Shown one piece after another: positions 1 to 64,000 of a stretch of 64,000 nucleotides of DNA (positions are counted from its first letter, which is position 1; every line of letters starts with the position of its first letter). Made by a program: the position numbers and the translations under genes. A model generated the notes under the pieces. The model had not been told where the DNA came from. It saw nothing but the letters and a program-made list of their open reading frames with translations, and did not search any database. The stretch is from a virus (Duplodnaviria; Heunggongvirae; Uroviricota; Caudoviricetes). Where the stretch lies: IMG/VR virus record IMGVR_UViG_3300017917_003366; one strand, given 5' to 3'.

Positions 1-96
1 TGGCATACGAGTACCTCTTGGGTCCTGTGTTGTCATTTCGGTTGCGAGTTCGATTAACTTCGCATACATTTCATCAGATACTTCTATTGTTTTCAT
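1..96 (-). CDS. Partial CDS (N-terminal 32 codons; gene continues beyond the left edge of the window), hypothetical
   Basis: ATG at 96..94 overlapping the TAA of the upstream gene (TAATG). The open frame runs to position 1 with no stop. Not in the ORF track because it is truncated. Confidence 0.3.
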   Translation of the reverse strand, partial: MKTIEVSDEMYAKLIELATEMTTQDPRGTRMP

Positions 97-695
97 TATG
101 ATAAAGAATTTGGTAAGTACAATAATGTGGGGTTCTTCTTTTGAATGTCGACGTGAGGATATATATTCTTAAACTGCAACACATCAAACCTTGAGGTTAT
201 AAAATGATAACCGTTCTTTGTTGGGACGATACATTCAATTTTATCTCCTTCAGGTCTGGTTGCATTAATAACTTTTGTCATTCTCACAACTTCATTTTCA
301 TCTGTTGTATCCAAATCAACAATCCATCTCTTCTCTTGAGTTTTGATTTGACCGACAACGGAATCAAACAATCCTTTCTGGTTGTGTTGTCCATTCTGAA
401 TACGTTGAGCAAGGTCAACCATCATACTCAGTGAAACATTAAAATGATTTTGTTTCTGTACATGGATGTATGCCCTTGCTTTGAACATCTCACATAGTTG
501 TTTAATCTCGTCGTATCTCCTGTCAAGATGTTCAATACTTTCAATACAATAAGTTTTAATTGTTCTTACTGACTGGTGGTTATCTCTTTCATCTTCAGGT
601 TGGTCTTTCTTTCTCTTGAATACATAAAGCATATAGAAATCTCCCTTCTCTGAGAAGTTCAAAAGACCTTTAACTAATTCAATATTGTCAATCAT
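96..695 (-). CDS. Hypothetical protein (199 aa), immediately downstream of and probably co-transcribed with the nucleotidyltransferase
   Basis: Long ORF 2 nt after the upstream gene; no motif I can name. Confidence 0.5.
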   Translation of the reverse strand: MIDNIELVKGLLNFSEKGDFYMLYVFKRKKDQPEDERDNHQSVRTIKTYCIESIEHLDRRYDEIKQLCEMFKARAYIHVQKQNHFNVSLSMMVDLAQRIQNGQHNQKGLFDSVVGQIKTQEKRWIVDLDTTDENEVVRMTKVINATRPEGDKIECIVPTKNGYHFITSRFDVLQFKNIYPHVDIQKKNPTLLYLPNSLS

Positions 696-696
696 A

Positions 697-1428
697 TTAT
701 TGTTCTAATGTTGGTTTAAGCCACAAAATATTCTTCTTAAAAATATAGTTTCTAAGTGCCGGGTAATCATTAAGAATCTTCAATGTTTTAATCGTATCGT
801 ATTTAAAACATTTAAATAACTCTTCTCTAATCCTTTCAACTGAAACTACTTTCATTTTTGTTTCATAATCATAATCTTGGATTACCCCATCCATGAACGG
901 TCCAATCCAAAATCCTTTGGTAACACAAAAACGAATTGCTCTAAGTATCCTCAACGGGTCATCATCAAATGTTACTTTACAATCCAATGGTGTTCTCAAG
1001 TAACCTCGTTTTAAATCTTCGATTCCGTTGAAGTAATCGATTAGGTTACCGTCAGTGTCTTTGGCAATCGCATTTAAAGTGAAATCCCTACGAATCAAAT
1101 CATCGTACAAGGTACCGGGTTCAATTATCGGTTGTCTTGTGCCAGGAATATATCCAACCTCTTTACGAGCCATCACAAAATCAGCAACACCTTGATGTTT
1201 GTGTCCCACCGGAAACTTTGCTCGTATGGTAAAACAATCGGGAGTAACTAAAAACAATTCAAACCCTTCCTGTTTAAGATATTCTTCAAGAATCCCAAAC
1301 ATGGAATGAGCAGAACTAACGTCTTTTAATAAATCATCTGATGGTACCGCAACATAATCGATATCCTTAGATTCTAATTCAAGAATCTCGTCTCTAACCT
1401 TACCACCAACTTCATAAAATGTAAACAT
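697..1428 (-). CDS. tRNA nucleotidyltransferase / poly(A) polymerase head-domain protein (CCA-adding enzyme family, Pol-beta superfamily)
   Basis: N-terminal GGKVRDEIL plus DIDYV (GGxVRD...DxD signature), RRDFTLNAIA (RRDFTINA motif) and DPLRILRAIRF (DPLRxLRAxRF) are all present in order. ATG verified at 1428..1426. Confidence 0.75.
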   Translation of the reverse strand: MFTFYEVGGKVRDEILELESKDIDYVAVPSDDLLKDVSSAHSMFGILEEYLKQEGFELFLVTPDCFTIRAKFPVGHKHQGVADFVMARKEVGYIPGTRQPIIEPGTLYDDLIRRDFTLNAIAKDTDGNLIDYFNGIEDLKRGYLRTPLDCKVTFDDDPLRILRAIRFCVTKGFWIGPFMDGVIQDYDYETKMKVVSVERIREELFKCFKYDTIKTLKILNDYPALRNYIFKKNILWLKPTLEQ

Positions 1429-1432
1429 GCAA

Positions 1433-1466
1433 CAAATATAAAAAATTTTTTCGAATATCCAAAAAA
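1433..1466 (-). promoter_or_regulatory. Bacteroidetes-type promoter candidate (TTTG -N19- TATATTTG) upstream of the nucleotidyltransferase gene
   Basis: Minus-strand sequence TTTGGATATTCGAAAAAATTTTT TATATTTG TTGC ATG. The -7-like TAnnTTTG and -33-like TTTG have 19-nt spacing. Confidence 0.4.
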
Positions 1467-1490
1467 ATAAAACCCCTTTCGGGGTTTTTT
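1462..1490. terminator. Bidirectional rho-independent terminator hairpin (aaaacccc-tttc-ggggtttt) flanked by A and T tracts
   Basis: 8-bp GC-rich stem with 4-nt loop, T-run on both strands. It sits between the stop of the 96-aa ORF and the start of the next gene. Confidence 0.6.
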
Positions 1491-1525
1491 ATTCATCGTA
1501 GAAATCTACGTAATCAATATAATCC

Positions 1526-1816
1526 TCATCCACGGTATTCGTATAAGTCCCACTCGGGTTTGTTAAAACCATACATTCTATGGATGTGAGAATTCTCAGA
1601 CCAATCTACTTTCGCTCGACGTTTGATTTCAGTCAGGTATCGTTTAGCTTCCTTTATGTCATCAAACAACTTTGGTCGGTAATCTCCATCCTTTTCCTTT
1701 TTCTTCGGCCACATTGTGGTCCAAATATTCTCCAAATCATTGGTATCTTGATTAATGAATTGGATTGTTTCTTTACTGTGGTAAAGGTCTTGAATGATAT
1801 ATTTTTTATCAGACAT
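1526..1816 (-). CDS. Hypothetical protein (96 aa)
   Basis: ORF followed by a terminator hairpin. Confidence 0.45.
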   Translation of the reverse strand: MSDKKYIIQDLYHSKETIQFINQDTNDLENIWTTMWPKKKEKDGDYRPKLFDDIKEAKRYLTEIKRRAKVDWSENSHIHRMYGFNKPEWDLYEYRG

Positions 1817-1865
1817 TTTGTTTTGATTTAAGGTTTTATTAAATGTACTAAAAAAATTTTAGGTA

Positions 1866-2432
1866 TTAAAACAGCGACTTCAAATTTTCTTTTTCAATTG
1901 CACCTTTCACCGCTCGAACATATCCATCACCGGCTTCGGCGTAAACCTTTGAAAGATACTGATAATACTCCTGTTCGTTTCTGATATCAGAAAGATATCT
2001 ACACTGATAAAAAGCATAATCGTAAAGAGATTCGTACCAGTTTTCATAGTATGCGTGCCCATGTTGAGTGCCCACCGCAGTGTTTATTCTTACTGTTGCT
2101 TGTTTCATTCCAAAGAGATTGTGGTTCTCTCTGAATATCCTACTATTGAAGTTTCCTGTTTCAATAATGGATTGTGCCATCACAATATGTGGGAACCTAA
2201 CATTTAATCGTTTTAGTTCTTCCACCATCTTTTCTTTACTGAATTTATTCTTCTCAGCTTCTAAACTAATGACCATCAATTCTTTTTCGTAATGGTCGAG
2301 AGAAGCAAATCTTTGGAATCTCCCAAGTAAAAAAGAACCAATCATTAAAATGATTATTGAAGAGAAAAACCATTTTGTTTTTTTCGTGTCCTTTTTCCAA
2401 CGTAACGACTGTTCATCAAATCTGTAAAACAT
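1866..2432 (-). CDS. Membrane-anchored peptidoglycan hydrolase, glucosaminidase (FlgJ/mannosyl-glycoprotein endo-beta-N-acetylglucosaminidase) family
   Basis: N-terminal TM segment (WFFSSIIILMIGSFLLG). Motif AQSIIETGNFNSRIFRENHNLFGMK matches the glucosaminidase AQAxLESGWG...NNLFGIK signature. ATG verified. Confidence 0.6.
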   Translation of the reverse strand: MFYRFDEQSLRWKKDTKKTKWFFSSIIILMIGSFLLGRFQRFASLDHYEKELMVISLEAEKNKFSKEKMVEELKRLNVRFPHIVMAQSIIETGNFNSRIFRENHNLFGMKQATVRINTAVGTQHGHAYYENWYESLYDYAFYQCRYLSDIRNEQEYYQYLSKVYAEAGDGYVRAVKGAIEKENLKSLF

Positions 2433-2714
2433 AACATTAATTTTTAAGGTTAAACAAAAAATAAGCCAAAATTTAGTTTGTCGAATAATGTGACTCGTAA
2501 TAAGTCTTGGTCATCAAATGACCTCTTGTCACTTTACTAAACGAAAGTGCCTCTTGGAAGGTTTCAAAAAAGTATACCGATTTATCGGTTACAATTACCC
2601 ATCCTTTTTCTTTTGTTAATTCGGGGCGTTCTAAATTCATAGTTTGTTAGAATTAATTTCATAACAAACATAAAACATATTTTTGGAATATCCAAAAAAA
2701 TATTCTAAAAAATT

Positions 2715-3020
2715 TTAAAAACTTTTGTAGGGAACGTCAACTTCGATTTCCCAACTTGGGTGACGTAATCTGAAATACTTAATCAAACCCAACACATGTT
2801 CGTTGTGTTCGTCATTAACCAAACGATAAGTAACCTCTCTGACAATCTTACCATCATCGTATGCAATCTCGATGTTTCCCATTACCGCCATGAGCTTTCC
2901 ATCATAATAGATGTCAGTACCTTGGAAACTAAATTTATCGGTAGAAATGTTACGCAGGGGGTTAGATGCACAACCTATAACAATAAAGGTTGTGACAATT
3001 AGGAGTGTGATTTTTTTCAC
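2715..3020 (-). CDS. Predicted lipoprotein (101 aa)
   Basis: Signal peptide with lipobox MKKITLLIVTTFIVIG-C-AS. Confidence 0.55.
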   Translation of the reverse strand: MKKITLLIVTTFIVIGCASNPLRNISTDKFSFQGTDIYYDGKLMAVMGNIEIAYDDGKIVREVTYRLVNDEHNEHVLGLIKYFRLRHPSWEIEVDVPYKSF

Positions 3021-3430
3021 GGTCTTGAGTTCAGTTCTTGGGTTAATCTTTCACGTACCTTATCGCTGATGGGGATTGAGTTACCATCCTCATCAATGCG
3101 AACAAACGTGATGTTAGTTGATAGAAGAACATCCTCTTCATGTGTGTATACATTGAAAGAACGAGCTTCTAAATAGAGAGTTATGGACGTGCTACCAATC
3201 TTGGCAACCTCACCATAGATTTTAAGAAGTGACCCTTCTTTAGCTGGTTTCTTAAACACGCACTTATCAATACAAATTGTCACCATTCGTCTGTTGTGAC
3301 AAACCTCCATCGCGTAAGCAGCTGCTGATGCGTCAATCCACGCCATGAGTTTTCCCCCGAAGAGATTCCCATGAAACCCTAAATCGGATTTCTTAATGGG
3401 GTGCATGTTAATTAAATTCAATTTCTTCAA
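3017..3430 (-). CDS. Acyl-CoA thioesterase, hotdog fold (YciA/ACOT-like)
   Basis: HGNLFGGKLMAWIDASAAAYA matches the acyl-CoA hydrolase HGGxxxxxxDxxAxxxA motif. The track start is TTG; an in-frame ATG (M9) at 3406 is an alternative start. Confidence 0.6.
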   Translation of the reverse strand: MKKLNLINMHPIKKSDLGFHGNLFGGKLMAWIDASAAAYAMEVCHNRRMVTICIDKCVFKKPAKEGSLLKIYGEVAKIGSTSITLYLEARSFNVYTHEEDVLLSTNITFVRIDEDGNSIPISDKVRERLTQELNSRP

Positions 3431-3432
3431 AA

Positions 3433-3627
3433 TTATAGATTACCTAAATTAAAACGTTTAATAAGGATATCGTAAATTGATTTTAATTTGAATGATTTAA
3501 ATGAATCATTCTTTTTAATCACGTTAAACATTACGACATCATTTTCAACTTCCTTTCTCTTTTCGAATTCCTTAAAAGATTCCTCAAGAGTTTTGTCAAT
3601 CCAGTTTTTCATGTGTTTAGTTTTCAA
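3433..3627 (-). CDS. Hypothetical small protein (64 aa)
   Basis: ORF packed between neighbours. Confidence 0.4.
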   Translation of the reverse strand: MKTKHMKNWIDKTLEESFKEFEKRKEVENDVVMFNVIKKNDSFKSFKLKSIYDILIKRFNLGNL

Positions 3628-4115
3628 AACAAATAAATTTTCGCCCCCAATGTGAAATTGGTCTTCCCATCTCGATACATTTCTTGGAAGGTGTGCAAAG
3701 ATAGATATAATGGATTTACGATTCTAAAATCTACACCTACCTTACCAACCATTCCATTGTACGTTTTAAAGATGGAGGGACCAATCCCACCACTTATAAA
3801 CAATCTTTTTACCTTTTTGTTCTGATAAACATAATTTATTAAATAATAAGCATTTACCGGTTGACTGTTCAACACAAACGGGTCACTCTGAACAAGATAT
3901 ATACCTAATGAAATTGGTCTGTGACCTAATTCAATAGATGATATTGAATTTTTAGAGTTAAAACCGTAACCAACGGTATAGAACGTGTTATAGTTTCTTG
4001 GTCCATAAGCCAATGAATGGTTAAACAAACGAGAGCCGAGTCCCGGATTGAGTTGTGATAATACCTGAGTGTTTGTCAGTACTAATACCAATAAAACTAT
4101 AACTAATCTTTTCAT
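3624..4115 (-). CDS. Secreted small beta-barrel outer-membrane protein candidate (163 aa)
   Basis: Cleavable signal peptide MKRLVIVLLVLVLTNTQVLSQ. Alternating hydrophobic pattern and C-terminal ...GAKIYLF (aromatic terminal residue typical of the OMP beta-signal). Confidence 0.5.
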   Translation of the reverse strand: MKRLVIVLLVLVLTNTQVLSQLNPGLGSRLFNHSLAYGPRNYNTFYTVGYGFNSKNSISSIELGHRPISLGIYLVQSDPFVLNSQPVNAYYLINYVYQNKKVKRLFISGGIGPSIFKTYNGMVGKVGVDFRIVNPLYLSLHTFQEMYRDGKTNFTLGAKIYLF

Positions 4116-4507
4116 TTTATTAATGGTTCTAAACCTACTTTGTCAAATACTAAATTTGTTATTTTTCGAAACGATGCATCGGTTTCATATACATCTTCGA
4201 ACTTCCTCACGTTGTGAATTGCCGTGGTGTGGTCTCTGTTACCAATCTTATGTCCTATGTGAACAAAAGTAGACCTACATTTTTTTCTTAGAATGTATGA
4301 GATAATAAGTCGAACATCAACCAATTCTCTTTTACGTTCTTTTGAGACCATTCTTTCATGAGGAATTTTAAATTTCTCAAGAACGATTTTTATTATTTGG
4401 TCTTCACTCATCCTGTCTTTTAAGTTTAACAAATATGGATGTTCACTCACATCCAACATTTCAATTTTAAGACCGGGATATATGTAAGGACTTATTTTAT
4501 TGCTCAT
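4112..4507 (-). CDS. Stand-alone DnaA C-terminal (domain IV) DNA-binding protein
   Basis: SKERKRELVDVRLIISYIL...IGHKIGNRDHTTAIHNVRKFE aligns with E. coli DnaA domain IV (SKRRSRSVARPRQMAMAL...[21 protein letters not shown]). Confidence 0.75.
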   Translation of the reverse strand: MSNKISPYIYPGLKIEMLDVSEHPYLLNLKDRMSEDQIIKIVLEKFKIPHERMVSKERKRELVDVRLIISYILRKKCRSTFVHIGHKIGNRDHTTAIHNVRKFEDVYETDASFRKITNLVFDKVGLEPLIK

Positions 4508-4769
4508 TCGATAATTCTTGAATTTGTTTTAAATAATCAGTAACCTCATCTTCGCTCAGATAACCAATAACATCATTTGTGATTGGAGTATCGTAAGTTA
4601 AGTTACCATTAGAATCTAATATCGCCATCTCGTATAAACCATTCTTACCACCATAAGTGTATGGTCCTTTAACTACAGATGCACCATATCCATTATCAAA
4701 TTGAATTCGAGATGCAACTCCCATGTTATGAGGTCTGTCTTCAAAAACTAAATCCTTGAAAGTTTTCAT
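4497..4769 (-). CDS. Hypothetical protein (90 aa)
   Basis: ORF in operon context. Confidence 0.45.
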   Translation of the reverse strand: MKTFKDLVFEDRPHNMGVASRIQFDNGYGASVVKGPYTYGGKNGLYEMAILDSNGNLTYDTPITNDVIGYLSEDEVTDYLKQIQELSNEQ

Positions 4770-4975
4770 TAATCTACTATTTTACGTACAAAATAAGAGT
4801 GTCCTGAATCGGTGTTTGCGTTTAGTATTTCTACCATTTTGTTTACCTCATCTTCATTTTCGAATTCCTCAACTTCTCCTTGCGAGTCATTCATGATTAC
4901 GTGGACATAATGAGGTTCTCCATCTGCATGAAGTTTGTCCGTAACCATTTTCTTTACGATAATGTATCTTGCCAT
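4769..4975 (-). CDS. Hypothetical protein (68 aa)
   Basis: ORF in operon context. Confidence 0.4.
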   Translation of the reverse strand: MARYIIVKKMVTDKLHADGEPHYVHVIMNDSQGEVEEFENEDEVNKMVEILNANTDSGHSYFVRKIVD

Positions 4976-4977
4976 TT

Positions 4978-5526
4978 TTAAACTGATAAATAAAGTCGGT
5001 TATGATTGTACAAAGCAACGGGATTAGAATCGGCAATCAAACCATACTTGTCCATTACGTGCTCGTAAGCTTTCTCTTGTGGTTCATTAATAACCTCAGA
5101 TAAAATATTACAGAATCCAAAGTTAGATTCATCAACAACATCTTGTTTTGTGCCGGGTAATCCACAGTAGTATGCCTCCCCAACCTCAGAGATGAACATC
5201 CCGGAGTAGAATCCTTTAAGTCCATGAAGGTCCACAAACCTATCGGCGTTACACCAAATAAAAACTGAGTTGTCTTTTTCCATCAATAAAGGAACCATCG
5301 TTTGGTCAATGATGTAACCACCGGCACCTCCGAATCTTCCGATACTAAACAATCCACCGGGTGAACCGTGACCCATCATCATAACGCGGTCGTGTTCTCT
5401 TATTAACTTTTTTATGTCTTCTTTACTAACCCCACCAGTAACAACTGTCTTGTTAGGAATTGGGTTGTAGACGATATCCAAGAAAGACGTTGATTTGTCT
5501 TCGGGATGTATAATTAATGTTTTCAT
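4978..5526 (-). CDS. Hypothetical protein (182 aa)
   Basis: ATG verified at 5526..5524; preceded by a promoter-like motif. Confidence 0.5.
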   Translation of the reverse strand: MKTLIIHPEDKSTSFLDIVYNPIPNKTVVTGGVSKEDIKKLIREHDRVMMMGHGSPGGLFSIGRFGGAGGYIIDQTMVPLLMEKDNSVFIWCNADRFVDLHGLKGFYSGMFISEVGEAYYCGLPGTKQDVVDESNFGFCNILSEVINEPQEKAYEHVMDKYGLIADSNPVALYNHNRLYLSV

Positions 5527-5530
5527 ACCA

Positions 5531-5562
5531 CAAAGATATTAACAACATTTGAATATTCCAAA
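5531..5562 (-). promoter_or_regulatory. Bacteroidetes-type promoter candidate (TTTG -N20- TATCTTTG)
   Basis: Minus-strand TTTGGAATATTCAAATGTTGTTAA TATCTTTG TGGT ATG. Confidence 0.4.
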
Positions 5563-5600
5563 AAATATTTCAAATATTTTTATATAAATCTATTTTTGTT

Positions 5601-6584
5601 TTATCCTCTGCGGAGATTCGCTTCGACCATCGGCATTGCTTCTGACATAATCTCACCAATTGGTCGAGCTTCGTTTACCACCGCTCTTTCCTCCATTGGT
5701 GCTTCACTCATTTCCATCATTGGTTCTTCTTGAACTGTCATCTCCATATCCGCGGGTTCGGGTTCAATCATACGTGACTTCTCATAAATTCGAGCAAAAT
5801 TCTCTTCGATTTTTCTATCTTCTTCGCTCAAGAATTGCATGTTTGGTACTGCGAGTTCATTTTGAAATTCCTTTCTGATAATTTCTAAAATGAATGTTGG
5901 TAAGGTTGTTTCCATCGAATCAACTCGACTATCGGTTTGATTCCAAAATGAAAGTTCGGGGTCATCTTTTAACAATGATTTAAATGCCGCCACTTTTAAT
6001 CCGGTAAGTTTGTTAATCACATAAACCAAGATACCTTTCTTTGAATAACGAAGGAAGTATTCAGGATTGCTCTCAGATGCAGTACACCATTTTGTTGATG
6101 AACCATATTTGCGAGATGCCAAGTATGTTAATGGTCTCAATACCACCCACTCATTGTCATTGTGTAATTTAATAACCTGTTTTTCCAAATCCTTCTCCAT
6201 GGTTTTGATTTCCGCCAAACTATTGGCACTCATTACCATTTCGAAATTGGTATACTTTGAAAGGTCATTGTCGGCAATCAAGCCTCTCTCATTGTACTCA
6301 CAGAATTTTTGAAAAGCTTTGATATCTGATTGGTTGAACATTGTGTCAATCAAACGATAGAAGAATATCATTTGGAAGTCAGATATCTCATCCAATCTAT
6401 TCGGTGAAATGTCAAAAGTATTTGTGAGTTCTCTTTTTATATCTCTAATGTAACTATCGGAATTACGGGTCTTCTTCATTATTCGAAGAAGTGTTTCAAC
6501 ATACTTTGGTTTACCCTCAGGTACAAAGATTTTTAAAAGTTCAGTAACGTTGATAACGTTTTCGGAATTATTTCTTAGATTCAT
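5601..6584 (-). CDS. Hypothetical protein (327 aa) with Met/Glu/Pro-rich acidic C-terminal tail; shares a Cys-containing motif with the two large paralogs at 19.6-22.9 kb
   Basis: ...GSSTKWCTASESNPEYFLRYSKKGILVYVI... resembles EGYNMKNCMSKQFV...SYVYLS and EGSFMHHCVASYAN...SMIVSI in the other two proteins. Confidence 0.5.
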   Translation of the reverse strand: MNLRNNSENVINVTELLKIFVPEGKPKYVETLLRIMKKTRNSDSYIRDIKRELTNTFDISPNRLDEISDFQMIFFYRLIDTMFNQSDIKAFQKFCEYNERGLIADNDLSKYTNFEMVMSANSLAEIKTMEKDLEKQVIKLHNDNEWVVLRPLTYLASRKYGSSTKWCTASESNPEYFLRYSKKGILVYVINKLTGLKVAAFKSLLKDDPELSFWNQTDSRVDSMETTLPTFILEIIRKEFQNELAVPNMQFLSEEDRKIEENFARIYEKSRMIEPEPADMEMTVQEEPMMEMSEAPMEERAVVNEARPIGEIMSEAMPMVEANLRRG

Positions 6585-6601
6585 GTTATTTTGGTTTTTA
6601 A

Positions 6602-7267
6602 TTAGTACTGTGTTCTTAAAATTTCAATTACATCCCAAGCGTCTTCAAGTGCGTTATGTGTAACAATACCATTGATGTTTGCTCGTTCTTTACATGTTGT
6701 TAGTGATGGGAGTGATTTATCTTCTTTCCAATCAACAAATAAAATTGCTGGGTCAAGAACTCTTTGTCGAGTTCTAATAAGTTTCTTCCACCAAGGAAGG
6801 TCTTCGAGGAATAGTTTATCAAACGTTCCAAAGTTTTTACCGGCAACGTTGATTGTGATTGGTGGGGTGTTACCACCGAACACCGGAAATGGTATACCAT
6901 CAACAATTCTAACGGTCTTTAATGATTCAACATGCATCATGTAACCATTGGCCCACAAGAAGTCATAAAACTTTTGCACAACGTCATCTTCAGTACAAAA
7001 AATATAATCAGTGTGATTATTCATATTTGCTTTAGTTTCATCATCACCTTCCAAGTAATCACCAATCATCCCAATGATTTCTTTATTCATTGTAATTGCT
7101 CTTGGTGAACCTTGAATAGTGTGTTGTAGAACTATAGCATTAAACTTTGGTAGTTCCTCGTATGGTAATTTCTTTTCGGTATCTTCAATGATAGCTCCGA
7201 TAGATAAGATATTGTTCATATCAGGATTCAAACCTGACGTTTCAATATCGATACTTACATATTTCAT
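6602..7267 (-). CDS. DnaQ-like (DEDDh) 3'-5' exonuclease
   Basis: Exo I motif VSIDIETSGL and Exo III motif HNALEDAWDVIEIL. Confidence 0.7.
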   Translation of the reverse strand: MKYVSIDIETSGLNPDMNNILSIGAIIEDTEKKLPYEELPKFNAIVLQHTIQGSPRAITMNKEIIGMIGDYLEGDDETKANMNNHTDYIFCTEDDVVQKFYDFLWANGYMMHVESLKTVRIVDGIPFPVFGGNTPPITINVAGKNFGTFDKLFLEDLPWWKKLIRTRQRVLDPAILFVDWKEDKSLPSLTTCKERANINGIVTHNALEDAWDVIEILRTQY

Positions 7268-7458
7268 TAATCAAACATTTTAATAAATGCAACAATCATA
7301 ACAAATAAAAAGATAAGGGCAAAACCTCCCCATAACGGAGCAGTTACCCACCACCATGACCAAGTAATATAACCGGTAAGTTTTAAGGTCATAAAAATTA
7401 AAAACATCAGACCGAAGAATCCTACTCCTCCTGATGAACTTGAGCTGTTGTTCGACAT
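7267..7458 (-). CDS. Small two-TM membrane protein (63 aa)
   Basis: Ser-rich N-terminus followed by two hydrophobic helices; ATGA overlap with the downstream gene. Confidence 0.45.
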   Translation of the reverse strand: MSNNSSSSSGGVGFFGLMFLIFMTLKLTGYITWSWWWVTAPLWGGFALIFLFVMIVAFIKMFD

Positions 7459-7459
7459 A

Positions 7460-7933
7460 TTAAATTATATTATATTTCTCTCTTAAAGTTTTCAGTGTTT
7501 CTGCTGCAGATGTATGAAGGATTCCCTCACCACCATCTTCAATCCAACCTTGAATGTTGTCAGGTCGGTCATCAATAAGAATATGATTGGGTGCCGCAAA
7601 TTCTCTTTTACGAGCGGCACTTCTTAGAATCAATTCAACACCGGGTAATTCTCTTTGAACCCAATCGAACTTACCAATTCGTGAATCGTTACTTCTTGAT
7701 GGTGCGGATAAAAGTGTTGGGTTGTATTTTGAGATGACCACCCATAAATCATTACCATCGGGCATCCATTCCATATTTACCCAAAAGTCATATCCCGCAT
7801 TATTAATCGGGTCCCAAAAGTTTTTATCGTTAAAATGTTGACCGGCAATGTCTACGCCGGTAAGGTCAAAGTATGCCTTATCGAAGTTCGTTAGAACTCC
7901 ATCCATATCACAGTATATCTTGTATTCTCCCAT
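7460..7933 (-). CDS. 5'(3')-deoxyribonucleotidase-like HAD phosphatase (NT5C family)
   Basis: YCDMDGVLTNF (HAD motif I DxDGV) near the N-terminus and ILIDDRPDN (motif III). The track start at 7951 is a TTG; the in-frame ATG at 7933 fits the promoter/leader geometry. Confidence 0.6.
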   Translation of the reverse strand: MGEYKIYCDMDGVLTNFDKAYFDLTGVDIAGQHFNDKNFWDPINNAGYDFWVNMEWMPDGNDLWVVISKYNPTLLSAPSRSNDSRIGKFDWVQRELPGVELILRSAARKREFAAPNHILIDDRPDNIQGWIEDGGEGILHTSAAETLKTLREKYNII

Positions 7934-7948
7934 CGTTGAGATTTTATA

Positions 7949-7975
7949 CAAATATACTAAAATATTCTAAATAAA
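7949..7975 (-). promoter_or_regulatory. Promoter candidate with TATATTTG -7-like element
   Basis: Minus-strand ...TTTAGAATATTTTAG TATATTTG TATAAAATCTCAACG ATG. The -33 TTTG is degenerate (TTTA). Confidence 0.3.
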
Positions 7976-7993
7976 AAAAATTAAATGAAAAAA

Positions 7994-8329
7994 TTACCAG
8001 TTTTCTTCTTGGTCATCGAACTCATCTTCGTCATCTTCGTAGTCATCATCCTCGTCTTCCCAAAGATAATCCTCCTCCAACTCTTCAATAAGTGCTTCGT
8101 AAACTAAATCTTCATTTACCCATTCAGGTAAATCCTCATCTTCATTTGATTCAAAATGTTTTATATCGATATCTTCTCTGCTTATATAAGGAGAATCTCC
8201 AAATGAATCATCCATGACCTCTTCTTCTCTAAAGAACGTGTAGGTAACATACACATCGAATTCATCTGTTCCGTTTGGGTCGTAAACGGTGACTACTTTG
8301 TTGTTTAAACCTTTTTTAGATTTTGCCAT
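7994..8329 (-). CDS. Highly acidic hypothetical protein (111 aa, Asp/Glu-rich C-terminus)
   Basis: ORF with extreme acidic composition (EDDEDEFDDQEENW). Confidence 0.45.
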   Translation of the reverse strand: MAKSKKGLNNKVVTVYDPNGTDEFDVYVTYTFFREEEVMDDSFGDSPYISREDIDIKHFESNEDEDLPEWVNEDLVYEALIEELEEDYLWEDEDDDYEDDEDEFDDQEENW

Positions 8330-8358
8330 ATCAATTGTTAGTGATATTTATTACTAGA

Positions 8359-8889
8359 ATGTTCAAATATATATCTGAAATATTATCAAAATTCACTCAA
8401 GGTCAAAGAATTGTGGCTCTTTTACTGTTATTATTTTCAATAACATTAATATCTGTGGGTCCAAAAATCGTTGAGTCATTCACATCAAGTAGTGAAGAAT
8501 TGGAATTAAGGGTACAATCTCAGAACACACAAATCATTCAATTAAATAAAAGGGTAAACGAATTAACCACTCAGATTATTGATAATCAAAGAGAGTGTAC
8601 CAATTCGATTGTTGTTAGAGAAGCCGAGATTTTGATGGAGATTGCGGAACTTGAACGTAGAATTAAAAATGAGATGAAGAATCAAAATGGTTTGGTGAAA
8701 GAGGAGGAGATTTTTGTTAATAGAATGGAGAAATACGATGGTGAGTTCCCAAGAGTGGCAATGTCACCAGCACCTGAACCAAAACCCGTTAAAATAGAAA
8801 CCCCTCAAACAAATCAAATGATGCTCGAGGGGCTTTCAAAAATTAAGTCAAACATTAAAAAGGACATCAAGTCCAAAAGTGGTAATTAA
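8359..8889 (+). CDS. Plus-strand membrane-anchored coiled-coil protein (about 176 aa from the ATG)
   Basis: Fills an otherwise empty 560-nt gap. Has a TM segment (RIVALLLLLFSITLISVG) and heptad-like region. The track start at 8323 is TTG; the first ATG is at 8359. Confidence 0.4.
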   Translation: MFKYISEILSKFTQGQRIVALLLLLFSITLISVGPKIVESFTSSSEELELRVQSQNTQIIQLNKRVNELTTQIIDNQRECTNSIVVREAEILMEIAELERRIKNEMKNQNGLVKEEEIFVNRMEKYDGEFPRVAMSPAPEPKPVKIETPQTNQMMLEGLSKIKSNIKKDIKSKSGN

Positions 8890-9156
8890 TTACTTCTGAC
8901 CAAGGATATTACCTGATTTGGTATCAACGACAACAATGTTACCTTGTTGGTCCTTACCGATAACAACATCACTGGTGTCAGTTGGGGTTTCGTCACCCAT
9001 TTCTTTTTCCAATTCTCTTTCTGCTTCATAATCCTCATAACCCGGTAATTCCTCAGGTTGGATTTTAGTGTCGAAGTCATCGAATTGAGCTTCACTAATC
9101 GTTCTCTTTACAATATTTTCAATATCTGAAAGTTTTAATTTAATAACCTTAGCCAT
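8890..9156 (-). CDS. Hypothetical acidic protein (88 aa)
   Basis: ORF; the competing frame at 8886..9095 has low-complexity basic content. Confidence 0.4.
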   Translation of the reverse strand: MAKVIKLKLSDIENIVKRTISEAQFDDFDTKIQPEELPGYEDYEAERELEKEMGDETPTDTSDVVIGKDQQGNIVVVDTKSGNILGQK

Positions 9157-9190
9157 ACTATGTTTTTATATATAAATATCATTTCCCAAT

Positions 9191-9215
9191 AAAAAACCCC
9201 TCCGAAGAGGGGTTT
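9191..9215 (-). terminator. Rho-independent terminator (cccctc-cgaa-gagggg + T tract on the minus strand)
   Basis: GC hairpin directly after the stop of the SPFH gene. Confidence 0.55.
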
Positions 9216-9217
9216 AA

Positions 9218-10168
9218 TTATTTAATACCTAACATTATGTTTTGACCACTTCCCAACATGGTTTCGGGGAGTTTCCCGTTCCATCTTTCAATCCATTGTT
9301 GTTGTAACAACATCTGTGTAAGGGTCTTTTGTTTTAATGAGTTCGCCTCCGCTTCCGCCTTTGCTGAGGTCAACATAGCTTTAGCATTACCCTCTGCGGT
9401 TGCGATTTTAATCTTGGCTTGTGCTTCCGCCGTTTTAACCTCATTTTCCGCCCTGAGAGCCGCTTGAACTGCGTTGTTCTTGGCTTCAATTGCTTTCTTA
9501 AATGTTTCAGGGTAAACCAAGTTAGAAGTAAACTGAGCGATTGTAAACCCTTCTCTTAGTAATTGGGATTCCAAAATTCGTCTAACCTCAATCTCATATT
9601 GCTGTCGGTTACCAATCAACTCATCGGCGGTGTACTTGTTTGTTGCCAAACGGAAAGCATCGAACACTGCGGTTTTAAGGAACCCCTCTTCAATACTACC
9701 GAGGTCTCTACGGTACTTAGAGAAGATTGAAGGTACCTTTTCACGTTGTACTGAGTAGTTGATGATTGGGCTCACGTGGAACTCACTACCGTCCTTAGAA
9801 TTGACAATAAATGAATTGTCACCTGTGTACTCTTTATGTTGAACGAAGGTTGGGAACTCGTAGATACTATGAGTAAAAGGATTGTAGAATACCATACCGG
9901 TTACTTCGGTTACGTTATCTACGCCCTTGTTATCACCATATAGGTTTACTTTGACACCAACGTGTCCTGCATCGATTCTCTCACAAGAGAAGAAAAGTGT
10001 GATAAGTAGGAAAAACCCTACTACGCTGAAAATAATTTTTCTTACCATTTTTTTTATTTTAATTGATTGTTCTTGATTAAATTCTTCTTCTAATCTGTTT
10101 AATTCTTCCTCCGTTCTGCGATTACCATAACGGTCATATCTTTCACTGTATCTGTTAAACTTTGCCAT
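9218..10168 (-). CDS. SPFH/band-7 (prohibitin/HflC-like) membrane protein
   Basis: N-terminal TM segment. SPFH-like core followed by Ala/Glu/Lys-rich coiled coil (AEAQAKIKIATAEGNAKAMLTSAKAEAEANS). Confidence 0.65.
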   Translation of the reverse strand: MAKFNRYSERYDRYGNRRTEEELNRLEEEFNQEQSIKIKKMVRKIIFSVVGFFLLITLFFSCERIDAGHVGVKVNLYGDNKGVDNVTEVTGMVFYNPFTHSIYEFPTFVQHKEYTGDNSFIVNSKDGSEFHVSPIINYSVQREKVPSIFSKYRRDLGSIEEGFLKTAVFDAFRLATNKYTADELIGNRQQYEIEVRRILESQLLREGFTIAQFTSNLVYPETFKKAIEAKNNAVQAALRAENEVKTAEAQAKIKIATAEGNAKAMLTSAKAEAEANSLKQKTLTQMLLQQQWIERWNGKLPETMLGSGQNIMLGIK

Positions 10169-10538
10169 TGTTCTTAGGTTTTTTTGTCTTTGGTTTTGGT
10201 TTCTTTACCGCCTTAATTGGTGGTGTCTTCTTAGTTGGGTGTTGACCTTTAGTTACTGTTGGGTCGTAATCCAATTCCGTTTCGGGTTCTTTATCTTCGT
10301 CTATGTTTAAAGAGATAATCATTTCGGGGTCCTTAACATCAAACCAAGTATTCTTTACAAAGTAGAACACAAAACCGAGAGTTAGGACTCCTGAAACACC
10401 ACTGACGATATTTGACATTGTATTAGCCGCGGTTAAACCTGGCCAGATGACAAATTCAAATAATCCGATAACACCAACTGAAACAAAAAATGTTAACAAG
10501 AAGGGAGATTTACATAAATCAATAAATGACTTTTTCAT
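10155..10538 (-). CDS. Membrane protein with Lys/Pro-rich C-terminal tail (127 aa)
   Basis: Two hydrophobic helices and a KKPKPKTKKPK tail. Confidence 0.45.
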   Translation of the reverse strand: MKKSFIDLCKSPFLLTFFVSVGVIGLFEFVIWPGLTAANTMSNIVSGVSGVLTLGFVFYFVKNTWFDVKDPEMIISLNIDEDKEPETELDYDPTVTKGQHPTKKTPPIKAVKKPKPKTKKPKNNGKV

Positions 10539-10747
10539 AGTTTGGTTTTTAAAGGAGGATTGGGTTCAAATTCAAATTAAAAGATTAGAAAGAGTGTTAA
10601 AGTTTGACGTGGGAATTTTGAGTGTTTGACATCTGAGTGTTGAGTTCCAATCAAAATCGTCTTATCATTTACCACTAATTGCTGAATATTTGTAGGTACG
10701 TCGCAATGACGAATCAATTAACCATCCTTCTCCCCCAATCCAAGTTC

Positions 10748-11179
10748 TTAGATTTCGGTGTATGTGTTGAATTTATCCAACTCATCCTGAATCAATTCTA
10801 TTCTCGCCTCCATATCTTTCACCATGGTATCTCTTTCCACAGTGTTGATTTCAGCGTGACGAATGATTGGTTCGTTTTCGTTCCAACGATTTCTTTCTTT
10901 ACCCTGAGCACAGTTTAAACTTTTTAGATGTTTAATCTGACTTTTAAGTTCTGACATCATAAAAATCTTATCGTACACCGGTGCGTTAGCACGATGGATT
11001 CGAGATTTCAATGACACCAACTCATCCGAATACTGTTGCCATTTCTGAAGAGCTTCAGTGGCAGAGTAAGGACGAGCGTTCCCTTCCTCAATACTATTGT
11101 ATGTGGAAGCTTTAGAGAACTCCTCGGAAATCAACGTTACCAATTTGTTCTTTCTTTTTAATGCTTGTTTAATATTCAT
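10748..11179 (-). CDS. Hypothetical protein (143 aa)
   Basis: ORF. Confidence 0.45.
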   Translation of the reverse strand: MNIKQALKRKNKLVTLISEEFSKASTYNSIEEGNARPYSATEALQKWQQYSDELVSLKSRIHRANAPVYDKIFMMSELKSQIKHLKSLNCAQGKERNRWNENEPIIRHAEINTVERDTMVKDMEARIELIQDELDKFNTYTEI

Positions 11180-11225
11180 CTGACTTCTTTTTTAAAATAT
11201 AAAAAATTAATTTTGATTTTCCAAA

Positions 11226-11879
11226 TTATCCAACAACATTTTGCATATCATCCATGTGATGGTCGAGTGGTCCCATCTCGGAACCGATTTCTCGTTTCTT
11301 CAACATCTTGATTACTTCATGCAAATCATATGGTTCGAATTCAGGATTACCATCCATACCAATATCCATACGACGACCATTACTAATCTTTTGGTTGTGT
11401 GGTAAATGACAATGTCCATGAAGGTGAACACGACCTTTACGAAGGTTATTCCAACTTGATATTGGGTAATGGCAACATTCTATTGTTTCTCCCATATATT
11501 CAAATTGCTCGAACCATGAAACACTCAAGAATAACTTTCGAATATCTCCACGATTCCTATCAATGTGGTGGTCGTGATTACCCAAAACCAAATGAATGTT
11601 TTGACAGATAATTCTATTCCTGAATTCCTCAATCTTTTCAAATCCACCGAATGACCAATCACCCAAATGAATTAATATATCATCTTGACCAACAAGTGAA
11701 TTGATGTTGTTTACAATTGCGGCGTTCATCTTTTCAATAGTTGGGAAGTCCCTTGTTTGATTAACAGGGATATCACCATTCGGTAACCTCCAATTCGTTA
11801 CACCACGACATATGTTCGTGTGTCCATAATGTGTATCGGATGTAATCCAAACTTTCTTCTCTTTTTCTAACTTAATCAT
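11226..11879 (-). CDS. Calcineurin-like metallophosphoesterase (Ser/Thr phosphatase-like)
   Basis: Motifs SDTHYGH (DxH), GDWSFGG (GDxxxRG-like), GNHDHH (GNHD/E) and HGHCH. Confidence 0.7.
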   Translation of the reverse strand: MIKLEKEKKVWITSDTHYGHTNICRGVTNWRLPNGDIPVNQTRDFPTIEKMNAAIVNNINSLVGQDDILIHLGDWSFGGFEKIEEFRNRIICQNIHLVLGNHDHHIDRNRGDIRKLFLSVSWFEQFEYMGETIECCHYPISSWNNLRKGRVHLHGHCHLPHNQKISNGRRMDIGMDGNPEFEPYDLHEVIKMLKKREIGSEMGPLDHHMDDMQNVVG

Positions 11880-11880
11880 A

Positions 11881-12381
11881 TCAACTAAAATCTGTGGACG
11901 AACTTACTCGAAGTCCGTCGATTATTAAATCATCATATTTCTCATCATCCAACCAAAAGGACCCATGTCCTCTCGCTCTTTCCGCTTTACGATATTCTTC
12001 GTTAACAACCCAACCATCTGGTTGACCCCATTCAAGTGCCATAGCAATAAACTCCTCAACGTTCCATTCTTCACCGTATTCATCAACAACTCTACCTGAA
12101 CGAATGAATGAGAGTAGTTCTTCTTTATTTGAATAATGTTTGTTCTTATGGAAATTCCAACAAAACTTCCACCCACCACTTCGTTTACCTAAATGAATGT
12201 TAGTTCCGTCAATAAAAATACCCCACGGACTTTCTCTACCCCATTGGTCATCAATGGGTTCGTTAAAACCGCACTCAATGTTAATTGGAGTTAAATCCAA
12301 ATCCATAACTCGTTGAACTAGAACCTTTTTTCGTTCTTCCATTTCTTCCGCCCGTGGAATTCTATAATAGTTCGTACCCAT
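11881..12381 (-). CDS. Hypothetical protein (166 aa)
   Basis: ATG verified; promoter-like motif upstream. Confidence 0.5.
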   Translation of the reverse strand: MGTNYYRIPRAEEMEERKKVLVQRVMDLDLTPINIECGFNEPIDDQWGRESPWGIFIDGTNIHLGKRSGGWKFCWNFHKNKHYSNKEELLSFIRSGRVVDEYGEEWNVEEFIAMALEWGQPDGWVVNEEYRKAERARGHGSFWLDDEKYDDLIIDGLRVSSSTDFS

Positions 12382-12398
12382 TTTTTATGATTATTGTA

Positions 12399-12429
12399 CA
12401 AATATATAAAATATTTTGTGATATACAAA
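12399..12429 (-). promoter_or_regulatory. Bacteroidetes-type promoter candidate (TTTG -N19- TATATTTG)
   Basis: Minus-strand TTTG TATATCACAAAATATTTTA TATATTTG TACAATAATCATAAAAAA ATG. It lies immediately downstream of the terminator at 12441-12467. Confidence 0.45.
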
Positions 12430-12440
12430 AAAATTTACAA

Positions 12441-12467
12441 AAAAAAATCCCCGATTTCTCGGGGATT
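12441..12467 (-). terminator. Rho-independent terminator (tccccga-tttc-tcgggga + T tract on the minus strand)
   Basis: 7-bp GC-rich stem followed by a 7-nt T run on the minus strand. Confidence 0.55.
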
Positions 12468-12493
12468 CTTATAACTAATTGAAAATCAGTTTA

Positions 12494-12838
12494 TTATTCT
12501 GAAACGTATTCGGCAAATGTTAAATTAGGATTCTCGGTTGTAAACTTCTCGATTAAGAAATCTTGAACTGAAGATAACAACTGTTCGTATGGGTCAGTTA
12601 ATGAAACATCAAAACTTAATTCTGTTCTGCCGATGTTATTAACAGTAAATTGTGAAACTGTCACTAATTGTAGTGAGGTCACATTACCCGGATTAGTAAC
12701 TTCTTTTTCAACACATAATTGACACTCAACATCCAATCTACCCATAGGTACTTGTTTAACATTTAATGCAATGACTGCATCTTTAACATAACTTTCGTTG
12801 TTTGGATTTGGGAAAAACCCTGTTACTTGTATAGCCAT
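12494..12838 (-). CDS. Hypothetical protein (114 aa)
   Basis: ORF; ATGA overlap with the upstream gene. Confidence 0.45.
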   Translation of the reverse strand: MAIQVTGFFPNPNNESYVKDAVIALNVKQVPMGRLDVECQLCVEKEVTNPGNVTSLQLVTVSQFTVNNIGRTELSFDVSLTDPYEQLLSSVQDFLIEKFTTENPNLTFAEYVSE

Positions 12839-14025
12839 TAATTATTTAATTTTTTTACGATTCTCTTTATTAACTTCTCAGTTAAAGCTTCGTTTACATT
12901 TCTCTTAATTTGATATTGTTTAACTGTAGCCACTTTCAAAGTTTCTTTAGGGTCAATTGCTTCGATTTGTGATTTTAAATCTGCAATCGCTTGTAGTAAT
13001 GCGTTCACTACGTTGATGTCGTCCATCACAGTATACTCATCAGTAAACTGTTTTGTTGGGTCGAGTTGTGCGGTAGTTGTTGCTTGGAATAATTTATCAT
13101 CTAAGAATCCACCTCTTAATCCACTCTCATCACTTAACTTCTTACCAATCTTGTTTGTCATTCTAACGTTCCAAGTAAAGCTCTCACCTATCTTCTCACC
13201 GGAGATTTTGAAATCCATACGAATTGAAACGTCAAGGTTCTTCTCTTCTAAACCATAAGCATCTAATTTGTATACATCAGTTTTACCTGCGTATTGCTTT
13301 TGGTTCTTTTTATCTGCCGCCCAATTAGAGTAATTGTTATTGTATTGTCTCGCTAAGTGATATGTTTTCATCTCAGGAGTGTCACCACCCTTAACACGAG
13401 CAATTGCCGCTTTTAAGAAGTCCTGTACTGTTTCGTAAGCGTTGTAGTTGTGGGTTTCGTAAACAATTTTTTCATTATCAAATCTTGTGTATAGATTGAT
13501 ATGTTTACGGTCTCTCGCGATAATTGTTGGAATACTTCTTTTGTTTAATACCTCAGAGAATTCTTCGTTAGTGAACTCACCATCGATAACCGAGAATAAT
13601 TTTCTCTTAATCTTTTCTTGTGCTGACATCTTTTCACCTGAAGCATAATAAGGAGTACCTGTTTTATAACTTCTTGGTTGGTCCTTAGTTCTTTTACAAG
13701 CAACTAATTCAGGTTCTATTTTGTGTAGAGCACCTAAACTATCTAACCATTCTTTATTCTTCTCAATGAACTCATTTAGTTCATCACAATCCAAAGGAAC
13801 GATTAGTTTTTCTTTACCCGATTCTAATGTTGGGTTTAATATCCACGCATCGGGAACTCCATGTTCACCTGGAGGTGTTGGGTTATCCTCTTTCCAAACC
13901 GGTTGGAACTTCTTTGGTTTACCCTCATCTCTCATTCCCTTCTGTCTTAATGCCATTTCATCGACATCAACACCATGGGATTCTCTAATGAGAGTTTTCA
14001 AATATTTTTCGGTATTCTTATTCAT
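12838..14025 (-). CDS. Hypothetical protein (395 aa)
   Basis: Long ORF. Confidence 0.5.
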   Translation of the reverse strand: MNKNTEKYLKTLIRESHGVDVDEMALRQKGMRDEGKPKKFQPVWKEDNPTPPGEHGVPDAWILNPTLESGKEKLIVPLDCDELNEFIEKNKEWLDSLGALHKIEPELVACKRTKDQPRSYKTGTPYYASGEKMSAQEKIKRKLFSVIDGEFTNEEFSEVLNKRSIPTIIARDRKHINLYTRFDNEKIVYETHNYNAYETVQDFLKAAIARVKGGDTPEMKTYHLARQYNNNYSNWAADKKNQKQYAGKTDVYKLDAYGLEEKNLDVSIRMDFKISGEKIGESFTWNVRMTNKIGKKLSDESGLRGGFLDDKLFQATTTAQLDPTKQFTDEYTVMDDINVVNALLQAIADLKSQIEAIDPKETLKVATVKQYQIKRNVNEALTEKLIKRIVKKLNN

Positions 14026-14071
14026 CTAACGATATATTTTTACTATATATAAATACCGCCGAAATTGGTAT

Positions 14072-14302
14072 TTATTTCATTCCATGTAGAATGAGTCTTA
14101 CTTTTTTACCGAGTTCCATATCATTAGGTGTATCTCTAATCATATCTACCGGAACACATATCGTGTCCTCACCATCGGTTTTTCTATAACATGAGATACA
14201 TAATTGACCAAGACCCTCAATATAACCTTGTCTATTGTCAATGTGTGTGTCGATTTCGTAGGGGGTAACTTTCCCACATGATACGCAGATTTCTTTAGCC
14301 AT
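14072..14302 (-). CDS. Zinc-ribbon small protein (76 aa)
   Basis: CVSCGK...CISCYRK...CVP Cys pairs. Confidence 0.45.
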   Translation of the reverse strand: MAKEICVSCGKVTPYEIDTHIDNRQGYIEGLGQLCISCYRKTDGEDTICVPVDMIRDTPNDMELGKKVRLILHGMK

Positions 14303-14355
14303 TGTTGTTCGTTTTAACTAAAGATAGGAAATATTTTAAATAAAAAAAAATATTT

Positions 14356-15810
14356 TTATGCCATAGTTTCAGAACCTGACGGTTTTTTGACATTAAGTTT
14401 TGCCATTACCGGTGCAGATATTCTGTGTGCTTGTGCTGCCAACGTATTAAGGTGTTTTTCATAGTCAGGAGCCGAAGCGTATCTGTTACCACTTTTGTTT
14501 ACGAAGTTGGTAATCAAATCTTTAGCGGTCCTTCCTTTACCCAAATAGTTCTTGGCAACCAAGTTATAGTATGCGTTGATACCTGATTGAACCTCACTAT
14601 GTTCGATATTCGCTCCCGAATCTGTATTCCCCACGTTGAATGGGTTCTTAGTACGGATTGGTCTACTTTCTAACTTACCGTTACGGATACCACCTTCTAA
14701 TACCAATTGACTTAATGCCAATTCGGGTGGTACATATCTTTGATATCTCATAAATGCTTCCTTAGCACCTTTAGCCATCATTTCTCCTGTGATTCCCAAT
14801 GGGTTAGGACCATTAGCACTTATGAATTTCTGACAGATTTCAGCGTATGCGTCGAAACCTTCATTTGTATTTAAATCTAAATCTGTAAACTCAGCACTAC
14901 CACCGGTAAGAACCGCGTCAATAAACACTTTAATCTCTTCTGATTTAACTCCTCTTTCTTTAAGTAATTCAATCAATTTATTCAACATCTCGGGAGTTGC
15001 TTGACTGTTACCAGAACCTTTAGCCGTTCCTTCACCATATTGTAAATGGAAATGTCCACCTGTTGCTGCCCCTGATGGATTGGTGTACTCGTCTATATAG
15101 GAGAACTTAGAATCTTTTGATTTGTATTTGTTTAAGATATTCATGAAGGATTTAGCGTTTTCTGAATTGTATGGTTTTAAAACCAAATCAATTGCCTTAC
15201 CTTCAGTGTGTTTACTTTTATAACCCACCTTTTTGTGGAAATTGTCATTTCCTGCGGTAACTATTACCTGTACATTTGGATTTGTTTGTTTGTAATCTTT
15301 TAGAATGTCACTAACTATTTTACTTATTTCGTCTGTGATATTACCACCACTTGAAATTTCAGCACCCTTTTCATCATAACCTAACGAATCTAATGTACTT
15401 CTTAAATCAGAAGCGTCTTCTTTAAGTTCCCCAACCTTTTCAGTTGTAAATTTTCTAACGGCTTGTGCGGTTTCAGGTCCAAATAATCCATCGACACCAT
15501 GTTTAGGAAGTTCGTATCCTAATAAGATTAAACCAATTTGCATTGATTCTACCGCCTTTTGAAAGGTGAACCCTCCTTTTGATTGCTGTGTTAAACCACC
15601 ACTAGCGGCGGCATCTTCCAAAGTTTTGAAAAATTCAGCAACATCTGCACTAACTAAGTCAGCCTTTCTTGGGTCGTCTTTCTTTTCAGATTTACCACCC
15701 TTTAAACCGACTTTTTGAAGAATAGTATCAATAAAACCCTCATTGATTACATTATTTCCATATGTAATCCCGTGGATTCTTTCTAATTCTTCCTGTAAAC
15801 TCTTCTTCAT
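14356..15810 (-). CDS. Multi-domain cell-wall hydrolase: PG-binding domain, M15 (VanY-like) peptidase motifs and C-terminal glucosaminidase/lysozyme-like region
   Basis: PG_binding_1-like LQIGLILLGYELPKHGVDGLFGPETAQAVRKF. M15-like SKHTEGKAIDLV (HxxGxAxD) and GGHFHLQY (HxH). C-terminal ALSQLVLEGG...NPFNVGN resembles the glucosaminidase signature. Confidence 0.6.
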   Translation of the reverse strand: MKKSLQEELERIHGITYGNNVINEGFIDTILQKVGLKGGKSEKKDDPRKADLVSADVAEFFKTLEDAAASGGLTQQSKGGFTFQKAVESMQIGLILLGYELPKHGVDGLFGPETAQAVRKFTTEKVGELKEDASDLRSTLDSLGYDEKGAEISSGGNITDEISKIVSDILKDYKQTNPNVQVIVTAGNDNFHKKVGYKSKHTEGKAIDLVLKPYNSENAKSFMNILNKYKSKDSKFSYIDEYTNPSGAATGGHFHLQYGEGTAKGSGNSQATPEMLNKLIELLKERGVKSEEIKVFIDAVLTGGSAEFTDLDLNTNEGFDAYAEICQKFISANGPNPLGITGEMMAKGAKEAFMRYQRYVPPELALSQLVLEGGIRNGKLESRPIRTKNPFNVGNTDSGANIEHSEVQSGINAYYNLVAKNYLGKGRTAKDLITNFVNKSGNRYASAPDYEKHLNTLAAQAHRISAPVMAKLNVKKPSGSETMA

Positions 15811-15834
15811 ATCTAAATAAATATCACTAATAAA

Positions 15835-15861
15835 TATTAAAAAACCCCTTTTCAGGGGTTT
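15835..15861 (-). terminator. Rho-independent terminator hairpin (aacccct-tttc-aggggtt) overlapping the stop codon of the upstream HAD gene
   Basis: 7-bp stem followed by a T tract on the minus strand. Confidence 0.5.
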
Positions 15862-16427
15862 AAAAATTGAATTATTTTGTCTTTTATTCCTGACTGTTTT
15901 ATACCTTCATCACCCTTTGGTGTTAGAACAAAGTTATCCAAACCCCAATCTTTCCATTCCTCACCATTTTTACCCATATCAAGGTCGTCAATTGAAACCC
16001 AATGGGTAACCTCAGGATGGTCATGTAAGAATTGTTTAATCTCAATGACACGTGTCATCTCTAAATCCCAACGTGGAGACCAAACCCAAACCATATCATT
16101 GTACCAATTACATTGACCTAAGTTGGTGGTCACCGCAATTGGTTTTTTGATGATACCTTGTAGTTCGTAGTATTCACCCAATTCATCCAAGTTTGCATGG
16201 TGTTTCCAATCAGAACTGACAACGATTTCTGCACCGGTTTCTTCTAAGATTTGATTAAGTACTTGAACCGCTTTCTTGTTAAAGTTGTCAAATCGATACT
16301 GTAATGGAATTTCTCTACTTGACATGGATAGTTTACGTCCTCCCCATTTGTCTTGTTTTTTGTAACGACCGCCCCACTCTGAGGACAAACAGATTACTCC
16401 GTCGTGGTCTAAAAATATAACTTTCAT
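15852..16427 (-). CDS. HAD-like phosphatase of the 'Swiss-army-knife' RNA-repair HAD type (paralog 1)
   Basis: N-terminal MKVIFLDHDGVICL (DxDGV motif I at the extreme N-terminus). Confidence 0.55.
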   Translation of the reverse strand: MKVIFLDHDGVICLSSEWGGRYKKQDKWGGRKLSMSSREIPLQYRFDNFNKKAVQVLNQILEETGAEIVVSSDWKHHANLDELGEYYELQGIIKKPIAVTTNLGQCNWYNDMVWVWSPRWDLEMTRVIEIKQFLHDHPEVTHWVSIDDLDMGKNGEEWKDWGLDNFVLTPKGDEGIKQSGIKDKIIQFLNP

Positions 16428-16429
16428 AA

Positions 16430-17002
16430 TTAATAGTTCAATTCTATGACGGTTTTTTCCAACATCGCCTTAGCAATTTCGTAGTAGTGTTGGTTAAAAC
16501 CATCTTTGTTTCTCGGTGAAGGTAACACATGAACAAAATGATTCTTTTGTCGATATAACATATCTGAATCATCATCTATGATAATGTAGTTCTCAATACA
16601 GGACTCATCCATTATTTTTTGCTGTTCCTCTTCTGACCAATTTATGTGGTGAAATTTTAAGTCATTCTCCAAGTAATATTCAATCTCTAAACCTCTTGGT
16701 ATATGTAATTTTGGTGTCCTCAATAGTGGGGTGATTCCAATAATCTCACCACTCATGTTTTCATATTCCCAAACCTTTTGCATAAACTCAATCCCACTCA
16801 TTCTCCAAGTTGATGAGATTACAATCTTGGCATTTGTCTCATCGATTAGTTTATTTAAAAGGTCTTTACTACGAACACAGAATCTTTGGTAATGGTCCTT
16901 GCGTCCATCTTCCCATGTCCATTCTTGGTACTGACATTCACCGGCTCGATAAGCGTTTTCACAATTCAATACGCCATCAATATCTAAAAAGATTATCTTC
17001 AT
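16430..17002 (-). CDS. HAD-like phosphatase of the 'Swiss-army-knife' RNA-repair HAD type (paralog 2, tandem)
   Basis: N-terminal MKIIFLDIDGVLNCENAY and IIIDDDSD motif III. Same architecture as the downstream paralog. Confidence 0.55.
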   Translation of the reverse strand: MKIIFLDIDGVLNCENAYRAGECQYQEWTWEDGRKDHYQRFCVRSKDLLNKLIDETNAKIVISSTWRMSGIEFMQKVWEYENMSGEIIGITPLLRTPKLHIPRGLEIEYYLENDLKFHHINWSEEEQQKIMDESCIENYIIIDDDSDMLYRQKNHFVHVLPSPRNKDGFNQHYYEIAKAMLEKTVIELNY

Positions 17003-17004
17003 TA

Positions 17005-17358
17005 TTATCTGTAATAAATGAATTTAGGGAAGTCACCAAATACAAATTTGGCTACATTACATAACCAAAAGGTGTAATCAAATTCTATCCCTTTGTATGT
17101 ACCCATTTGATACCAAGCACCTTCACCCATTTCAAAACCTTCAATCCTTCCTAAACAATCAAGTTCCAACACATCACTATTTTCAAAAGGTTCATCAGAT
17201 AAAGTTAGATATACTTGGTATTCGTCATCCCCTGAATTAATCATTTCTAAAAAGAGGTCAGCACCGGCAACCATTTGAAGTTCCCACTTCTCTCCTGTCC
17301 ATTCAGGTAAATCAACAAACCAACCTATTTCATCTTTATAAAATCTAAAGGTTCTCAT
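17005..17358 (-). CDS. Hypothetical acidic protein (117 aa)
   Basis: ORF. Confidence 0.45.
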   Translation of the reverse strand: MRTFRFYKDEIGWFVDLPEWTGEKWELQMVAGADLFLEMINSGDDEYQVYLTLSDEPFENSDVLELDCLGRIEGFEMGEGAWYQMGTYKGIEFDYTFWLCNVAKFVFGDFPKFIYYR

Positions 17359-17573
17359 TTTTTAGGTTTAATTAGCAAACACTCATAACATATAACAGAT
17401 AATCCACTAAGGATTGGTATTGGTTTGCCACATTTTTTACAATTATTAATACTATTGTTCTGCATAGAATTTTTTGAATACTCCTTTAAACTCTTTTGAA
17501 TATGTTTTATAGACGACATCACTCCACGAGGAGAGTTTACCGGTAGACATGAAAGCTTGGATTTCATCATCAA
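17355..17573 (-). CDS. Small Cys-rich (zinc-finger-like) protein; 5' end uncertain
   Basis: CKKCGK...CYEC. Overlaps the 3' end of the upstream 229-aa ORF by 122 nt in another frame; the true start is probably an internal Met. Confidence 0.3.
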   Translation of the reverse strand: MMMKSKLSCLPVNSPRGVMSSIKHIQKSLKEYSKNSMQNNSINNCKKCGKPIPILSGLSVICYECLLIKPKK

Positions 17574-18141
17574 TTATTTTTTTATCATCGACATATCCAA
17601 CTTTTATTAAGTGTTTCTTTAATTGATTGTAATGAGATGGTTTAATATGTGAAATCAAATAATCCATCTCCACTTTATATTTTAAATTGGTATAATATAA
17701 TCCGTGAGCAATCTCATGATTCATCGTTGATGATTTCAAAGTATCTGCACCAATCAAATACCATGGGTGAGGTATGCCTTCATTTTTTATTTGCGATTCT
17801 CTATCACAATAATTAATGATTTCGCTCATTATCTCATCGTAATTGGTTTCGGTTTTCTTAAACAATCTTTTTGCTTCAAATAAAATATTTGAAGGGATGT
17901 TATAACCGCTCCAATCTACGGGGTATGTGAAAACTAATTTCTTATTTGTTTTCGTATAGAGTCTCATGTACTGCTCCAACGTAAAGAATTGTCTTCTTAT
18001 TTCAGGGAACGGTGATTCGTAAAACTCTTGGTATCTACAAAATAACATTGACCTATCGTAATTGTCTTTGATTACGACGGCGAATATGTATGGTTTTATT
18101 TCTTCAATATGTCCCTTAACTAAAGGATTATCTATTATCAT
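17452..18141 (-). CDS. Hypothetical protein with HExxH zincin-like motif (229 aa)
   Basis: MNHEIAHGLYY motif. Confidence 0.4.
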   Translation of the reverse strand: MIIDNPLVKGHIEEIKPYIFAVVIKDNYDRSMLFCRYQEFYESPFPEIRRQFFTLEQYMRLYTKTNKKLVFTYPVDWSGYNIPSNILFEAKRLFKKTETNYDEIMSEIINYCDRESQIKNEGIPHPWYLIGADTLKSSTMNHEIAHGLYYTNLKYKVEMDYLISHIKPSHYNQLKKHLIKVGYVDDKKIIDDEIQAFMSTGKLSSWSDVVYKTYSKEFKGVFKKFYAEQ

Positions 18142-18329
18142 TATTTGCCATTAAGAAATTGATTAGATAGGGAATCTGTTTTGATTTCGTCGATGTTTTG
18201 CATCTCTACCTTTTTATTCTCGTTTCTTAATTTATTAATCTCCCTTCTTTGGAAGTAACATAATAACAATAGTGCCAGTGCTCCGGCCATCGTTAAGTTC
18301 TTTTGGTTTTTTTTAAAAAATTCTATCAT
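18141..18329 (-). CDS. Small membrane protein (62 aa)
   Basis: Single TM segment (LTMAGALALLLLCYF). Confidence 0.35.
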   Translation of the reverse strand: MIEFFKKNQKNLTMAGALALLLLCYFQRREINKLRNENKKVEMQNIDEIKTDSLSNQFLNGK

Positions 18330-18495
18330 AAATTAAAATTCAGATTCTGTGTGATTTTTATCTTCATCCTCATCCCACCACAAAAAGTCCTCACCTTTAT
18401 AATCGGGATGATTCTCTTTCATATAATCAATTGCCTCCACCCAAAAATAAACTAGAGGTGCGAGTATAACCATCATAATTAAAAATATCCAAAGA

Positions 18496-18753
18496 TTACC
18501 CATTTTTTTGTTTTTCTAAAGATTTACGTAATTCTTCGGCAAACTCTTCTTTAATCTCCTCAATTGATTTTATGATTCTACCTCTTTCATCAACAATGTT
18601 GCCGTCTTTATCTAAAAGATTACCATTTTCATCCATATGAGGTGCGGTACTAAATGCGAATACGAAAATTAGTATCCCCACAATTAAGAACCCAAGAAAG
18701 TAATATAATATCATCATGGCGTAAAATATTTTGATTTCCAAAATTGGTACCAC
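18496..18753 (-). CDS. Small membrane protein (85 aa)
   Basis: N-terminal TM segment (ILYYFLGFLIVGILIFVFAF). Confidence 0.4.
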   Translation of the reverse strand: MVPILEIKIFYAMMILYYFLGFLIVGILIFVFAFSTAPHMDENGNLLDKDGNIVDERGRIIKSIEEIKEEFAEELRKSLEKQKNG

Positions 18754-19112
18754 TTTCTCTTTTGTACTGGTTTACATAGAGAAAACGGATTATCACCGAA
18801 GTTCACTTTACCTAAATACTTCGAAGAAAGAACATTTAAGAAAATTTCATGATATTCCACAGGAATTGTATTGAAATCTGCGGTGATATCAACCCTTAAA
18901 GTAATTGGTCCATTATTGTGCTGAACAACTAACATTTCTTGCATCTTCACTATTGTGGATGTTTTAATATCAATCCATTCTCCACCAAATCCTATTTCCA
19001 TGTGATTTTCATTGTTGGGGTTTTGTAATGTCATTTCTTCTTCAATAATTGGTTCTACTTTTTTCTTTCTTCTACTCGGTTTCGTGCTCGAGGTATTGTT
19101 CACATTTGTCAT
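18714..19112 (-). CDS. Hypothetical protein (132 aa)
   Basis: ORF. Confidence 0.4.
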   Translation of the reverse strand: MTNVNNTSSTKPSRRKKKVEPIIEEEMTLQNPNNENHMEIGFGGEWIDIKTSTIVKMQEMLVVQHNNGPITLRVDITADFNTIPVEYHEIFLNVLSSKYLGKVNFGDNPFSLCKPVQKRKWYQFWKSKYFTP

Positions 19113-19344
19113 AGGTTTCTTTATCTATTTCTTTTAGGTAGTCAAAAGTCAATTCATATCTACCACTTATTGTTGACTCATTAAACCATTCAGAATAGAT
19201 ACTATCCTTTTCGTTTGTAACCTTCACCAAATCCGTTCTGAGAGTTTTATTTTCCTCATCTACTTTGGCATACTGTATCATCAACCAAATAGTGAGTAAC
19301 ATCAATAACATCAAATATGTTATTGGATTCTTTAGATATTTCAT
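19072..19344 (-). CDS. Small membrane protein (90 aa)
   Basis: TM segment LMLLMLLTIWLMI. Confidence 0.4.
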   Translation of the reverse strand: MKYLKNPITYLMLLMLLTIWLMIQYAKVDEENKTLRTDLVKVTNEKDSIYSEWFNESTISGRYELTFDYLKEIDKETYDKCEQYLEHETE

Positions 19345-19609
19345 AGTTAAAATTTAAAAAATTTCTTCGGCGATACCTAATATCTCAGCAATACAAAGTA
19401 GAGCGGCGGCGCCGGTAAAGTTTAAAGTAAAGAGACAATAACATGCCCCAATTCGTATACCCGACTTCACAATACTAATTCTGAAGTGGACATTAGTTTT
19501 TGATTCTTTTTCTTGCATATATAAATGATAAGTAAATTTTTTCTTTTTTCCAAATCCTTGACAAAACTAAACACCACAATGGAATTTAACAAATATTTTT
19601 TAGAATATC

Positions 19610-20998
19610 TTAAATAAAATCGAATTTTTCCTTCTTTATTTCTAAATTTTGGAAGTTTTCCATCCTTTTGTTTAAGATTTCTATAGATTTGTTAAACAAT
19701 TTATCAACCGGAGTATTAGCTTTACCATATGATTGTGAGAGTTTACCCTTACGATATTGTAAGTTTATCGTTTTTTTATTGTGTGTCATTGAGAGATAAA
19801 CATAGGAGAGCGCCGTGACAAATTGCTTACTCATACAATTTTTCATATTGTACCCTTCGGTTATGAAATCATCTTCAGTTTTTAAAATTCTAATCTCAAA
19901 TTTCTCATCATCAATTATGATTGGTTCTTCTATCTGTTTAACAAAATCACCTGAGTGACTCACTCTAACTCTATAACCTTTTTTGAAATAGTTTTTTAAG
20001 CTCTCCCATTTTTTAAACATTAACTCAAAACTGTCATCATCTTTGGCGTTGAATTTAACTTCCATATTTTTATTCAATAAAAAATCTCTGATAGTTAATA
20101 CTTCATTTAATGAATGAACTAATGAGTTGGATTGTAATCCTGACTTCTCCCAATTATTAAACAGTGATACCAAGAACTTCTTCTCCGATTCATTTTTCAA
20201 AGTGTGATAACGATTGTTGGAGACATTAATTCCACAACAATGTTCCATCCAATCGATTTGTTTTAAATAATCAATATAATTGTCACCAAATAATTTACAG
20301 ATGTAACTCAACGTTCTAATGTTTACGTCTCTGTCCTGCGCTTTATTTATTTCACCGATTAGGTATTTGGTTTTAATACCATACGAATCGAGTACTGCCG
20401 GTATGAATTTATATTCATTCTCCTTTAACCATTTTGTTTTGGGATAATCATGTAACAATGAATAGTACACGCCGTCATGACCTTTGATTTTCTTTTTATC
20501 CAAATGAAAATCTACAATCAAATCATAAAAGCTATTAAGGTTTGTCTTGTTAATATAATCTTTGTCTTTGAGGTGTTCGATTTCAATTAACGGGGTTAAT
20601 CTTGATACAAGATATCTTACCACATCATCACACGCTCGTTTATATTTCACACCCCAATAGTTGGTTCTCTTCTCACCTTTTAAGCAACCATTTTCAGTTA
20701 AGTCCAACAGATAATCAAATCTATTATCACCTCTCTTACTTTTATTTTTTATCATTTCTTCACCCAAACTTTCATTGACCAGTTGATAAACGATATTAAA
20801 GTTTCCATTTTTTAATTTCAAACTAAATCCATGGGATATTAAAATCTTTTTGAGCTTACCAAATCTTTTGTAATCAAAAGAGAACTCGGAATAGAAATGT
20901 ATATCTTCTGAGGTTTCATATAACCTCATCTCGCAAACATATTCAAGATTTGTTTTGCGTTCTTTTTTAACTTGTCGGTGATTAACCAATAAATCCAT
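19610..20998 (-). CDS. Large hypothetical protein (462 aa), paralog of the 626-aa neighbour
   Basis: Shares VLDSYGIKTKYL and the C-terminal EGYNMKNCMSKQF block with the adjacent 626-aa ORF. Confidence 0.55.
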   Translation of the reverse strand: MDLLVNHRQVKKERKTNLEYVCEMRLYETSEDIHFYSEFSFDYKRFGKLKKILISHGFSLKLKNGNFNIVYQLVNESLGEEMIKNKSKRGDNRFDYLLDLTENGCLKGEKRTNYWGVKYKRACDDVVRYLVSRLTPLIEIEHLKDKDYINKTNLNSFYDLIVDFHLDKKKIKGHDGVYYSLLHDYPKTKWLKENEYKFIPAVLDSYGIKTKYLIGEINKAQDRDVNIRTLSYICKLFGDNYIDYLKQIDWMEHCCGINVSNNRYHTLKNESEKKFLVSLFNNWEKSGLQSNSLVHSLNEVLTIRDFLLNKNMEVKFNAKDDDSFELMFKKWESLKNYFKKGYRVRVSHSGDFVKQIEEPIIIDDEKFEIRILKTEDDFITEGYNMKNCMSKQFVTALSYVYLSMTHNKKTINLQYRKGKLSQSYGKANTPVDKLFNKSIEILNKRMENFQNLEIKKEKFDFI

Positions 20999-21043
20999 AT
21001 ATAAAATATATATGGACTCACGGTCATTATGTAGTGTTAATTT

Positions 21044-22924
21044 CTAAAAACCAAATGGGTCGTTTTCTAAAAACCCGGCACCTCCACCCGCTTGTGGGAT
21101 TGGTACTTCCTTACCGTTAATTTTGACCCTAACTTTCTTAACATCAATGTGGTCGAGTAATCTCGAATACCTCAATGATTTAATTCTATCTGACACAACA
21201 CTAAGTGCTTTATTGAAATGTTCGGGTGGTATCCGATTACAGAAATGTCGTTCTTGTGTAACGTGACCTGTTTTCTTTTCGTACTCACAAGTTACCCTAT
21301 CCATTCCATTATTTAAACGAATAGATACAATCATTGAAGTTTCTTTATTTGCATACGATGCGACACAGTGGTGCATGAAAGAACCTTCCTCGGCATACTC
21401 CTCTTCCCTCTTTAGTATTGTGGGATGGAATTCATAGATTTCATCATTGAATTCATAAATGATTGGGGTTTCAATCTTTCTTACCGTTCTGTTATCATAA
21501 ACATATTCTTTGGACCAACCTTTACGAATAGTTAAGATTAATTTGGTTAATTCCAAGTGTTCGGTATGAAACTCATCGTAGGTCGTTGACCTTAATTTAT
21601 ATGAAGGGTCGTACTCCTTTAATTTTTTAATCATGTCAACGTGGTCCCTAAACAAACTGTATAATCCACTAACTGCTCTTAATGGTGCTTCGTTACCTCC
21701 TTTGACAAGTGAGTTGATGATTTTAATTATATTTTCCTTTTCTGATTGTTCCAAATCATGTTGTTCAGACACTTTTCTCGCATTAATCGGGATTGGTGAC
21801 TGGTAAACATTCTTTTCTTTTTTATCAAAAAACTTTAAAACCTTTTCATCCAAATTACCCATGTACTTACTATACTCACCACCAAAGAAACTTGCGAAAT
21901 TCCTTATCTCAAGGATGTCCATATAGGTGTTGGTATGGAATAACTTGTTTGTGAATTTTGATTTGATTCCGTAACTATCCAACACCGATAATATTAATTT
22001 ATTATCATTCCGTTTTAGGTACTTCTGACCCGGATAATGGAATCGAATTAAGGACATGTAATCATTTGGTACCTTAATCTTCTTTGTTTTAACAAAGAAA
22101 TCAATAAACCTTTTTAATAGGTCATTTCTACCTTCATTCTCCCTGATGTTAGGTAGCCATGAATTTAATTGACCCATCTCCTCCAAGATTGCTTGTATAA
22201 ACTCGGTATCGTTAATTGTTTTACAAAACTCAGGATAGATTTTAAGATTCCCATTTACTGAGTTAATGAAATTAAAGAAAAAATTTGATGTGATGAGACG
22301 CTCAACAAATGCAAAGGAGTTTTTTCTAAAACGTGTACTCCTACTATTACCAATAACATTTGTTTCACCTATTGTGAAGTTACCGGTTGATAGGTCGAAT
22401 GTTAAACTCTCGGAATGAAATTTCCTTTTAAAGTATATTTTATTTACTCCTCTGTATTTTGTAAATTTCTTTGCCTTGATAACAAGTTTTCCTTCATCAA
22501 TAACAATTGTTCTTTCTATTGTTACTATAATAATAGATGATGAGGGTCTACCGTAATGTCTTTTGATGTGTTTGTCTTCGGTGGTGTAGAAATTCTCCCC
22601 ACCATCAGTACCATAAAAGCTTATGAATGGAACTTTACTATGTTCCTTTGGTTCGTCATTATCTAAATGATAATGATTGGTTTTCCTATTATTCTTTTTT
22701 TTGAAGAAGGTGATATCAGTAACAACTTTTCTAAATGGAGTTGGACGTTTTTTAAGCTCATCAATTAAACGAACTGTGTTCTCACCAAATATGTCATCGA
22801 AATCGTAATTCTTGGTCTCATGTTTATTCATTCGTTTTAACATGATACCCCTATCCTGAATGTTACAATAATCCTTACAGACCTTGATTATTGCGTATTG
22901 AAATCTCTGATTTAATATTTCCAT
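21044..22924 (-). CDS. Large hypothetical protein (626 aa), paralog of the 462-aa neighbour
   Basis: Shares VLDSYGIKSKF and the C-terminal EGSFMHHCVASYAN block. Confidence 0.55.
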   Translation of the reverse strand: MEILNQRFQYAIIKVCKDYCNIQDRGIMLKRMNKHETKNYDFDDIFGENTVRLIDELKKRPTPFRKVVTDITFFKKKNNRKTNHYHLDNDEPKEHSKVPFISFYGTDGGENFYTTEDKHIKRHYGRPSSSIIIVTIERTIVIDEGKLVIKAKKFTKYRGVNKIYFKRKFHSESLTFDLSTGNFTIGETNVIGNSRSTRFRKNSFAFVERLITSNFFFNFINSVNGNLKIYPEFCKTINDTEFIQAILEEMGQLNSWLPNIRENEGRNDLLKRFIDFFVKTKKIKVPNDYMSLIRFHYPGQKYLKRNDNKLILSVLDSYGIKSKFTNKLFHTNTYMDILEIRNFASFFGGEYSKYMGNLDEKVLKFFDKKEKNVYQSPIPINARKVSEQHDLEQSEKENIIKIINSLVKGGNEAPLRAVSGLYSLFRDHVDMIKKLKEYDPSYKLRSTTYDEFHTEHLELTKLILTIRKGWSKEYVYDNRTVRKIETPIIYEFNDEIYEFHPTILKREEEYAEEGSFMHHCVASYANKETSMIVSIRLNNGMDRVTCEYEKKTGHVTQERHFCNRIPPEHFNKALSVVSDRIKSLRYSRLLDHIDVKKVRVKINGKEVPIPQAGGGAGFLENDPFGF

Positions 22925-23003
22925 AAAATTTGTGTTCGGTGGTCAAATATACAAAATTTTTTTGTGAAATCACTATTTATATAAAAAATTTATAATATGG
23001 CAG

Positions 23004-23147
23004 CTAAAGGTTCAAAAGGTGGAAGTAAATCCAATGTTTCAATGAAAGTTAGTTTCGGTAAGAAAGGTACCGGAAAAGCTAAGAAATCATTCAACAAACA
23101 CGACCGCAAAGAAAAGAACTACAGAGGACAAGGTGGTCGTCGTTGAC
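23004..23147 (+). CDS. Small highly basic Gly/Lys-rich ORF (about 47 aa) on the plus strand in an intergenic gap
   Basis: ATG...TGA ORF MAAKGSKGGSKSNVSMKVSFGKKGTGKAKKSFNKHDRKEKNYRGQGGRR; not in the track (shorter than 60 aa). Confidence 0.25.
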
Positions 23148-23477
23148 TCACTGAAACATCTGTAGAAGGTAGTAAGATAACTTATACCCTGTGAATGCAC
23201 CTAATGCCGATGGTATTGGGAACACTATCATTTTACCCAAATCAGTCACATATTTCGGTCGGTTTACAATACGACCCATGAAATAGTAATATATTATATA
23301 ACCAATAAGAACAGCGATATCAGTTCGGGTGGCAATGAACACAACCAACGTTGCACCAATAAACCCAAATGTGAAGTTGTCCCGTATACCTTCCCAAATT
23401 TCGTATATACTAGCATTTTTATATTCCTTTACAATCTTATTAAACTGAACCTTCTGTTTTCTTATTACTTTTTCCAT
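23148..23477 (-). CDS. Membrane protein (109 aa)
   Basis: Two hydrophobic helices. Confidence 0.4.
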   Translation of the reverse strand: MEKVIRKQKVQFNKIVKEYKNASIYEIWEGIRDNFTFGFIGATLVVFIATRTDIAVLIGYIIYYYFMGRIVNRPKYVTDLGKMIVFPIPSALGAFTGYKLSYYLLQMFQ

Positions 23478-23725
23478 TACTTATTTTTAGTGGACCTTAT
23501 ATAAATTGTTATTCCCGCAGGTCCCGCGGTAACATCGTATGTGTTAAATCTATTGTCGGTCACATAACCGAAATCATCAAATCTAAAAATAATAACATCT
23601 TCTCCCTCAAAGATTCCGTGAATGGCATTAGTGTAGTAATCAATCGTTGGATGTTTAATCATACCTAACTTCCAAGAGTTTTTATATTCTTCTACCAGTT
23701 CTTCAGGGGATATGTATAATATCAT
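23477..23725 (-). CDS. Hypothetical protein (82 aa)
   Basis: ORF; ATGA-type overlaps. Confidence 0.4.
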   Translation of the reverse strand: MILYISPEELVEEYKNSWKLGMIKHPTIDYYTNAIHGIFEGEDVIIFRFDDFGYVTDNRFNTYDVTAGPAGITIYIRSTKNK

Positions 23726-23973
23726 TAATCAATATTGAATTCGTTGTTTAGATATTCTTGATACTTCACTTGAGCCATGTGTTCGTAGTGTTGTTCTCTG
23801 GTGTGTCGTTGAATAGTTTCAACCACAGCATCTGCATGTTCCTGTCCGAATTTTTCTACCATTTCGGTATAATCGTCAGTGTTCTCAAAATTTAAAAGGT
23901 TATCCACCACTTCATACACTTTAGTAGATGCTAGTGGTTCAAAATCTTCGAAGGTTAATTTTAAATCGCTCAT
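23725..23973 (-). CDS. Hypothetical acidic protein (82 aa)
   Basis: ORF. Confidence 0.4.
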   Translation of the reverse strand: MSDLKLTFEDFEPLASTKVYEVVDNLLNFENTDDYTEMVEKFGQEHADAVVETIQRHTREQHYEHMAQVKYQEYLNNEFNID

Positions 23974-24194
23974 ATAATTCGTTTGTTTATCTCGTGTAGA
24001 ACCTCAACACTATCATATCTCGGAGAGTAAATGAAGTCCCATAATGTTTTCCTTTTACTGAAAGGATGTGGTTGGGACATTGCCCATTTCTTACCCCATT
24101 CAAAATCTTCAACCGACCATCTTAAAGGTCTGTTTGGTTTCTTTACAAATAATCTTCTAAAAAATAATATTAACCACATATCAATAAATATCAA
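23970..24194 (-). CDS. Hypothetical protein (74 aa)
   Basis: ORF. Confidence 0.35.
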   Translation of the reverse strand: MIFIDMWLILFFRRLFVKKPNRPLRWSVEDFEWGKKWAMSQPHPFSKRKTLWDFIYSPRYDSVEVLHEINKRII

Positions 24195-25408
24195 TTACTT
24201 AAAGGTGCTTTTATTGTTGGGTGCGATTCATAATTCAATAGTTCAAAATTATGAATACTATAATAATCCAAATCTAACTTGTTTGGGTTAGGTTTTCCAT
24301 GTTCAAATAAAGTACGACTTATATTCAATGTTGGTAATTTATATGGTTCTCTGGTACGATATGGTATTTTATAAATTTCATAGTACTCACTCATACCCCC
24401 ACCAAACGGCGCCAAATCTTTTATGGCCATTTCATAACCATTTGGACCCATGGCATTTTTTAACATCTCTTCTCTTTCTTCATGAGAATACTTTCTACCA
24501 ATCTGTTCCTTCGCTTGTTCGATATGGTTTGAATATAGATGTACATCACCTAAGTTACCAATCAATTCATCAGGAACCATATTAACTTCTTTAGCGATGA
24601 TTTCAAGTAGTAAACCATAAGAAGCAATATTGAATGGTAAACCTAAGAATGTATCCACTGAACGTTGATTCCACATTAATGAGATTGCTCGTTTTGGAAC
24701 TCTTAAACTATCCATATGGACGTGATGATAATCCGAGTTTCTATTTAATGGGTCTCTTGTTTTGTTGAAGTAATCAATTCGTTCATCCAAGTTCAACTCT
24801 CTTGTATAAACCTGAAATCCGTAATGACAAGGTGGAAGTACCATTCGGTTTAATTCACCTACATTCCAAGCATTAACCATTAATCGTCTTGAGTCTGGAT
24901 TGTTTTTAAGGTCATTGATTAGGTTTGCGATTTGGTCTGTGTTAGAATTTAATCCTTCCCAACTTCTCCATTGTTCACCATACACGGGACCGAGTTCACC
25001 CCACTTTTTAGCAAACTCATCATCTGTTTTGATTTTGTTGATGAACTCTTCTTGTGTAAAAAACTTATAAGTACCCCTTTCAGTTTTTAACATTTCATCA
25101 TTAGCCAAAATATCTGGGTTTGATGATTTATAATTCTTATAAGCATCACCATCCCAAATATGACAACCATTATCAACCAAATACTTGATGTTGGTGTCTC
25201 CTCTTAGAAACCATATCAACTCGGTTACCATAGTTTTCCAAGCCATCTTCTTAGTAGTTAGAAGAGGAAACCCTTCACTCATCTTGTGACGGATTTGTCT
25301 ACCGAATACTGAAATAGTGCCGGTACCTGTTCTGTCTTTCTTCTCCACACCATTATCTATGATGTCCTGAAGAAGTTTCTGATATTGTTTATCAATATTA
25401 TTCATCAT
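24191..25408 (-). CDS. thyA: Thymidylate synthase (ThyA) family enzyme, unusually long (405 aa) with two internal insertions
   Basis: Canonical ThyA blocks in order: DRTGTGTISVFG, FPLLTTKK, ELIWFLRGDTN, GELGPVYGEQWRSW, PPCHYGFQVY (catalytic Cys), GLPFNIASYGLL (Asn retained, so a dUMP substrate), DVHLYSNH and C-terminal HPTIKAPLS. Insertions of about 40 aa before LGPVYG and about 30 aa after the Cys block. Confidence 0.8.
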   Translation of the reverse strand: MMNNIDKQYQKLLQDIIDNGVEKKDRTGTGTISVFGRQIRHKMSEGFPLLTTKKMAWKTMVTELIWFLRGDTNIKYLVDNGCHIWDGDAYKNYKSSNPDILANDEMLKTERGTYKFFTQEEFINKIKTDDEFAKKWGELGPVYGEQWRSWEGLNSNTDQIANLINDLKNNPDSRRLMVNAWNVGELNRMVLPPCHYGFQVYTRELNLDERIDYFNKTRDPLNRNSDYHHVHMDSLRVPKRAISLMWNQRSVDTFLGLPFNIASYGLLLEIIAKEVNMVPDELIGNLGDVHLYSNHIEQAKEQIGRKYSHEEREEMLKNAMGPNGYEMAIKDLAPFGGGMSEYYEIYKIPYRTREPYKLPTLNISRTLFEHGKPNPNKLDLDYYSIHNFELLNYESHPTIKAPLSN

Positions 25409-25767
25409 TCAAATGTTTGAATTTTAGCGTCGACCTCTTTTAATTCTGACCATGTTCCAAGATAGGTGATTGCTCTAACCTTTCGGTTATCAATCCACAC
25501 ATATTCTTGTCCGTCTTTAATTCTTGGTTTATCCATGACCAATCCGTGGTACTTAAATCCTTTTTCTTTTAACCACGTTTCGGTCACTTCTCTGTCTTTA
25601 CTCTCACGTGCGGTAAAGAATGTAATCACATTACCTTCATTGTACCACTTGTTGATAATTTCTAATGCGTTTGGGAAATGATTCGCCGTTGGGTAGAGAT
25701 GACTCTCTTCATTTTTAATATCATCACAAATCGTCCCATCAATGTCAATTAAAAATACTTTATTCAT
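25405..25767 (-). CDS. Small HAD-superfamily phosphatase (120 aa)
   Basis: VFLIDIDGTICDD (DxDGT motif I) at the N-terminus. Confidence 0.5.
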   Translation of the reverse strand: MNKVFLIDIDGTICDDIKNEESHLYPTANHFPNALEIINKWYNEGNVITFFTARESKDREVTETWLKEKGFKYHGLVMDKPRIKDGQEYVWIDNRKVRAITYLGTWSELKEVDAKIQTFE

Positions 25768-25987
25768 TTTCTTTTAAAATCTCATAACTTTTTTGGAATT
25801 GAACTCCAATCATAATGGTTAACCACCTAAAAGTAAATCCCCAAGCAGGTGTATAAACACCGGTTTCGAGAAATACTTCCTTACTGTAAAAAAATACGAA
25901 AGTTGGGATAATAAACCAATGGTATCTTTTGTTGTAGATAAAAAAATCTTTATCCCAAACTATCTTCGTTTTGTTCTCGTTTTTCAT
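25760..25987 (-). CDS. Small membrane protein (75 aa)
   Basis: Hydrophobic helices (WFIIPTFVFFY; WLTIMIGV). Confidence 0.35.
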   Translation of the reverse strand: MKNENKTKIVWDKDFFIYNKRYHWFIIPTFVFFYSKEVFLETGVYTPAWGFTFRWLTIMIGVQFQKSYEILKENE

Positions 25988-26174
25988 CTTTTAGTTTTGA
26001 AATACATTTGAAGATACAGTACGATTCATCGATATCAAATGCACCTTGTTTTGCTGCATGACTAATTGCCAAATCAATAAGCGTAAGTGCATTTTTGGTA
26101 TCAATCTCCTCTAAGAATTGAACCAAATCTTCTTTATTATCGTACTCGAATCCTCCACCAAATAGTGATGACAT
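25950..26174 (-). CDS. Hypothetical protein (74 aa)
   Basis: ORF. Confidence 0.35.
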   Translation of the reverse strand: MSSLFGGGFEYDNKEDLVQFLEEIDTKNALTLIDLAISHAAKQGAFDIDESYCIFKCISKLKDEKREQNEDSLG

Positions 26175-26185
26175 ATGTTTAAGTT

Positions 26186-26506
26186 TTAATCGTCGTAATC
26201 ACCGGTTGTTCTTCTTAGAAGTTTATCAACCTCGTCTTCCTTTTCTTTTAATTCGATAATTCTTATGTAGTAAGCATTTTCATCAGATTCAGGAGCATCC
26301 GCTTTAATGTTTTTATCAAACCACTTCGCAAACCATTTCCCCTTGTACATTAAAACTTGGCATCTTTCACCAAATTCATCGGCATCTACTTTGTCTAGTA
26401 AACCTTCATCAACAAGTTTATTTAATACGATTTCTTTAACCTTGTTAAAGTTTGACATTTCTGAAGTTAAGTCCATATCTATCGTCTTTTTTAAAATATA
26501 ATACAA
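26186..26506 (-). CDS. Hypothetical protein (106 aa)
   Basis: ORF. Confidence 0.4.
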   Translation of the reverse strand: MYYILKKTIDMDLTSEMSNFNKVKEIVLNKLVDEGLLDKVDADEFGERCQVLMYKGKWFAKWFDKNIKADAPESDENAYYIRIIELKEKEDEVDKLLRRTTGDYDD

Positions 26507-26537
26507 ATATACGAGAAATCCAAATAATTATAGAAAT

Positions 26538-26903
26538 ATGTTAGCAATAATAAACGGAAAACAATTCCAAGGAGAATACCTAACCCAACCTCATGAGATT
26601 CAAAAGGGGATGATGGGTAGAGATTCTCTTGATGGTTGTATGGTTTTTAAAATGGGAATGGGGCACCACACGTTTTGGATGAAAAACTGCGTTATCCCAT
26701 TAGATATTGTATTTGTAAACAAGAATAGAATTTCCCATATACATCAGAATTGTCCTCCAGCAGATTCACACGATATGAATCCACCGAGGTATACTGGTAT
26801 TGGTGACCACGTAATTGAATTCCCTGCCGGTACCTGTCAAGGTTGGAAGGTTGGGGATAAGGTTAACCTCTATCTTGGTACTCCACAGAACCCTGTGGGA
26901 TAA
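26538..26903 (+). CDS. DUF192-family protein (COG1430-like)
   Basis: GMMGRDSL, FWMKNCVIPLDIVFV and VIEFPAG blocks match the DUF192 consensus (GLMgR...FWMknTliPLDiiF...vLElpaG). ATG verified; plus strand. Confidence 0.55.
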   Translation: MLAIINGKQFQGEYLTQPHEIQKGMMGRDSLDGCMVFKMGMGHHTFWMKNCVIPLDIVFVNKNRISHIHQNCPPADSHDMNPPRYTGIGDHVIEFPAGTCQGWKVGDKVNLYLGTPQNPVG

Positions 26904-27621
26904 AATCATAGGTAACCTTCGGTTTCACTTTCTCAAACACCCAAAAGTAACTGTGGTATTTTCTTGCGTGATGTTGTTTGGACCACTTGGTTCCGTTGAA
27001 CGCATTTACTCTAATGTTAGATGTTAAAACAAACATGTCTCTCGGATAGAATCCAAGTGAGTAAGCCATGTTCATAACCATAACGTGACTAAAGTATTGT
27101 TTACCTCCTGACACTGTGTCCTGACATTTCATCACTACAAATCCACCGTCTTCGCACAATCTGTAAAGTTCTTTGAGTGTGTTGTAGTAATTTGATTTTA
27201 AATCATCGTAGGTTCCATAACCTTCAAATCTTTTAGCAATGATGGAACTTCCTTCTCTATTGTTTCTGTAACGAGCCCCACTACCAACAATAACGAATGG
27301 TGGGTCGTACATAATATTTTTCATTGAGCCAGATTCAAATGGTAAGTCCTCTGAGTTTGCTTCGATGACATGGTCGTAATGAGGATAAAGGTCGGTCTTA
27401 TGTACCGGGTCAGGTAATCCCTTCCAAAAATTTCCTTTTGAATAGGTGCAATCCAAATCGAATCGCTCAATACCATACAAATGCATAATATTAGTAATTG
27501 CTTCATGGTTAGAGGTATACACACTCTTTACCATCTTAAAATCTTTATCCATAGTTGTCATATCATTGAATTTATAAAAATATAAATAAAAATTTTCAAA
27601 TAACCAAACAACGCTACACAT
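26863..27621 (-). CDS. Putative DNA (N6-adenine/N4-cytosine) methyltransferase
   Basis: IMYDPPF (DPPY-type catalytic motif IV) and a Gly-rich candidate AdoMet motif. Confidence 0.5.
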   Translation of the reverse strand: MCSVVWLFENFYLYFYKFNDMTTMDKDFKMVKSVYTSNHEAITNIMHLYGIERFDLDCTYSKGNFWKGLPDPVHKTDLYPHYDHVIEANSEDLPFESGSMKNIMYDPPFVIVGSGARYRNNREGSSIIAKRFEGYGTYDDLKSNYYNTLKELYRLCEDGGFVVMKCQDTVSGGKQYFSHVMVMNMAYSLGFYPRDMFVLTSNIRVNAFNGTKWSKQHHARKYHSYFWVFEKVKPKVTYDFIPQGSVEYQDRG

Positions 27622-27694
27622 TATCCAAAAAACCTCGTATTCTTAGATAGAAACTTTTAAGAAGTAATATAATTATAAGAAAAAAGAATCAATT

Positions 27695-27874
27695 ATGGGA
27701 TGTGGATGTAAAAAAAGAAATCAAACCCCTGTTCAACCATCGAACACTGTGGTAATGACTGAAGGTCAATCGACTACTACTCAACAAATCAATCTTGTTG
27801 ACCAGCAACAAGTGGAGTTATTAGTAAGGAAGATTGAGGAAATCAACGACACTTTAGAGGAAACTGAGGAATAA
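27695..27874 (+). CDS. Small ORF (59 aa, N-terminus MGCGCKKRN...) followed by a strong terminator
   Basis: ATG at 27695, TAA at 27872-27874. A perfect hairpin terminator follows 12 nt downstream. Not in the track (shorter than 60 aa). Confidence 0.35.
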   Translation: MGCGCKKRNQTPVQPSNTVVMTEGQSTTTQQINLVDQQQVELLVRKIEEINDTLEETEE

Positions 27875-27885
27875 TCACTACATAA

Positions 27886-27912
27886 ATCGCGACATCATGT
27901 CGTGATTTTTTT
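27886..27912 (+). terminator. Strong rho-independent terminator (atcgcgacat-c-atgtcgtgat + TTTTTT)
   Basis: 10-bp stem (one G-U pair) followed by a 6-nt T tract. It separates the small ORF from the glycan operon. Confidence 0.65.
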
Positions 27913-27970
27913 ATCTAAACCATATATATTTATTATATACAGATATAATTTTTATATAAAATTTTAAACA

Positions 27971-28174
27971 ATGAGTAAAGAATCTAACACTAAGCTAACT
28001 AGCGTAAAAATCATCGACAAGAACTACTACGAATTCAAAAGAGTTACCCTCGGTTCTGATTTGACGTTACAAAAATTCGTTAACAGAGCTATCGATTTAT
28101 ATCTGAGAGAAAACGAGTTTAAAAATAAAATTGACATTCACGAAACCGGTGGAGTTAAAAACTCAAAGTACTAA
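27971..28174 (+). CDS. Ribbon-helix-helix (CopG/Arc-like) putative transcriptional regulator heading the glycan operon
   Basis: FKRVTLGSDLTLQKFVNRAIDLYLRENE has the beta-strand, helix, helix pattern of RHH proteins. Confidence 0.45.
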   Translation: MSKESNTKLTSVKIIDKNYYEFKRVTLGSDLTLQKFVNRAIDLYLRENEFKNKIDIHETGGVKNSKY

Positions 28175-28177
28175 TTC

Positions 28178-29536
28178 ATGAAGAAAAAGATTTTATTATT
28201 ATCCGATGATTTGAGAACAACATCGGGAGTCGGCACTATGTCCAAGGAAATTGTTCTCGGTACAATACACAAATACGATTGGGTTCAATTGGGTGGTGCA
28301 ATTAATCATCCTGAAGCCGGTAAAATTGTTGACATCAACGAAGATGTGAGAGAAAGAACAGGAGTAAAAGATGCAAATCTAAAAGTTATTCCTAACAATG
28401 GTTATGGTAACATATTCACTTTGAGAATGTTATTGGAGGTTGAGAAACCTGATGCCATTATACACTTCACTGACCCACATTACTGGCAATGGTTATATGA
28501 AGCGGAACATGAGATAAGACAACAGATTCCAATCTTGTACTATCATGTTTGGGATAACCTACCTGACCCTCTATTCAATAGGGATATCTATGAGAGTTGT
28601 GATTGGATTGGATGTATTTCCAAACAAACATACGGTCTTGTTAAAAGAGTTGGTTCAATTGATACGGAAGAATCGTACCAACCATTAAAGGATTGGCAAG
28701 TAAGTTATGTACCTCACGGTATCAACCCTGAAGTATTTAAACCGGTGGATACATTATCCGAAGAGTTAGGTAAACACATCTACAACAATAAAGAATATGA
28801 TTTCATTTTATTCTTTAACAACAGAAACATCAAGAGGAAACAACCAGGTGATGTTATCCTATCCTACAAATTATTCTGTGATTCACTTTCAAAAGAAGAA
28901 TCTGAAAGATGTTTACTCTTAATGCACACAACACCAATTGATGAGAATGGTACAGACCTAACCGCAGTTGCTAAAAGTGTTTGTCCCGATTATGATGTTA
29001 AATTTATTAATATAAAATTGGAACAGGAGAAGTTAAATGAGTTATACAATACAGTTGATTGTACAATTAACATCTCCAACAATGAAGGTTTTGGTTTAGG
29101 TACCGCAGAAAGTATCATGGCCGGTACTCCGATTATTGTAAATGTTACAGGTGGTTTACAAGACCAATGTGGTTTCAATTACACGGCAGAGGATTATGTT
29201 ACATTCGGTTCATTACATGATAAGAAAACACACGGTTCAACTAAACACGGTGAATGGGTTGTACCAGTGTGGTCTGATGTAAATAATTTAAATGGTTCTG
29301 TACCAACACCATATATCTACGAAGATAGAGTTAACAACTATATGGTTGCCGACGCGATTGGTCAAGTTTATAGTTGGGGAAGAGAAGAAAGAAAACGTAG
29401 AGGTTTGATTGGTAGAGAATGGGCAATGAAGAACCTATCAAATAAAGTTATGTGTGATGGTATTATCGATGGAATCGAAACCACATTCAAAAACTATAAA
29501 CCAAGAAAGAGATTTGATTTATATAAAATAGTATGA
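28178..29536 (+). CDS. Glycosyltransferase, GT4-like (GT-B fold)
   Basis: N-terminal ILLLSDDLRTTSGVGT and C-terminal NISNNEGFGLGTAESIMAGTPIIVNVTGG match the GT4 E-x-FG...EAMAxGxPVI signature. Confidence 0.6.
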   Translation: MKKKILLLSDDLRTTSGVGTMSKEIVLGTIHKYDWVQLGGAINHPEAGKIVDINEDVRERTGVKDANLKVIPNNGYGNIFTLRMLLEVEKPDAIIHFTDPHYWQWLYEAEHEIRQQIPILYYHVWDNLPDPLFNRDIYESCDWIGCISKQTYGLVKRVGSIDTEESYQPLKDWQVSYVPHGINPEVFKPVDTLSEELGKHIYNNKEYDFILFFNNRNIKRKQPGDVILSYKLFCDSLSKEESERCLLLMHTTPIDENGTDLTAVAKSVCPDYDVKFINIKLEQEKLNELYNTVDCTINISNNEGFGLGTAESIMAGTPIIVNVTGGLQDQCGFNYTAEDYVTFGSLHDKKTHGSTKHGEWVVPVWSDVNNLNGSVPTPYIYEDRVNNYMVADAIGQVYSWGREERKRRGLIGREWAMKNLSNKVMCDGIIDGIETTFKNYKPRKRFDLYKIV

Positions 29537-30780
29537 TGAAACCATTTTTATTATTTAGAGGACCTGTTGAAACCATTAGCGGTTACGGTGCACACTCAAG
29601 AGATTTATTAAAAGCACTCCGTGATATGGACTTATTTGATATTAGAGTTGATTCATGTAATTGGGGTAACAATCCAAGAACAGCATTAAAGGACAAGAAT
29701 GAATTTCATGATTGGATTAAAGTAAATAAAATCCATTCAATAAGTTCTACTCCTGATGTGTATGTTCAAGTTACAGTACCAAGTGAGTTTCAAAGAATTG
29801 GTAAATTCAATATCGGAATTACTGCCGGGATTGAAACCACTCAAGCACCAAAGGATTGGGTAGATGGTTGTAACAGAATGGATTTGATTATTACCACTTC
29901 AAATTTCAGTAAGGAGGTTTTACTTCAAACAGTTTACAATGAAATGGATAAGATGACGGGTAAACTGATTAAACAATATAGAATTGAAAAACCTGTTGAG
30001 GTATTGTTTGAAGGTGTTGACACATCAATCTATAACAATAAATTTAATAGTTTGAATATTGGAATTAAGGAAGATTTTTGTTATCTTTTTGTTGGTCACT
30101 GGTTGAAAGGTGATGTAGGTCAAGATAGAAAGGATGTTGGTATGTTGATAAAGTGTTTTGTTGAATCATTTAAAGACAAGGAAGACCAACCGGCTTTGAT
30201 TTTGAAAACATCCGGAGCTAGTTTCTCAGTTAAAGAAAGAGAATCGTTCAAAAAGAAAATAAAAGATTTGGTAAAGGGTGTTGATAATCCTCCTCCAATC
30301 TATTTGTTGTTCGGACAACTAACCGATGAAGAAATGAATGAGTTATATAACCACCCAAGAATTAAATCCATGGTAACCTTAACAAAGGGTGAGGGATTTG
30401 GTAGACCTTTATTGGAGTTTTCAATGACGGGTAAACCAATCATTGCATCAAATTGGTCAGGTCACAGGGATTTCTTACCAATGGACAAGGCAATTATGAT
30501 AGGCGGTTCATTGACGGAAGTTCATTCTAGTGTCGTTGATAATTTCATCATCAAAGATTCAAAATGGTTTACCGCAAATTACGGTGAGTGTGTTGAAGTA
30601 TTAAAAGTGGTGAAAGAAGATTATGATAAATTCTATGAGAACTCACAGGTTTTAATGGAAGAGAACAGAGAGAAGTTCTCAATGGAGAAGATGAAAGAAA
30701 AGTTCGAATCAATCATTACACCATTTACAATAAAACCAAAAGAAGTTAAAATAAACATACCTCAATTAACTAAACTATAA
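29533..30780 (+). CDS. Glycosyltransferase, GT4-like (GT-B fold)
   Basis: TLTKGEGFGRPLLEFSMTGKPIIASNWSGH matches the GT4 C-terminal signature; ATGA overlap with the upstream gene. Confidence 0.6.
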   Translation: MMKPFLLFRGPVETISGYGAHSRDLLKALRDMDLFDIRVDSCNWGNNPRTALKDKNEFHDWIKVNKIHSISSTPDVYVQVTVPSEFQRIGKFNIGITAGIETTQAPKDWVDGCNRMDLIITTSNFSKEVLLQTVYNEMDKMTGKLIKQYRIEKPVEVLFEGVDTSIYNNKFNSLNIGIKEDFCYLFVGHWLKGDVGQDRKDVGMLIKCFVESFKDKEDQPALILKTSGASFSVKERESFKKKIKDLVKGVDNPPPIYLLFGQLTDEEMNELYNHPRIKSMVTLTKGEGFGRPLLEFSMTGKPIIASNWSGHRDFLPMDKAIMIGGSLTEVHSSVVDNFIIKDSKWFTANYGECVEVLKVVKEDYDKFYENSQVLMEENREKFSMEKMKEKFESIITPFTIKPKEVKINIPQLTKL

Positions 30781-31016
30781 TGGATTTTAAATTCGGTAGA
30801 GATAATAATGATTTTTCTTTAAAGATTAGAAGAGCTAGAAGATTAAGAGCAGGGTGGACACCCGAGCTTGCACAAGACATTCAAGCTTTTCATAATATTG
30901 ATGCCGAATCAGAACTAGTTAGATTATTAACCGAAGAAATCACGAGACAGGTTGACAGGGAGATTATAAATGAACTTATGAATAAAGATAAATTTGAATT
31001 TAAATTCGGAAGATAA
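30780..31016 (+). CDS. Small protein (78 aa) beginning and ending with an FKFGR motif
   Basis: MDFKFGRDNNDFSL...KDKFEFKFGR. The motif recurs at the start of the next ORF. Confidence 0.4.
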   Translation: MDFKFGRDNNDFSLKIRRARRLRAGWTPELAQDIQAFHNIDAESELVRLLTEEITRQVDREIINELMNKDKFEFKFGR

Positions 31017-31291
31017 TGGGATTGAAGAATTTTAAATTTGGTAGAGATAACTATACAAATGATTTTACACTAACCGATTTTAATCTACCCTTATTAAGAA
31101 TCGCACCCGCAGTTGTGTTTCAACAAACAGAATGGGTGTTTCAATTTGATGAGGGGGAGCCTGTGGTATTTGCTTCACAACAAGAAGAACCCAATCTAAC
31201 AATCACATTAAACAATACAAACCACGCATCAATAGAATTCACAGACAATAACAAAAAATTTAAAATATTCGCAAGGGAGAGACAACAATGA
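31016..31291 (+). CDS. Small protein (91 aa) beginning with NFKFGRDNYTNDFTL
   Basis: Shares the N-terminal FKFGRDN-x-NDF(S/T)L motif with the upstream ORF; the DNA differs by synonymous changes, indicating protein-level conservation. Confidence 0.4.
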   Translation: MGLKNFKFGRDNYTNDFTLTDFNLPLLRIAPAVVFQQTEWVFQFDEGEPVVFASQQEEPNLTITLNNTNHASIEFTDNNKKFKIFARERQQ

Positions 31292-31914
31292 AAATCAGCT
31301 ATGGAATCACGGTATGTAATGAATTAAAGGAAATTAAAACCTTATTACCATTATTAATTGAACACAAAAGAGTTGAGGACGAAATTATAGTCCTGTACGA
31401 TGAGAAAAATGGTAAACAAGAAGTCCTTGATTATCTTTTACCATTTAACAAACTACCCAATGTTCAAACATGGAGAGGAATGGTGTTTGTTAATGACTTC
31501 GCCATTTGGAAAAATAAATTAAATGGATATTGTTCAGGAGATTATATTTTCCAACTCGATGCAGATGAATTGATTACAAAAGAATTGATACAGGATTTAC
31601 CATCTGTAATCGAATCAAATCTTGAGGTTGATTTATTTGTGTTCCCAAGAATCAATACCGTGAAAGGAATTACTGATGACCACATTAAGAGATGGGGATG
31701 GAAAATGGATGAGAAAGGTAGAATCAACTTTCCTGATTGGCAAGGAAGATTGTACAAGAAGGGTTTAAACTGGCATGGAAAGGTTCATGAGAAAATCATC
31801 GGAGCCAAAACATATTCCCTAATGCCTGAGGATGATGGCTATTGTATCATTCACGAAAAGACGATTGAAAGACAAGAAAGACAAAATAATTTATATTCAA
31901 AAATTACTAAGTAA
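31288..31914 (+). CDS. Glycosyltransferase family 2-like
   Basis: N-terminal ISYGITVCNELKEIKTLLP...IIVLYDE resembles the GT2 start (SVIIPTYNE...). Confidence 0.5.
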   Translation: MKISYGITVCNELKEIKTLLPLLIEHKRVEDEIIVLYDEKNGKQEVLDYLLPFNKLPNVQTWRGMVFVNDFAIWKNKLNGYCSGDYIFQLDADELITKELIQDLPSVIESNLEVDLFVFPRINTVKGITDDHIKRWGWKMDEKGRINFPDWQGRLYKKGLNWHGKVHEKIIGAKTYSLMPEDDGYCIIHEKTIERQERQNNLYSKITK

Positions 31915-32669
31915 TGAAATTAATACTAGCAACAGGTTCTGATTTAAACTACCTAAGTAAGATGAGACCTTACTTAAAATCTATAGAATCAAATTCAAAC
32001 TTTGATAAAAACATTTTGGTGTTTGTTGGTGAGGATGAGATACAACTTCCCTTTAAAAATATTGACATAGTTAACTTACCTGTGGGTAGAATTCAATCGT
32101 TGAATAGTAATAAGTGTGTTCAACATGGTGACTTCTTAAATTCTCCGGCGTTTGATTCTATGACTGAAGATGATGATGTTATCATCTATACTGATGGTGA
32201 TATAATCATACAAAGAAACTTGTCTGAAGATGAAATTAAATTCTATAATTCATTCAAAGATGGGGACGTGTATGTTGGATACAACGCATCACCAACAGAT
32301 ACGTTGGCAGATGAGGCGACGAGATTAGGAAAGACGGGTGCAGTTTCACCATACGTGAATATTGGTGTTTGGGGAATAACAAAGGTTTATAACACTGGTG
32401 TTCTTGCCATGAATAAAAAAACATGGGTGAAATTATTAGAGAGATACAACACATTATATCCTCACGTAGAACCTATGTTCTATCATTATGCAAAACAACA
32501 ATGGTTGATTTCATATATCATTGGTACCGACAAAGAGTTTAATGTAATCGAAATGGGTTATGATGTTCATAACCATAAACATTACCCAAGTCCTGTTGGA
32601 ACTTCTCAAGATGAAAATGGAGACGTTTACTTTAATAATAAAAAAGTTCTATTCAAACATAAGTGGTAA
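31914..32669 (+). CDS. Putative nucleotide-sugar-dependent glycosyltransferase (DxD-containing, GT-A-like)
   Basis: IIYTDGDIIIQ (DxD-like). Weak. Confidence 0.35.
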   Translation: MKLILATGSDLNYLSKMRPYLKSIESNSNFDKNILVFVGEDEIQLPFKNIDIVNLPVGRIQSLNSNKCVQHGDFLNSPAFDSMTEDDDVIIYTDGDIIIQRNLSEDEIKFYNSFKDGDVYVGYNASPTDTLADEATRLGKTGAVSPYVNIGVWGITKVYNTGVLAMNKKTWVKLLERYNTLYPHVEPMFYHYAKQQWLISYIIGTDKEFNVIEMGYDVHNHKHYPSPVGTSQDENGDVYFNNKKVLFKHKW

Positions 32670-33541
32670 TGAAATTAATCATTTTTGTCTTTGCTGGTCG
32701 AGAATATTGTATGAATTTACAATTACCATACATTATCAAAATCTTAAATGAGTATCCCGATTCGGAATACCACGTATGGAATTTTGCCAGAAATGAAAAT
32801 GACAACCAATATCTGAACACATTACCAAGTAAACACGATAGGATAAAAATCTTCAATGATTATTATGAAGGACCGAATCCTATAAAAGAATGTACTAAGA
32901 AACCAAACCACATTTGTTATTGTGAAAAATGTAGAACAGGTAAATGGTCTGAACCTTATAAATTCTATTCAAGTGATGAATATTCTGATTGTTTGTTTTT
33001 GAAATTGGATGATGATATTGTTTATATGGATTTAGATGGATTTGGTTCCTACCTAAAAACGATTAAAGACAATCCCGAATGTGTCATTAGTGCCAATGTC
33101 ATAAACAACGGAGTATGTGCATACTTTGACCCAATTATTAAAGAAAAAGTTATATCTAATAGATTAATTTTAAAAGAGGATAAATTTAATAAATGGTTTA
33201 TACTTTGTGTTGATTATAATTTTTTAAACCTATGTCATGATATGTTTTTATCTAATGAGTATACCAAAGTGGAGAATGTGATTGCATTTACTGATAGTAA
33301 AATCAGCATCAACACCATTGGGTTCAACCATAACATAATGTGTGAAGTTGGCGGAATACTTTCAAAATTGGCCGATAAGATACATGATGAAATGGTTTTC
33401 AGTCATCACACAACTGTTTTAATTTATCAAAATTTTATAACATCTCATTTACATTTTAGTGACCAAAATGCTAAGATGTCTGAAGATGTAAAAAAAACAT
33501 ATATTCAAAAGTATAAAGAATTATGCAGTACGATTATCTAA
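32663..33541 (+). CDS. Hypothetical protein, possibly a glycosyltransferase-like DxD protein
   Basis: LKLDDDIVYMDLDG. Weak. Confidence 0.35.
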   Translation: MVMKLIIFVFAGREYCMNLQLPYIIKILNEYPDSEYHVWNFARNENDNQYLNTLPSKHDRIKIFNDYYEGPNPIKECTKKPNHICYCEKCRTGKWSEPYKFYSSDEYSDCLFLKLDDDIVYMDLDGFGSYLKTIKDNPECVISANVINNGVCAYFDPIIKEKVISNRLILKEDKFNKWFILCVDYNFLNLCHDMFLSNEYTKVENVIAFTDSKISINTIGFNHNIMCEVGGILSKLADKIHDEMVFSHHTTVLIYQNFITSHLHFSDQNAKMSEDVKKTYIQKYKELCSTII

Positions 33542-34620
33542 TAGTAGGGACCGGATTCTTCGGTTCCATTTGTGCACATGAATTAACTAAATCAGGTAAG
33601 AAGGTCTTAGTTATTGATTCTCGTAATCACATTGGCGGGAACTGTTATACCGAGAATAAAGATGGTATCAATATTCAAGTATACGGTGCACATATTTTTC
33701 ATACATCAAATAAAGAAGTGTGGGATTGGATTAATCAATTCGCTGAGTTCAATACCTATCGTCACCATGTACTGGCAACATATGATAATGAGATTTACTC
33801 ATTACCATTTAGTATGTTTACATTCAATAAATTGTGGGGTGTTAATTATCCACACGAAGCCCAAGAGAGGATTAAATCACAATCTATCAGTATTGATGAA
33901 CCAACTAACTTAGAGGAGCAAGCAATCAAACTTGTGGGTAAAGATGTTTACGAGAAACTAATCAAAGGTTACACTCATAAACAGTGGATGAAGGACCCAA
34001 AGGAATTACCAAAAGAAATCATTAAACGTTTACCTGTTCGATTCACATGGGACAATAATTATTTCTTTGACAAGTATCAAGGAATCCCAATCGGTGGATA
34101 CACTCAGATATTTGAAAAGTTATTAGAAGGTATCGATGTTCAATTGAACACTAACTACTTTGATGGTAACTTACCTCCACATAAGAAAGTAATTTTCACA
34201 GGACCAATCGATAAGTTCTTTGGATACAAGTATGGTAAGTTAGAATATAAAACGGTTAGGTTTGAGCACGACCACTTGAATCAAATAAACTATCAGGGAG
34301 TACCTGTGATGAACTATACCAACTACGAAGTACCATACACCAGAATTATTGAACATAAACATTTCGAAGGTGTTGATACCAACTCAACATGGATTACACG
34401 TGAATACCCAACACAATACATCCCTGATGTTACCGACCCTTATTATCCGGTGAATGACAAAGAGAATAACGAAATGTTCTCCAAGTACAAAGAAGAAGCC
34501 GAACAGGTAAAAGAATGTGTGTTATTTGGTGGTAGATTGGGTGAGTACAAATACTACGACATGCATCAGGTAATAGAATCGGCACTTAACTTCATTAAAA
34601 AAGAAATCAATGGACATTAG
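33523..34620 (+). CDS. glf: UDP-galactopyranose mutase
   Basis: YDYLIVGTGFFGSICAHELTKSGKKVLVIDSRNHIGGNCYTE...YGAHIFHTSNKEVWDWINQF...YSLPFSMFTFNKLWG closely follows the Glf consensus (FAD-binding GxGxxG plus HIFH block). Confidence 0.85.
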   Translation: MQYDYLIVGTGFFGSICAHELTKSGKKVLVIDSRNHIGGNCYTENKDGINIQVYGAHIFHTSNKEVWDWINQFAEFNTYRHHVLATYDNEIYSLPFSMFTFNKLWGVNYPHEAQERIKSQSISIDEPTNLEEQAIKLVGKDVYEKLIKGYTHKQWMKDPKELPKEIIKRLPVRFTWDNNYFFDKYQGIPIGGYTQIFEKLLEGIDVQLNTNYFDGNLPPHKKVIFTGPIDKFFGYKYGKLEYKTVRFEHDHLNQINYQGVPVMNYTNYEVPYTRIIEHKHFEGVDTNSTWITREYPTQYIPDVTDPYYPVNDKENNEMFSKYKEEAEQVKECVLFGGRLGEYKYYDMHQVIESALNFIKKEINGH

Positions 34621-35713
34621 TTTAGTACTCGCAGTATTCAATAAATTAGATTTAACTAAGGATTGTTATAAAAGAATCCGTGAGATATATCCCGATGCCC
34701 CTTTTGTTATCAGTAGCGGTGGTTCAACAGATGGAACCAAAGAATGGTTAGAATCTTTAGAGGACGATAATCTTTCCTATATCCACGATGACGATAAATT
34801 AGTTTTCTCTGAGAACTACAATGCTGCAATTAAGTTGGTGGATACCGAGAAACTAGTTCTTATTCACAACGATATGGTCATTGGGAGACACTTTCTTGAG
34901 AATTTGGATAGATTACTCACACCAGATACTTTGCTCTCTTATACGACGTTAGAACCACCAATTTTCAAAGGTCATAACAGACCGGGTAAGTTGATAGTGG
35001 ACATGGGTTACGGATTCCATGATTTCAAATGGGAAGAGTTCGACGAGTTTGTTGAGGAGAATAAATCCGATTGTAAAATATATGACGGAGCAGTATTCTT
35101 TATGAGTGGATATAAGAAGATGTTTGAGGATGTTGGATTCTTTGATGGGTTTAGTTTTGTTCCCGCATTTGCTGAGGATGATGACTTCTTAATCAGAGCC
35201 AAACTCAAAGGATATAAACTCAAAACAACCACTTGTGCTATCACATATCACTTTGTTTCTCAAACATCAAGATTCAGTGAAGAATTCAAGAAGGACAGAA
35301 TGAAGTATGAGATTAACTCAAATAGAAACTTCGTCCGTAAATGGGGCATCCCAATTCCAGCATTTAACGAGTTACGTTATTGGGAGGATGATGGATTCAG
35401 ATATAAAACATTTACCATGGGTTTAACCACCCGAAGTAGAGCGAGATTGTTTGAGGTGGAACCATTCTTCGATAAGATTGATTTAGGGATGATTCCTGAG
35501 GATTATTTGGAGAATGAACAGAAGAACACCCGATATGATTTAAGGTCAAAATTCGTCCTTACAGACCTTGTAGATGTGATGGTATATGAAATGAGTCCAA
35601 TGACTGATGAGGATATCTATGTCCTTCAAAAATTACGTCTTTCGATACCTTACTATGAACCGGGTGAATACAAAGTTGGTTCATTAAAAATAGAAATAAA
35701 AAAGGGGGTATAA
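34610..35713 (+). CDS. Glycosyltransferase family 2
   Basis: ISLVLAVFNKLDLTKDCYKRI...SSGGSTDGTKEWL (GT2 N-terminal signature) and LIHNDMV (DxD-like). Confidence 0.55.
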   Translation: MDISLVLAVFNKLDLTKDCYKRIREIYPDAPFVISSGGSTDGTKEWLESLEDDNLSYIHDDDKLVFSENYNAAIKLVDTEKLVLIHNDMVIGRHFLENLDRLLTPDTLLSYTTLEPPIFKGHNRPGKLIVDMGYGFHDFKWEEFDEFVEENKSDCKIYDGAVFFMSGYKKMFEDVGFFDGFSFVPAFAEDDDFLIRAKLKGYKLKTTTCAITYHFVSQTSRFSEEFKKDRMKYEINSNRNFVRKWGIPIPAFNELRYWEDDGFRYKTFTMGLTTRSRARLFEVEPFFDKIDLGMIPEDYLENEQKNTRYDLRSKFVLTDLVDVMVYEMSPMTDEDIYVLQKLRLSIPYYEPGEYKVGSLKIEIKKGV

Positions 35714-35726
35714 AACCCCCTTTAAC
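35696..35726. terminator. Bidirectional terminator hairpin (aaaggggg-tataaaa-ccccttt) at the convergent junction
   Basis: 8-bp stem; the stop codon of the GT2 gene lies in the loop; T/A runs on both sides. Confidence 0.6.
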
Positions 35727-35744
35727 CACTCTAACTACTCGAAC

Positions 35745-36209
35745 TTATTCAGTTGGTTTTTGTACCAACATGAACAATAAGTTATAATCGTCTGTCGTTT
35801 CTCCTACCTTATCTAAATCCTCCATTGTTAGTGGAGTATATTCAATTTCTTTTTCTTCACTCAATAATGCATTGAATTCGTTTTGGAATTCTACGTATTG
35901 TGGATTGAGTTCTCTTGAAATGACTTTATCATTTTCATCTTTTTGTTCGATGAATACTCCGATTTGAATTCCACCTTTACCATCGTCTTCACCGTGCTTT
36001 TGGATAATTTCATCACGGAGGGTTTCAATTGATTTGCGTTCTGCTGCCAATCTATCACCCAATTCACTCAACCAATACTTGGTCTTCAACGGTAATTTAT
36101 GTTTTCTAAATCCGACGAAAACTTCTTTTCCGTTTTGTGGATTCACAAAACCATTAATCTCACTTTCTAATTGTAGAACTTGTCCTAATTTTAATGTTAG
36201 TTTTGCCAT
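35745..36209 (-). CDS. Hypothetical protein (154 aa)
   Basis: ORF. Confidence 0.45.
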   Translation of the reverse strand: MAKLTLKLGQVLQLESEINGFVNPQNGKEVFVGFRKHKLPLKTKYWLSELGDRLAAERKSIETLRDEIIQKHGEDDGKGGIQIGVFIEQKDENDKVISRELNPQYVEFQNEFNALLSEEKEIEYTPLTMEDLDKVGETTDDYNLLFMLVQKPTE

Positions 36210-36262
36210 CTTATCTATTTTATTTTTTCTTTATTATACGAATTATTTTTCAGTTTGTCAAG

Positions 36263-36823
36263 TCAATACCACCAACCTTTACCACTAAATTCCGCAAAAT
36301 CAAATAATAAATTGATTCTGTCTGTGGTCCCGTAATTATTTACTTCATGTTGACGCATATTATTCAATTCAAACATTTGTCCAATCTCGAAGAATCTACG
36401 TTCATCCTCAACAATGTATTCTACTTTATCCCACTCACAAAATAATGGAACATGAATACGATGTGATAGATTATATGAACCCCCAACATCTTTGTGTGAT
36501 TTAATTGATGAACCTGCCGGTAATCGAACCAAAACCGCTCGAACAACATAACCCCAATTATATTCGTGTTCTAATTTTTTTAATAGGGGGTCAATTAGTT
36601 TTTCAAAATCCAATCTTTCATACAATTCATGTTTGGTACCATTGAAATGTCTGAAGTCATTGTCATAGATTATTGCGAGAGTTTTTGATGCACCATGCAT
36701 TGGATTAGCATCTTGTCTCCAAGTGTATCTATCCCACTCATCGGTAGGGATTTCTGAAACCTTGTCCAACCATGGTTGGATATCAACTTTACCGTAATCT
36801 TTGAAATTTTCTTTTATATTCAT
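36263..36823 (-). CDS. Aspartyl/asparaginyl beta-hydroxylase-family cupin (2OG-Fe(II) oxygenase-like)
   Basis: VRLPAGSSIKSHKDVGGSYNLSHRIHVPL...EDERRFFEIGQMFELNNMRQHEVNNYGTTDRINLLFDF matches the Asp_Arg_Hydrox core (HxD...RxHxPL...H). The track start at 36931 is a GTG; the ATG at 36823 gives an ATGA overlap with the upstream gene. Confidence 0.55.
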   Translation of the reverse strand: MNIKENFKDYGKVDIQPWLDKVSEIPTDEWDRYTWRQDANPMHGASKTLAIIYDNDFRHFNGTKHELYERLDFEKLIDPLLKKLEHEYNWGYVVRAVLVRLPAGSSIKSHKDVGGSYNLSHRIHVPLFCEWDKVEYIVEDERRFFEIGQMFELNNMRQHEVNNYGTTDRINLLFDFAEFSGKGWWY

Positions 36824-37824
36824 ACGATAGTAAATAATGCGTAAGTTAACATTAATGCAATCCAAATAATGAGTGCTTTTAGGTATGTCATAAATCCTGT
36901 GTGGAAATACTTTTGACCTATTGGTAAACACTTATGTGATGGTGAAATTAGATATGCCGAATACTCCAATGTGAAAAACAAAACAAAGTACTTCATACCA
37001 AATGCTGCGGTTAGTAAACTAACAATTCCCGCATACTTAGATGACGAACCCAAGAGGAATGATGCAATAAATCCAATCATCGAAACAAGAATGATATTCT
37101 TTGTTGGGATATAATGTTTTATGAATGTTTCAATGTAATCATAATTGGCATTAACTATGTTTCCAAGAATAATAACAAATGCAACAATCACAAGTAATTC
37201 CCAATTAATATAATCCAATAGTTTATACCATGAATTGGAATAACTGATTAGATAGAACGTGAACACAGTAAATGCCAAGAAGTAGTAAGGAGTGAAACAA
37301 CTTATCAGTATTGTACTTAGGAATGGTAGAACAACCAATGTCATGTTCTTTTTGTTTATCGGTTCATCCTTTACTTCAATATCAATTTCGTCATCGTTAA
37401 GTGACATGATATAAAATGTGATGTACAATGCGGTTATCAATAAAAGTGGCCACACATAAGACATGAATGTCATATATGATAACCCCAAGACCGCCATTGG
37501 GATGATTACAGTTTTTTCAAGGGGTGACCATAGATAATAGTGGTGAGTTGCCAAGTAATCTATGATACCAAACTTCTTTCTCTTCTTATTATCTACAGGT
37601 GCAATACTATTCAACATACTGGCAGATAATGCAACTCTACCGGGTATTGGGAGTACCCCACCAAACAATGATACAAGAAAGACAACGGCTTTCTTTGATT
37701 TGATTTTTTGTGTTAGTAACCTAAATAAATCCGTAAGGTATCCTCTTTCTTTGAGGATACCCGTTACGAACATTATTAAAAGTAAATAAACAAGAAACTC
37801 TTGTCCTTTAATTAAAATCTCCAT
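36820..37824 (-). CDS. Polytopic inner-membrane protein (about 9-10 TM segments), function unknown
   Basis: Hydrophobic helices throughout; translationally coupled to both neighbours. Confidence 0.55.
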   Translation of the reverse strand: MEILIKGQEFLVYLLLIMFVTGILKERGYLTDLFRLLTQKIKSKKAVVFLVSLFGGVLPIPGRVALSASMLNSIAPVDNKKRKKFGIIDYLATHHYYLWSPLEKTVIIPMAVLGLSYMTFMSYVWPLLLITALYITFYIMSLNDDEIDIEVKDEPINKKNMTLVVLPFLSTILISCFTPYYFLAFTVFTFYLISYSNSWYKLLDYINWELLVIVAFVIILGNIVNANYDYIETFIKHYIPTKNIILVSMIGFIASFLLGSSSKYAGIVSLLTAAFGMKYFVLFFTLEYSAYLISPSHKCLPIGQKYFHTGFMTYLKALIIWIALMLTYALFTIV

Positions 37825-38774
37825 GCGAAAATTATTGTGCTACGTGACGCTTTAGATTCTTGTGTGAATCCTGGCATCGTTTCGACGGTTAAATAAGCGT
37901 GACCATTAAAACGGTATTGGATTAGCGGTCCGAAATAAACTTCGTTACTTCCACCACCATAATCATTACGGCGATACATTCCACTTACACCTAATGTCAA
38001 ATCATTATTGATGATATGACCATAAGATGCGGTTGATGCGTACTCGGGTTCTCTATCTTCTTTGGTGTCCGCCAAATTACCTTCATAGATAAGGTTTAAA
38101 CCCCAAATACCTTTATTACCGATTCTGTCACCAAGTAATAACTTTGGTTCGATACCCCATCTACCATCTAACATTTTCATTTCATAGTAGATAGTTGGGT
38201 TGCCCCAAATCTTACCCCAATCGGCAAGTGCGTATCTTAATTCCCATGAGAAGCCCCTCCAACTGAAGGTCTTGTTGCCATTTTCACCATCATAAACGGT
38301 ATGAGAATACAGGTCTAATTGTAATCTCTTTCCTAAACCGAAGGTGAATTCATCCCTCATTCTAATTTGGGCCGGACCGTCCCTGCGGTCACGAATGTCA
38401 AACCATTTCTCATACATGACCGAACCTGGTGGGTTCATCACGTAGACCCTAGTTGAAGGGAACATCCTCATTGTACTCCACAAAGGTTGATTGTATGGAC
38501 CTACCTTTGTTTGGAGGGGATATTTCTTTGCAGTTACAATAACAGTTGCCATTTCCAATGGACCTCTAATGGTATCTTCTACCTTTGTTGTGTCCTTGGT
38601 TCTTGCCTGTTCTGAACCCCTACTTATAGCCGAATTGCTGTATTGTGCATTTACAGATGTTGCACCCATCATAACAAGGAGAAACACTAACTTCCCCGTT
38701 TTGTTCCCAACAAACCCAATGATTGTTGAAACAGCGTTGACCAACCAAAATGATGGTCTTGTTGTTGTTTTCAT
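37812..38774 (-). CDS. Outer-membrane beta-barrel protein candidate (320 aa)
   Basis: Signal-peptide-like segment (LVFLLVMMGATSVNA-QY). Gly/Tyr/Trp-rich alternating strands and C-terminal ...IIFAWRF beta-signal. Confidence 0.5.
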   Translation of the reverse strand: MKTTTRPSFWLVNAVSTIIGFVGNKTGKLVFLLVMMGATSVNAQYSNSAISRGSEQARTKDTTKVEDTIRGPLEMATVIVTAKKYPLQTKVGPYNQPLWSTMRMFPSTRVYVMNPPGSVMYEKWFDIRDRRDGPAQIRMRDEFTFGLGKRLQLDLYSHTVYDGENGNKTFSWRGFSWELRYALADWGKIWGNPTIYYEMKMLDGRWGIEPKLLLGDRIGNKGIWGLNLIYEGNLADTKEDREPEYASTASYGHIINNDLTLGVSGMYRRNDYGGGSNEVYFGPLIQYRFNGHAYLTVETMPGFTQESKASRSTIIFAWRF

Positions 38775-38851
38775 TCTTTTTGTTATTAATGAAATTTATG
38801 TGTCAAAGCACCTTACAATAATAACAAAAAATATTCGAATTATAAAATGTT

Positions 38852-39106
38852 TTACTTTTGAAATCCTAACTTTTCCCAAATAATTTTGAAGGGACAAATT
38901 CCTGTCAACGCGGCAAGTGGTAATAGAATTGGTGGTGCCCAATGTAACCAACTTACATTTTCAAATCCCGCTAAACAGTTAGCTATGAACACAACAATCC
39001 CAATTGAAAGGAAAGTCATTCTACCTGATGGGGACACATCCCCTAAATTACATAGTTTTTTCATATGATATTTCTTAAAATAATTGTTAATGAAATTATT
39101 ATCCAC
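38852..39106 (-). CDS. Small membrane protein (84 aa)
   Basis: Two hydrophobic helices. Confidence 0.35.
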   Translation of the reverse strand: MDNNFINNYFKKYHMKKLCNLGDVSPSGRMTFLSIGIVVFIANCLAGFENVSWLHWAPPILLPLAALTGICPFKIIWEKLGFQK

Positions 39107-39393
39107 AAAGTATTAAAAACAATAAGTGTGGGTAATGATTTTTTCATACTTGACCAAATCAAAAGGGACGATGTTAAAAGGGTGAAAAAGTGTAACCACC
39201 AAATCTCCTTACCGAAGATTAACCCCGGTACGATGATGGCGGCTTTAGCCATCCATGCTGCAAATTCAATTACGTTATAATCAGTCCAATAAGATTTGTA
39301 CTTGTACATTAAAATCTTATCCTTTATTCTACTGTAACCAATGAAGTAGAAAAGTAATCCAATAAAAATTGTGTAGCTAATAATGTTAATCAT
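39061..39393 (-). CDS. Membrane protein (110 aa, 3 TM segments)
   Basis: Hydrophobic helices. Confidence 0.4.
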   Translation of the reverse strand: MINIISYTIFIGLLFYFIGYSRIKDKILMYKYKSYWTDYNVIEFAAWMAKAAIIVPGLIFGKEIWWLHFFTLLTSSLLIWSSMKKSLPTLIVFNTLWIIISLTIILRNII

Positions 39394-39559
39394 CGATTCG
39401 TTTTAATAATTCTTCTTTTATTTCTTCCGCAGGTGTACCCTTATGGAATTGAAATGGTTTATTACATCTACATTTAAATTGTACATAATCGTCAACCAAT
39501 TCTTTATATTTTAATTCTAAAAATTCAATTCGTTCTTTTAACTGATTAATCTCTTCCAT
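39386..39559 (-). CDS. Small coiled-coil/CxC peptide (57 aa) between the halogenase and membrane genes
   Basis: ATG at 39559..39557 and TAA at 39388..39386. MEEINQLKERIEFLELKYKELVDDYVQFKCRCNKPFQFHKGTPAEEIKEELLKRIDD. Not in the track (shorter than 60 aa). Confidence 0.25.
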   Translation of the reverse strand: MEEINQLKERIEFLELKYKELVDDYVQFKCRCNKPFQFHKGTPAEEIKEELLKRIDD

Positions 39560-41081
39560 ATTTCTCCCTTAATTGTTCGTATAAGTTTGGTAATAGTTCG
39601 GTTAACAATTTCGTTTCGTATTTAATTAAATCTATTTTCTTTTCCATGTATGGTAGATAGTTTTCTTTGATTGAAACTCTTGGGGTTCTACCAAATGGAT
39701 TGTTGTAGAAGAATCCGGTTCCCCATAACCATTGGAACCAATTCACCGAACCAAAGATTCTACCTCTGAATAGTTCCTCCGCCGGTCTCACCGCCATAAT
39801 CTGTAACTTCTGCATCAAAGTATCAGGAATGAATGATTTGGTTTTACAATCCCTCCAAAACGGAGTATCATCTCTTTGACATGTTAGATAGTGAGCGTGA
39901 ATGAAATCACGAATGTCAATCATCATATCAATATTATCTCTATTGATTGTGTCGATTGTTTGAGATGTGTAGTTTAATTCATTCTTCTCAAGTTCAGTTG
40001 CCAATGTCGACATGATTCCTTGGAAGGTTGAGATTCCTGTTGATTCCATTGGTTCGGCGAATCCACCGGCCAATCCACATGCAACAACATTCTTAACGGC
40101 AACTCTTTCTCGAGTACCAACTCTCATGTTGATTTTTAACACATCACCTTCATACCCACCATGGAATTCTCTAAACTCTTTTTCCGCTTCTTCATCTGTA
40201 ATGTACTTAGATGAATAAACATAACCCGAACCGATTCTATCATAGATTGGTGTTTTCCATAACCAACCACTATTCATCGTATATAATCTACTGTACGGTT
40301 CCATTTCAGAATGTTTATCCTTATATGGAATTGGTGCAGCAATTGCTTTATCACAGAACAATGATTCCTCAAATGAAATGAATGGTTCACCCATCACCGC
40401 TTCAATTAATGCTCCTTTAAAACCAGAACAATCAATGTAAAGGTCTGCTTTAAATTTCTGTTGGTCCCATAATTTAATATCTTGAATGAAACCGAAGTCG
40501 TCGAGTTTAACTTGTTTCAAATCACCCTCAACAAACTTTACTCCATTAGGGATACAAACTTTCTTCTTGATTACTTCAGCGAATTTGACAGCATCAAAGT
40601 TGTAACTGTAAACGCTTTCAATATCACTATAGGTTGGGATGTAACTTAATTCATCATCAACGGTCGGTGATAGATTCTGAAGTGCTAAAGTTGGGGAAAG
40701 GAACAACTCATTTATTTTATGTGGGTCGTTCTCATGATATTTTAAAAGGTATTGTAGAAGATTTGTTTTCTGATTAATGTACAATGTTTGTTCGTTCTCC
40801 ACCAATACAAAGTGGTCACCTTTTTTTGACCAATTCATAAATCTTCCTCCGTATTTGTAAACTGCGGAAGATTCTTCCATCCAATCTTTTTCTTCCAAAC
40901 CAATAAACTTCATAAAGGAGTGAAGACTTGCGGTTGAACTTTCACCCACCCCAATGGTTCCAATTTTATTGGAATGGATTAATGTGATATCGAGTTTATC
41001 TTTAAATACTTTTGATAGTAATGCCGCGGTCATGATACCCGCGGTACCGCCACCGACGATTAATATTTTTTTAACTTCCAT
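39546..41081 (-). CDS. Flavin-dependent halogenase, tryptophan-halogenase family
   Basis: KILIVGGGTAGIMTAALLSK (GxGxxG FAD site). ITLIHSNKIGTIGVGESST. GWLWKTPIYDRIGSGYVYSSKYITDEEAEKEF (WxWxIP-like motif plus the GYVYSS block). ATG verified. Confidence 0.8.
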   Translation of the reverse strand: MEVKKILIVGGGTAGIMTAALLSKVFKDKLDITLIHSNKIGTIGVGESSTASLHSFMKFIGLEEKDWMEESSAVYKYGGRFMNWSKKGDHFVLVENEQTLYINQKTNLLQYLLKYHENDPHKINELFLSPTLALQNLSPTVDDELSYIPTYSDIESVYSYNFDAVKFAEVIKKKVCIPNGVKFVEGDLKQVKLDDFGFIQDIKLWDQQKFKADLYIDCSGFKGALIEAVMGEPFISFEESLFCDKAIAAPIPYKDKHSEMEPYSRLYTMNSGWLWKTPIYDRIGSGYVYSSKYITDEEAEKEFREFHGGYEGDVLKINMRVGTRERVAVKNVVACGLAGGFAEPMESTGISTFQGIMSTLATELEKNELNYTSQTIDTINRDNIDMMIDIRDFIHAHYLTCQRDDTPFWRDCKTKSFIPDTLMQKLQIMAVRPAEELFRGRIFGSVNWFQWLWGTGFFYNNPFGRTPRVSIKENYLPYMEKKIDLIKYETKLLTELLPNLYEQLREKYGRD

Positions 41082-41090
41082 AAAATTTTT

Positions 41091-41822
41091 TTATCCGTTT
41101 GAAGGTGGAACTGCATCGAAACGTGAGTCACCCGGAATGATTGTTCTTTCTACTGGTAAAACCACATTGATGATATCATCTCCTTCTGCGGTCTTTAACT
41201 GATTAACGTATGTTTCTTCGTCAACAAATAACTGAGTAACTTGAGTATTGTAATTGTCAACTGCGTTGAGTACTAACGGTACTAAATCCGCAACAGTTGT
41301 ATTCTTAACGGTAGCTAACGCAGATAATGTCGGCGTGTCAACAGTGTTGTCGGCAAGATACATTCTTGCTTCATCCTCCTGTAACTTCCAAGTCGCTCTT
41401 TCTTGTGGAGTTTTGTTTGCTGATAAGGTTTCAAATTTGTTTTTAAAATAATTTCTAACCATTCTAATTCTCAACCATCTGATTGCTTCGTATCTGTCGA
41501 TAACTTCAGCATCGGTCATCGGTCTTTTGATTCTAATACCTTTTAATTTATCAAAATCTTCATCAAAGAATTCTTCTTCTTGTCCACTTGAGTAACCCTT
41601 ATACAATTTAGCAGAATCTTTGGTTGCCACATAAAATGCCAAACCATCAATTACTTGTTGTGGACATAATTGAATACTGTACTTATTAAGTGTTGCTAAC
41701 GATATTAAATTAATATCGGGTATTGAAGCAAAGAAGGTATTGTCAGCATATCTTACAATTTCTAATCCGCTTAAATTTGGTTGTGGTTCTCCTTGTGGGA
41801 CATTAAATGCGATGTAATCCAT
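41091..41822 (-). CDS. Hypothetical protein (243 aa)
   Basis: ORF. Confidence 0.45.
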   Translation of the reverse strand: MDYIAFNVPQGEPQPNLSGLEIVRYADNTFFASIPDINLISLATLNKYSIQLCPQQVIDGLAFYVATKDSAKLYKGYSSGQEEEFFDEDFDKLKGIRIKRPMTDAEVIDRYEAIRWLRIRMVRNYFKNKFETLSANKTPQERATWKLQEDEARMYLADNTVDTPTLSALATVKNTTVADLVPLVLNAVDNYNTQVTQLFVDEETYVNQLKTAEGDDIINVVLPVERTIIPGDSRFDAVPPSNG

Positions 41823-42478
41823 TATTGTTGTTGTTTAAAATCAATTTCTTTTATTTGACCTGATTGTAATTGTTCTTGGTCACCTACCATATCTAAATAT
41901 TTTACTTGACCCTTTACTTCGTTCGCAATCTTAGTTGTTTCAACTAAAGCCGCTCTAAAATTTTCAGGTCCCATCTGCATCAATGCTTCAAGGTTACCAA
42001 CCCCAATACGTCCAACGGTTAAAATCTCAAGAGCCGATTGTGTTGCCAATCGTTTAATCCAATAATCATGTTCATGAGCTTCTTGATTACTCATCATTTC
42101 ATTAACATCATATTGTGCTCTGAACTCACTTTCAATCTTTTGTAGATTTTCTATTTCAGATATAATTCTCGTTCTATTTCTTAAAATATTTTCATATGTG
42201 ATATCATTTTTCTTAATATCAAATTCATATAATTTCTTTTGTGCCGGAGACGTTTCACTCTCCATTTTTTCAAATAATAAATCTCTTTCTAATCTATTTT
42301 TTTCAACTTCTAAGTTGATTTGTTCGGCGTTCGTGTAACGAACTTCTAATTCCAATAAAATTTGTTTAAACTGTCGGTATGGATTGTGTTGGGAATTAAC
42401 AACAAAATGTTTGATTTGAAACTCCGACATGGAGAAAACCATATCCTTATACTCTTTTGGTAACAACTCTTCTTTCAT
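41822..42478 (-). CDS. Hypothetical coiled-coil protein (218 aa)
   Basis: ORF with heptad-like segments. Confidence 0.45.
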   Translation of the reverse strand: MKEELLPKEYKDMVFSMSEFQIKHFVVNSQHNPYRQFKQILLELEVRYTNAEQINLEVEKNRLERDLLFEKMESETSPAQKKLYEFDIKKNDITYENILRNRTRIISEIENLQKIESEFRAQYDVNEMMSNQEAHEHDYWIKRLATQSALEILTVGRIGVGNLEALMQMGPENFRAALVETTKIANEVKGQVKYLDMVGDQEQLQSGQIKEIDFKQQQ

Positions 42479-42527
42479 AATATTACTTTTGTACTAAAAT
42501 ATAAATAAAAGTTTTCAAAAAAACAAG

Positions 42528-44114
42528 TTAATAGGAACTCCACATTGGGGAAGCCGAACTAAGTTGTCTTGGTGCATCGGCAATATTAACCACAGTTTCA
42601 ATATTATAGTTAATCTTATCCGTATGAGCGTTTTGTCCTGAATTACAGTTATAACCACCAGCAAAGTACCCCCAATTCATTCCCATAACACCCGATTGTT
42701 CGTTGTTATATAGCGTTTGAGATGCGGTACTACTTAATGTCCATGTTGAGGTAACCATATCGAACTTGAATATTCTGTTACCGTCCGTACTTGTACAGTA
42801 TGACCCTCCCCAGTTACCTGCTAAGAAGAATTTCTCATGTTTACTGTTAACACCTTTCTCAGCACCACCACCGGGTAAACCTAATGAACCGGGACTGTTT
42901 GTTGTTGTAATTACTGCCCACGTATCAGTGGCGTGAGTCATTCTATTTGTTACGGTGTTAGAACCACCGTATGAAGATGCGAATTGGAAACTGTAATCTT
43001 TGTTAAACCAACCAACACCATATTGACCTGAAGGGGAACCACCCGCACTTGACCATGTTTCAGTATTAAATCTTAGAATATCCATGGTTGACCCACCTTT
43101 ACCATGTTCAAATGCTCTTAATCCATATGTCGCAACGGTATTGTAAAGGTCACCTTGGTAACTTGGTAACGATGACGGCATAAATCCAACACCTTCTTGT
43201 GAAGATGACGGTGAACCACCGGCACCATTCGGTCTGTTGGCAATTGCTTGTACAGAATCTGTAGGGAAGTTTACCCTATCATTTGTTACGTCTCCATTCT
43301 GTACATTGTGGAAAACATAACCGTTAACTAGTGAACTTGCCCATCCACCGTACTTAATTGCCTTATTTAAATTATTCGACATTGTGGACCAAGCATCCGT
43401 AGCAAACGCTAGTTTGGTTACCTGATTATAAATTGTTCCACCAATATACCCCCCACCAATAAAACCTCTAATTAAATTAAGTGAGAAACGATATAAATCT
43501 CTATCGAATCCAAATACTTCTCTACCGTTGTGTCTTAAACTTGCGTAGTTATCAACAATTGTTAATGGGTTACCATTTGAACCCGCTTCACCACAAATAA
43601 CACAAACAGCATCTGTTGATGCAATTGTTGTACTTGATGAATTTGTAAAGTTTGTCCATGGGCCGTCCGCACTAATTGTTGAATATTGTAATGTTAATAC
43701 ATTTCCCGAGCGTTGCCATTTTAACCAATACCCCGGTGCAGATGAACCATTACTCTGTATCGGAGCATGATATTGACCGAAGAAGGTTGCGGAATAACCA
43801 TTAGGAAAACCTGAGGTATTCAATGCACCTGCATATGGTCCCGCGCCATCCGCAGAGTAACCATTAAAATCAAAGTGGTGAACGTTTGGTCCATATACAA
43901 ATCCTGCACCGATATAATCGTGTGCCCAATAAGCAACGATTCTAAAATCTTCTCCCGCAGCAAATGTTCTATTATACACCACAGTAGTATAACCACCTGA
44001 TGGGGGTGTAAATGTTTTGTTACCATTTGACAATGTTCCACCTGTGTGATAGGTCGATGCCTTTCTCCATCCGGGACTTCCATCTAATATTTCTATGTTA
44101 CCGTTTACTATCAT
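42528..44114 (-). CDS. Putative receptor-binding/tail-fibre protein, paralog C (528 aa; extra N-terminal domain plus Gly/aromatic repeat domain)
   Basis: N-terminal MIVNGNIEI. Repeat blocks GGGYIGG...ATDAW. C-terminal ...WGYFAGGYN...HTDKINYNIETVVNIADAPRQLSSASPMWS is shared with the two upstream paralogs. Confidence 0.5.
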   Translation of the reverse strand: MIVNGNIEILDGSPGWRKASTYHTGGTLSNGNKTFTPPSGGYTTVVYNRTFAAGEDFRIVAYWAHDYIGAGFVYGPNVHHFDFNGYSADGAGPYAGALNTSGFPNGYSATFFGQYHAPIQSNGSSAPGYWLKWQRSGNVLTLQYSTISADGPWTNFTNSSSTTIASTDAVCVICGEAGSNGNPLTIVDNYASLRHNGREVFGFDRDLYRFSLNLIRGFIGGGYIGGTIYNQVTKLAFATDAWSTMSNNLNKAIKYGGWASSLVNGYVFHNVQNGDVTNDRVNFPTDSVQAIANRPNGAGGSPSSSQEGVGFMPSSLPSYQGDLYNTVATYGLRAFEHGKGGSTMDILRFNTETWSSAGGSPSGQYGVGWFNKDYSFQFASSYGGSNTVTNRMTHATDTWAVITTTNSPGSLGLPGGGAEKGVNSKHEKFFLAGNWGGSYCTSTDGNRIFKFDMVTSTWTLSSTASQTLYNNEQSGVMGMNWGYFAGGYNCNSGQNAHTDKINYNIETVVNIADAPRQLSSASPMWSSY

Positions 44115-45085
44115 GACATGTGACCACTATACATGGGACACCCGGCAGATAATGCTCGAGGTGCATCAAAAACTTTTATTACTGTATCTGTATTATATTC
44201 GACTCTATCTGTGTGTGCATTTTGAACTCCATTGTAACCACCAGCAAAATATCCATGGTTTTGTCCCATAACTACCGGTTGTTCGTCATTATTCAATGTT
44301 TGTTCATATGGATTTGTCATATATGATTCTGTGGTGTGCATGAATTTCATAAATGGTGCAACAATACCACCGGGGTGAACATATGATTTACCGTCTTTTG
44401 TCGGTAACCCTTTACCCCAATATGATAAACTTAATGTGTAGTTTGGTGATGGTGAACGAGTTGACCAAGTTTCATTTGAATAATCATATCTTCTTGTTAC
44501 TCCATCGTTAGCTAATGACCATCCATAATTTTTATCAAACCACGCCTGATTGTAAGATTGGTCACCAGCATAAATGGTACCATCAGAAGCCGCTCTAAAT
44601 GTATCGGTATTGAATGTGAATTTCTCATAGTTTGTTGAGCTGTTTGCTAACGTATAACCTTTACTTCCGAACATTGTACCATTTGGTTCATATCCAACAC
44701 CATGTTGGATTGTACTTGGTATCGAACCGTAGGACCTGTTATCAATGGCGGTCACATTCTCTGTGGCAAATGCCATTTTTTTATTTATCAAACCATAAGA
44801 ACCCCAATCACCCCATAAAATGTAACCATAAATGTGTGAGGAAAAGTGTCCACCATATCTATGAGGAGTAACCAAGTTTGCGTTTGCTGAAGTTCCGTAT
44901 GTGTCGGTTGCATTTTGAATAGTTGTCACAACGGTCCATCCGGCATTACTGATATAACCACCACCAATATAACCTTTGGTTAATGATAAACCTTGTTTAT
45001 AATCGTCGACAATGTACTCAAGGTTGAGTGCCGCACCTTTATAAAGCATAGTTCCCGTATAATCTATTCTACCGTATACTTTCAT
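44111..45085 (-). CDS. Putative receptor-binding/tail-fibre protein, paralog B
   Basis: Starts MKVYGRIDYTG (ATG at 45085; the track's GTG start at 45154 is rejected). Ends NHGYFAGGYN...HTDRVEYNTDTVIKVFDAPRALSAGCPMYS. Confidence 0.5.
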   Translation of the reverse strand: MKVYGRIDYTGTMLYKGAALNLEYIVDDYKQGLSLTKGYIGGGYISNAGWTVVTTIQNATDTYGTSANANLVTPHRYGGHFSSHIYGYILWGDWGSYGLINKKMAFATENVTAIDNRSYGSIPSTIQHGVGYEPNGTMFGSKGYTLANSSTNYEKFTFNTDTFRAASDGTIYAGDQSYNQAWFDKNYGWSLANDGVTRRYDYSNETWSTRSPSPNYTLSLSYWGKGLPTKDGKSYVHPGGIVAPFMKFMHTTESYMTNPYEQTLNNDEQPVVMGQNHGYFAGGYNGVQNAHTDRVEYNTDTVIKVFDAPRALSAGCPMYSGHMS

Positions 45086-45086
45086 A

Positions 45087-46067
45087 TTAAATTGGACTCC
45101 ATATACCTGAAGCAGATGACAATGACCTTGGAGCATCTGCAATGGCAACTGCACTATCGGTATCGTAATAAACTTTATCGCTAAATGCGTTTTGATTTAA
45201 AATAGTTTGGTATCCACCTGCTAAGTAACCATGGTTTTGTCCCATAACTCCTGTGTTCTCACAGTTTGGTATGGACTGACTTCCATAATTCATTGTCCAA
45301 GTAGATATTATATTTCTATATTGACGTAAACTATTATCAATATGTGAACTTACACTTGTAAGGTAAAATTTACCTTTTTTACTGTTTACTCCCTTTTCGA
45401 GGGAATTGCCGGGTAATCCTAAACTACCAGGGGAATTTGTTGTTGGTTGGACTCTCCACGTTTCACTAGCAAATGGATATATTCTTGTTTGGTTCGCACC
45501 TGACTGATAATGATATCCATATTCTCTATCAAACCACCCAACTGAGTGGTCTGCGGTTCCAATATTTGCATCAGTTGTATTTGTGAACGTGTCGGTGGCA
45601 AAGGTTAAAATATCATAACCCGTGGAACCATTACCACAAGTATATGCTTTAGTTCCGAATGGAACACCTGTTGATTCATAACCAACTCCTTGTTGAATTG
45701 TTGATGGTGAACCCCCACAATAACCTCTGTTACCAATTGTGGTCATCACTTCTGTAGCCAAATTTATTTTATCATTTCCACAATACCCATTTTGATTATT
45801 TAGAAAATAATAACCGTGAGTATGGGCAGATGCCCAACCACCATATTTGTTTGGGTAACTTAAAGTACTTGAGCTTGTTCCCCAAGCGTCGGTGGCATAT
45901 TTTAATGTGGTTATTGCTGTCCAAACAGAACTTCCAATATAACCACCACCAATAAGTCCGCGAATTAGAATTAAACCAAGTTCATAATGGTCATCACGCA
46001 AGGTCTTTATGTCACGACCTTGTACTGTAAGATTTCCGGTGAAATTGATGTTACCATTAACTTTCAT
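45087..46067 (-). CDS. Putative receptor-binding/tail-fibre protein, paralog A (326 aa)
   Basis: MKVNGNINFTGNLTV... followed by about 6 blocks with GY..GG / TDxW periodicity. Ends NHGYLAGGY...YDTDSAVAIADAPRSLSSASGIWS. Confidence 0.5.
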   Translation of the reverse strand: MKVNGNINFTGNLTVQGRDIKTLRDDHYELGLILIRGLIGGGYIGSSVWTAITTLKYATDAWGTSSSTLSYPNKYGGWASAHTHGYYFLNNQNGYCGNDKINLATEVMTTIGNRGYCGGSPSTIQQGVGYESTGVPFGTKAYTCGNGSTGYDILTFATDTFTNTTDANIGTADHSVGWFDREYGYHYQSGANQTRIYPFASETWRVQPTTNSPGSLGLPGNSLEKGVNSKKGKFYLTSVSSHIDNSLRQYRNIISTWTMNYGSQSIPNCENTGVMGQNHGYLAGGYQTILNQNAFSDKVYYDTDSAVAIADAPRSLSSASGIWSPI

Positions 46068-49000
46068 TATTTATTTCCTTTGAGTTCGTCGATTTCCTTT
46101 TTAAGGTCTTTTATCGCTTCAATTAATAAAGCTGTTAATCTTCCATAAGATACGGAATCAGGACGACCTTCTGTATCGAATCCGACAGCTTCTGGTAAAA
46201 TTTTTGCCACTTCTTCCGCAATAACCCCCGCTTCTTTCTGTTCGTTATTAATTTTGGTATAGGTTACACCACTCAATTGAAGAACTTTCTCCAAACCATT
46301 TTCAATTTGAACGATATCTTTCTTGTATCGGATAGATGAGTTCTCGGTGATTCTACCGTTAACAACCAAGTTGTTATAGATTAATGCTCCTCCGAAGTAT
46401 AAGTGAGATGATGACGTACTTTGGTCACCGTAGAAGAAGAATTCGGCACCGTAGTTGATTCCATCTTCGGTTGGGTTGTTATCGGTAATCTGCATGTAAC
46501 AATCCATTGGTGTACCATCTTGTAAACCGAATATACTTGAAACGAACGCAGTTGCGTACATGTAATCGTAGTAAGGATTCACATACACACCACCTGTACC
46601 ATAAACAGAGTTACCTGAACCCCACAATACTTGGTATGTTGAGTTACTATCGTTGTTGTAGTTAATGGTTACTTGTGATGCAGAACCCGCACTAGTTGCG
46701 TAGTTTACAGATTGTGAACCAATGTTACTTGTAGTGATAGCACTTGATGCCGGCTGATAGTAAGAACCATGTTGACCATCTAATAAATCGGCATCAAGTC
46801 CAGAACTTGCACCGTCATTACCTGCGTGCCATACCGTGTTACCTCTAATGGTTACCGCTCCTGTTGAACCGTCAATTTTAAAGTCATTCTGACCGAATCT
46901 ACCCATTACAACAGTATAATCGGCAAATGCTTCGATAACGGGTAAACCTGAGATTGTGTTAACCGAGAAGATACTATCTGTCATATCATCGGTTACAGTA
47001 AACAATCTACCGTTCACACCATCAACCGCAACAACTTCTGCGTTTGCTCCACTACTATTGAATCTAACAGTACCTAAGTTTGAATAACCATTTGGATTTA
47101 AGTAATAGTTGGTATCACTAATATCATAAAATATTGGTGCCCTTACTGATTGGTCACTATTCCAACTGCCGTCATTTGCCGCCCAAGAACCCCAAGTGTT
47201 TGAACTGCTTAGGAAACCGATTCTACTACTATTACAATGGATACGACGAGTTGTTTCGTCGGTATCTGTCATGTAGATATCTGAAGATGTACCACTACCA
47301 ACAGTTAAAGCTCCAAATATCTGAACATTATAACTATTATCCATTCTTAAACCCCAGTTTCCACCTGAGTTTAAGAAACCAATTTGATTTGATGAGTTCG
47401 CATATACATAACCTCTTAATGCATTCACATGTCCACCGGTGTAGAATCTAATTGATGATTCGCTATTTGTTGATGAGACATCCCAAAATCCATTTGATTG
47501 GGATGATAAGTGCATCGTTGTGGTTTCATTGTATAAACCTGTATTGGAATTATCATTTCTAAACCATGCGGTGGTGTATGTATTTGAGAATCTAACAGTA
47601 CTTGATGTTGATACTCGTTGGTTTTCCAAAGGTTGGAATCGAGCATCTGATTCGGTTTCTGTAAAATACCTATCATCATGTGTATGTGATGATTCTGCAT
47701 ATTTTCCATCAATGTCAACTGTTACGGTGCCTCCATCATTACGTGTAAGTGTGATGATACCATTACTTGTATTAAATGATGCCGATGTTACATAATAGTT
47801 TGTATCGGTATATGATGTAATCCATCCAGGGTTTGTAGAAACACTACCATCAGCCATTAAGAACTGAGAAGAACTTCCTCCCGTCTTAACGAATGCAGTT
47901 GCTCTGATGTTACCCGTTACCGCTAACTTGTAACCTGAAACTGAAGTGTTACCCATTCCAATTTCACCGGTTGTTGCGATATAGAAATCGTTTTGATTGT
48001 AACGACCCATGATTACCCTGTAATCTGAGAACGCTTCAATTACAGGAACACCTGCAATTGTATTAACTGAGAATAAACTGTCACTTAAATCATCTGTGAT
48101 TGTGAACAATCTACCATTAACACCATCAACTGTGAATACTTCAGTTCCACTTGCGGTACTGTTTAATTTAACAGTTGCCAAGTTTGAGGTACTTGCCGGA
48201 TTTAAGAAGTATGTCGTATTGTCAAAATCATAGTAAGTTGAACCGTAGAATAATGGTGCCCCACTATTTCTTTCAATAATATTTGCCCAACCACTACCAG
48301 CACTATTTAATATTCTCCAGTTACCCGCATTTTGAATACCACCTGTACCAATTTCAAGTAAACTATCAATGTATACTTGTTTACTGTTATAGTTTCTAAT
48401 CCATGTAGTATCAGTCATGTACCATCCACCACCGTATGTTTCACTATACCAACCGGTATTCCCTGTACTTCTAAACCATCCTGATGAAACAAATGAACCC
48501 GCATATACATAATCTGAAGATGGATTCACGTAAACACCTGCGGTTCCGTAAACCGCGTTTCCTGAACCCCACAATAATTGATATGTTGAGTTACTATCGT
48601 TGTTGTAACTAATTGCCCCAAGATACGTTCCCGCTTCTTGGTATTTTCCATCAATATCTACCGTGTAAGTTCCTCCATCATTTCTTGAGAATGTGATAAT
48701 ACCATTGCTTGTATTAAATGATGCGCTCGTTGTATAATAGTTTGTATCAACATATGATGTAATATAACCATTCGGATTGGATGCGGGATAGTAATATGAA
48801 CCATGTTGACCGTCAAGTAAATCGGCATCAAGTGTTGACCCCGAACCTTGATGAGATATCTGTGCCGGATGGACCATACCAACACCTTCGGTTCCTTCAT
48901 TATCGGAGTCACTAAATGATAAACCTGTTAGATGGAATCTCCCAACCTGCACTGTGAATCTAATAGCAGTATAATCATCTAAACCAGATGCCACAAATGT

Positions 49001-52000
49001 GACAGTACTACCATCGTGGTTAACACCCTCGTCAGTATTTTCAACGGTTTGTCTTGTGTTTATTCTTCTCAAGAACACAAGTGCTCCTCCAGTTTGGATA
49101 CCATGTATATCAACATAACCACCACTACTCCAACATAATTGTGAAATCCATGCGGATTTCATTCCACTAGGTATATTAAATTGAATCCAAGCACCTGCAT
49201 CACCATATGTGTATGAATTAAATGCGGTATCGAATTTTGGATTACCCCATTCATCATTACTCGTCGCAGTAGTCCATGTTCCACTCGTTGATGCCGGTGA
49301 TGCCACATTAACTTCAGTTTGACCATTTACACTTTTGTAACGACCATCAATATCAACTGTTACCGTACCACCATCATTACGTGTAAGTGTGATGATACCA
49401 TTACCCGTATTAAATGATGCACTTGTAACGTAATAGTTAGTATCCACATATGAAGTAATCCAACCTGGATTTGTTGATACAGAACCATCAGCCATTAGGA
49501 ATTGTGATGAAGAACCACCACTCTTAACAAATGATGATGCAGTAACAGATGATGAGAATATACCGGTACCTGTAGTATCAAACGTAATTGGGGTTGCACC
49601 CGCACCGAACATTCTAACACCACCACCACTTGAGTATTGTAATTCTACATAACCACTACTTCTATTGATTTGTGCTAAATTAAATGTGATATATCCGTCG
49701 TTGAATCCACCACTAAACGTAACCGCAGTAGATGTAGAAGCACCTCTTGCCGTTACTGTCGCCAATGTATCCGTTTCAGAATATGATGTTAAGAATGAAG
49801 ATGCGTGATATCCATCAAGGGTGTCAGCATCCAATCCACTTCCACTACCATCATTATTTGAGTGCCATACTGTTCCGCCATTGATTGTTGCGGTTCCAAT
49901 ATGTGCAAATGAACCACTTGTTAATAATGAACCACTAACAGTAGTTGTTGTACCACTAACTACAAGTGAATTCATACCAAATGAACCCATCACAACTCTA
50001 TCGTCAGAGAACACCTCTAATACAGGTAAACCTGAGATATCGTTAACTGAGAACAACGAACCTGATAATGTATCGGTTACTGAGAACAATTGTCCAAGTG
50101 AACCTTGTACATCAAATACTAAACTACCTGAACCATAAACTTGTAATGGAACTGACGGTGATGTTGTATCTGATTCACCATAACCAACTCTAACACCTCT
50201 CGCAACAGTTAAGTAACCGTTGGTTGTAAGTGACATCGCACCTTGTGATGTGTTATGTCCATCATCTCCCCACCAGAAACCTCTGTCATCGTCGTTGTTC
50301 ATTTGGAAGGTCATCGCCCAATCGGCAAGTCCACCGAAATTGTTTCCGGATTCCATACCGATAGCATATGTTCCACTATTACTATAAACGTTATACTTGT
50401 TTCTTGTTGAGGAAGCATTCGTTCCGTAAACACCCGTTGCAGTTACATTATTAAATGTTGGGCTGTCAGTTGTACCTAAGTTTTGGTTAATCGTATATGA
50501 AGTAATGTTACTTGCATTACCACTAATATTTCCTGTAATCTTTGAACCAGCAAGTGCCGTAATCCATGCGGGATTTGAATATGTTCCTGTTGTATAAACT
50601 CCATCAGTTACCGTTGCGGCGTTTCCTGAGATATTAATACCCCAAGTACCGTTTTCATAAAGATATTTGTAACCTGAACCATTTTTAAAGAAACCATCGG
50701 TTGCGATATATGCCCTTAAATTACCTGATTGTGTAAACCAAATTGGTTCATCACTATCGTCCTGTGTACCAATTTCTAAATAAGATAATCCCGCTCCGTT
50801 ACCTGTAGATACAAATCTAATAAATGCGGCATCGGTATTCATTCCCCAGAACACACCTAAACCTGAAGTTGTACCAAAGGTTAAATTACCTGTCATGGTG
50901 TCACCACTCTTAGAAACTTTGTTTCCAATTGATGTGGTAATTGTTGTTGCGAAGTTTGCATCGTCACCAAGCGCCGCCGCCAACTCATTAAGAGTATCTA
51001 ACGCCGCGGGAGCACTATCAATTAAGTTGGTAATCTGTGTTTGAACATAACCTGTGGTCGCATAACCTTGACCACTGTGATTACCCCATCCAAATGCGGT
51101 GTCCCAGTTAGTTTTGTTATATCCTGTAATTGCTGTAGAACCACCGAAGAAGTTACCAATTTCAGTTTCTGTATAATATCTTGTATCAGTTGTAGTTGAA
51201 TAGTTGTTTGTATTCAAATACTCATATTGTGTTGTGTCTCCACCACCATAAATTGGTCCTGTTGTAATTATACCACCTTGAGGTGCTTGGTCCAAATCAA
51301 CTTGTGCTGGAACTTCAGTTAAAGCGGGGAAATTATTAATATCACCCGGGTCAACACCATCAGCAACCCAATCCTTAATAACCCAACCTTGGTTTTGGAT
51401 ATTTTCTAACATCCAAGCTTGAACTTGACATGATGAGTCGTCAATATAAACCTGTAGTAAAGCACCATCATATGTTGAACCATCGACAATACGAAGAGTT
51501 CTAAATGGATTACCACTATATCTTGAGTTAATTAATACGGTAATATCAGAGTAGTTACCATAGTGATGTGTTGCATAGAACACAACCGATTGGTGATTAC
51601 CACTTGATGTGTCTCTTAATATAAATCTACCAACCGCTCTGTTACCGGGATTAGCAGCAATTGTGTACCAACCAGCGGCTCTGTTAACATCGGATGTTTT
51701 TGCGTATGGTAGATATCTATCATCGTGTGTATGAACGGATTCAGCATATTTTCCATCAATATCAACTGTGTACGTATTCCCATCGTTACGAGAGAATGTG
51801 ATTACACCGTTTGATGTATTAAATGTTGCACCTGTGGTATAGTAATTTAAATAAGAACTAATGTAACCACTTGGGTTAGATGATGGATAATAAGAAGTTG
51901 TATCAACAGTTAATGTACCATCAGAACTACTTGTTTTTAAGAAACCATTCGATGTATAACCATTTAATGTGATTACTCTACTTGGTGAAACTTGCATCCA

Positions 52001-55000
52001 AGTTGATAGCGAAGTTGATGAACCGTTTGATATTCCAAAATAGAAGTTACTTCCATTATGTCCCATCGACCAATTATGGTTAGTTCCCGCATTACCACCA
52101 ATACCGGTTGTAACACCCCAACCACCATCACCAATACCACCCGCAACAACTCTATTTGAAAATGAGTTTGGATTTATACCTGTACTGTTCGCAAGAATTG
52201 CATTTGAATTATTGGTTAATCCTGTTGTTGTTAATCCTCCATTAAATGATACCGCAGTGGTTGTACTTGCACCTCTCGAGGTTACTGTGGCCAACGTATC
52301 GGTTTCGGAATATGATTCTAAGTATCTACCATCTAAATCAACGGTGTATGTTCCACCATCATTTCTTGTAAATGTAACAACACCATTTCCGATATTGAAT
52401 GTTGCACCTGTTGTAAAGTTGTTAGTGTCAGTAACGGTTTCAGTTGCCGTAGTGATACCTGTGATATGTCCAAATGAATCAAGAAGGATGTCTTGAATGT
52501 AAGTTCTTCCGGAGTTATTTGATGAACTTGCAGCACTTACCGAAGGGTGCGCAGTTAAATAAGTGTTACTATCTAATGTACCGTCACCTTTAACAAACTG
52601 AGAGGATGATGCACCTTGAGTGATGAATGATGCGGCAGTTATTGGTAGGGAGGTTATACCATTTCTAGAAACAACATCTTCTAAAGTATCCACTTCAGTA
52701 TATGATGTTAAGAATCTTCCATCAATATCTACCGTAAATGTACCGCCACCATTATTATTGGTGAACGTAATAACACCATTACTTGTATTAAATGTTGCAC
52801 CCGTTGTAAACGTATCTGTTACAGTTTCAGTTGCCGTAGTTATACCAGTAATGTGACCGAATGAATCAAGAAGAATATCTTGGATATACGTTCTACCACT
52901 ATTGTTAGAAGAACTTGCGGCACTCACTGAAGGGTGAGCGGTTAAGTATCTACCTTCTAAACTTATGTCAATATTTCCACCGTCGTTTCTTGTTAATCTT
53001 AGATTACCCGTGCCGGTATTAAACGTTCCACCTGTTACATAGTAATTCGTGTTATCTAAGAAAGCAGATAAATCAATATCACCACTAAAGGCACCACCTG
53101 TACCTGTGAATCTTAATGTTGTTCCAAGTAAAACGACATTATTAATAAAATCGTTTGTGTCAACAACTGTTTCAGTTGCTGTAGTTATTCCTGTAATGTG
53201 TCCAAAACCATCTAAAAGAATGTCTTGAATGTAAGTTCTGCCTGAGTTGTTTGATGAACTTGCAGCAGTCACAGAAGGGTGTGCGGTTAAGTATCCACTA
53301 TCGTTGGTAAACATCGAAATGTTACCTGTTACATTCTGTAAAACTCTACCGTTAGATAAAACTAATGTTCCCCCAACATAAAGTGCTGAGTTAACAAGGT
53401 CGAACTCGGTACCTCCTCTAATAATAAGTGGGTACTTATCAAATGCCGGTCCTTGATAATCATCGACATGGAAAACGAATCTATCGTTTGTTGTTGCGTT
53501 ATCTCTTAATTGGAAAACAAAATCAATACTATCTGAAGATGGTTGAATTGCGTAAATTCTAGCACCGTCATTATTTAATGTCCAATCGAAACCTTTACCA
53601 CTTGTTGGGAATGTTCCTGCTAAGTCAACGAAAGTTAAATCGGCAGCATTACCTAACGTAACATTTCCATTAAATGTTACAGGAGTTGCGGTTGATGCGC
53701 CTCTTGCAGTAACGGTTGCTAATGTATCTGTTTCACTAAATGATGTCAGGTAAGTGTTACTATCTAATGTACCATCACCTTTAACAAACTGAGAAGATGT
53801 TCCACCTGAAGTTATGAACTTAGGTGCTGTTAAGTTACCCGTCATCGTGTCACCACTCTTAGAAACTTTGTTTCCAATTGCAGTTGCGATTGTTGTCGCA
53901 AAGTTCGGGTCATCACCAAGTGCCGCCGCCAACTCATTTAATGTGTCAAGAGTTGTTGGTGCAGAATCCACCAAGTTCGCAATCTGAGTAGAAACATAAC
54001 CTGAAATACTTGCGGTATATGTACCACCATCACTCTTAGTGAATGTGATTAAACCTGTTGTACTATTTGTTGTACCACCGGTTGTATATGTGTCAACAAC
54101 GGTTTCGGTTGCTGTTGTAATTCCTGTAATATGACCAAAACTATCTAATAAGATATCTTGGATGTATGTACGTCCACTATTGTTCGACGAACTTGCCGCA
54201 GATACCGATGGGTGAGCAGTTAAATAACGACCCTCCAAATCAACATCTATTGTTCCTCCATCGTTACGAGTTAAACGTAGATTACCCGTACCGGTATTAA
54301 ACGTACCACCTGTTACATAGTAATCGGTAGATGATGTTCCGTATCTACCATCCAAATCAACGGTATATGTTAATCCGTTATTCTTTGTAAAGGTTAAAAC
54401 ACCATCACCTGTATTGAAGGTAACACCCGTAGTGTGTGTATCCACAACAGTTTCTGTTGCGGTTGTTATTCCCGTGATGTGACCGAAAACGTCAAGTAAA
54501 ATATCTTGGATGTATGTTCTTCCACTATTGTTCGAAGAAGACGCCGCAGATATTGTTTGGTGTAAACTATCAAATACCACAGTATTGGTACCCGGCATTA
54601 ACGTTATGTTCATGTTACCACCTTCTTGAAGTGTAACTGTTTCATTAAAGTTAATGTCTTCAGATGTTGTACCGTCGGTTAATCTCCAAGAACCATTTAA
54701 TGCAGTTGCGATAGAACTACTAACAGCACTGTATCCTGTTGTCCCTGTGATATTAATTTGGGCAGAACCCGAAACTAATGACGGAGCATTTTGAATATAT
54801 GAGTAATCAATTGAACCACTGATTCCGCTTGTTACTTTTAACGAACCAGTGATTTCGGTGTTACTGATTATTTTTACTTTACTACCATCATCATAGATGT
54901 TAGAGTTGTCCAAGTGGTCACCCCCAACAGATTTAGGTATTCTTGTACTTGTTAAACCCAATTCATCACCAAGAGAACCTGTGTTTCTTGGACCCGAAAG

Positions 55001-56188
55001 TAACATACCGCCCGAGTACATACTACCCGATGCGTTTTGATAAATCCAGTGATTATTTAATGAATCCCATAAAAGAGATGCGGTTGCTAAATGTGAGTTT
55101 GAACCCGAATCGAATACCACTAAACCACCAAATCTTTCAATTGGTTCAAATACGTTTGTATAAATGAATGGACCTGTTAAGTTTAGGTTTGATGATGTAA
55201 CATACACAAATGATGAGGTACCAAGTACACTAATGTTTTGTGTAATTGTAATCGAACCACTGATAATCTGATTACCATTGATTGTTTGTGAACCTGAGAT
55301 ATCTAATGAACCTGTTAATTGGTATGAACCCGAAAGTGATTTTGTATTTGCCCAAACACTTCCACTTCTCATTAATAAATCACCATGTGATAAACTTCCT
55401 GTGTCGATTCTAACATTATGGAGTTCGTCGATTTCGTAACCGTTATCGACCTTAACAAAAATGGACCCGACGTTTGCATGCGCTCTAACAACATAACCAA
55501 TAATAACGGTGTGTTGGGGCGCTTGTGGTTTTATGTTTGTAATCCTCCCCGCAACTGTCGGCGATAGGTATAACATATCACCATCATTCCACAATTCTCC
55601 TTGTAACGCACCGGTGGTATTGATGTTTCTTACCAATCCATTTGCGGTGATAAACCCTTCTTGGTTATCATCTATATTTTCGGTGGCAAGACCTAAAGTT
55701 TCCGCCGAGTTGTCGTCATTATCGGCTTGTGCTAATTTTACCTTTATTCTATTTCCTTGTGCCCCAAATATTTTAACCGCATTATATGTAGATTCGAGTA
55801 AATTAACACCTGATTTGTTTACCACCCTTACTAATTGTTCTTGTCCAACTTGAAGGGTTACGTTTCCACCTTTCATCCCGATATCGACAGTTCCGTCGGT
55901 ATCGTTCCATGTCATTCTACCAATACCACCGACAACTGTTGAACCTGTATTAAAATCAATATAATCTGTGCGCAGAACACCTGTTAGTGAACCACTAATA
56001 GAACCGGTAACGTTTAAACTACCCGTTACTGTATGAGTATCAGTTATTTGGTCACCAACTTTAGCGTTCCCATGAACAGTTAATGAACCCGTTACGGTTT
56101 GAGAACCACTTACGGTGACTCCACCTTTAAAATTGGATGAACCCGATACTTGTAACGACCCCGTTACGTCTGCGTCAAATATTCTCAT
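46067..56188 (-). CDS. Giant tail-fibre/tail-spike-like structural protein (3373 aa) with internal tandem domain repeats and a C-terminal intramolecular-chaperone (peptidase S74) domain
   Basis: N-terminal Gly/Ser/Thr-rich beta-helix-like repeats (VTGSLQVSGSSNFKGGVTVSGSQTVTGSLTV). Five near-identical about 40-aa units (LTAHPSVSAASSSNNSGRTYIQDILLDSFGHITGITTATETV). Many copies of TGATFNTSNGVITFTRNDGGTYTVDIDG(R/K)Y. The C-terminal roughly 120 aa match the Peptidase_S74 auto-cleaving chaperone consensus and end in a coiled coil (full aligned motif in the finding at 46067-56188). ATG verified at 56188. Confidence 0.8.
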   Translation of the reverse strand: MRIFDADVTGSLQVSGSSNFKGGVTVSGSQTVTGSLTVHGNAKVGDQITDTHTVTGSLNVTGSISGSLTGVLRTDYIDFNTGSTVVGGIGRMTWNDTDGTVDIGMKGGNVTLQVGQEQLVRVVNKSGVNLLESTYNAVKIFGAQGNRIKVKLAQADNDDNSAETLGLATENIDDNQEGFITANGLVRNINTTGALQGELWNDGDMLYLSPTVAGRITNIKPQAPQHTVIIGYVVRAHANVGSIFVKVDNGYEIDELHNVRIDTGSLSHGDLLMRSGSVWANTKSLSGSYQLTGSLDISGSQTINGNQIISGSITITQNISVLGTSSFVYVTSSNLNLTGPFIYTNVFEPIERFGGLVVFDSGSNSHLATASLLWDSLNNHWIYQNASGSMYSGGMLLSGPRNTGSLGDELGLTSTRIPKSVGGDHLDNSNIYDDGSKVKIISNTEITGSLKVTSGISGSIDYSYIQNAPSLVSGSAQINITGTTGYSAVSSSIATALNGSWRLTDGTTSEDINFNETVTLQEGGNMNITLMPGTNTVVFDSLHQTISAASSSNNSGRTYIQDILLDVFGHITGITTATETVVDTHTTGVTFNTGDGVLTFTKNNGLTYTVDLDGRYGTSSTDYYVTGGTFNTGTGNLRLTRNDGGTIDVDLEGRYLTAHPSVSAASSSNNSGRTYIQDILLDSFGHITGITTATETVVDTYTTGGTTNSTTGLITFTKSDGGTYTASISGYVSTQIANLVDSAPTTLDTLNELAAALGDDPNFATTIATAIGNKVSKSGDTMTGNLTAPKFITSGGTSSQFVKGDGTLDSNTYLTSFSETDTLATVTARGASTATPVTFNGNVTLGNAADLTFVDLAGTFPTSGKGFDWTLNNDGARIYAIQPSSDSIDFVFQLRDNATTNDRFVFHVDDYQGPAFDKYPLIIRGGTEFDLVNSALYVGGTLVLSNGRVLQNVTGNISMFTNDSGYLTAHPSVTAASSSNNSGRTYIQDILLDGFGHITGITTATETVVDTNDFINNVVLLGTTLRFTGTGGAFSGDIDLSAFLDNTNYYVTGGTFNTGTGNLRLTRNDGGNIDISLEGRYLTAHPSVSAASSSNNSGRTYIQDILLDSFGHITGITTATETVTDTFTTGATFNTSNGVITFTNNNGGGTFTVDIDGRFLTSYTEVDTLEDVVSRNGITSLPITAASFITQGASSSQFVKGDGTLDSNTYLTAHPSVSAASSSNNSGRTYIQDILLDSFGHITGITTATETVTDTNNFTTGATFNIGNGVVTFTRNDGGTYTVDLDGRYLESYSETDTLATVTSRGASTTTAVSFNGGLTTTGLTNNSNAILANSTGINPNSFSNRVVAGGIGDGGWGVTTGIGGNAGTNHNWSMGHNGSNFYFGISNGSSTSLSTWMQVSPSRVITLNGYTSNGFLKTSSSDGTLTVDTTSYYPSSNPSGYISSYLNYYTTGATFNTSNGVITFSRNDGNTYTVDIDGKYAESVHTHDDRYLPYAKTSDVNRAAGWYTIAANPGNRAVGRFILRDTSSGNHQSVVFYATHHYGNYSDITVLINSRYSGNPFRTLRIVDGSTYDGALLQVYIDDSSCQVQAWMLENIQNQGWVIKDWVADGVDPGDINNFPALTEVPAQVDLDQAPQGGIITTGPIYGGGDTTQYEYLNTNNYSTTTDTRYYTETEIGNFFGGSTAITGYNKTNWDTAFGWGNHSGQGYATTGYVQTQITNLIDSAPAALDTLNELAAALGDDANFATTITTSIGNKVSKSGDTMTGNLTFGTTSGLGVFWGMNTDAAFIRFVSTGNGAGLSYLEIGTQDDSDEPIWFTQSGNLRAYIATDGFFKNGSGYKYLYENGTWGINISGNAATVTDGVYTTGTYSNPAWITALAGSKITGNISGNASNITSYTINQNLGTTDSPTFNNVTATGVYGTNASSTRNKYNVYSNSGTYAIGMESGNNFGGLADWAMTFQMNNDDDRGFWWGDDGHNTSQGAMSLTTNGYLTVARGVRVGYGESDTTSPSVPLQVYGSGSLVFDVQGSLGQLFSVTDTLSGSLFSVNDISGLPVLEVFSDDRVVMGSFGMNSLVVSGTTTTVSGSLLTSGSFAHIGTATINGGTVWHSNNDGSGSGLDADTLDGYHASSFLTSYSETDTLATVTARGASTSTAVTFSGGFNDGYITFNLAQINRSSGYVELQYSSGGGVRMFGAGATPITFDTTGTGIFSSSVTASSFVKSGGSSSQFLMADGSVSTNPGWITSYVDTNYYVTSASFNTGNGIITLTRNDGGTVTVDIDGRYKSVNGQTEVNVASPASTSGTWTTATSNDEWGNPKFDTAFNSYTYGDAGAWIQFNIPSGMKSAWISQLCWSSGGYVDIHGIQTGGALVFLRRINTRQTVENTDEGVNHDGSTVTFVASGLDDYTAIRFTVQVGRFHLTGLSFSDSDNEGTEGVGMVHPAQISHQGSGSTLDADLLDGQHGSYYYPASNPNGYITSYVDTNYYTTSASFNTSNGIITFSRNDGGTYTVDIDGKYQEAGTYLGAISYNNDSNSTYQLLWGSGNAVYGTAGVYVNPSSDYVYAGSFVSSGWFRSTGNTGWYSETYGGGWYMTDTTWIRNYNSKQVYIDSLLEIGTGGIQNAGNWRILNSAGSGWANIIERNSGAPLFYGSTYYDFDNTTYFLNPASTSNLATVKLNSTASGTEVFTVDGVNGRLFTITDDLSDSLFSVNTIAGVPVIEAFSDYRVIMGRYNQNDFYIATTGEIGMGNTSVSGYKLAVTGNIRATAFVKTGGSSSQFLMADGSVSTNPGWITSYTDTNYYVTSASFNTSNGIITLTRNDGGTVTVDIDGKYAESSHTHDDRYFTETESDARFQPLENQRVSTSSTVRFSNTYTTAWFRNDNSNTGLYNETTTMHLSSQSNGFWDVSSTNSESSIRFYTGGHVNALRGYVYANSSNQIGFLNSGGNWGLRMDNSYNVQIFGALTVGSGTSSDIYMTDTDETTRRIHCNSSRIGFLSSSNTWGSWAANDGSWNSDQSVRAPIFYDISDTNYYLNPNGYSNLGTVRFNSSGANAEVVAVDGVNGRLFTVTDDMTDSIFSVNTISGLPVIEAFADYTVVMGRFGQNDFKIDGSTGAVTIRGNTVWHAGNDGASSGLDADLLDGQHGSYYQPASSAITTSNIGSQSVNYATSAGSASQVTINYNNDSNSTYQVLWGSGNSVYGTGGVYVNPYYDYMYATAFVSSIFGLQDGTPMDCYMQITDNNPTEDGINYGAEFFFYGDQSTSSSHLYFGGALIYNNLVVNGRITENSSIRYKKDIVQIENGLEKVLQLSGVTYTKINNEQKEAGVIAEEVAKILPEAVGFDTEGRPDSVSYGRLTALLIEAIKDLKKEIDELKGNK
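47704..49545 (-). repeat. Pair of long near-identical coding repeats (about 200 nt) at 47704-47899 and 49344-49545, plus diverged copies of the same about 30-aa motif elsewhere in the gene
   Basis: Both encode ...FVK(S/T)GGSSSQFLMADGSVSTNPGWITSY(V/T)DTNYYVTSASFNT(G/S)NGIITLTRNDGGTVTVDIDG(R/K)Y with about 90% nucleotide identity. Confidence 0.65.
52425..54565 (-). repeat. Five near-identical coding repeats (about 120 nt core, period about 340-390 nt) within the giant fibre gene
   Basis: Plus-strand cores near 52425-52560, 52830-52945, 53170-53290, 54090-54215 and 54455-54565 all encode ...SAASSSNNSGRTYIQDILLD(S/G/V)FGHITGITTATETV. Confidence 0.7.
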
Positions 56189-56283
56189 GTAAAGTTCTTA
56201 TTATTTTTATAGATAAATACTTCAAAACCCCAATCTTTATTCCTTTAAAAGTTATTTATTGATAGTATATTCTATAAATATGT

Positions 56284-56736
56284 ATGATACGACACACACT
56301 GGTCAAAGATGACCTAATTCATATCGAAAATTCTGAGGTTTTTGTAAAAGAAATTTTTGAGGTTACAAATTGTGATATTCAAACCACAATCGACAACTTT
56401 AATTCACTTTACGAGTGGGATAAAATGTTCAATGTGGAAGAAACGGCAAGAAGATTTGAGGAAAACCACCGTTTTTTTATTTTTTATCACAAAGATTTGG
56501 TGGTTGGACATTGTTGGGTTGACCCCGTATCAATGAATGAATCTAATATATATGTATATAATGTTTTTGTTGACAAAACAAAACATGATAAGGATGTGTG
56601 TGATAGCACCGTTTATTTCTCTAAACTTGCCACGATGTTATTTTCTGAAGGTTATAAGGTAATCCACGCAGATGTGGATGATTGGCACAAAAAATCCCAA
56701 TCCTTTTGTCAAAGATTGGGATTCAAATCTATTTAG
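56284..56736 (+). CDS. Plus-strand hypothetical protein (150 aa), possibly GNAT-like acetyltransferase
   Basis: Lone plus-strand gene between the fibre gene start and a convergent gene. The C-terminal ...DDWHKKSQSFCQRLGFKSI resembles the GNAT C-terminal helix. Weak. Confidence 0.3.
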   Translation: MIRHTLVKDDLIHIENSEVFVKEIFEVTNCDIQTTIDNFNSLYEWDKMFNVEETARRFEENHRFFIFYHKDLVVGHCWVDPVSMNESNIYVYNVFVDKTKHDKDVCDSTVYFSKLATMLFSEGYKVIHADVDDWHKKSQSFCQRLGFKSI

Positions 56737-56890
56737 AATAGATTAACTCAAGTGTTTATCTTTAATTTTTTGAATTACTGTGTTAAACAAATTATTAATC
56801 ACAACCTTATCGGTCGTCGTTGTTTTTTTTACTATTGGAGTTTTTTCAACTCTTGTAAATTGTCTATTTTTATTATTTTCTGTATTCATA

Positions 56891-58540
56891 TTAAGTATTT
56901 TTAGAATTATTACAAAATGGACATGGTTCACCGCCAGAAAAAACTGGATTAGGGTTTTCGGGGTCATATGGTTCAGAAATACAACAAACCACCTCATTAC
57001 AATAAGGTGCACCTAAACCCAAACCATAACACTCCTCCGCATTAAATCCTGTATATAAATCGGGAAAATCACAAGGTATATCACATCTCCAATACATCAT
57101 GTATCCAGGATACCAACATCTACATACCGGTGCATTGTGTTGGATAATAAAATAATTTGGTGATTGTGTAGACTCGTCCATGGTTAAATATAAATCGATG
57201 TCCTCTACGTCAATCGAATATACATTTTCTCTTGAATACGTGTAGTGTTCAGAAACAACCGCAGATGTTTCAAAAAGATTTGTATTCTTATTTACTATTA
57301 CAAATTCGTCACCTAATTCTACTTTGGAGAATGGAACAAATATTAATATTTCATTTCGTTTTATTAAAACTAATGAGGTATCAACATCAGAAAATTTTAA
57401 ACCATTTTCTAATGTGAGGTATCTAATCCATACGGATGCGTTGATTGTTACAATTGATTGTATGGTTGTTGACGAAATTGTACTAGCGGAAAAAACTTCT
57501 TCTGTATTTCCTGAATATTGTAATGGCTCAAACTCACTTTCATTGTCAGGTAGACCAAACAATTTAATTGTTTTTAAAGAATCATTCAATGATAACTGTG
57601 ATGGCGAAACTAATGTCCCATCATTTTTGAGGATTAAATTAGTACTATCGGAATTGTATTCAATACCATCGTATCTTTTACCATATTTCTGCAAATATTT
57701 CGGTCTTTCCCATACTTGTATTTCGGTATTGATAGTATCAACAGTATTATCAATACTACATGAATTGGTGTGGATAAACGGGTCAATTAAATTAATAACA
57801 TTTAATTCACTACCATAAACTAAACCAATACTTCTATATGTTTTTAATTTACCATTTTCCAAATCATTAGTGTTTATCACATATTCTTGTAATAATGTAT
57901 TTGGGGGTAAATTAGTTTTTAAATCACTTAACTGCTCCTGAGTTTCTATCTTATAAACTTTTGGGTATTCAGAGTAATCTGTGGTTGGATATCGTTGTTT
58001 AACAATATAATTTGGGTAATTACCGTTATCTTTCAAACTGTCCCCAATCATATCAAATCCAAATGTTGAATGATTTATGTACGTTTTAACAATTGAATTT
58101 GGGGAAGAATCATATAAAAGTTTTAGAAATTCAAAATTATCTTTAGCATATGTTTCATCAATCAATGCCGTGGAGTCATATGATTGTCTTATAATTAATT
58201 TATTTGGGGAATCTACTGTTGATGGTGTTACTTGGTTCTTACTGTCCACTACTTGTTTTGTAATTGTTAAACCACTGTAGTATTTGTCGAACATTGCCCC
58301 AATACCCTTTATTGTATCATTGGGGTAGTCACTATTAATTGCATAAACCGGTCCCGCATTTAATAATATTAACTCTATTTCGGTGATATTATTTTCAGAT
58401 ATTAGATTATCTAATTCAGTTTTATTAAAATATGGTTCAATTGATATGGGGGCTGCGACGATTCCTGTGTTTATTTCTAAAACTTTAAAGGAATTATCGA
58501 CATCCTTAACAAAATCAATTGCTATTAAAACACTTCTCAT
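56891..58540 (-). CDS. Hypothetical protein (549 aa) with a Cys-rich C-terminal module
   Basis: C-terminal ...CRCWYPGYMMYWRCDIPCDFPDLYTGFNAEECYGLGLGAPYCNEVVCCISEPYDPENPNPVFSGGEPCPFCNN (12 Cys in about 75 aa). N-terminal VLIAIDFVKDVDNSFKVLEINTG resembles the C-terminal subdomain motif of ATP-grasp enzymes. ATGA-coupled to the upstream Cys-rich gene. Confidence 0.5.
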   Translation of the reverse strand: MRSVLIAIDFVKDVDNSFKVLEINTGIVAAPISIEPYFNKTELDNLISENNITEIELILLNAGPVYAINSDYPNDTIKGIGAMFDKYYSGLTITKQVVDSKNQVTPSTVDSPNKLIIRQSYDSTALIDETYAKDNFEFLKLLYDSSPNSIVKTYINHSTFGFDMIGDSLKDNGNYPNYIVKQRYPTTDYSEYPKVYKIETQEQLSDLKTNLPPNTLLQEYVINTNDLENGKLKTYRSIGLVYGSELNVINLIDPFIHTNSCSIDNTVDTINTEIQVWERPKYLQKYGKRYDGIEYNSDSTNLILKNDGTLVSPSQLSLNDSLKTIKLFGLPDNESEFEPLQYSGNTEEVFSASTISSTTIQSIVTINASVWIRYLTLENGLKFSDVDTSLVLIKRNEILIFVPFSKVELGDEFVIVNKNTNLFETSAVVSEHYTYSRENVYSIDVEDIDLYLTMDESTQSPNYFIIQHNAPVCRCWYPGYMMYWRCDIPCDFPDLYTGFNAEECYGLGLGAPYCNEVVCCISEPYDPENPNPVFSGGEPCPFCNNSKNT

Positions 58541-58809
58541 ATTAAAGTTTTTTCACTCTTAGGTAAATATAAGTCCCCATCAACTTCGGACCATTTTTTT
58601 AAAGGACACGGATTATTTGATTTGGTATAAACTTTTTTACCTATAGGACAACCACACTCCCCACAAAAAGCCGACCATTTTTGATTAAAAATCTTTTTCA
58701 TTGAGGGACAAGTTTCACAAATAGAGGTTCGTTTGTCCGCCAATTCTTTTTCTTGTGGTGTTGGGTTAAATGATGATGCCCAAGCAGTTACAATTTCTTT
58801 TACATCCAT
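58537..58809 (-). CDS. Small Cys-rich protein (90 aa)
   Basis: CETCP...FCGECGCPIGKK...NPCP (7 Cys; a zinc-binding-like spacing). Confidence 0.45.
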   Translation of the reverse strand: MDVKEIVTAWASSFNPTPQEKELADKRTSICETCPSMKKIFNQKWSAFCGECGCPIGKKVYTKSNNPCPLKKWSEVDGDLYLPKSEKTLI

Positions 58810-58971
58810 ATCTTATTAGATAAATAGTTACTTATCAAAGTATACGGAAAAAACATTAATGATTGTAGATAAACGGGTCCCTTTTTTTGAGCTCCTCAAG
58901 TTTCTTTTTGAATCTCTTCTTCCTCTGTCTTTCTTCCCAAAGACTCTTAACCCAACCTATAATTTTCTTAA

Positions 58972-60642
58972 TCATACCTTTCTTATTAAATAGTTCCCCA
59001 TGACAAGTATATCCATTTCCGTATCTAAAAATGTGTCCATAGCATCTTGTGGGGTCAATACCATAGTTTTATCCTTGACATTGAAGGATGTGTTTAAAAG
59101 GATTGGGTATCCACTATAATTCTCATACTCCTTCAATAACCTATAGATTGGATTGAAGGGGGTTACAGATTGGATTCTTGCCGTTCCATCAACGTGGGTG
59201 ATTGATGGTAGTTTATCTCTGTATTTTTCTTTAACCTTAACAACCTGATTCATATATGGTACAAATCCACTGTATTCAAAATACTTCTTTTGGTCCTCAA
59301 AGGTTACCATCGGAGCAAAGGGTCTGAATCCTTCTCTCTTCTTAATTACCTTATTGATTTTGTCCTTCATATTGGGTAATGTTGGGTTGGCAAGTATTGA
59401 CCGATTACCCAAAGCCCTTGCTCCGAACTCTATATTACCTTGAAACCACCCAACGACCTTACCTGACATGATTTCTTCTGAAACTCTTCTGTTTAAATTG
59501 GTGGTAAGTTGATATTTCCTGAAGTTGATTCCGGTTGTTTTATTTAAAACTTTAAGAATGTCGACTTCAGTATAATCGGGACCAAGAAATGCATCCGTGT
59601 GAATTCTAATTGGTCGTTTTTTTGTGTGAAAGTAATTTAAACACGTACCGATACAAGAACCCGCATCTGATGGCGCTGGTGGAATCCATAATCTTTTGAA
59701 ATCGGTATTATCTAAAATCTTACCATTAGCAGTACCGTTATAAGCACAACCACCACCCAACGCAAGATTGGTTGAATCGGTAAACAATTGAATATCTCTT
59801 AATACCTCAAACAGTATTGATTCGTATTTCTCTTGAACCGTTGCAGCAATGTCCATATGGTCCTGAGTTATTGGTTCTTCGGGTAATCTGTTTTCAATTC
59901 CCATTAATTCAATCAATTCCTCATTAAACATCAAGCAATCCCTATCCCATGAGAAATAAACCATGTTGGTTTTAAGTGATGCACAATTATGTGCAATCAG
60001 TTGGTTAATCTTATCACGATATTTTTCAGGGTTACCGTAAGGTGCCAATCCCATTAATTTGTATTCACCTTCGTTTGGTTTAAAACCAATAAACGATGTC
60101 ATTGCCGAATAGAATAAACCTACCGAGTGTGGGTAAACACATAATGGAACAATTTTAAATTCACCCTTATTAATGTACCCAACTGACATTGTTTCCCATT
60201 CACCAACACCATCTACTGATAAAATAACCGCATCATTAAATGGGGAAGAATAATATGAATAGAATATGTGCGAATCGTGATGATTCGAAAAGAAAACGTT
60301 ATCTGATATTTTTTTTAATTCTCTCCTTAATTTCCAATGATTAATTTTTGTTTTGATGAAGTTTTTTGACACTTCAACAGGACACTCTAAGAAATTTTTA
60401 AAGAATGTATTATTAACTCTATCGGATTTTAATTGTGGATTTTCATAGAAACAAACCGATTCAATTTCGTTTCTTTTGATATGATACTTGTCAAAAATGT
60501 ATTTTAATGCATTGACCGGAAATCTATTATCATGTTTTATACCTGTGAATTTTTCTTCTTCGCAAGCAAAAACCAATTGACCCTTCTTGAAGAGACAAAC
60601 TGATGAGTCATGATAATATGCTGATATTCCAATTACGTACAT
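58972..60642 (-). CDS. Carbamoyltransferase, NodU/CmcH (TobZ-like) family
   Basis: N-terminal MYVIGISAYYHDSSVCLFKKGQLVFACEEEKFTGIKHDNRFP matches the family signature (ILGIS..YHDSAAAL...AAQEERFSR.KHD). The length (556 aa) is typical. Confidence 0.8.
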   Translation of the reverse strand: MYVIGISAYYHDSSVCLFKKGQLVFACEEEKFTGIKHDNRFPVNALKYIFDKYHIKRNEIESVCFYENPQLKSDRVNNTFFKNFLECPVEVSKNFIKTKINHWKLRRELKKISDNVFFSNHHDSHIFYSYYSSPFNDAVILSVDGVGEWETMSVGYINKGEFKIVPLCVYPHSVGLFYSAMTSFIGFKPNEGEYKLMGLAPYGNPEKYRDKINQLIAHNCASLKTNMVYFSWDRDCLMFNEELIELMGIENRLPEEPITQDHMDIAATVQEKYESILFEVLRDIQLFTDSTNLALGGGCAYNGTANGKILDNTDFKRLWIPPAPSDAGSCIGTCLNYFHTKKRPIRIHTDAFLGPDYTEVDILKVLNKTTGINFRKYQLTTNLNRRVSEEIMSGKVVGWFQGNIEFGARALGNRSILANPTLPNMKDKINKVIKKREGFRPFAPMVTFEDQKKYFEYSGFVPYMNQVVKVKEKYRDKLPSITHVDGTARIQSVTPFNPIYRLLKEYENYSGYPILLNTSFNVKDKTMVLTPQDAMDTFLDTEMDILVMGNYLIRKV

Positions 60643-61778
60643 TATTTCTTTGAACCATAGTAGATTGTGTCTTTATTAATTCTTTCTCTCCAAGGGTCCA
60701 AAACCACACTTCCACTCGGGAAGATAGTATCATTAAAAACATTTCTATGTCCTAATAAATAAATAGCAGGACCATTTATTTCATCGTACCTAACCTCATT
60801 AATGAAACTACCTATAAGAATGGAATAAGAACCATCAATATATTCGACACCGGGTTTATAGCTCTTACCCATAATAACCACAGATAAACCATGTTCAATA
60901 GATAAATCAATTAATCGATTGGCAATGTTTCTTGCTTGTTTTTCCCTTGATGTCATAATCGCATCAAATAAATCATAACCCAAGCCCAATCTTTGTGCCA
61001 TATATCTCAATGCAATATTATCACGTGGGTGACAAGAACCTCCGTCTCCCATCCCCGCTTTCATATAAGCCGGTCCCATGATTCTATATGTACTTCTTTC
61101 AAGTGCACCGGTCACCACATCAGTATTCATATTTCCATTTAATTCAGCCACATCTTGAATCATATTGACAATTGAAATCTTTGCCGATATAAATGTGTTG
61201 TAGAATATTTTAATCGCCTCAGCATCATCCCATGTACCGATTTCATATCTTGTTTGTGGTGATATAATTGTTTGATAGAAATCCTTTAAGATTTTAGCGT
61301 CAGTTGTTTCTGAACCATCTTCTGTACCAATAATCACCATCTCAGGATTAACCATATCGTTTTTAACGGTACCCATCGCAATTAGATATGGATTATAGAT
61401 GAACCTATAGTTTTCAACCAACGGAATAAACTCCCTACGAGTAGTACCAGGTAAAACTGTGGATATTAAAACAACTAGCTGTTGCTTGTTAGTATATTGA
61501 TTGATTTCTGAAAGTATGTTTTTAACTATACTGTAATCAAAATCCTTTGGTGGTAGATGTGATGTTGGTTGTTTACCGTCATATAATGGGTCGTGGGGAG
61601 TAGGTACAGCAATAAAGATTAAATCTTTATCCTTACACACTTCCTCAATTGTACTCACCATATTAAAATTACCTGGCGTAACATTATTCACATCATAACC
61701 TTCAACAAAATGTTTTTCTGCCATGACCTCGGAAACCTCTTTACCAAGTTTTCCAACACCAATAAATCCTATTTTCAT
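60642..61778 (-). CDS. Nucleotide-sugar dehydrogenase (UDP-glucose/GDP-mannose dehydrogenase family)
   Basis: N-terminal Rossmann MKIGFIGVGKLG and catalytic-Cys motif GMGDGGSCHPRDNIAL (family GxGGxCxPKD). Confidence 0.7.
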   Translation of the reverse strand: MKIGFIGVGKLGKEVSEVMAEKHFVEGYDVNNVTPGNFNMVSTIEEVCKDKDLIFIAVPTPHDPLYDGKQPTSHLPPKDFDYSIVKNILSEINQYTNKQQLVVLISTVLPGTTRREFIPLVENYRFIYNPYLIAMGTVKNDMVNPEMVIIGTEDGSETTDAKILKDFYQTIISPQTRYEIGTWDDAEAIKIFYNTFISAKISIVNMIQDVAELNGNMNTDVVTGALERSTYRIMGPAYMKAGMGDGGSCHPRDNIALRYMAQRLGLGYDLFDAIMTSREKQARNIANRLIDLSIEHGLSVVIMGKSYKPGVEYIDGSYSILIGSFINEVRYDEINGPAIYLLGHRNVFNDTIFPSGSVVLDPWRERINKDTIYYGSKK

Positions 61779-62563
61779 AAATAAATCTTCTTTGTTAATT
61801 TTCTATTTACCAAATCATTATGTTCATTTTTAAAAAAAATTTCACACTCATTCATTGTTTTTATTTTGTCAATATTTGATTCTATTTTTAATACATCATT
61901 TTCGGTGATTTTTAAATCAATATCCATGTGTTTCAATAACACATCTCTAATCCATTTATAATGACTAATCGGTCTTGGGTGATAGTCATCTGCTCCTTTA
62001 TCCCATTTTTTGGTTGTCACCCAAAAATTACCTCTATATAGATACGAATGAAAATCTTGTAAATGTAAATTCACATTTGATTGAGTTATTTTAACTAAAG
62101 AATTTAACTCATTTGATAATTTGAAATTTTCAAAGTAATTACCGTAATTTTCATATAAATTATTTACAGAACCAAATAGGTATTTAACATTTTTCTTATC
62201 TAAAAAATCTTTAATTAGAGTAATTGAATACATTGATTTAAAAATTAAACCATCAATTGTATATAACTCATTTTCATATTTTGATAGTGATGAGCTAGTT
62301 ACTTGCCCAAATTCTCCCCACTCTGAATTATTTGAAATAATTAAATCCCATCGAATTGGTGTGGTAAACAAAATAATAATAGTATCATTCTGATTAAGTT
62401 TATATTTTCTATCCGTTTCTAACAATCGATATAATATCGATTCATTTCCCGAACCCCTAATACCAACATTATGTCCTTCGTTTCCATATAGAATCATGTC
62501 TGCCCATGTCGGCCAAACATATTCCGTAAAACTACAACCGAATGTGAATATTCTATCTGCCAT
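61775..62563 (-). CDS. SGNH/GDSL-like hydrolase candidate (paralog 1)
   Basis: N-terminal IFTFGCSFTEY (GDS-like block I) and GIRGSGNES. Confidence 0.4.
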   Translation of the reverse strand: MADRIFTFGCSFTEYVWPTWADMILYGNEGHNVGIRGSGNESILYRLLETDRKYKLNQNDTIIILFTTPIRWDLIISNNSEWGEFGQVTSSSLSKYENELYTIDGLIFKSMYSITLIKDFLDKKNVKYLFGSVNNLYENYGNYFENFKLSNELNSLVKITQSNVNLHLQDFHSYLYRGNFWVTTKKWDKGADDYHPRPISHYKWIRDVLLKHMDIDLKITENDVLKIESNIDKIKTMNECEIFFKNEHNDLVNRKLTKKIYL

Positions 62564-63233
62564 TAATTTTATTTTTTATCAATTCTTTTAATTTATTGTG
62601 ACCCGAAAAACTAGGGTGACTATCCATAAAATATTTTATCGGGTCCTCATCATATACCGTCAATTTATTTGACATGAAATACTCATTTAATGATGTATTT
62701 TTGGGGTTATTAATTGTTGGTAGTTTTATGATGTTTTCATCCTTCTTACTAAATTCATCAAACAAATAAAGAGTATGTATTTTAATGTTTTTATTTTTAA
62801 TTAAAAAATGCATTAAATTAATTGTATCATTATATGTAAAACGGTATCTTTTTGATTGCCATGTTAAAATATAATCAAGTAAAATTTCTATTTCACGGTC
62901 TGTCTTGGTTGAAAAGGGTCCGTCATTTCTTTTAGTGTCAATCCCGAGTTCCGGTAAACCGGTACTTGAGAAGTAGCTGTCATCTGTATCGTCATCAAAG
63001 AACCCAATTCTATTAAATCCTGTGAATTGGTATAATACAATGTCCCCGTCTTTAAGATTATTTAAGTTCTGATTAAACCTATAGAACAATATGTCATTTG
63101 ATGCACCAGCAGATGATAAATTTTTAATGTTATAATTTAACTCTTTAGCTAATAAGTTACCGTATGTACTTTCTTGTGGTACGCCGGAGTGTCCTGATGA
63201 AAAAGAACAACCAAAAACCCAAATAGTATTCAT
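62553..63233 (-). CDS. SGNH/GDSL-like hydrolase candidate (paralog 2)
   Basis: N-terminal IWVFGCSFSSGHSG and SSAGASNDIL (GxND block III-like). Paralogous to the upstream gene. Confidence 0.4.
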   Translation of the reverse strand: MNTIWVFGCSFSSGHSGVPQESTYGNLLAKELNYNIKNLSSAGASNDILFYRFNQNLNNLKDGDIVLYQFTGFNRIGFFDDDTDDSYFSSTGLPELGIDTKRNDGPFSTKTDREIEILLDYILTWQSKRYRFTYNDTINLMHFLIKNKNIKIHTLYLFDEFSKKDENIIKLPTINNPKNTSLNEYFMSNKLTVYDEDPIKYFMDSHPSFSGHNKLKELIKNKINGR

Positions 63234-64000
63234 ATAATTTTATTAAATGTTTTAAACTCAAATAACTTATTTAAAAAATTATTTAAATCAGTTAATTCAA
63301 AGAATTTATTATAATTATGCACCAAAACATCTGTCATTTCTTCCCTAATCTTATATAACTCCGATACATTCATTTTTGATATGTCTTCACATAGTTTAAT
63401 AACCATATCCAATCTTCTTTCAAAATTAACTTCAGTATCATAGCTTTCGTCTATCCATTTATCAAATGTTTTAAATCCAATTGTTTTTAGGTATTTTAAT
63501 GCGTTTGGATTCCCATAAATTATGAATGGTTGTTTGGCGATAATAGGTTTGTAAGTCTTTTCAGAAAAGAACAAATTATCAGAGTTGACATTTGTTTCCG
63601 AAACTAAAGAGATAAATGTTTTATGATGCATAAAATAATCAAAATCGTCTGCCTGATTTAACTCTAAATTTTTGTCATCGACGTTGATTTCAAATTCCAT
63701 TGTTTGAAAAAATTCATTTATTTTTTTCGCCCTATCAATATTTTTTATCTTTTCAGAAAAGTTATGTATGGTATAATGAAACTTATTTGTTGTTCCACCA
63801 TAAGATAATATAATGTTATTTAGTATTGTTGGGTTATTTAAAATTTCATAAACCAGTATTTTTCTATGGACATGGGGTCTTCGATTATAACAAAGGATTT
63901 TCTTTTCGATTGTTGCATCGTTTTTTGGAATCACCGGTGGTTTATCCTTGTTAATAAACCATGGGTAATCTAAAAAATAATTGTACGATAGATATGAAAA
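63230..64000 (-). CDS. Hypothetical protein, 5'-partial (the ORF continues past the right edge of the window)
   Basis: The reading frame stays open from 63934 to 64000 (...FSYLSYNYFLDYPWFINKDKPPV-IPKNDAT...). The track's GTG start at 63934 is therefore unlikely. Confidence 0.45.
   Translation of the reverse strand, partial: FSYLSYNYFLDYPWFINKDKPPVIPKNDATIEKKILCYNRRPHVHRKILVYEILNNPTILNNIILSYGGTTNKFHYTIHNFSEKIKNIDRAKKINEFFQTMEFEINVDDKNLELNQADDFDYFMHHKTFISLVSETNVNSDNLFFSEKTYKPIIAKQPFIIYGNPNALKYLKTIGFKTFDKWIDESYDTEVNFERRLDMVIKLCEDISKMNVSELYKIREEMTDVLVHNYNKFFELTDLNNFLNKLFEFKTFNKII

Follow-up and report, generated by a model that had tools for sequence, protein, structure and literature searches.

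How could a virion fibre encoded by a single gene of 10 kb be folded, attached to the particle and diversified? The question is raised by a 64-kb stretch of phage DNA (64,000 nucleotides; hereafter, the window) that carries a giant fibre gene. Fibres determine which hosts a phage can catch, and this gene together with its relatives provides a natural case in which to follow the construction and diversification of a very long adhesin. Our reading is that the encoded protein is probably a giant homotrimeric virion fibre, serving as the host-adhesion organelle of a large uncultured aquatic phage. In the mechanism that we propose, a conserved N-terminal segment of ~68 aa would fix the fibre to the particle, and a knob of capsid-cement fold, which is optional, would follow it. 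Next would come the ~3000-aa shaft, in which six kinds of strongly conserved short modules (A-F) lie between globular domains that are specific to each lineage and are probable binders of host surface structures. An S74 chaperone, formed by the last 90 aa, would nucleate the folding of the trimer at the C-terminus and afterwards cut itself off between Asn3283 and Ser3284, with Ser3284 activated by Lys3289. The mature chain would be 3283 aa long and, by scaling from the T4 long tail fibre, might measure roughly 180-190 nm. Diversity would come from related phages swapping entire blocks and cassettes with one another, rather than from slippage on internal repeats.

The reading frame, its relatives and its neighbourhood

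An earlier note on this DNA had described a single 10.1-kb ORF encoding 3373 aa, and this description is correct: the frame runs uninterrupted on the minus strand from an ATG start (Table 1), and colinear relatives are present in independent metagenome contigs. The full-length protein has a mass of 357.5 kDa and the predicted mature chain one of 347.6 kDa. The G+C content is 0.39 for the gene versus about 0.35 for the window. Sixteen PHROG families match the giant protein, most of them annotated as 'tail fibre' and each covering one module of 50-110 aa, with tail-fibre matches at aa 706-827, 1708-1768 and 3257-3370. Pfam recognises no family in it besides Peptidase_S74, and tblastn of each half of the protein against annotated tail fibres returned module-level matches only, with a coverage of at most 14%. 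No full-length homologue was found in cultured phages by megablast or tblastn, a megablast search of phage records for relatives of the fibre gave no match, and a search of the literature turned up no described fibre gene of comparable size.

Scanning metagenomes with the last 400 aa of the protein recovered four other lineages. Their members are the freshwater L085 (3580 aa; L084 is 99.95% identical to it over 11.6 kb), L087, also from freshwater (3712 aa, stitched with L086, which is 100% identical over 7.7 kb), the marine L089 (3703 aa), and the window-like fragments L001 and L002. When IMG/VR was scanned with the N-terminus, the best-segment identity of every relative was at most 66%, and a scan of the genome collection yielded a single match in bacterial genomes, a remote one in a Bacteroidota MAG. 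In an exhaustive library search, the same units were present in 26 proteins with a length of 2000 aa or more, and 15 of these proteins reach 3.0-3.9 kaa; giant size is recurrent among metagenomic fibre proteins that carry these units.

These relatives bear on the possibility that the ORF is an assembly artefact, i.e. a chimera of, or a collapse across, repeats from co-occurring strains. Samples of the same kinds do contain related strains side by side, L002 has a partly chimeric or frameshifted appearance, and some window-specific stretches (e.g. aa 1170-1258 and 2150-2248) have no DNA-level cover by any relative. However, the 10.1-kb reading frame is intact, and with a longest repeat of 34 nt the gene holds nothing longer that could confuse a k-mer assembler. 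Furthermore, four independent lineages share long colinear blocks with flanks that are colinear at ~90%, and intact genes of the same design, encoding 3.2-3.9 kaa, are found in other metagenomes. An artefact is, in our judgement, barely credible. The giant fibre ORF is genuine, and is a very large example of the already known class of S74-matured phage fibres.

The earlier note had also named the product a tail fibre. While 'fibre' agrees with the PHROG tail-fibre families, 'tail' goes beyond what the neighbourhood offers: the 64-kb window contains no capsid, tail or baseplate gene, and a scan of 40 neighbouring ORFs gave no match to a structural family. The flanks of the fibre gene carry an acetyltransferase-like gene, a carbamoyltransferase, a UDP-glucose dehydrogenase, a tryptophan-halogenase-like gene and a glycosyltransferase block, as well as a thymidylate synthase, a DNA methyltransferase and a tRNA nucleotidyltransferase. 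Three co-oriented paralogous genes lie directly downstream (326, 347 and 528 aa; 32-43% identical among themselves), and the fibre stop codon overlaps the start codon of the first of them (TAATG). These paralogues are conserved 3' of the fibre in L084-L086 and may encode fibre-associated proteins; Pfam gave no match for any of the three, and phrog_1417, a family without assigned function, is the only one that they match. Among cultured phages, DNA similarity is limited to Flavobacterium phage immuto, over 148 nt within the thymidylate synthase gene. The host of the phage is possibly a member of the Bacteroidota.

Table 1. Features of the giant fibre gene and its downstream neighbours (window coordinates)
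Feature	Position	Strand	Residues	Basis
Giant fibre gene, ATG start	46067..56188	minus	3373 aa	ORF list and translation
Conserved N-terminal segment (MRIFDADVTGSL..., TGSLxVxG repeats)	55985..56188	minus	1-68	
Globular all-beta domain, modelled capsid cement/decoration fold; optional exchangeable cassette	55319..55846	minus	~115-290	
A unit, copy 1	54431..54568	minus	541-586	regex and HMM
A unit, copy 2	54083..54220	minus	657-702	regex and HMM
A unit, copy 3	53150..53287	minus	968-1013	regex and HMM
A unit, copy 4	52805..52942	minus	1083-1128	regex and HMM
A unit, copy 5	52418..52555	minus	1212-1257	regex and HMM
Span of 10 dispersed B units (TGATFNTSNGVITFTRNDGGTYTVDIDGRY-like, ~30 aa)	47693..54430	minus		regex and HMM
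C module, copy 1 (DSAPxxLDTLNELAAALGDD fibre motif)	53813..53998	minus	731-792	PHROG tail-fibre families
C module, copy 2	50864..51049	minus	1714-1775	
E module, copy 1 (VDGxxGxLFxVTDD...)	49931..50170	minus	2007-2086	
E module, copy 2	47951..48190	minus	2667-2746	
E module, copy 3	46847..47086	minus	3035-3114	
Predicted scissile site Asn3283/Ser3284 with Lys3289 (NSSIRYK)	46322..46342	minus		translation and S16 alignment
Peptidase_S74 intramolecular chaperone	46070..46339	minus	3284-3373	Pfam, phmmer, PHROG
Three paralogous downstream genes (326, 347, 528 aa)	42528..46067	minus		

The C-terminal chaperone

In good agreement with the earlier assignment of an S74 chaperone with a conserved serine to the C-terminus, Pfam PF13884 (Peptidase_S74) matches aa 3284-3335 with an E-value of 7.2e-13 (49.1 bits versus a cutoff of 22). 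The domain makes up the last 90 of the 3373 aa and follows the fibre modules of what is presumably a trimer. The C-terminal PHROG matches are families of long-tail-fibre distal C-termini, and the best phmmer match among sequences of solved structures is the chaperone-bearing end of S16 gp37 (6f45_A, E 1.3e-8), which covers the C-terminal 140-200 aa. The alignment places ENSSIRYKKDI over VSSDRRIKKDI of S16 gp37, so that SSIRYK corresponds to SDRRIK. Ser3284 and Lys3289 stand at the start of the domain with the same Ser-x4-Lys spacing as in T5 pb1, where cleavage falls between Thr1263 and Ser1264 and the serine is activated by Lys1269 (PMC4690869). By analogy, the bond between Asn3283 and Ser3284 would be cut in the giant fibre, releasing a 90-aa fragment of 10 kDa. 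In T5, Arg1250 and Asp1239 of the triple-beta region ahead of the cut act as sensors that link cleavage to folding; for the region before the predicted cut in the giant fibre, no solved homologue could be aligned.

Modules, recoding and length variation

The A unit (~40-45 aa) is present in exactly five copies, with its 40-aa motif starting at aa 547, 663, 974, 1089 and 1218. The expectation of at least five near-identical 40-aa units is thereby borne out at the protein level, where the copies are 92-100% identical; as DNA they share only 67-83%, with synonymous differences (pS) of 0.46-0.94. In copies 4 and 5, for instance, the protein sequences agree at 100% and the DNA at only 78%. The consensus reads [ST]HPxISAASSxNNSGRTYIQDILLDxxGHITGIxTATETV, with invariant His4, Thr19, Asp27, Gly30 and His31. 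Pfam holds no model for this unit. Of the 238 other environmental fibre proteins that we fetched, 72 contain it, in 1-10 copies each, and it also occurs in 1260 cluster representatives of a library of 1.84 billion proteins. Searching the PDB with an A-unit profile gave two marginal hits, the subtilisin-like CylA (E 0.005) and the 'LLDSxGHxIGxNTA' strand of HtrA-type proteins (E 0.015), both of which were judged to be due to chance or convergence, as only ~20-38 residues align.

The B units start at aa 587, 626, 703, 1052, 1129, 1260, 1452, 2255, 2487 and 2801. Ten copies exceed the minimum of eight proposed earlier for this 30-aa motif, but the copies are not near-identical, sharing 37-93% as protein. 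Four more module types (C-F) occur in two to four copies each. Copy 1 of the C module matches 'tail collar fibers gp4' in the PDB (9d93, E 3e-11), and the E module is also found in the tail fibre of Flavobacterium phage immuto.

The description of these repeats as tandem and highly similar in DNA did not survive closer analysis. Tandem Repeats Finder, run on the fibre gene with a minimum score of 30, detected 0 arrays, and the module copies are spread across 6.8 kb. Repeats of up to about 200 nt at about 90% DNA identity had been reported; the best matches in our self-comparison of the gene are 190 nt at 82% and 317 nt at 74%, with a single run of 68 nt reaching 90%. Exact DNA repeats extend to 34 nt at most, and repeat copies share 67-84% of their nucleotides overall, with at most 84% over 90 nt or more. 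Where two copies encode the same residue, nucleotide identity of the codons is 0.775, compared with 0.770 expected if codons are drawn independently from the usage of the gene itself. Since this is the random expectation, the copies are not recent duplicates. The repeats are ancient modules that selection on the protein has held near-invariant while their synonymous sites have been fully randomised, and they are poor substrates for slippage.

We then compared the lineages. The first ~810 aa have the same order in all of them, and beyond this point unit numbers vary (A 4-7, B 9-10, D 4-6, E 3-4). The DNA alignment to L085 consists of blocks at 79-98% identity with offset jumps of +846, -798, +174, +90, -189, +153 and +363 nt; the downstream genes are colinear with those of L085 at about 90%. 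In L089, a different C-terminal cassette (...NGKKYRMTLEEI) takes the place of S74, and the 26 giant relatives carry several alternative N- and C-terminal cassettes. The offset jumps and the differing cassettes indicate that it is the replacement of blocks and cassettes that changes fibre length and architecture from lineage to lineage. Block edges fall within 10 aa of module edges in 7/14 cases versus 32% expected (P about 0.13, not significant), and the idea that the breakpoints of block replacement lie at module edges was not retained.

These comparisons allow us to weigh the earlier suggestion that near-identical repeats drive recombination and replication slippage, making repeat number hypervariable within populations. 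Variability of fibre length is real between related phages (3373, 3580, 3712 and 3703 aa), and the variation in unit numbers, such as that of A and D, would fit slippage; within a lineage it is not seen, as there is not a single indel between the sister-sample contigs L084 and L085 (11.6 kb) or L086 and L087 (7.7 kb). Several related contigs terminate inside the gene, and the close relative L002 has deletions of 44 nt and 155 nt, but both are out of frame and may be assembly errors. Moreover, the differences between lineages are block replacements with non-homologous content and not steps in copy number. With the repeats being old and recoded, dispersed and at most 34 nt long as exact matches, the argument from slippage and recombination loses its basis, and we regard this explanation as very improbable.

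The N-terminal end and the site of attachment

The first ~70 aa form a Gly/Ser/Thr 'TGSLxVxG' repeat. Residues 1-68 are 69% identical in the giant relative P0246 and 30-40% identical in other giant families that begin MNIFDPHITGSL. No homology to a known tail or baseplate docking domain was found at the N-terminus, where aa 1-68 give just weak matches to function-unknown PHROG families. We infer that aa 1-68 are the likeliest virion-attachment end. The earlier picture of a beta-helix-like Gly/Ser/Thr region at the N-terminus is adequate for these ~70 aa but not for aa ~115-290, a confidently predicted globular beta domain. AlphaFold2, run on aa 1-300 with a 60-sequence alignment, assigned a pLDDT above 90 to an all-beta domain at aa ~120-290 and low confidence to aa 1-110 (monomer model).

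As modelled, aa ~115-290 have the fold of trimeric capsid cement proteins. Phage_cement_2 (Pfam PF09956) does not match aa 1-300 of the window protein even at E up to 10; 2/60 homologues (P0044 and P0063) do pass this model, in the part that shares 44% identity with aa 115-295 of the window protein. No PDB sequence was matched by a profile built from the N-terminal family, and a BFVD fold search returned just unannotated proteins of uncultured phages. More than 3341 proteins belong to the domain family, most of them 300-900 aa long. Domain-bearing genes follow the protease and capsid genes directly in Acinetobacter phage phiAC-1, come after terminase-portal in DC31 and CRP-6, follow a P22 gp10-like tail hub gene in a group of ~34-kb podophages, and lie between gp23/gp13 and the sheath gene in T4-like contigs. 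In these contexts, the domain genes are therefore always head- or neck-proximal and never in a baseplate module.

Does this make the giant protein a head (capsid) or neck fibre, with aa ~115-290 docking as a trimer on the capsid like the base of phi29 gp8.5? The matches of P0044 and P0063 and the gene positions in phiAC-1, DC31, CRP-6 and the T4-like contigs speak for such docking, and the 55-69% identity of the domain across phages of different morphotypes would be easier to explain by a universal binding partner. However, the podophage gene follows a tail hub gene, the window protein itself misses Phage_cement_2, and the PDB profile search came back empty. The domain also behaves as dispensable or exchangeable rather than as an anchor. 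P0246 (3631 aa) retains the first 68 aa and the following shaft, with aa ~69-280 cleanly missing; L002, ~99-100% identical to the window elsewhere, has exactly the cement-fold cassette replaced by a 78%-identical version; and in 26/125 homologues the domain starts beyond aa 150, in some of them at the C-terminus. Given this loss, this swap and these shifted positions, we take the domain to be an optional proximal knob, and consider docking through it on the head or neck unlikely. Under that alternative, the remaining ~3000 aa would project as a host-capturing 'hair'.

We find rather improbable a more elaborate form, in which the protein is a giant capsid- or neck-borne 'hair' whose cement-fold domain clamps the capsid lattice and whose Ser/Thr-rich shaft of 3000 aa is glycosylated by the flanking sugar-enzyme cluster. 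That cluster comprises glycosyltransferases, the carbamoyltransferase, the UDP-glucose dehydrogenase and the acetyltransferase. Were this form true, S74-matured head fibres would constitute a widespread uncharacterised class in aquatic phages. Our preferred reading remains a fibre attached through its N-terminal segment, with the cement-fold cassette and the capsid- or neck-borne possibility as the most interesting remainder; whether the fibre sits on tail, neck or capsid is a concrete question for cryo-EM of any isolate with such a gene.

Beyond attachment, the gene family presents short modules that are ultra-conserved, even identical, as protein and fully recoded as DNA, in lineages that exchange not only entire blocks but also the folding cassette at the C-terminus. 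Pfam covers neither the A and B units nor the cement-fold cassette, of which more than 3000 homologues exist, and a description of them would improve how aquatic phage genomes are annotated.

Several known systems share parts of this design. In the head fibre gp8.5 of phi29 the fibre comes after the domain, as in the giant fibre; the latter differs from gp8.5 and from trimeric cements (HFTV1, Adjutor gp16, Pam3) in that the 68-aa conserved segment precedes the domain. Compared with Phage_cement_2 proteins, the domain is dispensable, as in P0246, as well as exchangeable, and the window protein misses the Pfam model; also unlike the situation of cement proteins, no capsid gene is nearby in the window. 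P2 gpH, the Mu and P1 S-type fibres (with the 'tail fibre repeat' DTLNELAxALG) and the 9d93 collar fibre gp4 match the C module, and have only these ~60 aa in common with the giant fibre.

The L-shaped tail fibre pb1 of T5 (1396 aa) and the K1F endosialidase likewise end a trimeric beta-rich fibre with an S74 domain. The dyad Ser1264/Lys1269 of pb1 is equivalent to Ser3284/Lys3289, both being at the domain start, and the release of a small chaperone fragment, known for S74 fibres of the pb1/K1F type, is predicted here. The giant fibre is 2.4-3 times longer than these proteins and its chaperone is shorter (90 aa versus 133 aa in pb1); the similarity is confined to the chaperone, with an unrelated tip domain before the cleavage site. 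Finally, the distal gp37 of S16 and the T-even phages is part of a multi-protein fibre (gp34-37), whereas here one polypeptide would do the same job. Tetart et al. (cited in PMC4621102) are said to have described, in 1998, the T-even gp37 genes as mosaics in which conserved motifs lie between swappable segments. The conserved motifs themselves differ, being the A-F units in the giant fibre and others in T-even gp37.

Genes flanking the fibre and the possible type of host

Immediately downstream of the fibre gene, whose stop codon overlaps the start of the next reading frame (TAATG), we found three paralogues encoding Gly-, Tyr- and Trp-rich products of 326, 347 and 528 aa that share 32–43% mutual identity. 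Their sole family match is the PHROG family phrog_1417, the function of which is unknown, and the trio is kept 3' of the fibre gene in other metagenomic lineages (L084, L085 and L086). On the other side of the fibre operon lies a 549-aa ORF with a Cys-rich C-terminal tail (CRCWYPGYMMYWRCDIPC...CCISEP...CPFCNN); no family match was found for this ORF, a homologue of which is kept at the same position in the window-like fragment L001.

Features around and within the fibre gene and in a relative
Feature	Sequence	Coordinates	Strand	Remark
Paralogous trio	window	42528-46067	-	immediately 3' of fibre gene
549-aa ORF	window	56891-58540	-	5' of fibre operon
Modifying-gene cluster	window	28178-35713	+	encloses fibre gene
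Modifying-gene cluster	window	39546-41081	-	
Modifying-gene cluster	window	56284-56736	+	
Modifying-gene cluster	window	58972-61778	-	
A unit, example copy	window	52805-52942	-	
Two neighbouring fibre genes	L093	1354-11734		1802 and 1661 aa

The wider surroundings form a cluster of genes for the modification of sugars and small molecules; they code for three glycosyltransferases, tryptophan-halogenase-like and acetyltransferase-like proteins, a carbamoyltransferase and UDP-glucose dehydrogenase. Glycosyltransferase genes, together with a DegT aminotransferase gene, also adjoin the gene for P0113 (locus L169), an S74 fibre that is shorter than the window fibre but shares its N-terminal domain. 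The window fibre is rich in Ser and Thr and may possibly be glycosylated.

At the one start inspected, that of the fibre, no Shine-Dalgarno-like sequence was found before the ATG (window 56189-56258, minus strand), which is preceded by ...AAAAATAATAAGAACTTTAC. Taken with a thymidylate synthase match to the Flavobacterium phage immuto (window 24793-24940) and a single hit to a Bacteroidota MAG, this fits a host of Bacteroidota type.

A close relative and the repeated A unit

When the close relative L002, a window-like fragment, is aligned at 1488-4238 with window 53241-56188, identity is ~99–100% apart from three differences: a cassette encoding aa ~87–287 that is only ~78% identical, a 44-nt deletion within that cassette, and a 155-nt deletion at gene nt 2133–2287. 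Because both deletions are out of frame, the L002 gene is called as three ORFs, and must be a genuine pseudogene or else a chimera introduced by assembly.

Within the A unit, the ~45-aa module of the window fibre, the stretch NSG...LLDSFGHITGITTA weakly resembles the HtrA/Deg catalytic-serine strand and the His motif of one subtilisin (E 0.005–0.015 against PDB), a likeness that we judged chance or convergent. The two His and one Asp that are invariant in each unit could instead line a metal site in a trimer.

Alternative C-termini and divided fibre genes

The marine relative L089, whose fibre has 3703 aa, carries, at ~11500-11956, a different C-terminal cassette (...LGWRNIYTNDLHLSN...NGKKYRxTLEEI) in place of the S74 chaperone, and several further giant fibres (P0245, P0246 and P0247) share this non-S74 ending; another group ends in ...RSGRxVVxG. 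The 54-kb freshwater contig Ga0315909_10000458 (L093) has two adjacent fibre genes, and the same module set therefore also exists divided between two genes; the C-termini of both products resemble those of long-tail-fibre distal subunits.

Follow-up and report, generated by a model that had tools for sequence, protein, structure and literature searches.

A packed phage gene array interpreted as a sugar-tailoring module beside a putative ATP-grasp/Hint device

Beside the giant tail-fibre gene of an uncultured marine phage, we find a tightly packed series of minus-strand genes that reaches the end of the window, the 64,000-nucleotide stretch of DNA analyzed here. We judge it reasonably probable that this array comprises two modules, one for sugar tailoring (58856-64000 and beyond) and one that is a device built from the proteins A549 and B90 (56743-58809). 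The first matches known enzyme families, while the second centers on a protein that, according to its structure model, is a fusion of an ATP-grasp domain and a Hint (hedgehog/intein) domain.

Layout of the array

The genes form a single co-directional run from about 3.3 kb past the window edge down to position 56743, followed by the giant tail-fibre gene. Because neighboring genes overlap (by 4, 11, 4, 1, and 4 nt) or nearly abut (one gap of 46 nt and one of 1 nt), we treat them as one packed array. Each has homologues on other contigs, so none is a chance ORF. All seven minus-strand ORFs of the original prediction lie where it had placed them, and the motifs it quoted were found in D378, F226, E262, and B90. 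It had overlooked two small conserved minus-strand ORFs, S39 and S48, and a plus-strand GNAT gene (56284-56736). Close relatives of the phage sit on contigs of 245-320 kb. Part of the conservation of gene neighborhoods may be inherited synteny instead of functional linkage.

A549 and its partner B90

The 549-aa protein A549 (56891-58540, minus strand) was modeled with AF2 at a pLDDT of 82, with lower values (50-80) in the tail. Residues 1 to ~295 (57656-58540) adopt a circularly permuted, acid-amine ligase-like ATP-grasp fold in the model. Structure and conservation identify residues ~296-469 (57134-57655) as a Hint domain with blocks F and G only. Residues 470-549 and the stop codon (56891-57133) make up a Cys-rich tail, the putative released cargo. 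This tail was first described as a 12-Cys module; we counted 10 cysteines (473, 475, 486, 490, 504, 514, 519, 520, 540, and 543) and 11 in the whole protein. Three of them, C473, C490, and C543, are invariant in the A2 set.

Reading the sequence alone could not have revealed the fusion. Pfam gave no match on 67 A549 members, neither domain being detectable by sequence; hhalign against a real intein was not significant, nor was any match to PF07591. The permuted ATP-grasp ligases (glutathionylspermidine synthetase, eukaryotic glutathione synthetase, YgiC, and the 3n6x/3k1t type) have no detectable sequence similarity to A549. The family, which occurs almost only on viral contigs, retains D9, E22, and N24 in 250 of 250 members, and the two domains were nearly always matched together across 482 representatives. 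A full-text literature search, judged on titles and abstracts, returned no ATP-grasp/Hint fusion, and the combination of ATP-grasp, Hint, and Cys-rich tail appears undescribed.

From these folds and conserved residues we infer both a cleavage and a ligation. The Hint domain has lost its N-terminal nucleophile and kept a His-Asn pair, and its most likely action would be cyclisation of Asn469, which would free the 80-residue Cys-rich tail. A-type bacterial intein-like (BIL) domains and the pretoxin-HINT domains of polymorphic toxins resemble it in their Hint fold, conserved C-terminal His-Asn, lack of a +1 nucleophile, and hypervariable C-terminal region that differs between relatives, and C-terminal cleavage by Asn is the documented activity of A-type BILs (PMC7765530). 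The A549 domain differs from them in lacking both the N-terminal Cys/Ser and TxxH, and in that the domain preceding it is an ATP-grasp enzyme, whereas theirs serves secretion or forms filaments.

The main competing account, which we regard as unlikely, is that the Hint domain is a dead scaffold and A549 a plain ATP-grasp enzyme whose C-terminal domain is stabilised by Zn or disulfides, with no cleavage taking place. Blocks A and B, which carry the N-terminal nucleophile and TxxH, are missing from all family members, and some members lack the His-Asn pair or stop at the Hint domain, which counts against cleavage. Of 227 members, only 16 have a nucleophile directly after His-Asn and 43 have proline; since Asn cyclisation proceeds poorly when proline is the leaving group, this also counts against cleavage. 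The dead-scaffold account is opposed by the retention of the catalytic positions: within the A2 set Asn469 never varies and 63 of 67 members have His468, the His-Asn pair occurs in 227 of ~240 members of the wider set, and block F (DVExxD) is kept despite overall identities of 25-40%. It is also opposed by the sequence that follows His-Asn, which is swapped wholesale between lineages: 182 tails are Cys-rich, 28 carry extra canonical Hint domains, which are self-processing, and 4 have fibre-chaperone-like ends. Such wholesale replacement is what one sees for cargo that is released, and a conserved His-Asn with polymorphic tails speaks for a functional Hint domain.

The closest associate of A549 is B90 (58537-58809, minus strand), a small zinc-ribbon-like protein with six cysteines (CETCP...CGECGCP). 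A B90 homologue lies within 2.8 kb of A549 on the same strand, just upstream or just downstream, in 57 of 57 A549 loci from 33 lineages, making it an obligate neighbor. B90 matches PHROG 13558, a family of unknown function (2.9e-9), and a search of 50,697 phage records found no homologue. Its C-terminus, ...K[TS][ILF][IL], is kept in the homologues adjoining A549 and is absent from two second-copy paralogues. Following release of the tail, the ATP-grasp domain of A549 would join a carboxylate to an amine, on B90 or with its help. In the LysW/LysX and RimK/S6 systems, an ATP-grasp ligase acts at the C-terminus of a small carrier protein, in part a zinc ribbon. The C-terminus of B90 is basic and hydrophobic (…KTLI) rather than acidic and there is no sequence relationship, leaving the parallel as analogy only.

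Two further genes recur beside this pair. S48 (56743-56889, minus strand; translation confirmed), a conserved 48-aa ORF directly 3' of A549, is found in 21 of 33 A549 lineages and keeps its C-terminal ...IQKIKDKHLS. H150 (56284-56736, plus strand), between the array and the fibre gene, is a GNAT acetyltransferase (PF00583, 1.6e-4, 22.4 bits against a cut-off of 20.7). In 23 of 33 lineages a GNAT of its cluster is found close to A549, mostly on the same strand; in the window it is on the opposite one.

Probable sugar-tailoring enzymes

C556 (58972-60642, minus strand) is an O-carbamoyltransferase of the TobZ/NodU/CmcH family. It matches PF02543 (1.4e-65) and PF16861 (3.2e-63) far above their curated cut-offs, PHROG 1601 at 1.4e-118, and, among PDB sequences, NovN (1e-86), GdmN (1e-79), and TobZ (~1e-63), and it contains the motifs NHHDSH, VDGVGE, PSDAGS, and KKREGFRPFAP. 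With TobZ, NovN, GdmN, and NodU it shares both full-length Pfam domains and the metal- and nucleotide-binding motifs, though it is not a NodU equivalog (143.6 bits against a 1000-bit cut-off). It differs from these proteins in being phage-encoded and in always being followed by S39 (58856-58975, minus strand), a basic, conserved 39-aa ORF that overlaps its stop codon. By tblastn, S39 lies directly 3' of the carbamoyltransferase in nine loci at 64-90% identity (L004-L007, L030, L045, L049, L055, and L056). A carbamoyltransferase in a phage had been thought unusual; instead, 148 phage records hold one, PHROG 1601 is named for it, and a Nol-like carbamoyltransferase was catalogued for cyanophages in 2010 (PMC3037559). 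C556 would convert carbamoyl phosphate and ATP to carbamoyl-AMP and pass the carbamoyl group to a sugar hydroxyl.

D378 (60642-61778, minus strand) is a divergent NDP-sugar 6-dehydrogenase of the UDPG/GDP-mannose dehydrogenase family, with matches to PF00984 (2.9e-17) and PF03721 (9.2e-17) far over the curated cut-offs and to PHROG 9148 (2e-94). Its GGSCHPRD, at residue 246, aligns with GGSCFQKD of human UGDH, catalytic Cys to catalytic Cys. It scores 150.9 bits against TIGR03026, the NCBIfam nucleotide-sugar dehydrogenase model, under the 189.8 cut-off, and Pfam found no C-terminal UDP-binding domain in it. The predicted reaction is oxidation of a nucleotide-hexose at C6 to a uronic acid via Cys249. 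The profile searches bear out both enzyme calls of the original prediction.

The two proteins encoded upstream had been described as SGNH-like paralogues with GCSF/GxND motifs. F226 (62553-63233, minus strand) has an SGNH fold in its structure model with invariant Ser, Asn, and His (GCSFS, GASND, DSHP), pointing to a Ser/His esterase or acyltransferase. It matches the CE2/CE3 acetyl-xylan esterases, PatB/OatA, and phage G7C gp63.1 in fold and in the conserved Ser/Gly/Asn/His positions, but block I reads GCSF instead of GDSL, block V is DxH instead of DxxH, and it has neither a signal peptide nor a fibre domain. It goes undetected by the GDSL models of Pfam. E262 (61775-62563, minus strand) is a remote paralogue: its profile-profile comparison with the F family gave a probability of 96.2% (E 2.4e-9) across 84 columns at the N-terminus. 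It has 54 metagenomic homologues. Its invariant residues are G9, C10, S11, G37, H195, and P196. The described homology and the fold of F226 stand, while the strict GxND does not extend to E262, whose motifs are GCSFT, GSGNE, and DDYHP. Acting in the cytoplasm, the two proteins may add or remove O-acyl groups via the Ser-His pair.

The cluster had been said to run off the window, and sugar genes do continue beyond position 64000. Gene G (63230-64000, minus strand) has no in-frame stop up to base 64000 and is therefore partial in the window, which holds its C-terminal 256 codons. Contig L065, 98.7% identical to the window, encodes the full 394-aa protein. G matched no Pfam, NCBIfam, or PDB profile, and its homologues in 12 of 33 related lineages often overlap an SGNH-like gene. 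Beyond the rest of G, L065 encodes an N_Twi radical SAM protein of the twitch type (NF033640, 352 bits against a cut-off of 170) and a GT7+LamG protein; these would be further members of the sugar module. In the related lineages L004/L063 and L006, the stretch beyond the edge also includes a second GT7-LamG, a GT2, a methyltransferase, and a gene resembling APS kinase.

Given the enzyme-family matches and these additional genes, the sugar-tailoring reading holds at the enzyme-family level for the stretch from 58856 onward, which we interpret as tailoring a putative sugar substrate. Several observations count against it: D378 falls short of the TIGR03026 cut-off and gave no Pfam match for a C-terminal UDP-binding domain, the best solved relatives of C556 (NovN, GdmN, and TobZ) tailor antibiotics, not polysaccharides, and the ORFs scanned across the window gave no match to lipid-carrier priming transferase, flippase, or polymerase families that would help a glycan reach the envelope.

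One pathway or two modules

The Cys-rich proteins had originally been grouped with sugar tailoring, and this part did not stand: A549 and B90 are a strictly linked pair of their own, found in many gene contexts, with a dehydrogenase in only 3 of 33 lineages and a carbamoyltransferase in 12. The rarity of the dehydrogenase weighs against a sugar-pathway role for A549, which we consider improbable, in which its ATP-grasp domain would amidate the uronic-acid carboxylate made by D378, replacing a NadE-like amidotransferase, with the Hint domain and tail as a structural or regulatory appendage. In its favor, capsule synthesis is known to employ ATP-grasp amidoligases that act on glucuronate, and in two cultured phages, Synechococcus phage Bellamy and Pelagibacter phage HTVC008M, the orthologous dehydrogenase has a NadE-like gene beside it; this array has none, and an acid-amine-ligase-like fold lies two genes downstream. 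Yet the invariant partner of A549 is B90 rather than a sugar enzyme, and its His-Asn and tails favor a functional Hint domain.

It is equally doubtful that the whole array makes one modified peptide or small molecule, its precursor being the A549 tail (or B90, S39, or S48), released by the Hint domain and decorated by the radical SAM, ATP-grasp, GNAT, SGNH, carbamoyltransferase, and sugar enzymes. This would fit the single packed co-directional unit, the antibiotic-tailoring relatives of C556, the twitch-domain radical SAM protein upstream, a tryptophan halogenase 17 kb away, and the recurrence near A549 of 2OG-Fe(II) oxygenases (19/33 lineages), GNAT (23/33), SGNH-like (20/33), and carbamoyltransferase (12/33) genes. 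However, of the 33 lineages with A549 and B90, 30 have no dehydrogenase beside the pair and 21 no carbamoyltransferase, and Bellamy and HTVC008M have the dehydrogenase-carbamoyltransferase pair without A549 or B90. Since the recurrent neighbors (Hsp20 and the 2OG oxygenases) belong to the stock gene set of marine T4-like phages, inheritance may account for the synteny near A549.

DNA modification, also offered originally, is the most improbable reading; C556 would O-carbamoylate a hydroxymethyl pyrimidine in phage DNA, or D378 would supply a uronic acid attached to it. Bacillus phage SP-15, whose DNA reportedly carries a sugar/uronate-modified base, has a distant UGDH homologue, and at 24191-25408 the window has a gene for a thymidylate-synthase homologue whose length, 405 aa, is unusual. 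This homologue, however, is 33.5 kb away, scores 2.2e-91 as an ordinary ThyA, and keeps LPPCH and PFNIAS, with Asn as in dUMP-specific enzymes instead of the Asp of dCMP-hydroxymethylases. Experiments have established a phage-borne 5hmC carbamoyltransferase belonging to the same two Pfam families (Yang et al. 2021, eLife; PMC8670742), but C556 is only 24% identical to it (81 bits, against 295 for NovN and 272 for GdmN), has no dCMP-hydroxymethylase-type thymidylate-synthase homologue adjacent, and has only sugar enzymes as neighbors rather than nucleotide metabolism, the situation of the glycosyltransferase-flanked carbamoyltransferases on unmodified contigs (Yang et al., PMC8670742).

The sugar module resembles what marine T4-like phages carry in their "LPS" clusters (P-SSM2, S-SSM7, Bellamy gp223-228, and HTVC008M gp160-162). 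These clusters hold a Nol-like carbamoyltransferase and a UDP-glucose-dehydrogenase-like gene. D378 is orthologous to their dehydrogenase (60.5% identical to Bellamy gp227 and 53% to HTVC008M gp162); in Bellamy and HTVC008M this lies one to three genes from the carbamoyltransferase, which is of C556's family, among glycosyltransferases, NDP-sugar epimerases, a nucleotidyltransferase, a NadE-like gene, and methyltransferases. The window differs in that its carbamoyltransferase belongs to another subclade (~30% identity), the NadE-like, methyltransferase, and epimerase genes are absent, and the array has the SGNH paralogues, G, the twitch radical SAM, and GT7-LamG instead; here the cluster also adjoins the giant fibre gene, and the related contigs are those of 245-320 kb. 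The sugar module is thus not unusual: ocean phages are already known to carry ordinary gene sets of this kind. An island at 28-36 kb (GT4, GT4, GT2, the UDP-galactopyranose mutase Glf at 3.3e-75, and GT2) may provide the remaining chemistry and transfer steps. As to substrate and acceptor, we infer that the product would be an acidic O-carbamoylated glycan unit, with a polysaccharide of the host envelope or a virion protein, for instance the fibre encoded next to the array, as its candidate acceptor.

A packed minus-strand array beside the fibre gene

The observation behind the original prediction was confirmed by the ORF map: the gene layout agrees, and every motif that had been quoted was found in the translated ORFs. 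All on the minus strand, the genes are A549 (56891-58540), the small B90 (58537-58809), the carbamoyltransferase C556 (58972-60642), the dehydrogenase D378 (60642-61778), the SGNH-like E262 (61775-62563) and F226 (62553-63233), and G, which is partial and extends from 63230 without an in-frame stop before base 64000. Two small conserved ORFs that had been overlooked, S39 (58856-58975) and S48 (56743-56889), lie on the same strand. Since consecutive genes share 1-11 nt or lie no more than 46 nt apart, we treat them as a single packed co-directional array. Next after the array and a plus-strand GNAT acetyltransferase gene (56284-56736) comes the 3373-aa fibre gene (46067-56188).

S39 encodes a strongly basic protein of 39 aa (…WEERQRKKRFKKKLEELKKRDPFIYNH) and overlaps the stop codon of the carbamoyltransferase gene. 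In 9 related loci it lies directly 3' of this carbamoyltransferase clade; its identity there, 64-90%, is in most of them at least that of the carbamoyltransferase itself. S48 encodes 48 aa and starts one base past the A549 stop codon, and its C-terminus (…IQKIKDKHLS) is kept even where A549 identity is only ~40%. GC content is 27.5% in 62001-64000 vs ~34% window-wide, and this low-GC stretch coincides with E262 and the least conserved genes, G and F226. A promoter and terminator scan yielded nothing enriched above shuffles, and no tRNA genes were found within the window. Farther away, at 36263-41081 on the minus strand, are genes for an Asp/Asn beta-hydroxylase-like 2OG oxygenase, a DUF401/CitMHS transporter-like membrane protein (overlapping the beta-hydroxylase-like gene by ~110 nt) and a tryptophan halogenase (PHROG 2928, 6e-108), which are accessory genes typical of marine myoviruses.

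Window positions 56000-64000, searched by megablast, matched none of 50,697 phage records. Exact look-up of the C556 protein returned only a 4.7-kb contig, and that of E262 led to L065 (NCBI JACCDW010701784.1), which matches window 60844-64000 at 98.7% identity and continues for 3.3 kb beyond it. The sugar genes continue there past the window edge. G is 394 aa at full length; before it lies a 460-aa member of the N-terminal-twitch subfamily of radical SAM proteins (L065 1549-2931; NF033640, 352 bits vs a cut-off of 170), and before that a 461-aa fusion of a GT7 (beta-1,4-galactosyltransferase-like) domain with LamG (L065 167-1552).

The closest large relative is L006, a 318-kb contig with the same gene order but without E262, a gene unique to the window's lineage among 58 compared loci. 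Identity between the two is 95% for the dehydrogenase, 91% for the carbamoyltransferase, 92% for B90, 71% for A549, 47% for F226, and 36% for G. L006 also carries two further SGNH-like genes and a protein with a weak DUF6071 hit, which is probably SGNH-like because it clusters with F226. Between its carbamoyltransferase and B90 genes, L006 has an insertion encoding an APS-kinase-like P-loop protein as well as a DUF2061 membrane protein (L006 8738-9169), a hint at sulfation in that lineage. Two other contigs of 310 and 245 kb (L004 and L063) have a second GT7-LamG gene, a GT2-like gene, and a methyltransferase gene upstream. It follows that the right-hand part of the array is hypervariable; the dehydrogenase and carbamoyltransferase, in contrast, are well conserved.

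Enzyme families of the putative sugar-tailoring genes

C556 matches both Pfam carbamoyltransferase domains end to end, the N-terminal Kae1/ASKHA-like PF02543 at residues 3-333 (222.5 bits vs a cut-off of 24; 1.4e-65) and the C-terminal YrdC-like PF16861 at residues 389-555 (212.7 bits vs 27; 3.2e-63). Both profile searches thus score above gathering and bear out the predicted carbamoyltransferase. The protein contains NHHDSH at residue 120, VDGVGE at 143, PSDAGS at 324, and KKREGFRPFAP at 434; we take the functional assignment of its HxxxH/Asp motifs (presumably metal-binding) and of K-x-RE-x-FRPFAP from the TobZ structure. PHROG 1601, “Nol-like carbamoyltransferase,” matches at 1.4e-118, and among proteins of solved structure its sequence is closest to NovN (1e-86), GdmN (1e-79), and TobZ (~1e-63). 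We rejected the narrower assignment as a NodU equivalog, as the score for NF041651 (143.6 bits) is far under its cut-off of 1000. C556 is therefore a predicted O-carbamoyltransferase of the NodU/CmcH/TobZ family. A phage-encoded carbamoyltransferase had been called unusual, but tblastn found one in 148 phage records, mostly from Synechococcus and Prochlorococcus phages but also from pelagiphages and several jumbo phages. Carbamoyltransferases have also been listed among cyanophage genes, as have large “LPS” clusters of unknown role (Sullivan et al. 2010, PMC3037559).

The dehydrogenase call for D378 was likewise upheld, with the NAD-binding domain PF03721 (61.7 bits vs 27) and the central domain PF00984 (63.0 bits vs 25.4) both above their gathering scores. 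GxGxxG is found at residues 4-12, the catalytic Cys lies in GGSC249HPRD, which aligns with GGSCFQKD of human UGDH, and PHROG 9148 matches. The C-terminal UDP-binding PF03720 gave no Pfam hit at E ≤ 0.1; downstream of the central domain there are ~75 residues with GKSYKPG, into which the PDB alignment reaches. E-values against PDB sequences are only ~1e-18, and the score for the nucleotide-sugar dehydrogenase model TIGR03026 is 150.9 bits, under its cut-off of 189.8. By sequence, D378 is a divergent member of the UDP-glucose/GDP-mannose dehydrogenase family.

The sugar-gene context around these two enzymes recurs in related phages. Orthologues of D378 occur in the Synechococcus phage Bellamy (60.5%), the Pelagibacter phage HTVC008M (53%), and one single-virus genome, all three within ~3-4 kb of a Nol-like carbamoyltransferase. 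The annotated Bellamy and HTVC008M clusters also contain glycosyltransferases and methyltransferases, with nucleotide-sugar epimerases, a nucleotidyltransferase, and heptose-pathway genes additionally present in Bellamy, and share only the dehydrogenase and carbamoyltransferase with the present array. Thus, the two genes form a mobile core of phage sugar clusters that travels jointly among cyanophage, pelagiphage, and very large uncultured phages. In the window, a tblastn search for a NadE-like or methyltransferase gene partnering the dehydrogenase found none.

The two paralogous SGNH-like calls are supported by different evidence. F226 is predicted to have an SGNH fold by its structural model, and its 13 homologues share invariant GCS(10)FS, G43-x-x-N46-D47, and D204-x-H206-P motifs (S10, G43, N46, H206); block V is D204-x-H206, not the canonical DxxH spacing. 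E262 has 54 homologues with invariant G9-C10-S11, G37, and H195-P196, and the block III Asn is not invariant among them. The E262 family aligns with the F226 family over the N-terminal half (96% probability, E 2.4e-9). Neither protein has a Pfam hit, GDSL models included, and no signal peptide could be read directly from either sequence. PHROGs, NCBIfam, and Pfam returned nothing for A549, E262, F226, or G, and PDB sequence-profile searches with family alignments of the same four gave no hits or chance hits only. For G, we had considered a GT10-like glycosyltransferase because of its SEKTYKP motif, which no tool supported. Taken together, domain, motif, and alignment evidence leaves the four originally predicted enzymes standing, and we hold these family assignments with high confidence.

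Probable sugar tailoring and candidate acceptors

That these genes serve sugar tailoring is likely and well supported by context. We infer the following scheme from the enzyme families. D378 would oxidise an NDP-hexose to an NDP-uronic acid, C556 would O-carbamoylate a sugar hydroxyl via carbamoyl-AMP, F226 and E262 would edit O-acyl groups, and the radical SAM enzyme and glycosyltransferases would complete and transfer the sugar unit.

The carbamoyltransferase had also been suggested to act on DNA bases, and a phage enzyme that carbamoylates 5hmC does exist (PMC8670742). In that study, it co-occurs with thymidylate-synthase homologues in modified contigs, and in unmodified contigs the carbamoyltransferase is flanked by glycosyltransferases (PMC8670742). 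C556, however, shares 24% identity and 81 bits with the characterised 5hmC enzyme vs 295 bits with NovN. The sole thymidylate-synthase homologue of the window (24191-25408, minus strand; 405 aa, PF00303 2.2e-91) lies 33.5 kb off, the Asn of its PFNIAS motif is of the dUMP-specific type, and the window holds no dCMP-hydroxymethylase-type neighbour. We regard modification of DNA as very improbable. The thymidylate-synthase homologue itself has two sizeable insertions vs ordinary ThyA and keeps LPPCH, PFNIAS, and the C-terminal ...HPTIKAPLSN.

The sugar tailoring may serve either to remodel the host envelope or to glycosylate the virion. An island of GT4, GT4, GT2, UDP-galactopyranose mutase, and GT2 genes is present at 28-36 kb of the window, and Pfam scans of 55 window ORFs detected no priming transferase, flippase, or polymerase families, which gives a weak argument from absence. 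The fibre gene adjoins the array, and glycosyltransferases are fused to lectin-like domains. Sugar clusters with carbamoyltransferase and dehydrogenase genes have been reported from marine myoviruses since 2005-2010. The sugar module is a further case, adds little to them, and is of a kind whose purpose is still unexplained. It offers a compact enzyme set whose product biochemistry could determine.

The ATP-grasp-Hint protein A549 and its partner B90

A549 belongs to a large family that counts 482 representatives at 50% identity and is nearly confined to viral contigs. None of at least 194 metagenomic homologues has a Pfam domain, tblastn found no A549 match in 50,697 phage records, and tblastn of B90 against phage isolates gave no hits. 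Across 185,579 species genomes, A549 had two hits only, both on MAG contigs that are probably mis-binned phage. One of them, a 248-kb contig assigned to a Flavobacteriaceae bin (L061, CBFHJJ010000001.1), probably represents a misplaced phage genome and might hint at the host.

Structural modelling predicts that A549 combines an ATP-grasp fold with a Hint fold, both undetected by current domain libraries. In an alignment of 67 members, Pfam saw neither domain in any; no ATP-grasp model appeared even at E ≤ 1, and the Hint model PF07591 matched only 2 of the 67, at E 0.17. Foldseek of A549 against BFVD returned Hint-domain proteins only (TM ~0.26 of the query); the complete architecture is thus not represented among the viral proteins of that library. 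Three residues, D9, E22, and N24, are invariant in 250/250 members and are predicted to be the ATP-grasp Mg site (Asp ... Glu-x-Asn); their spacing equals that of D257/E270/N272 in E. coli DdlB. The position of this putative site at the N-terminus points to a circular permutation of the ATP-grasp domain.

In the Hint domain, intein block F reads D-V-E446-x-x-D449 and is conserved; all 67 aligned members keep E446 and D449. His468-Asn469 is retained in 227 of ~240 members of the wider set. Between residues 286 and 470, no Cys, Ser, or Thr is conserved at ≥80% and H468 is the only conserved His; the domain neither opens with a conserved block A nucleophile nor has the block B motif TxxH. At +1, A549 has Ala, and only 16 of the 227 members have a nucleophile there. 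Alignment of the family with the Npu DnaE intein by hhalign was not significant, block F alone lining up. We rejected a true intein, as the block A/B and +1 nucleophiles are missing. In the 681-aa members (P0111; L010 8001-10046), an insertion of ~150 residues inside the Hint domain sits at the usual position of the homing endonuclease in inteins.

What follows the His-Asn varies. The tail is Cys-rich in 182 of the 227 members (median length 65 aa), with 10 cysteines in A549 rather than the 12 originally counted. Another 28 tails carry from one to three more Hint domains of the canonical type (CF[IV]AGT...VHN), sometimes together with Cys-rich linkers. A fibre-type chaperone motif closes 4 tails, and a few members stop at the Hint domain. 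Tandem Hint domains of this kind, one to three after the family Hint, are seen in P0208, P0220, P0235, P0244, and P0251; a 35-residue Cys-rich linker between two Hint domains of P0235 could release a peptide with a reactive C-terminus. An invariant processing domain before interchangeable cargo is the pattern of pretoxin-HINT proteins. With A-type BIL domains, which cleave with Asn and do not splice (PMC7765530), A549 has in common the C-terminal His-Asn, the lack of a +1 nucleophile, and the variable region after it. It differs from both groups in its ATP-grasp N-terminal region and in having no N-terminal Cys and no significant PF07591 match. Hint-mediated cleavage in A549 is possible, at somewhat less than even chances.

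B90, a zinc-ribbon-like protein, has a homologue on the same strand within 2.8 kb of A549 in 57/57 loci (33 lineages at 80% identity), either directly upstream or directly downstream. Copies adjoining A549 conserve the six Cys positions and a C-terminus ...K[TS][ILF][IL], from which two second-copy paralogues diverge. In these adjoining copies of the family (58537-58809 in the window; loci L002-L060), the protein ends in basic residues followed by [TS][ILF][IL]-COOH; a 209-aa protein downstream of A549 in L006, unrelated to B90, ends likewise (…KNTKLI). Other neighbours of A549 among the 33 lineages are GNAT (23), S48 3' of the gene (21), SGNH-like genes (20), 2OG-Fe(II) oxygenases (19), Hsp20 (17), G-like genes (12), and the carbamoyltransferase with S39 (12). 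Part of this neighbourhood is probably inherited synteny of marine T4-like phages. Because the bond between B90 and A549 survives changes of order and context, it is the only linkage that we treat as functional. The dehydrogenase is near A549 in only 3 of the 33 lineages, and the two Cys-rich proteins, originally listed alongside the sugar cluster, belong to a separate module. The original interpretation is partly supported: what stands is the sugar-tailoring enzyme families and their context, without the unusual carbamoyltransferase, the DNA bases, or the Cys-rich pair.

Here, as for the sugar enzymes, we infer the chemistry from folds, motifs, and linkage. Cyclisation of Asn469 would free the Cys-rich tail, and the permuted ATP-grasp domain would link a carboxylate to an amine as an amide, B90 being its partner or its substrate. 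We are less confident in the ligation partner than in Hint cleavage. Tentatively, and with real doubt about the whole, we propose that A549 and B90 are an undescribed, virus-restricted device comprising a ligase, a Hint-released cargo, and ligation onto the B90 C-terminal carboxylate. The cargo would be Cys-rich in most lineages and elsewhere several canonical Hint domains in a row, joined by Cys-rich linkers, which could in principle give peptide thioesters or cyclic peptides; the ligase would join this cargo or another amine to the conserved carboxylate. Such a device would be an enzyme-coupled system of intein-type processing and ligation in ocean phages, encoded in a fibre-proximal variable region.

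Known parts are joined into a new architecture in the ATP-grasp-Hint-cargo protein and its obligate small partner, and this is the main reason that the locus deserves follow-up. It combines acyl-phosphate ligation and intein-type self-cleavage, each of which is used in protein and peptide engineering. If both cleavage and ligation occur, the family would be a new natural means of releasing or conjugating Cys-rich peptides in phage infection and a possible source of new self-processing tags.
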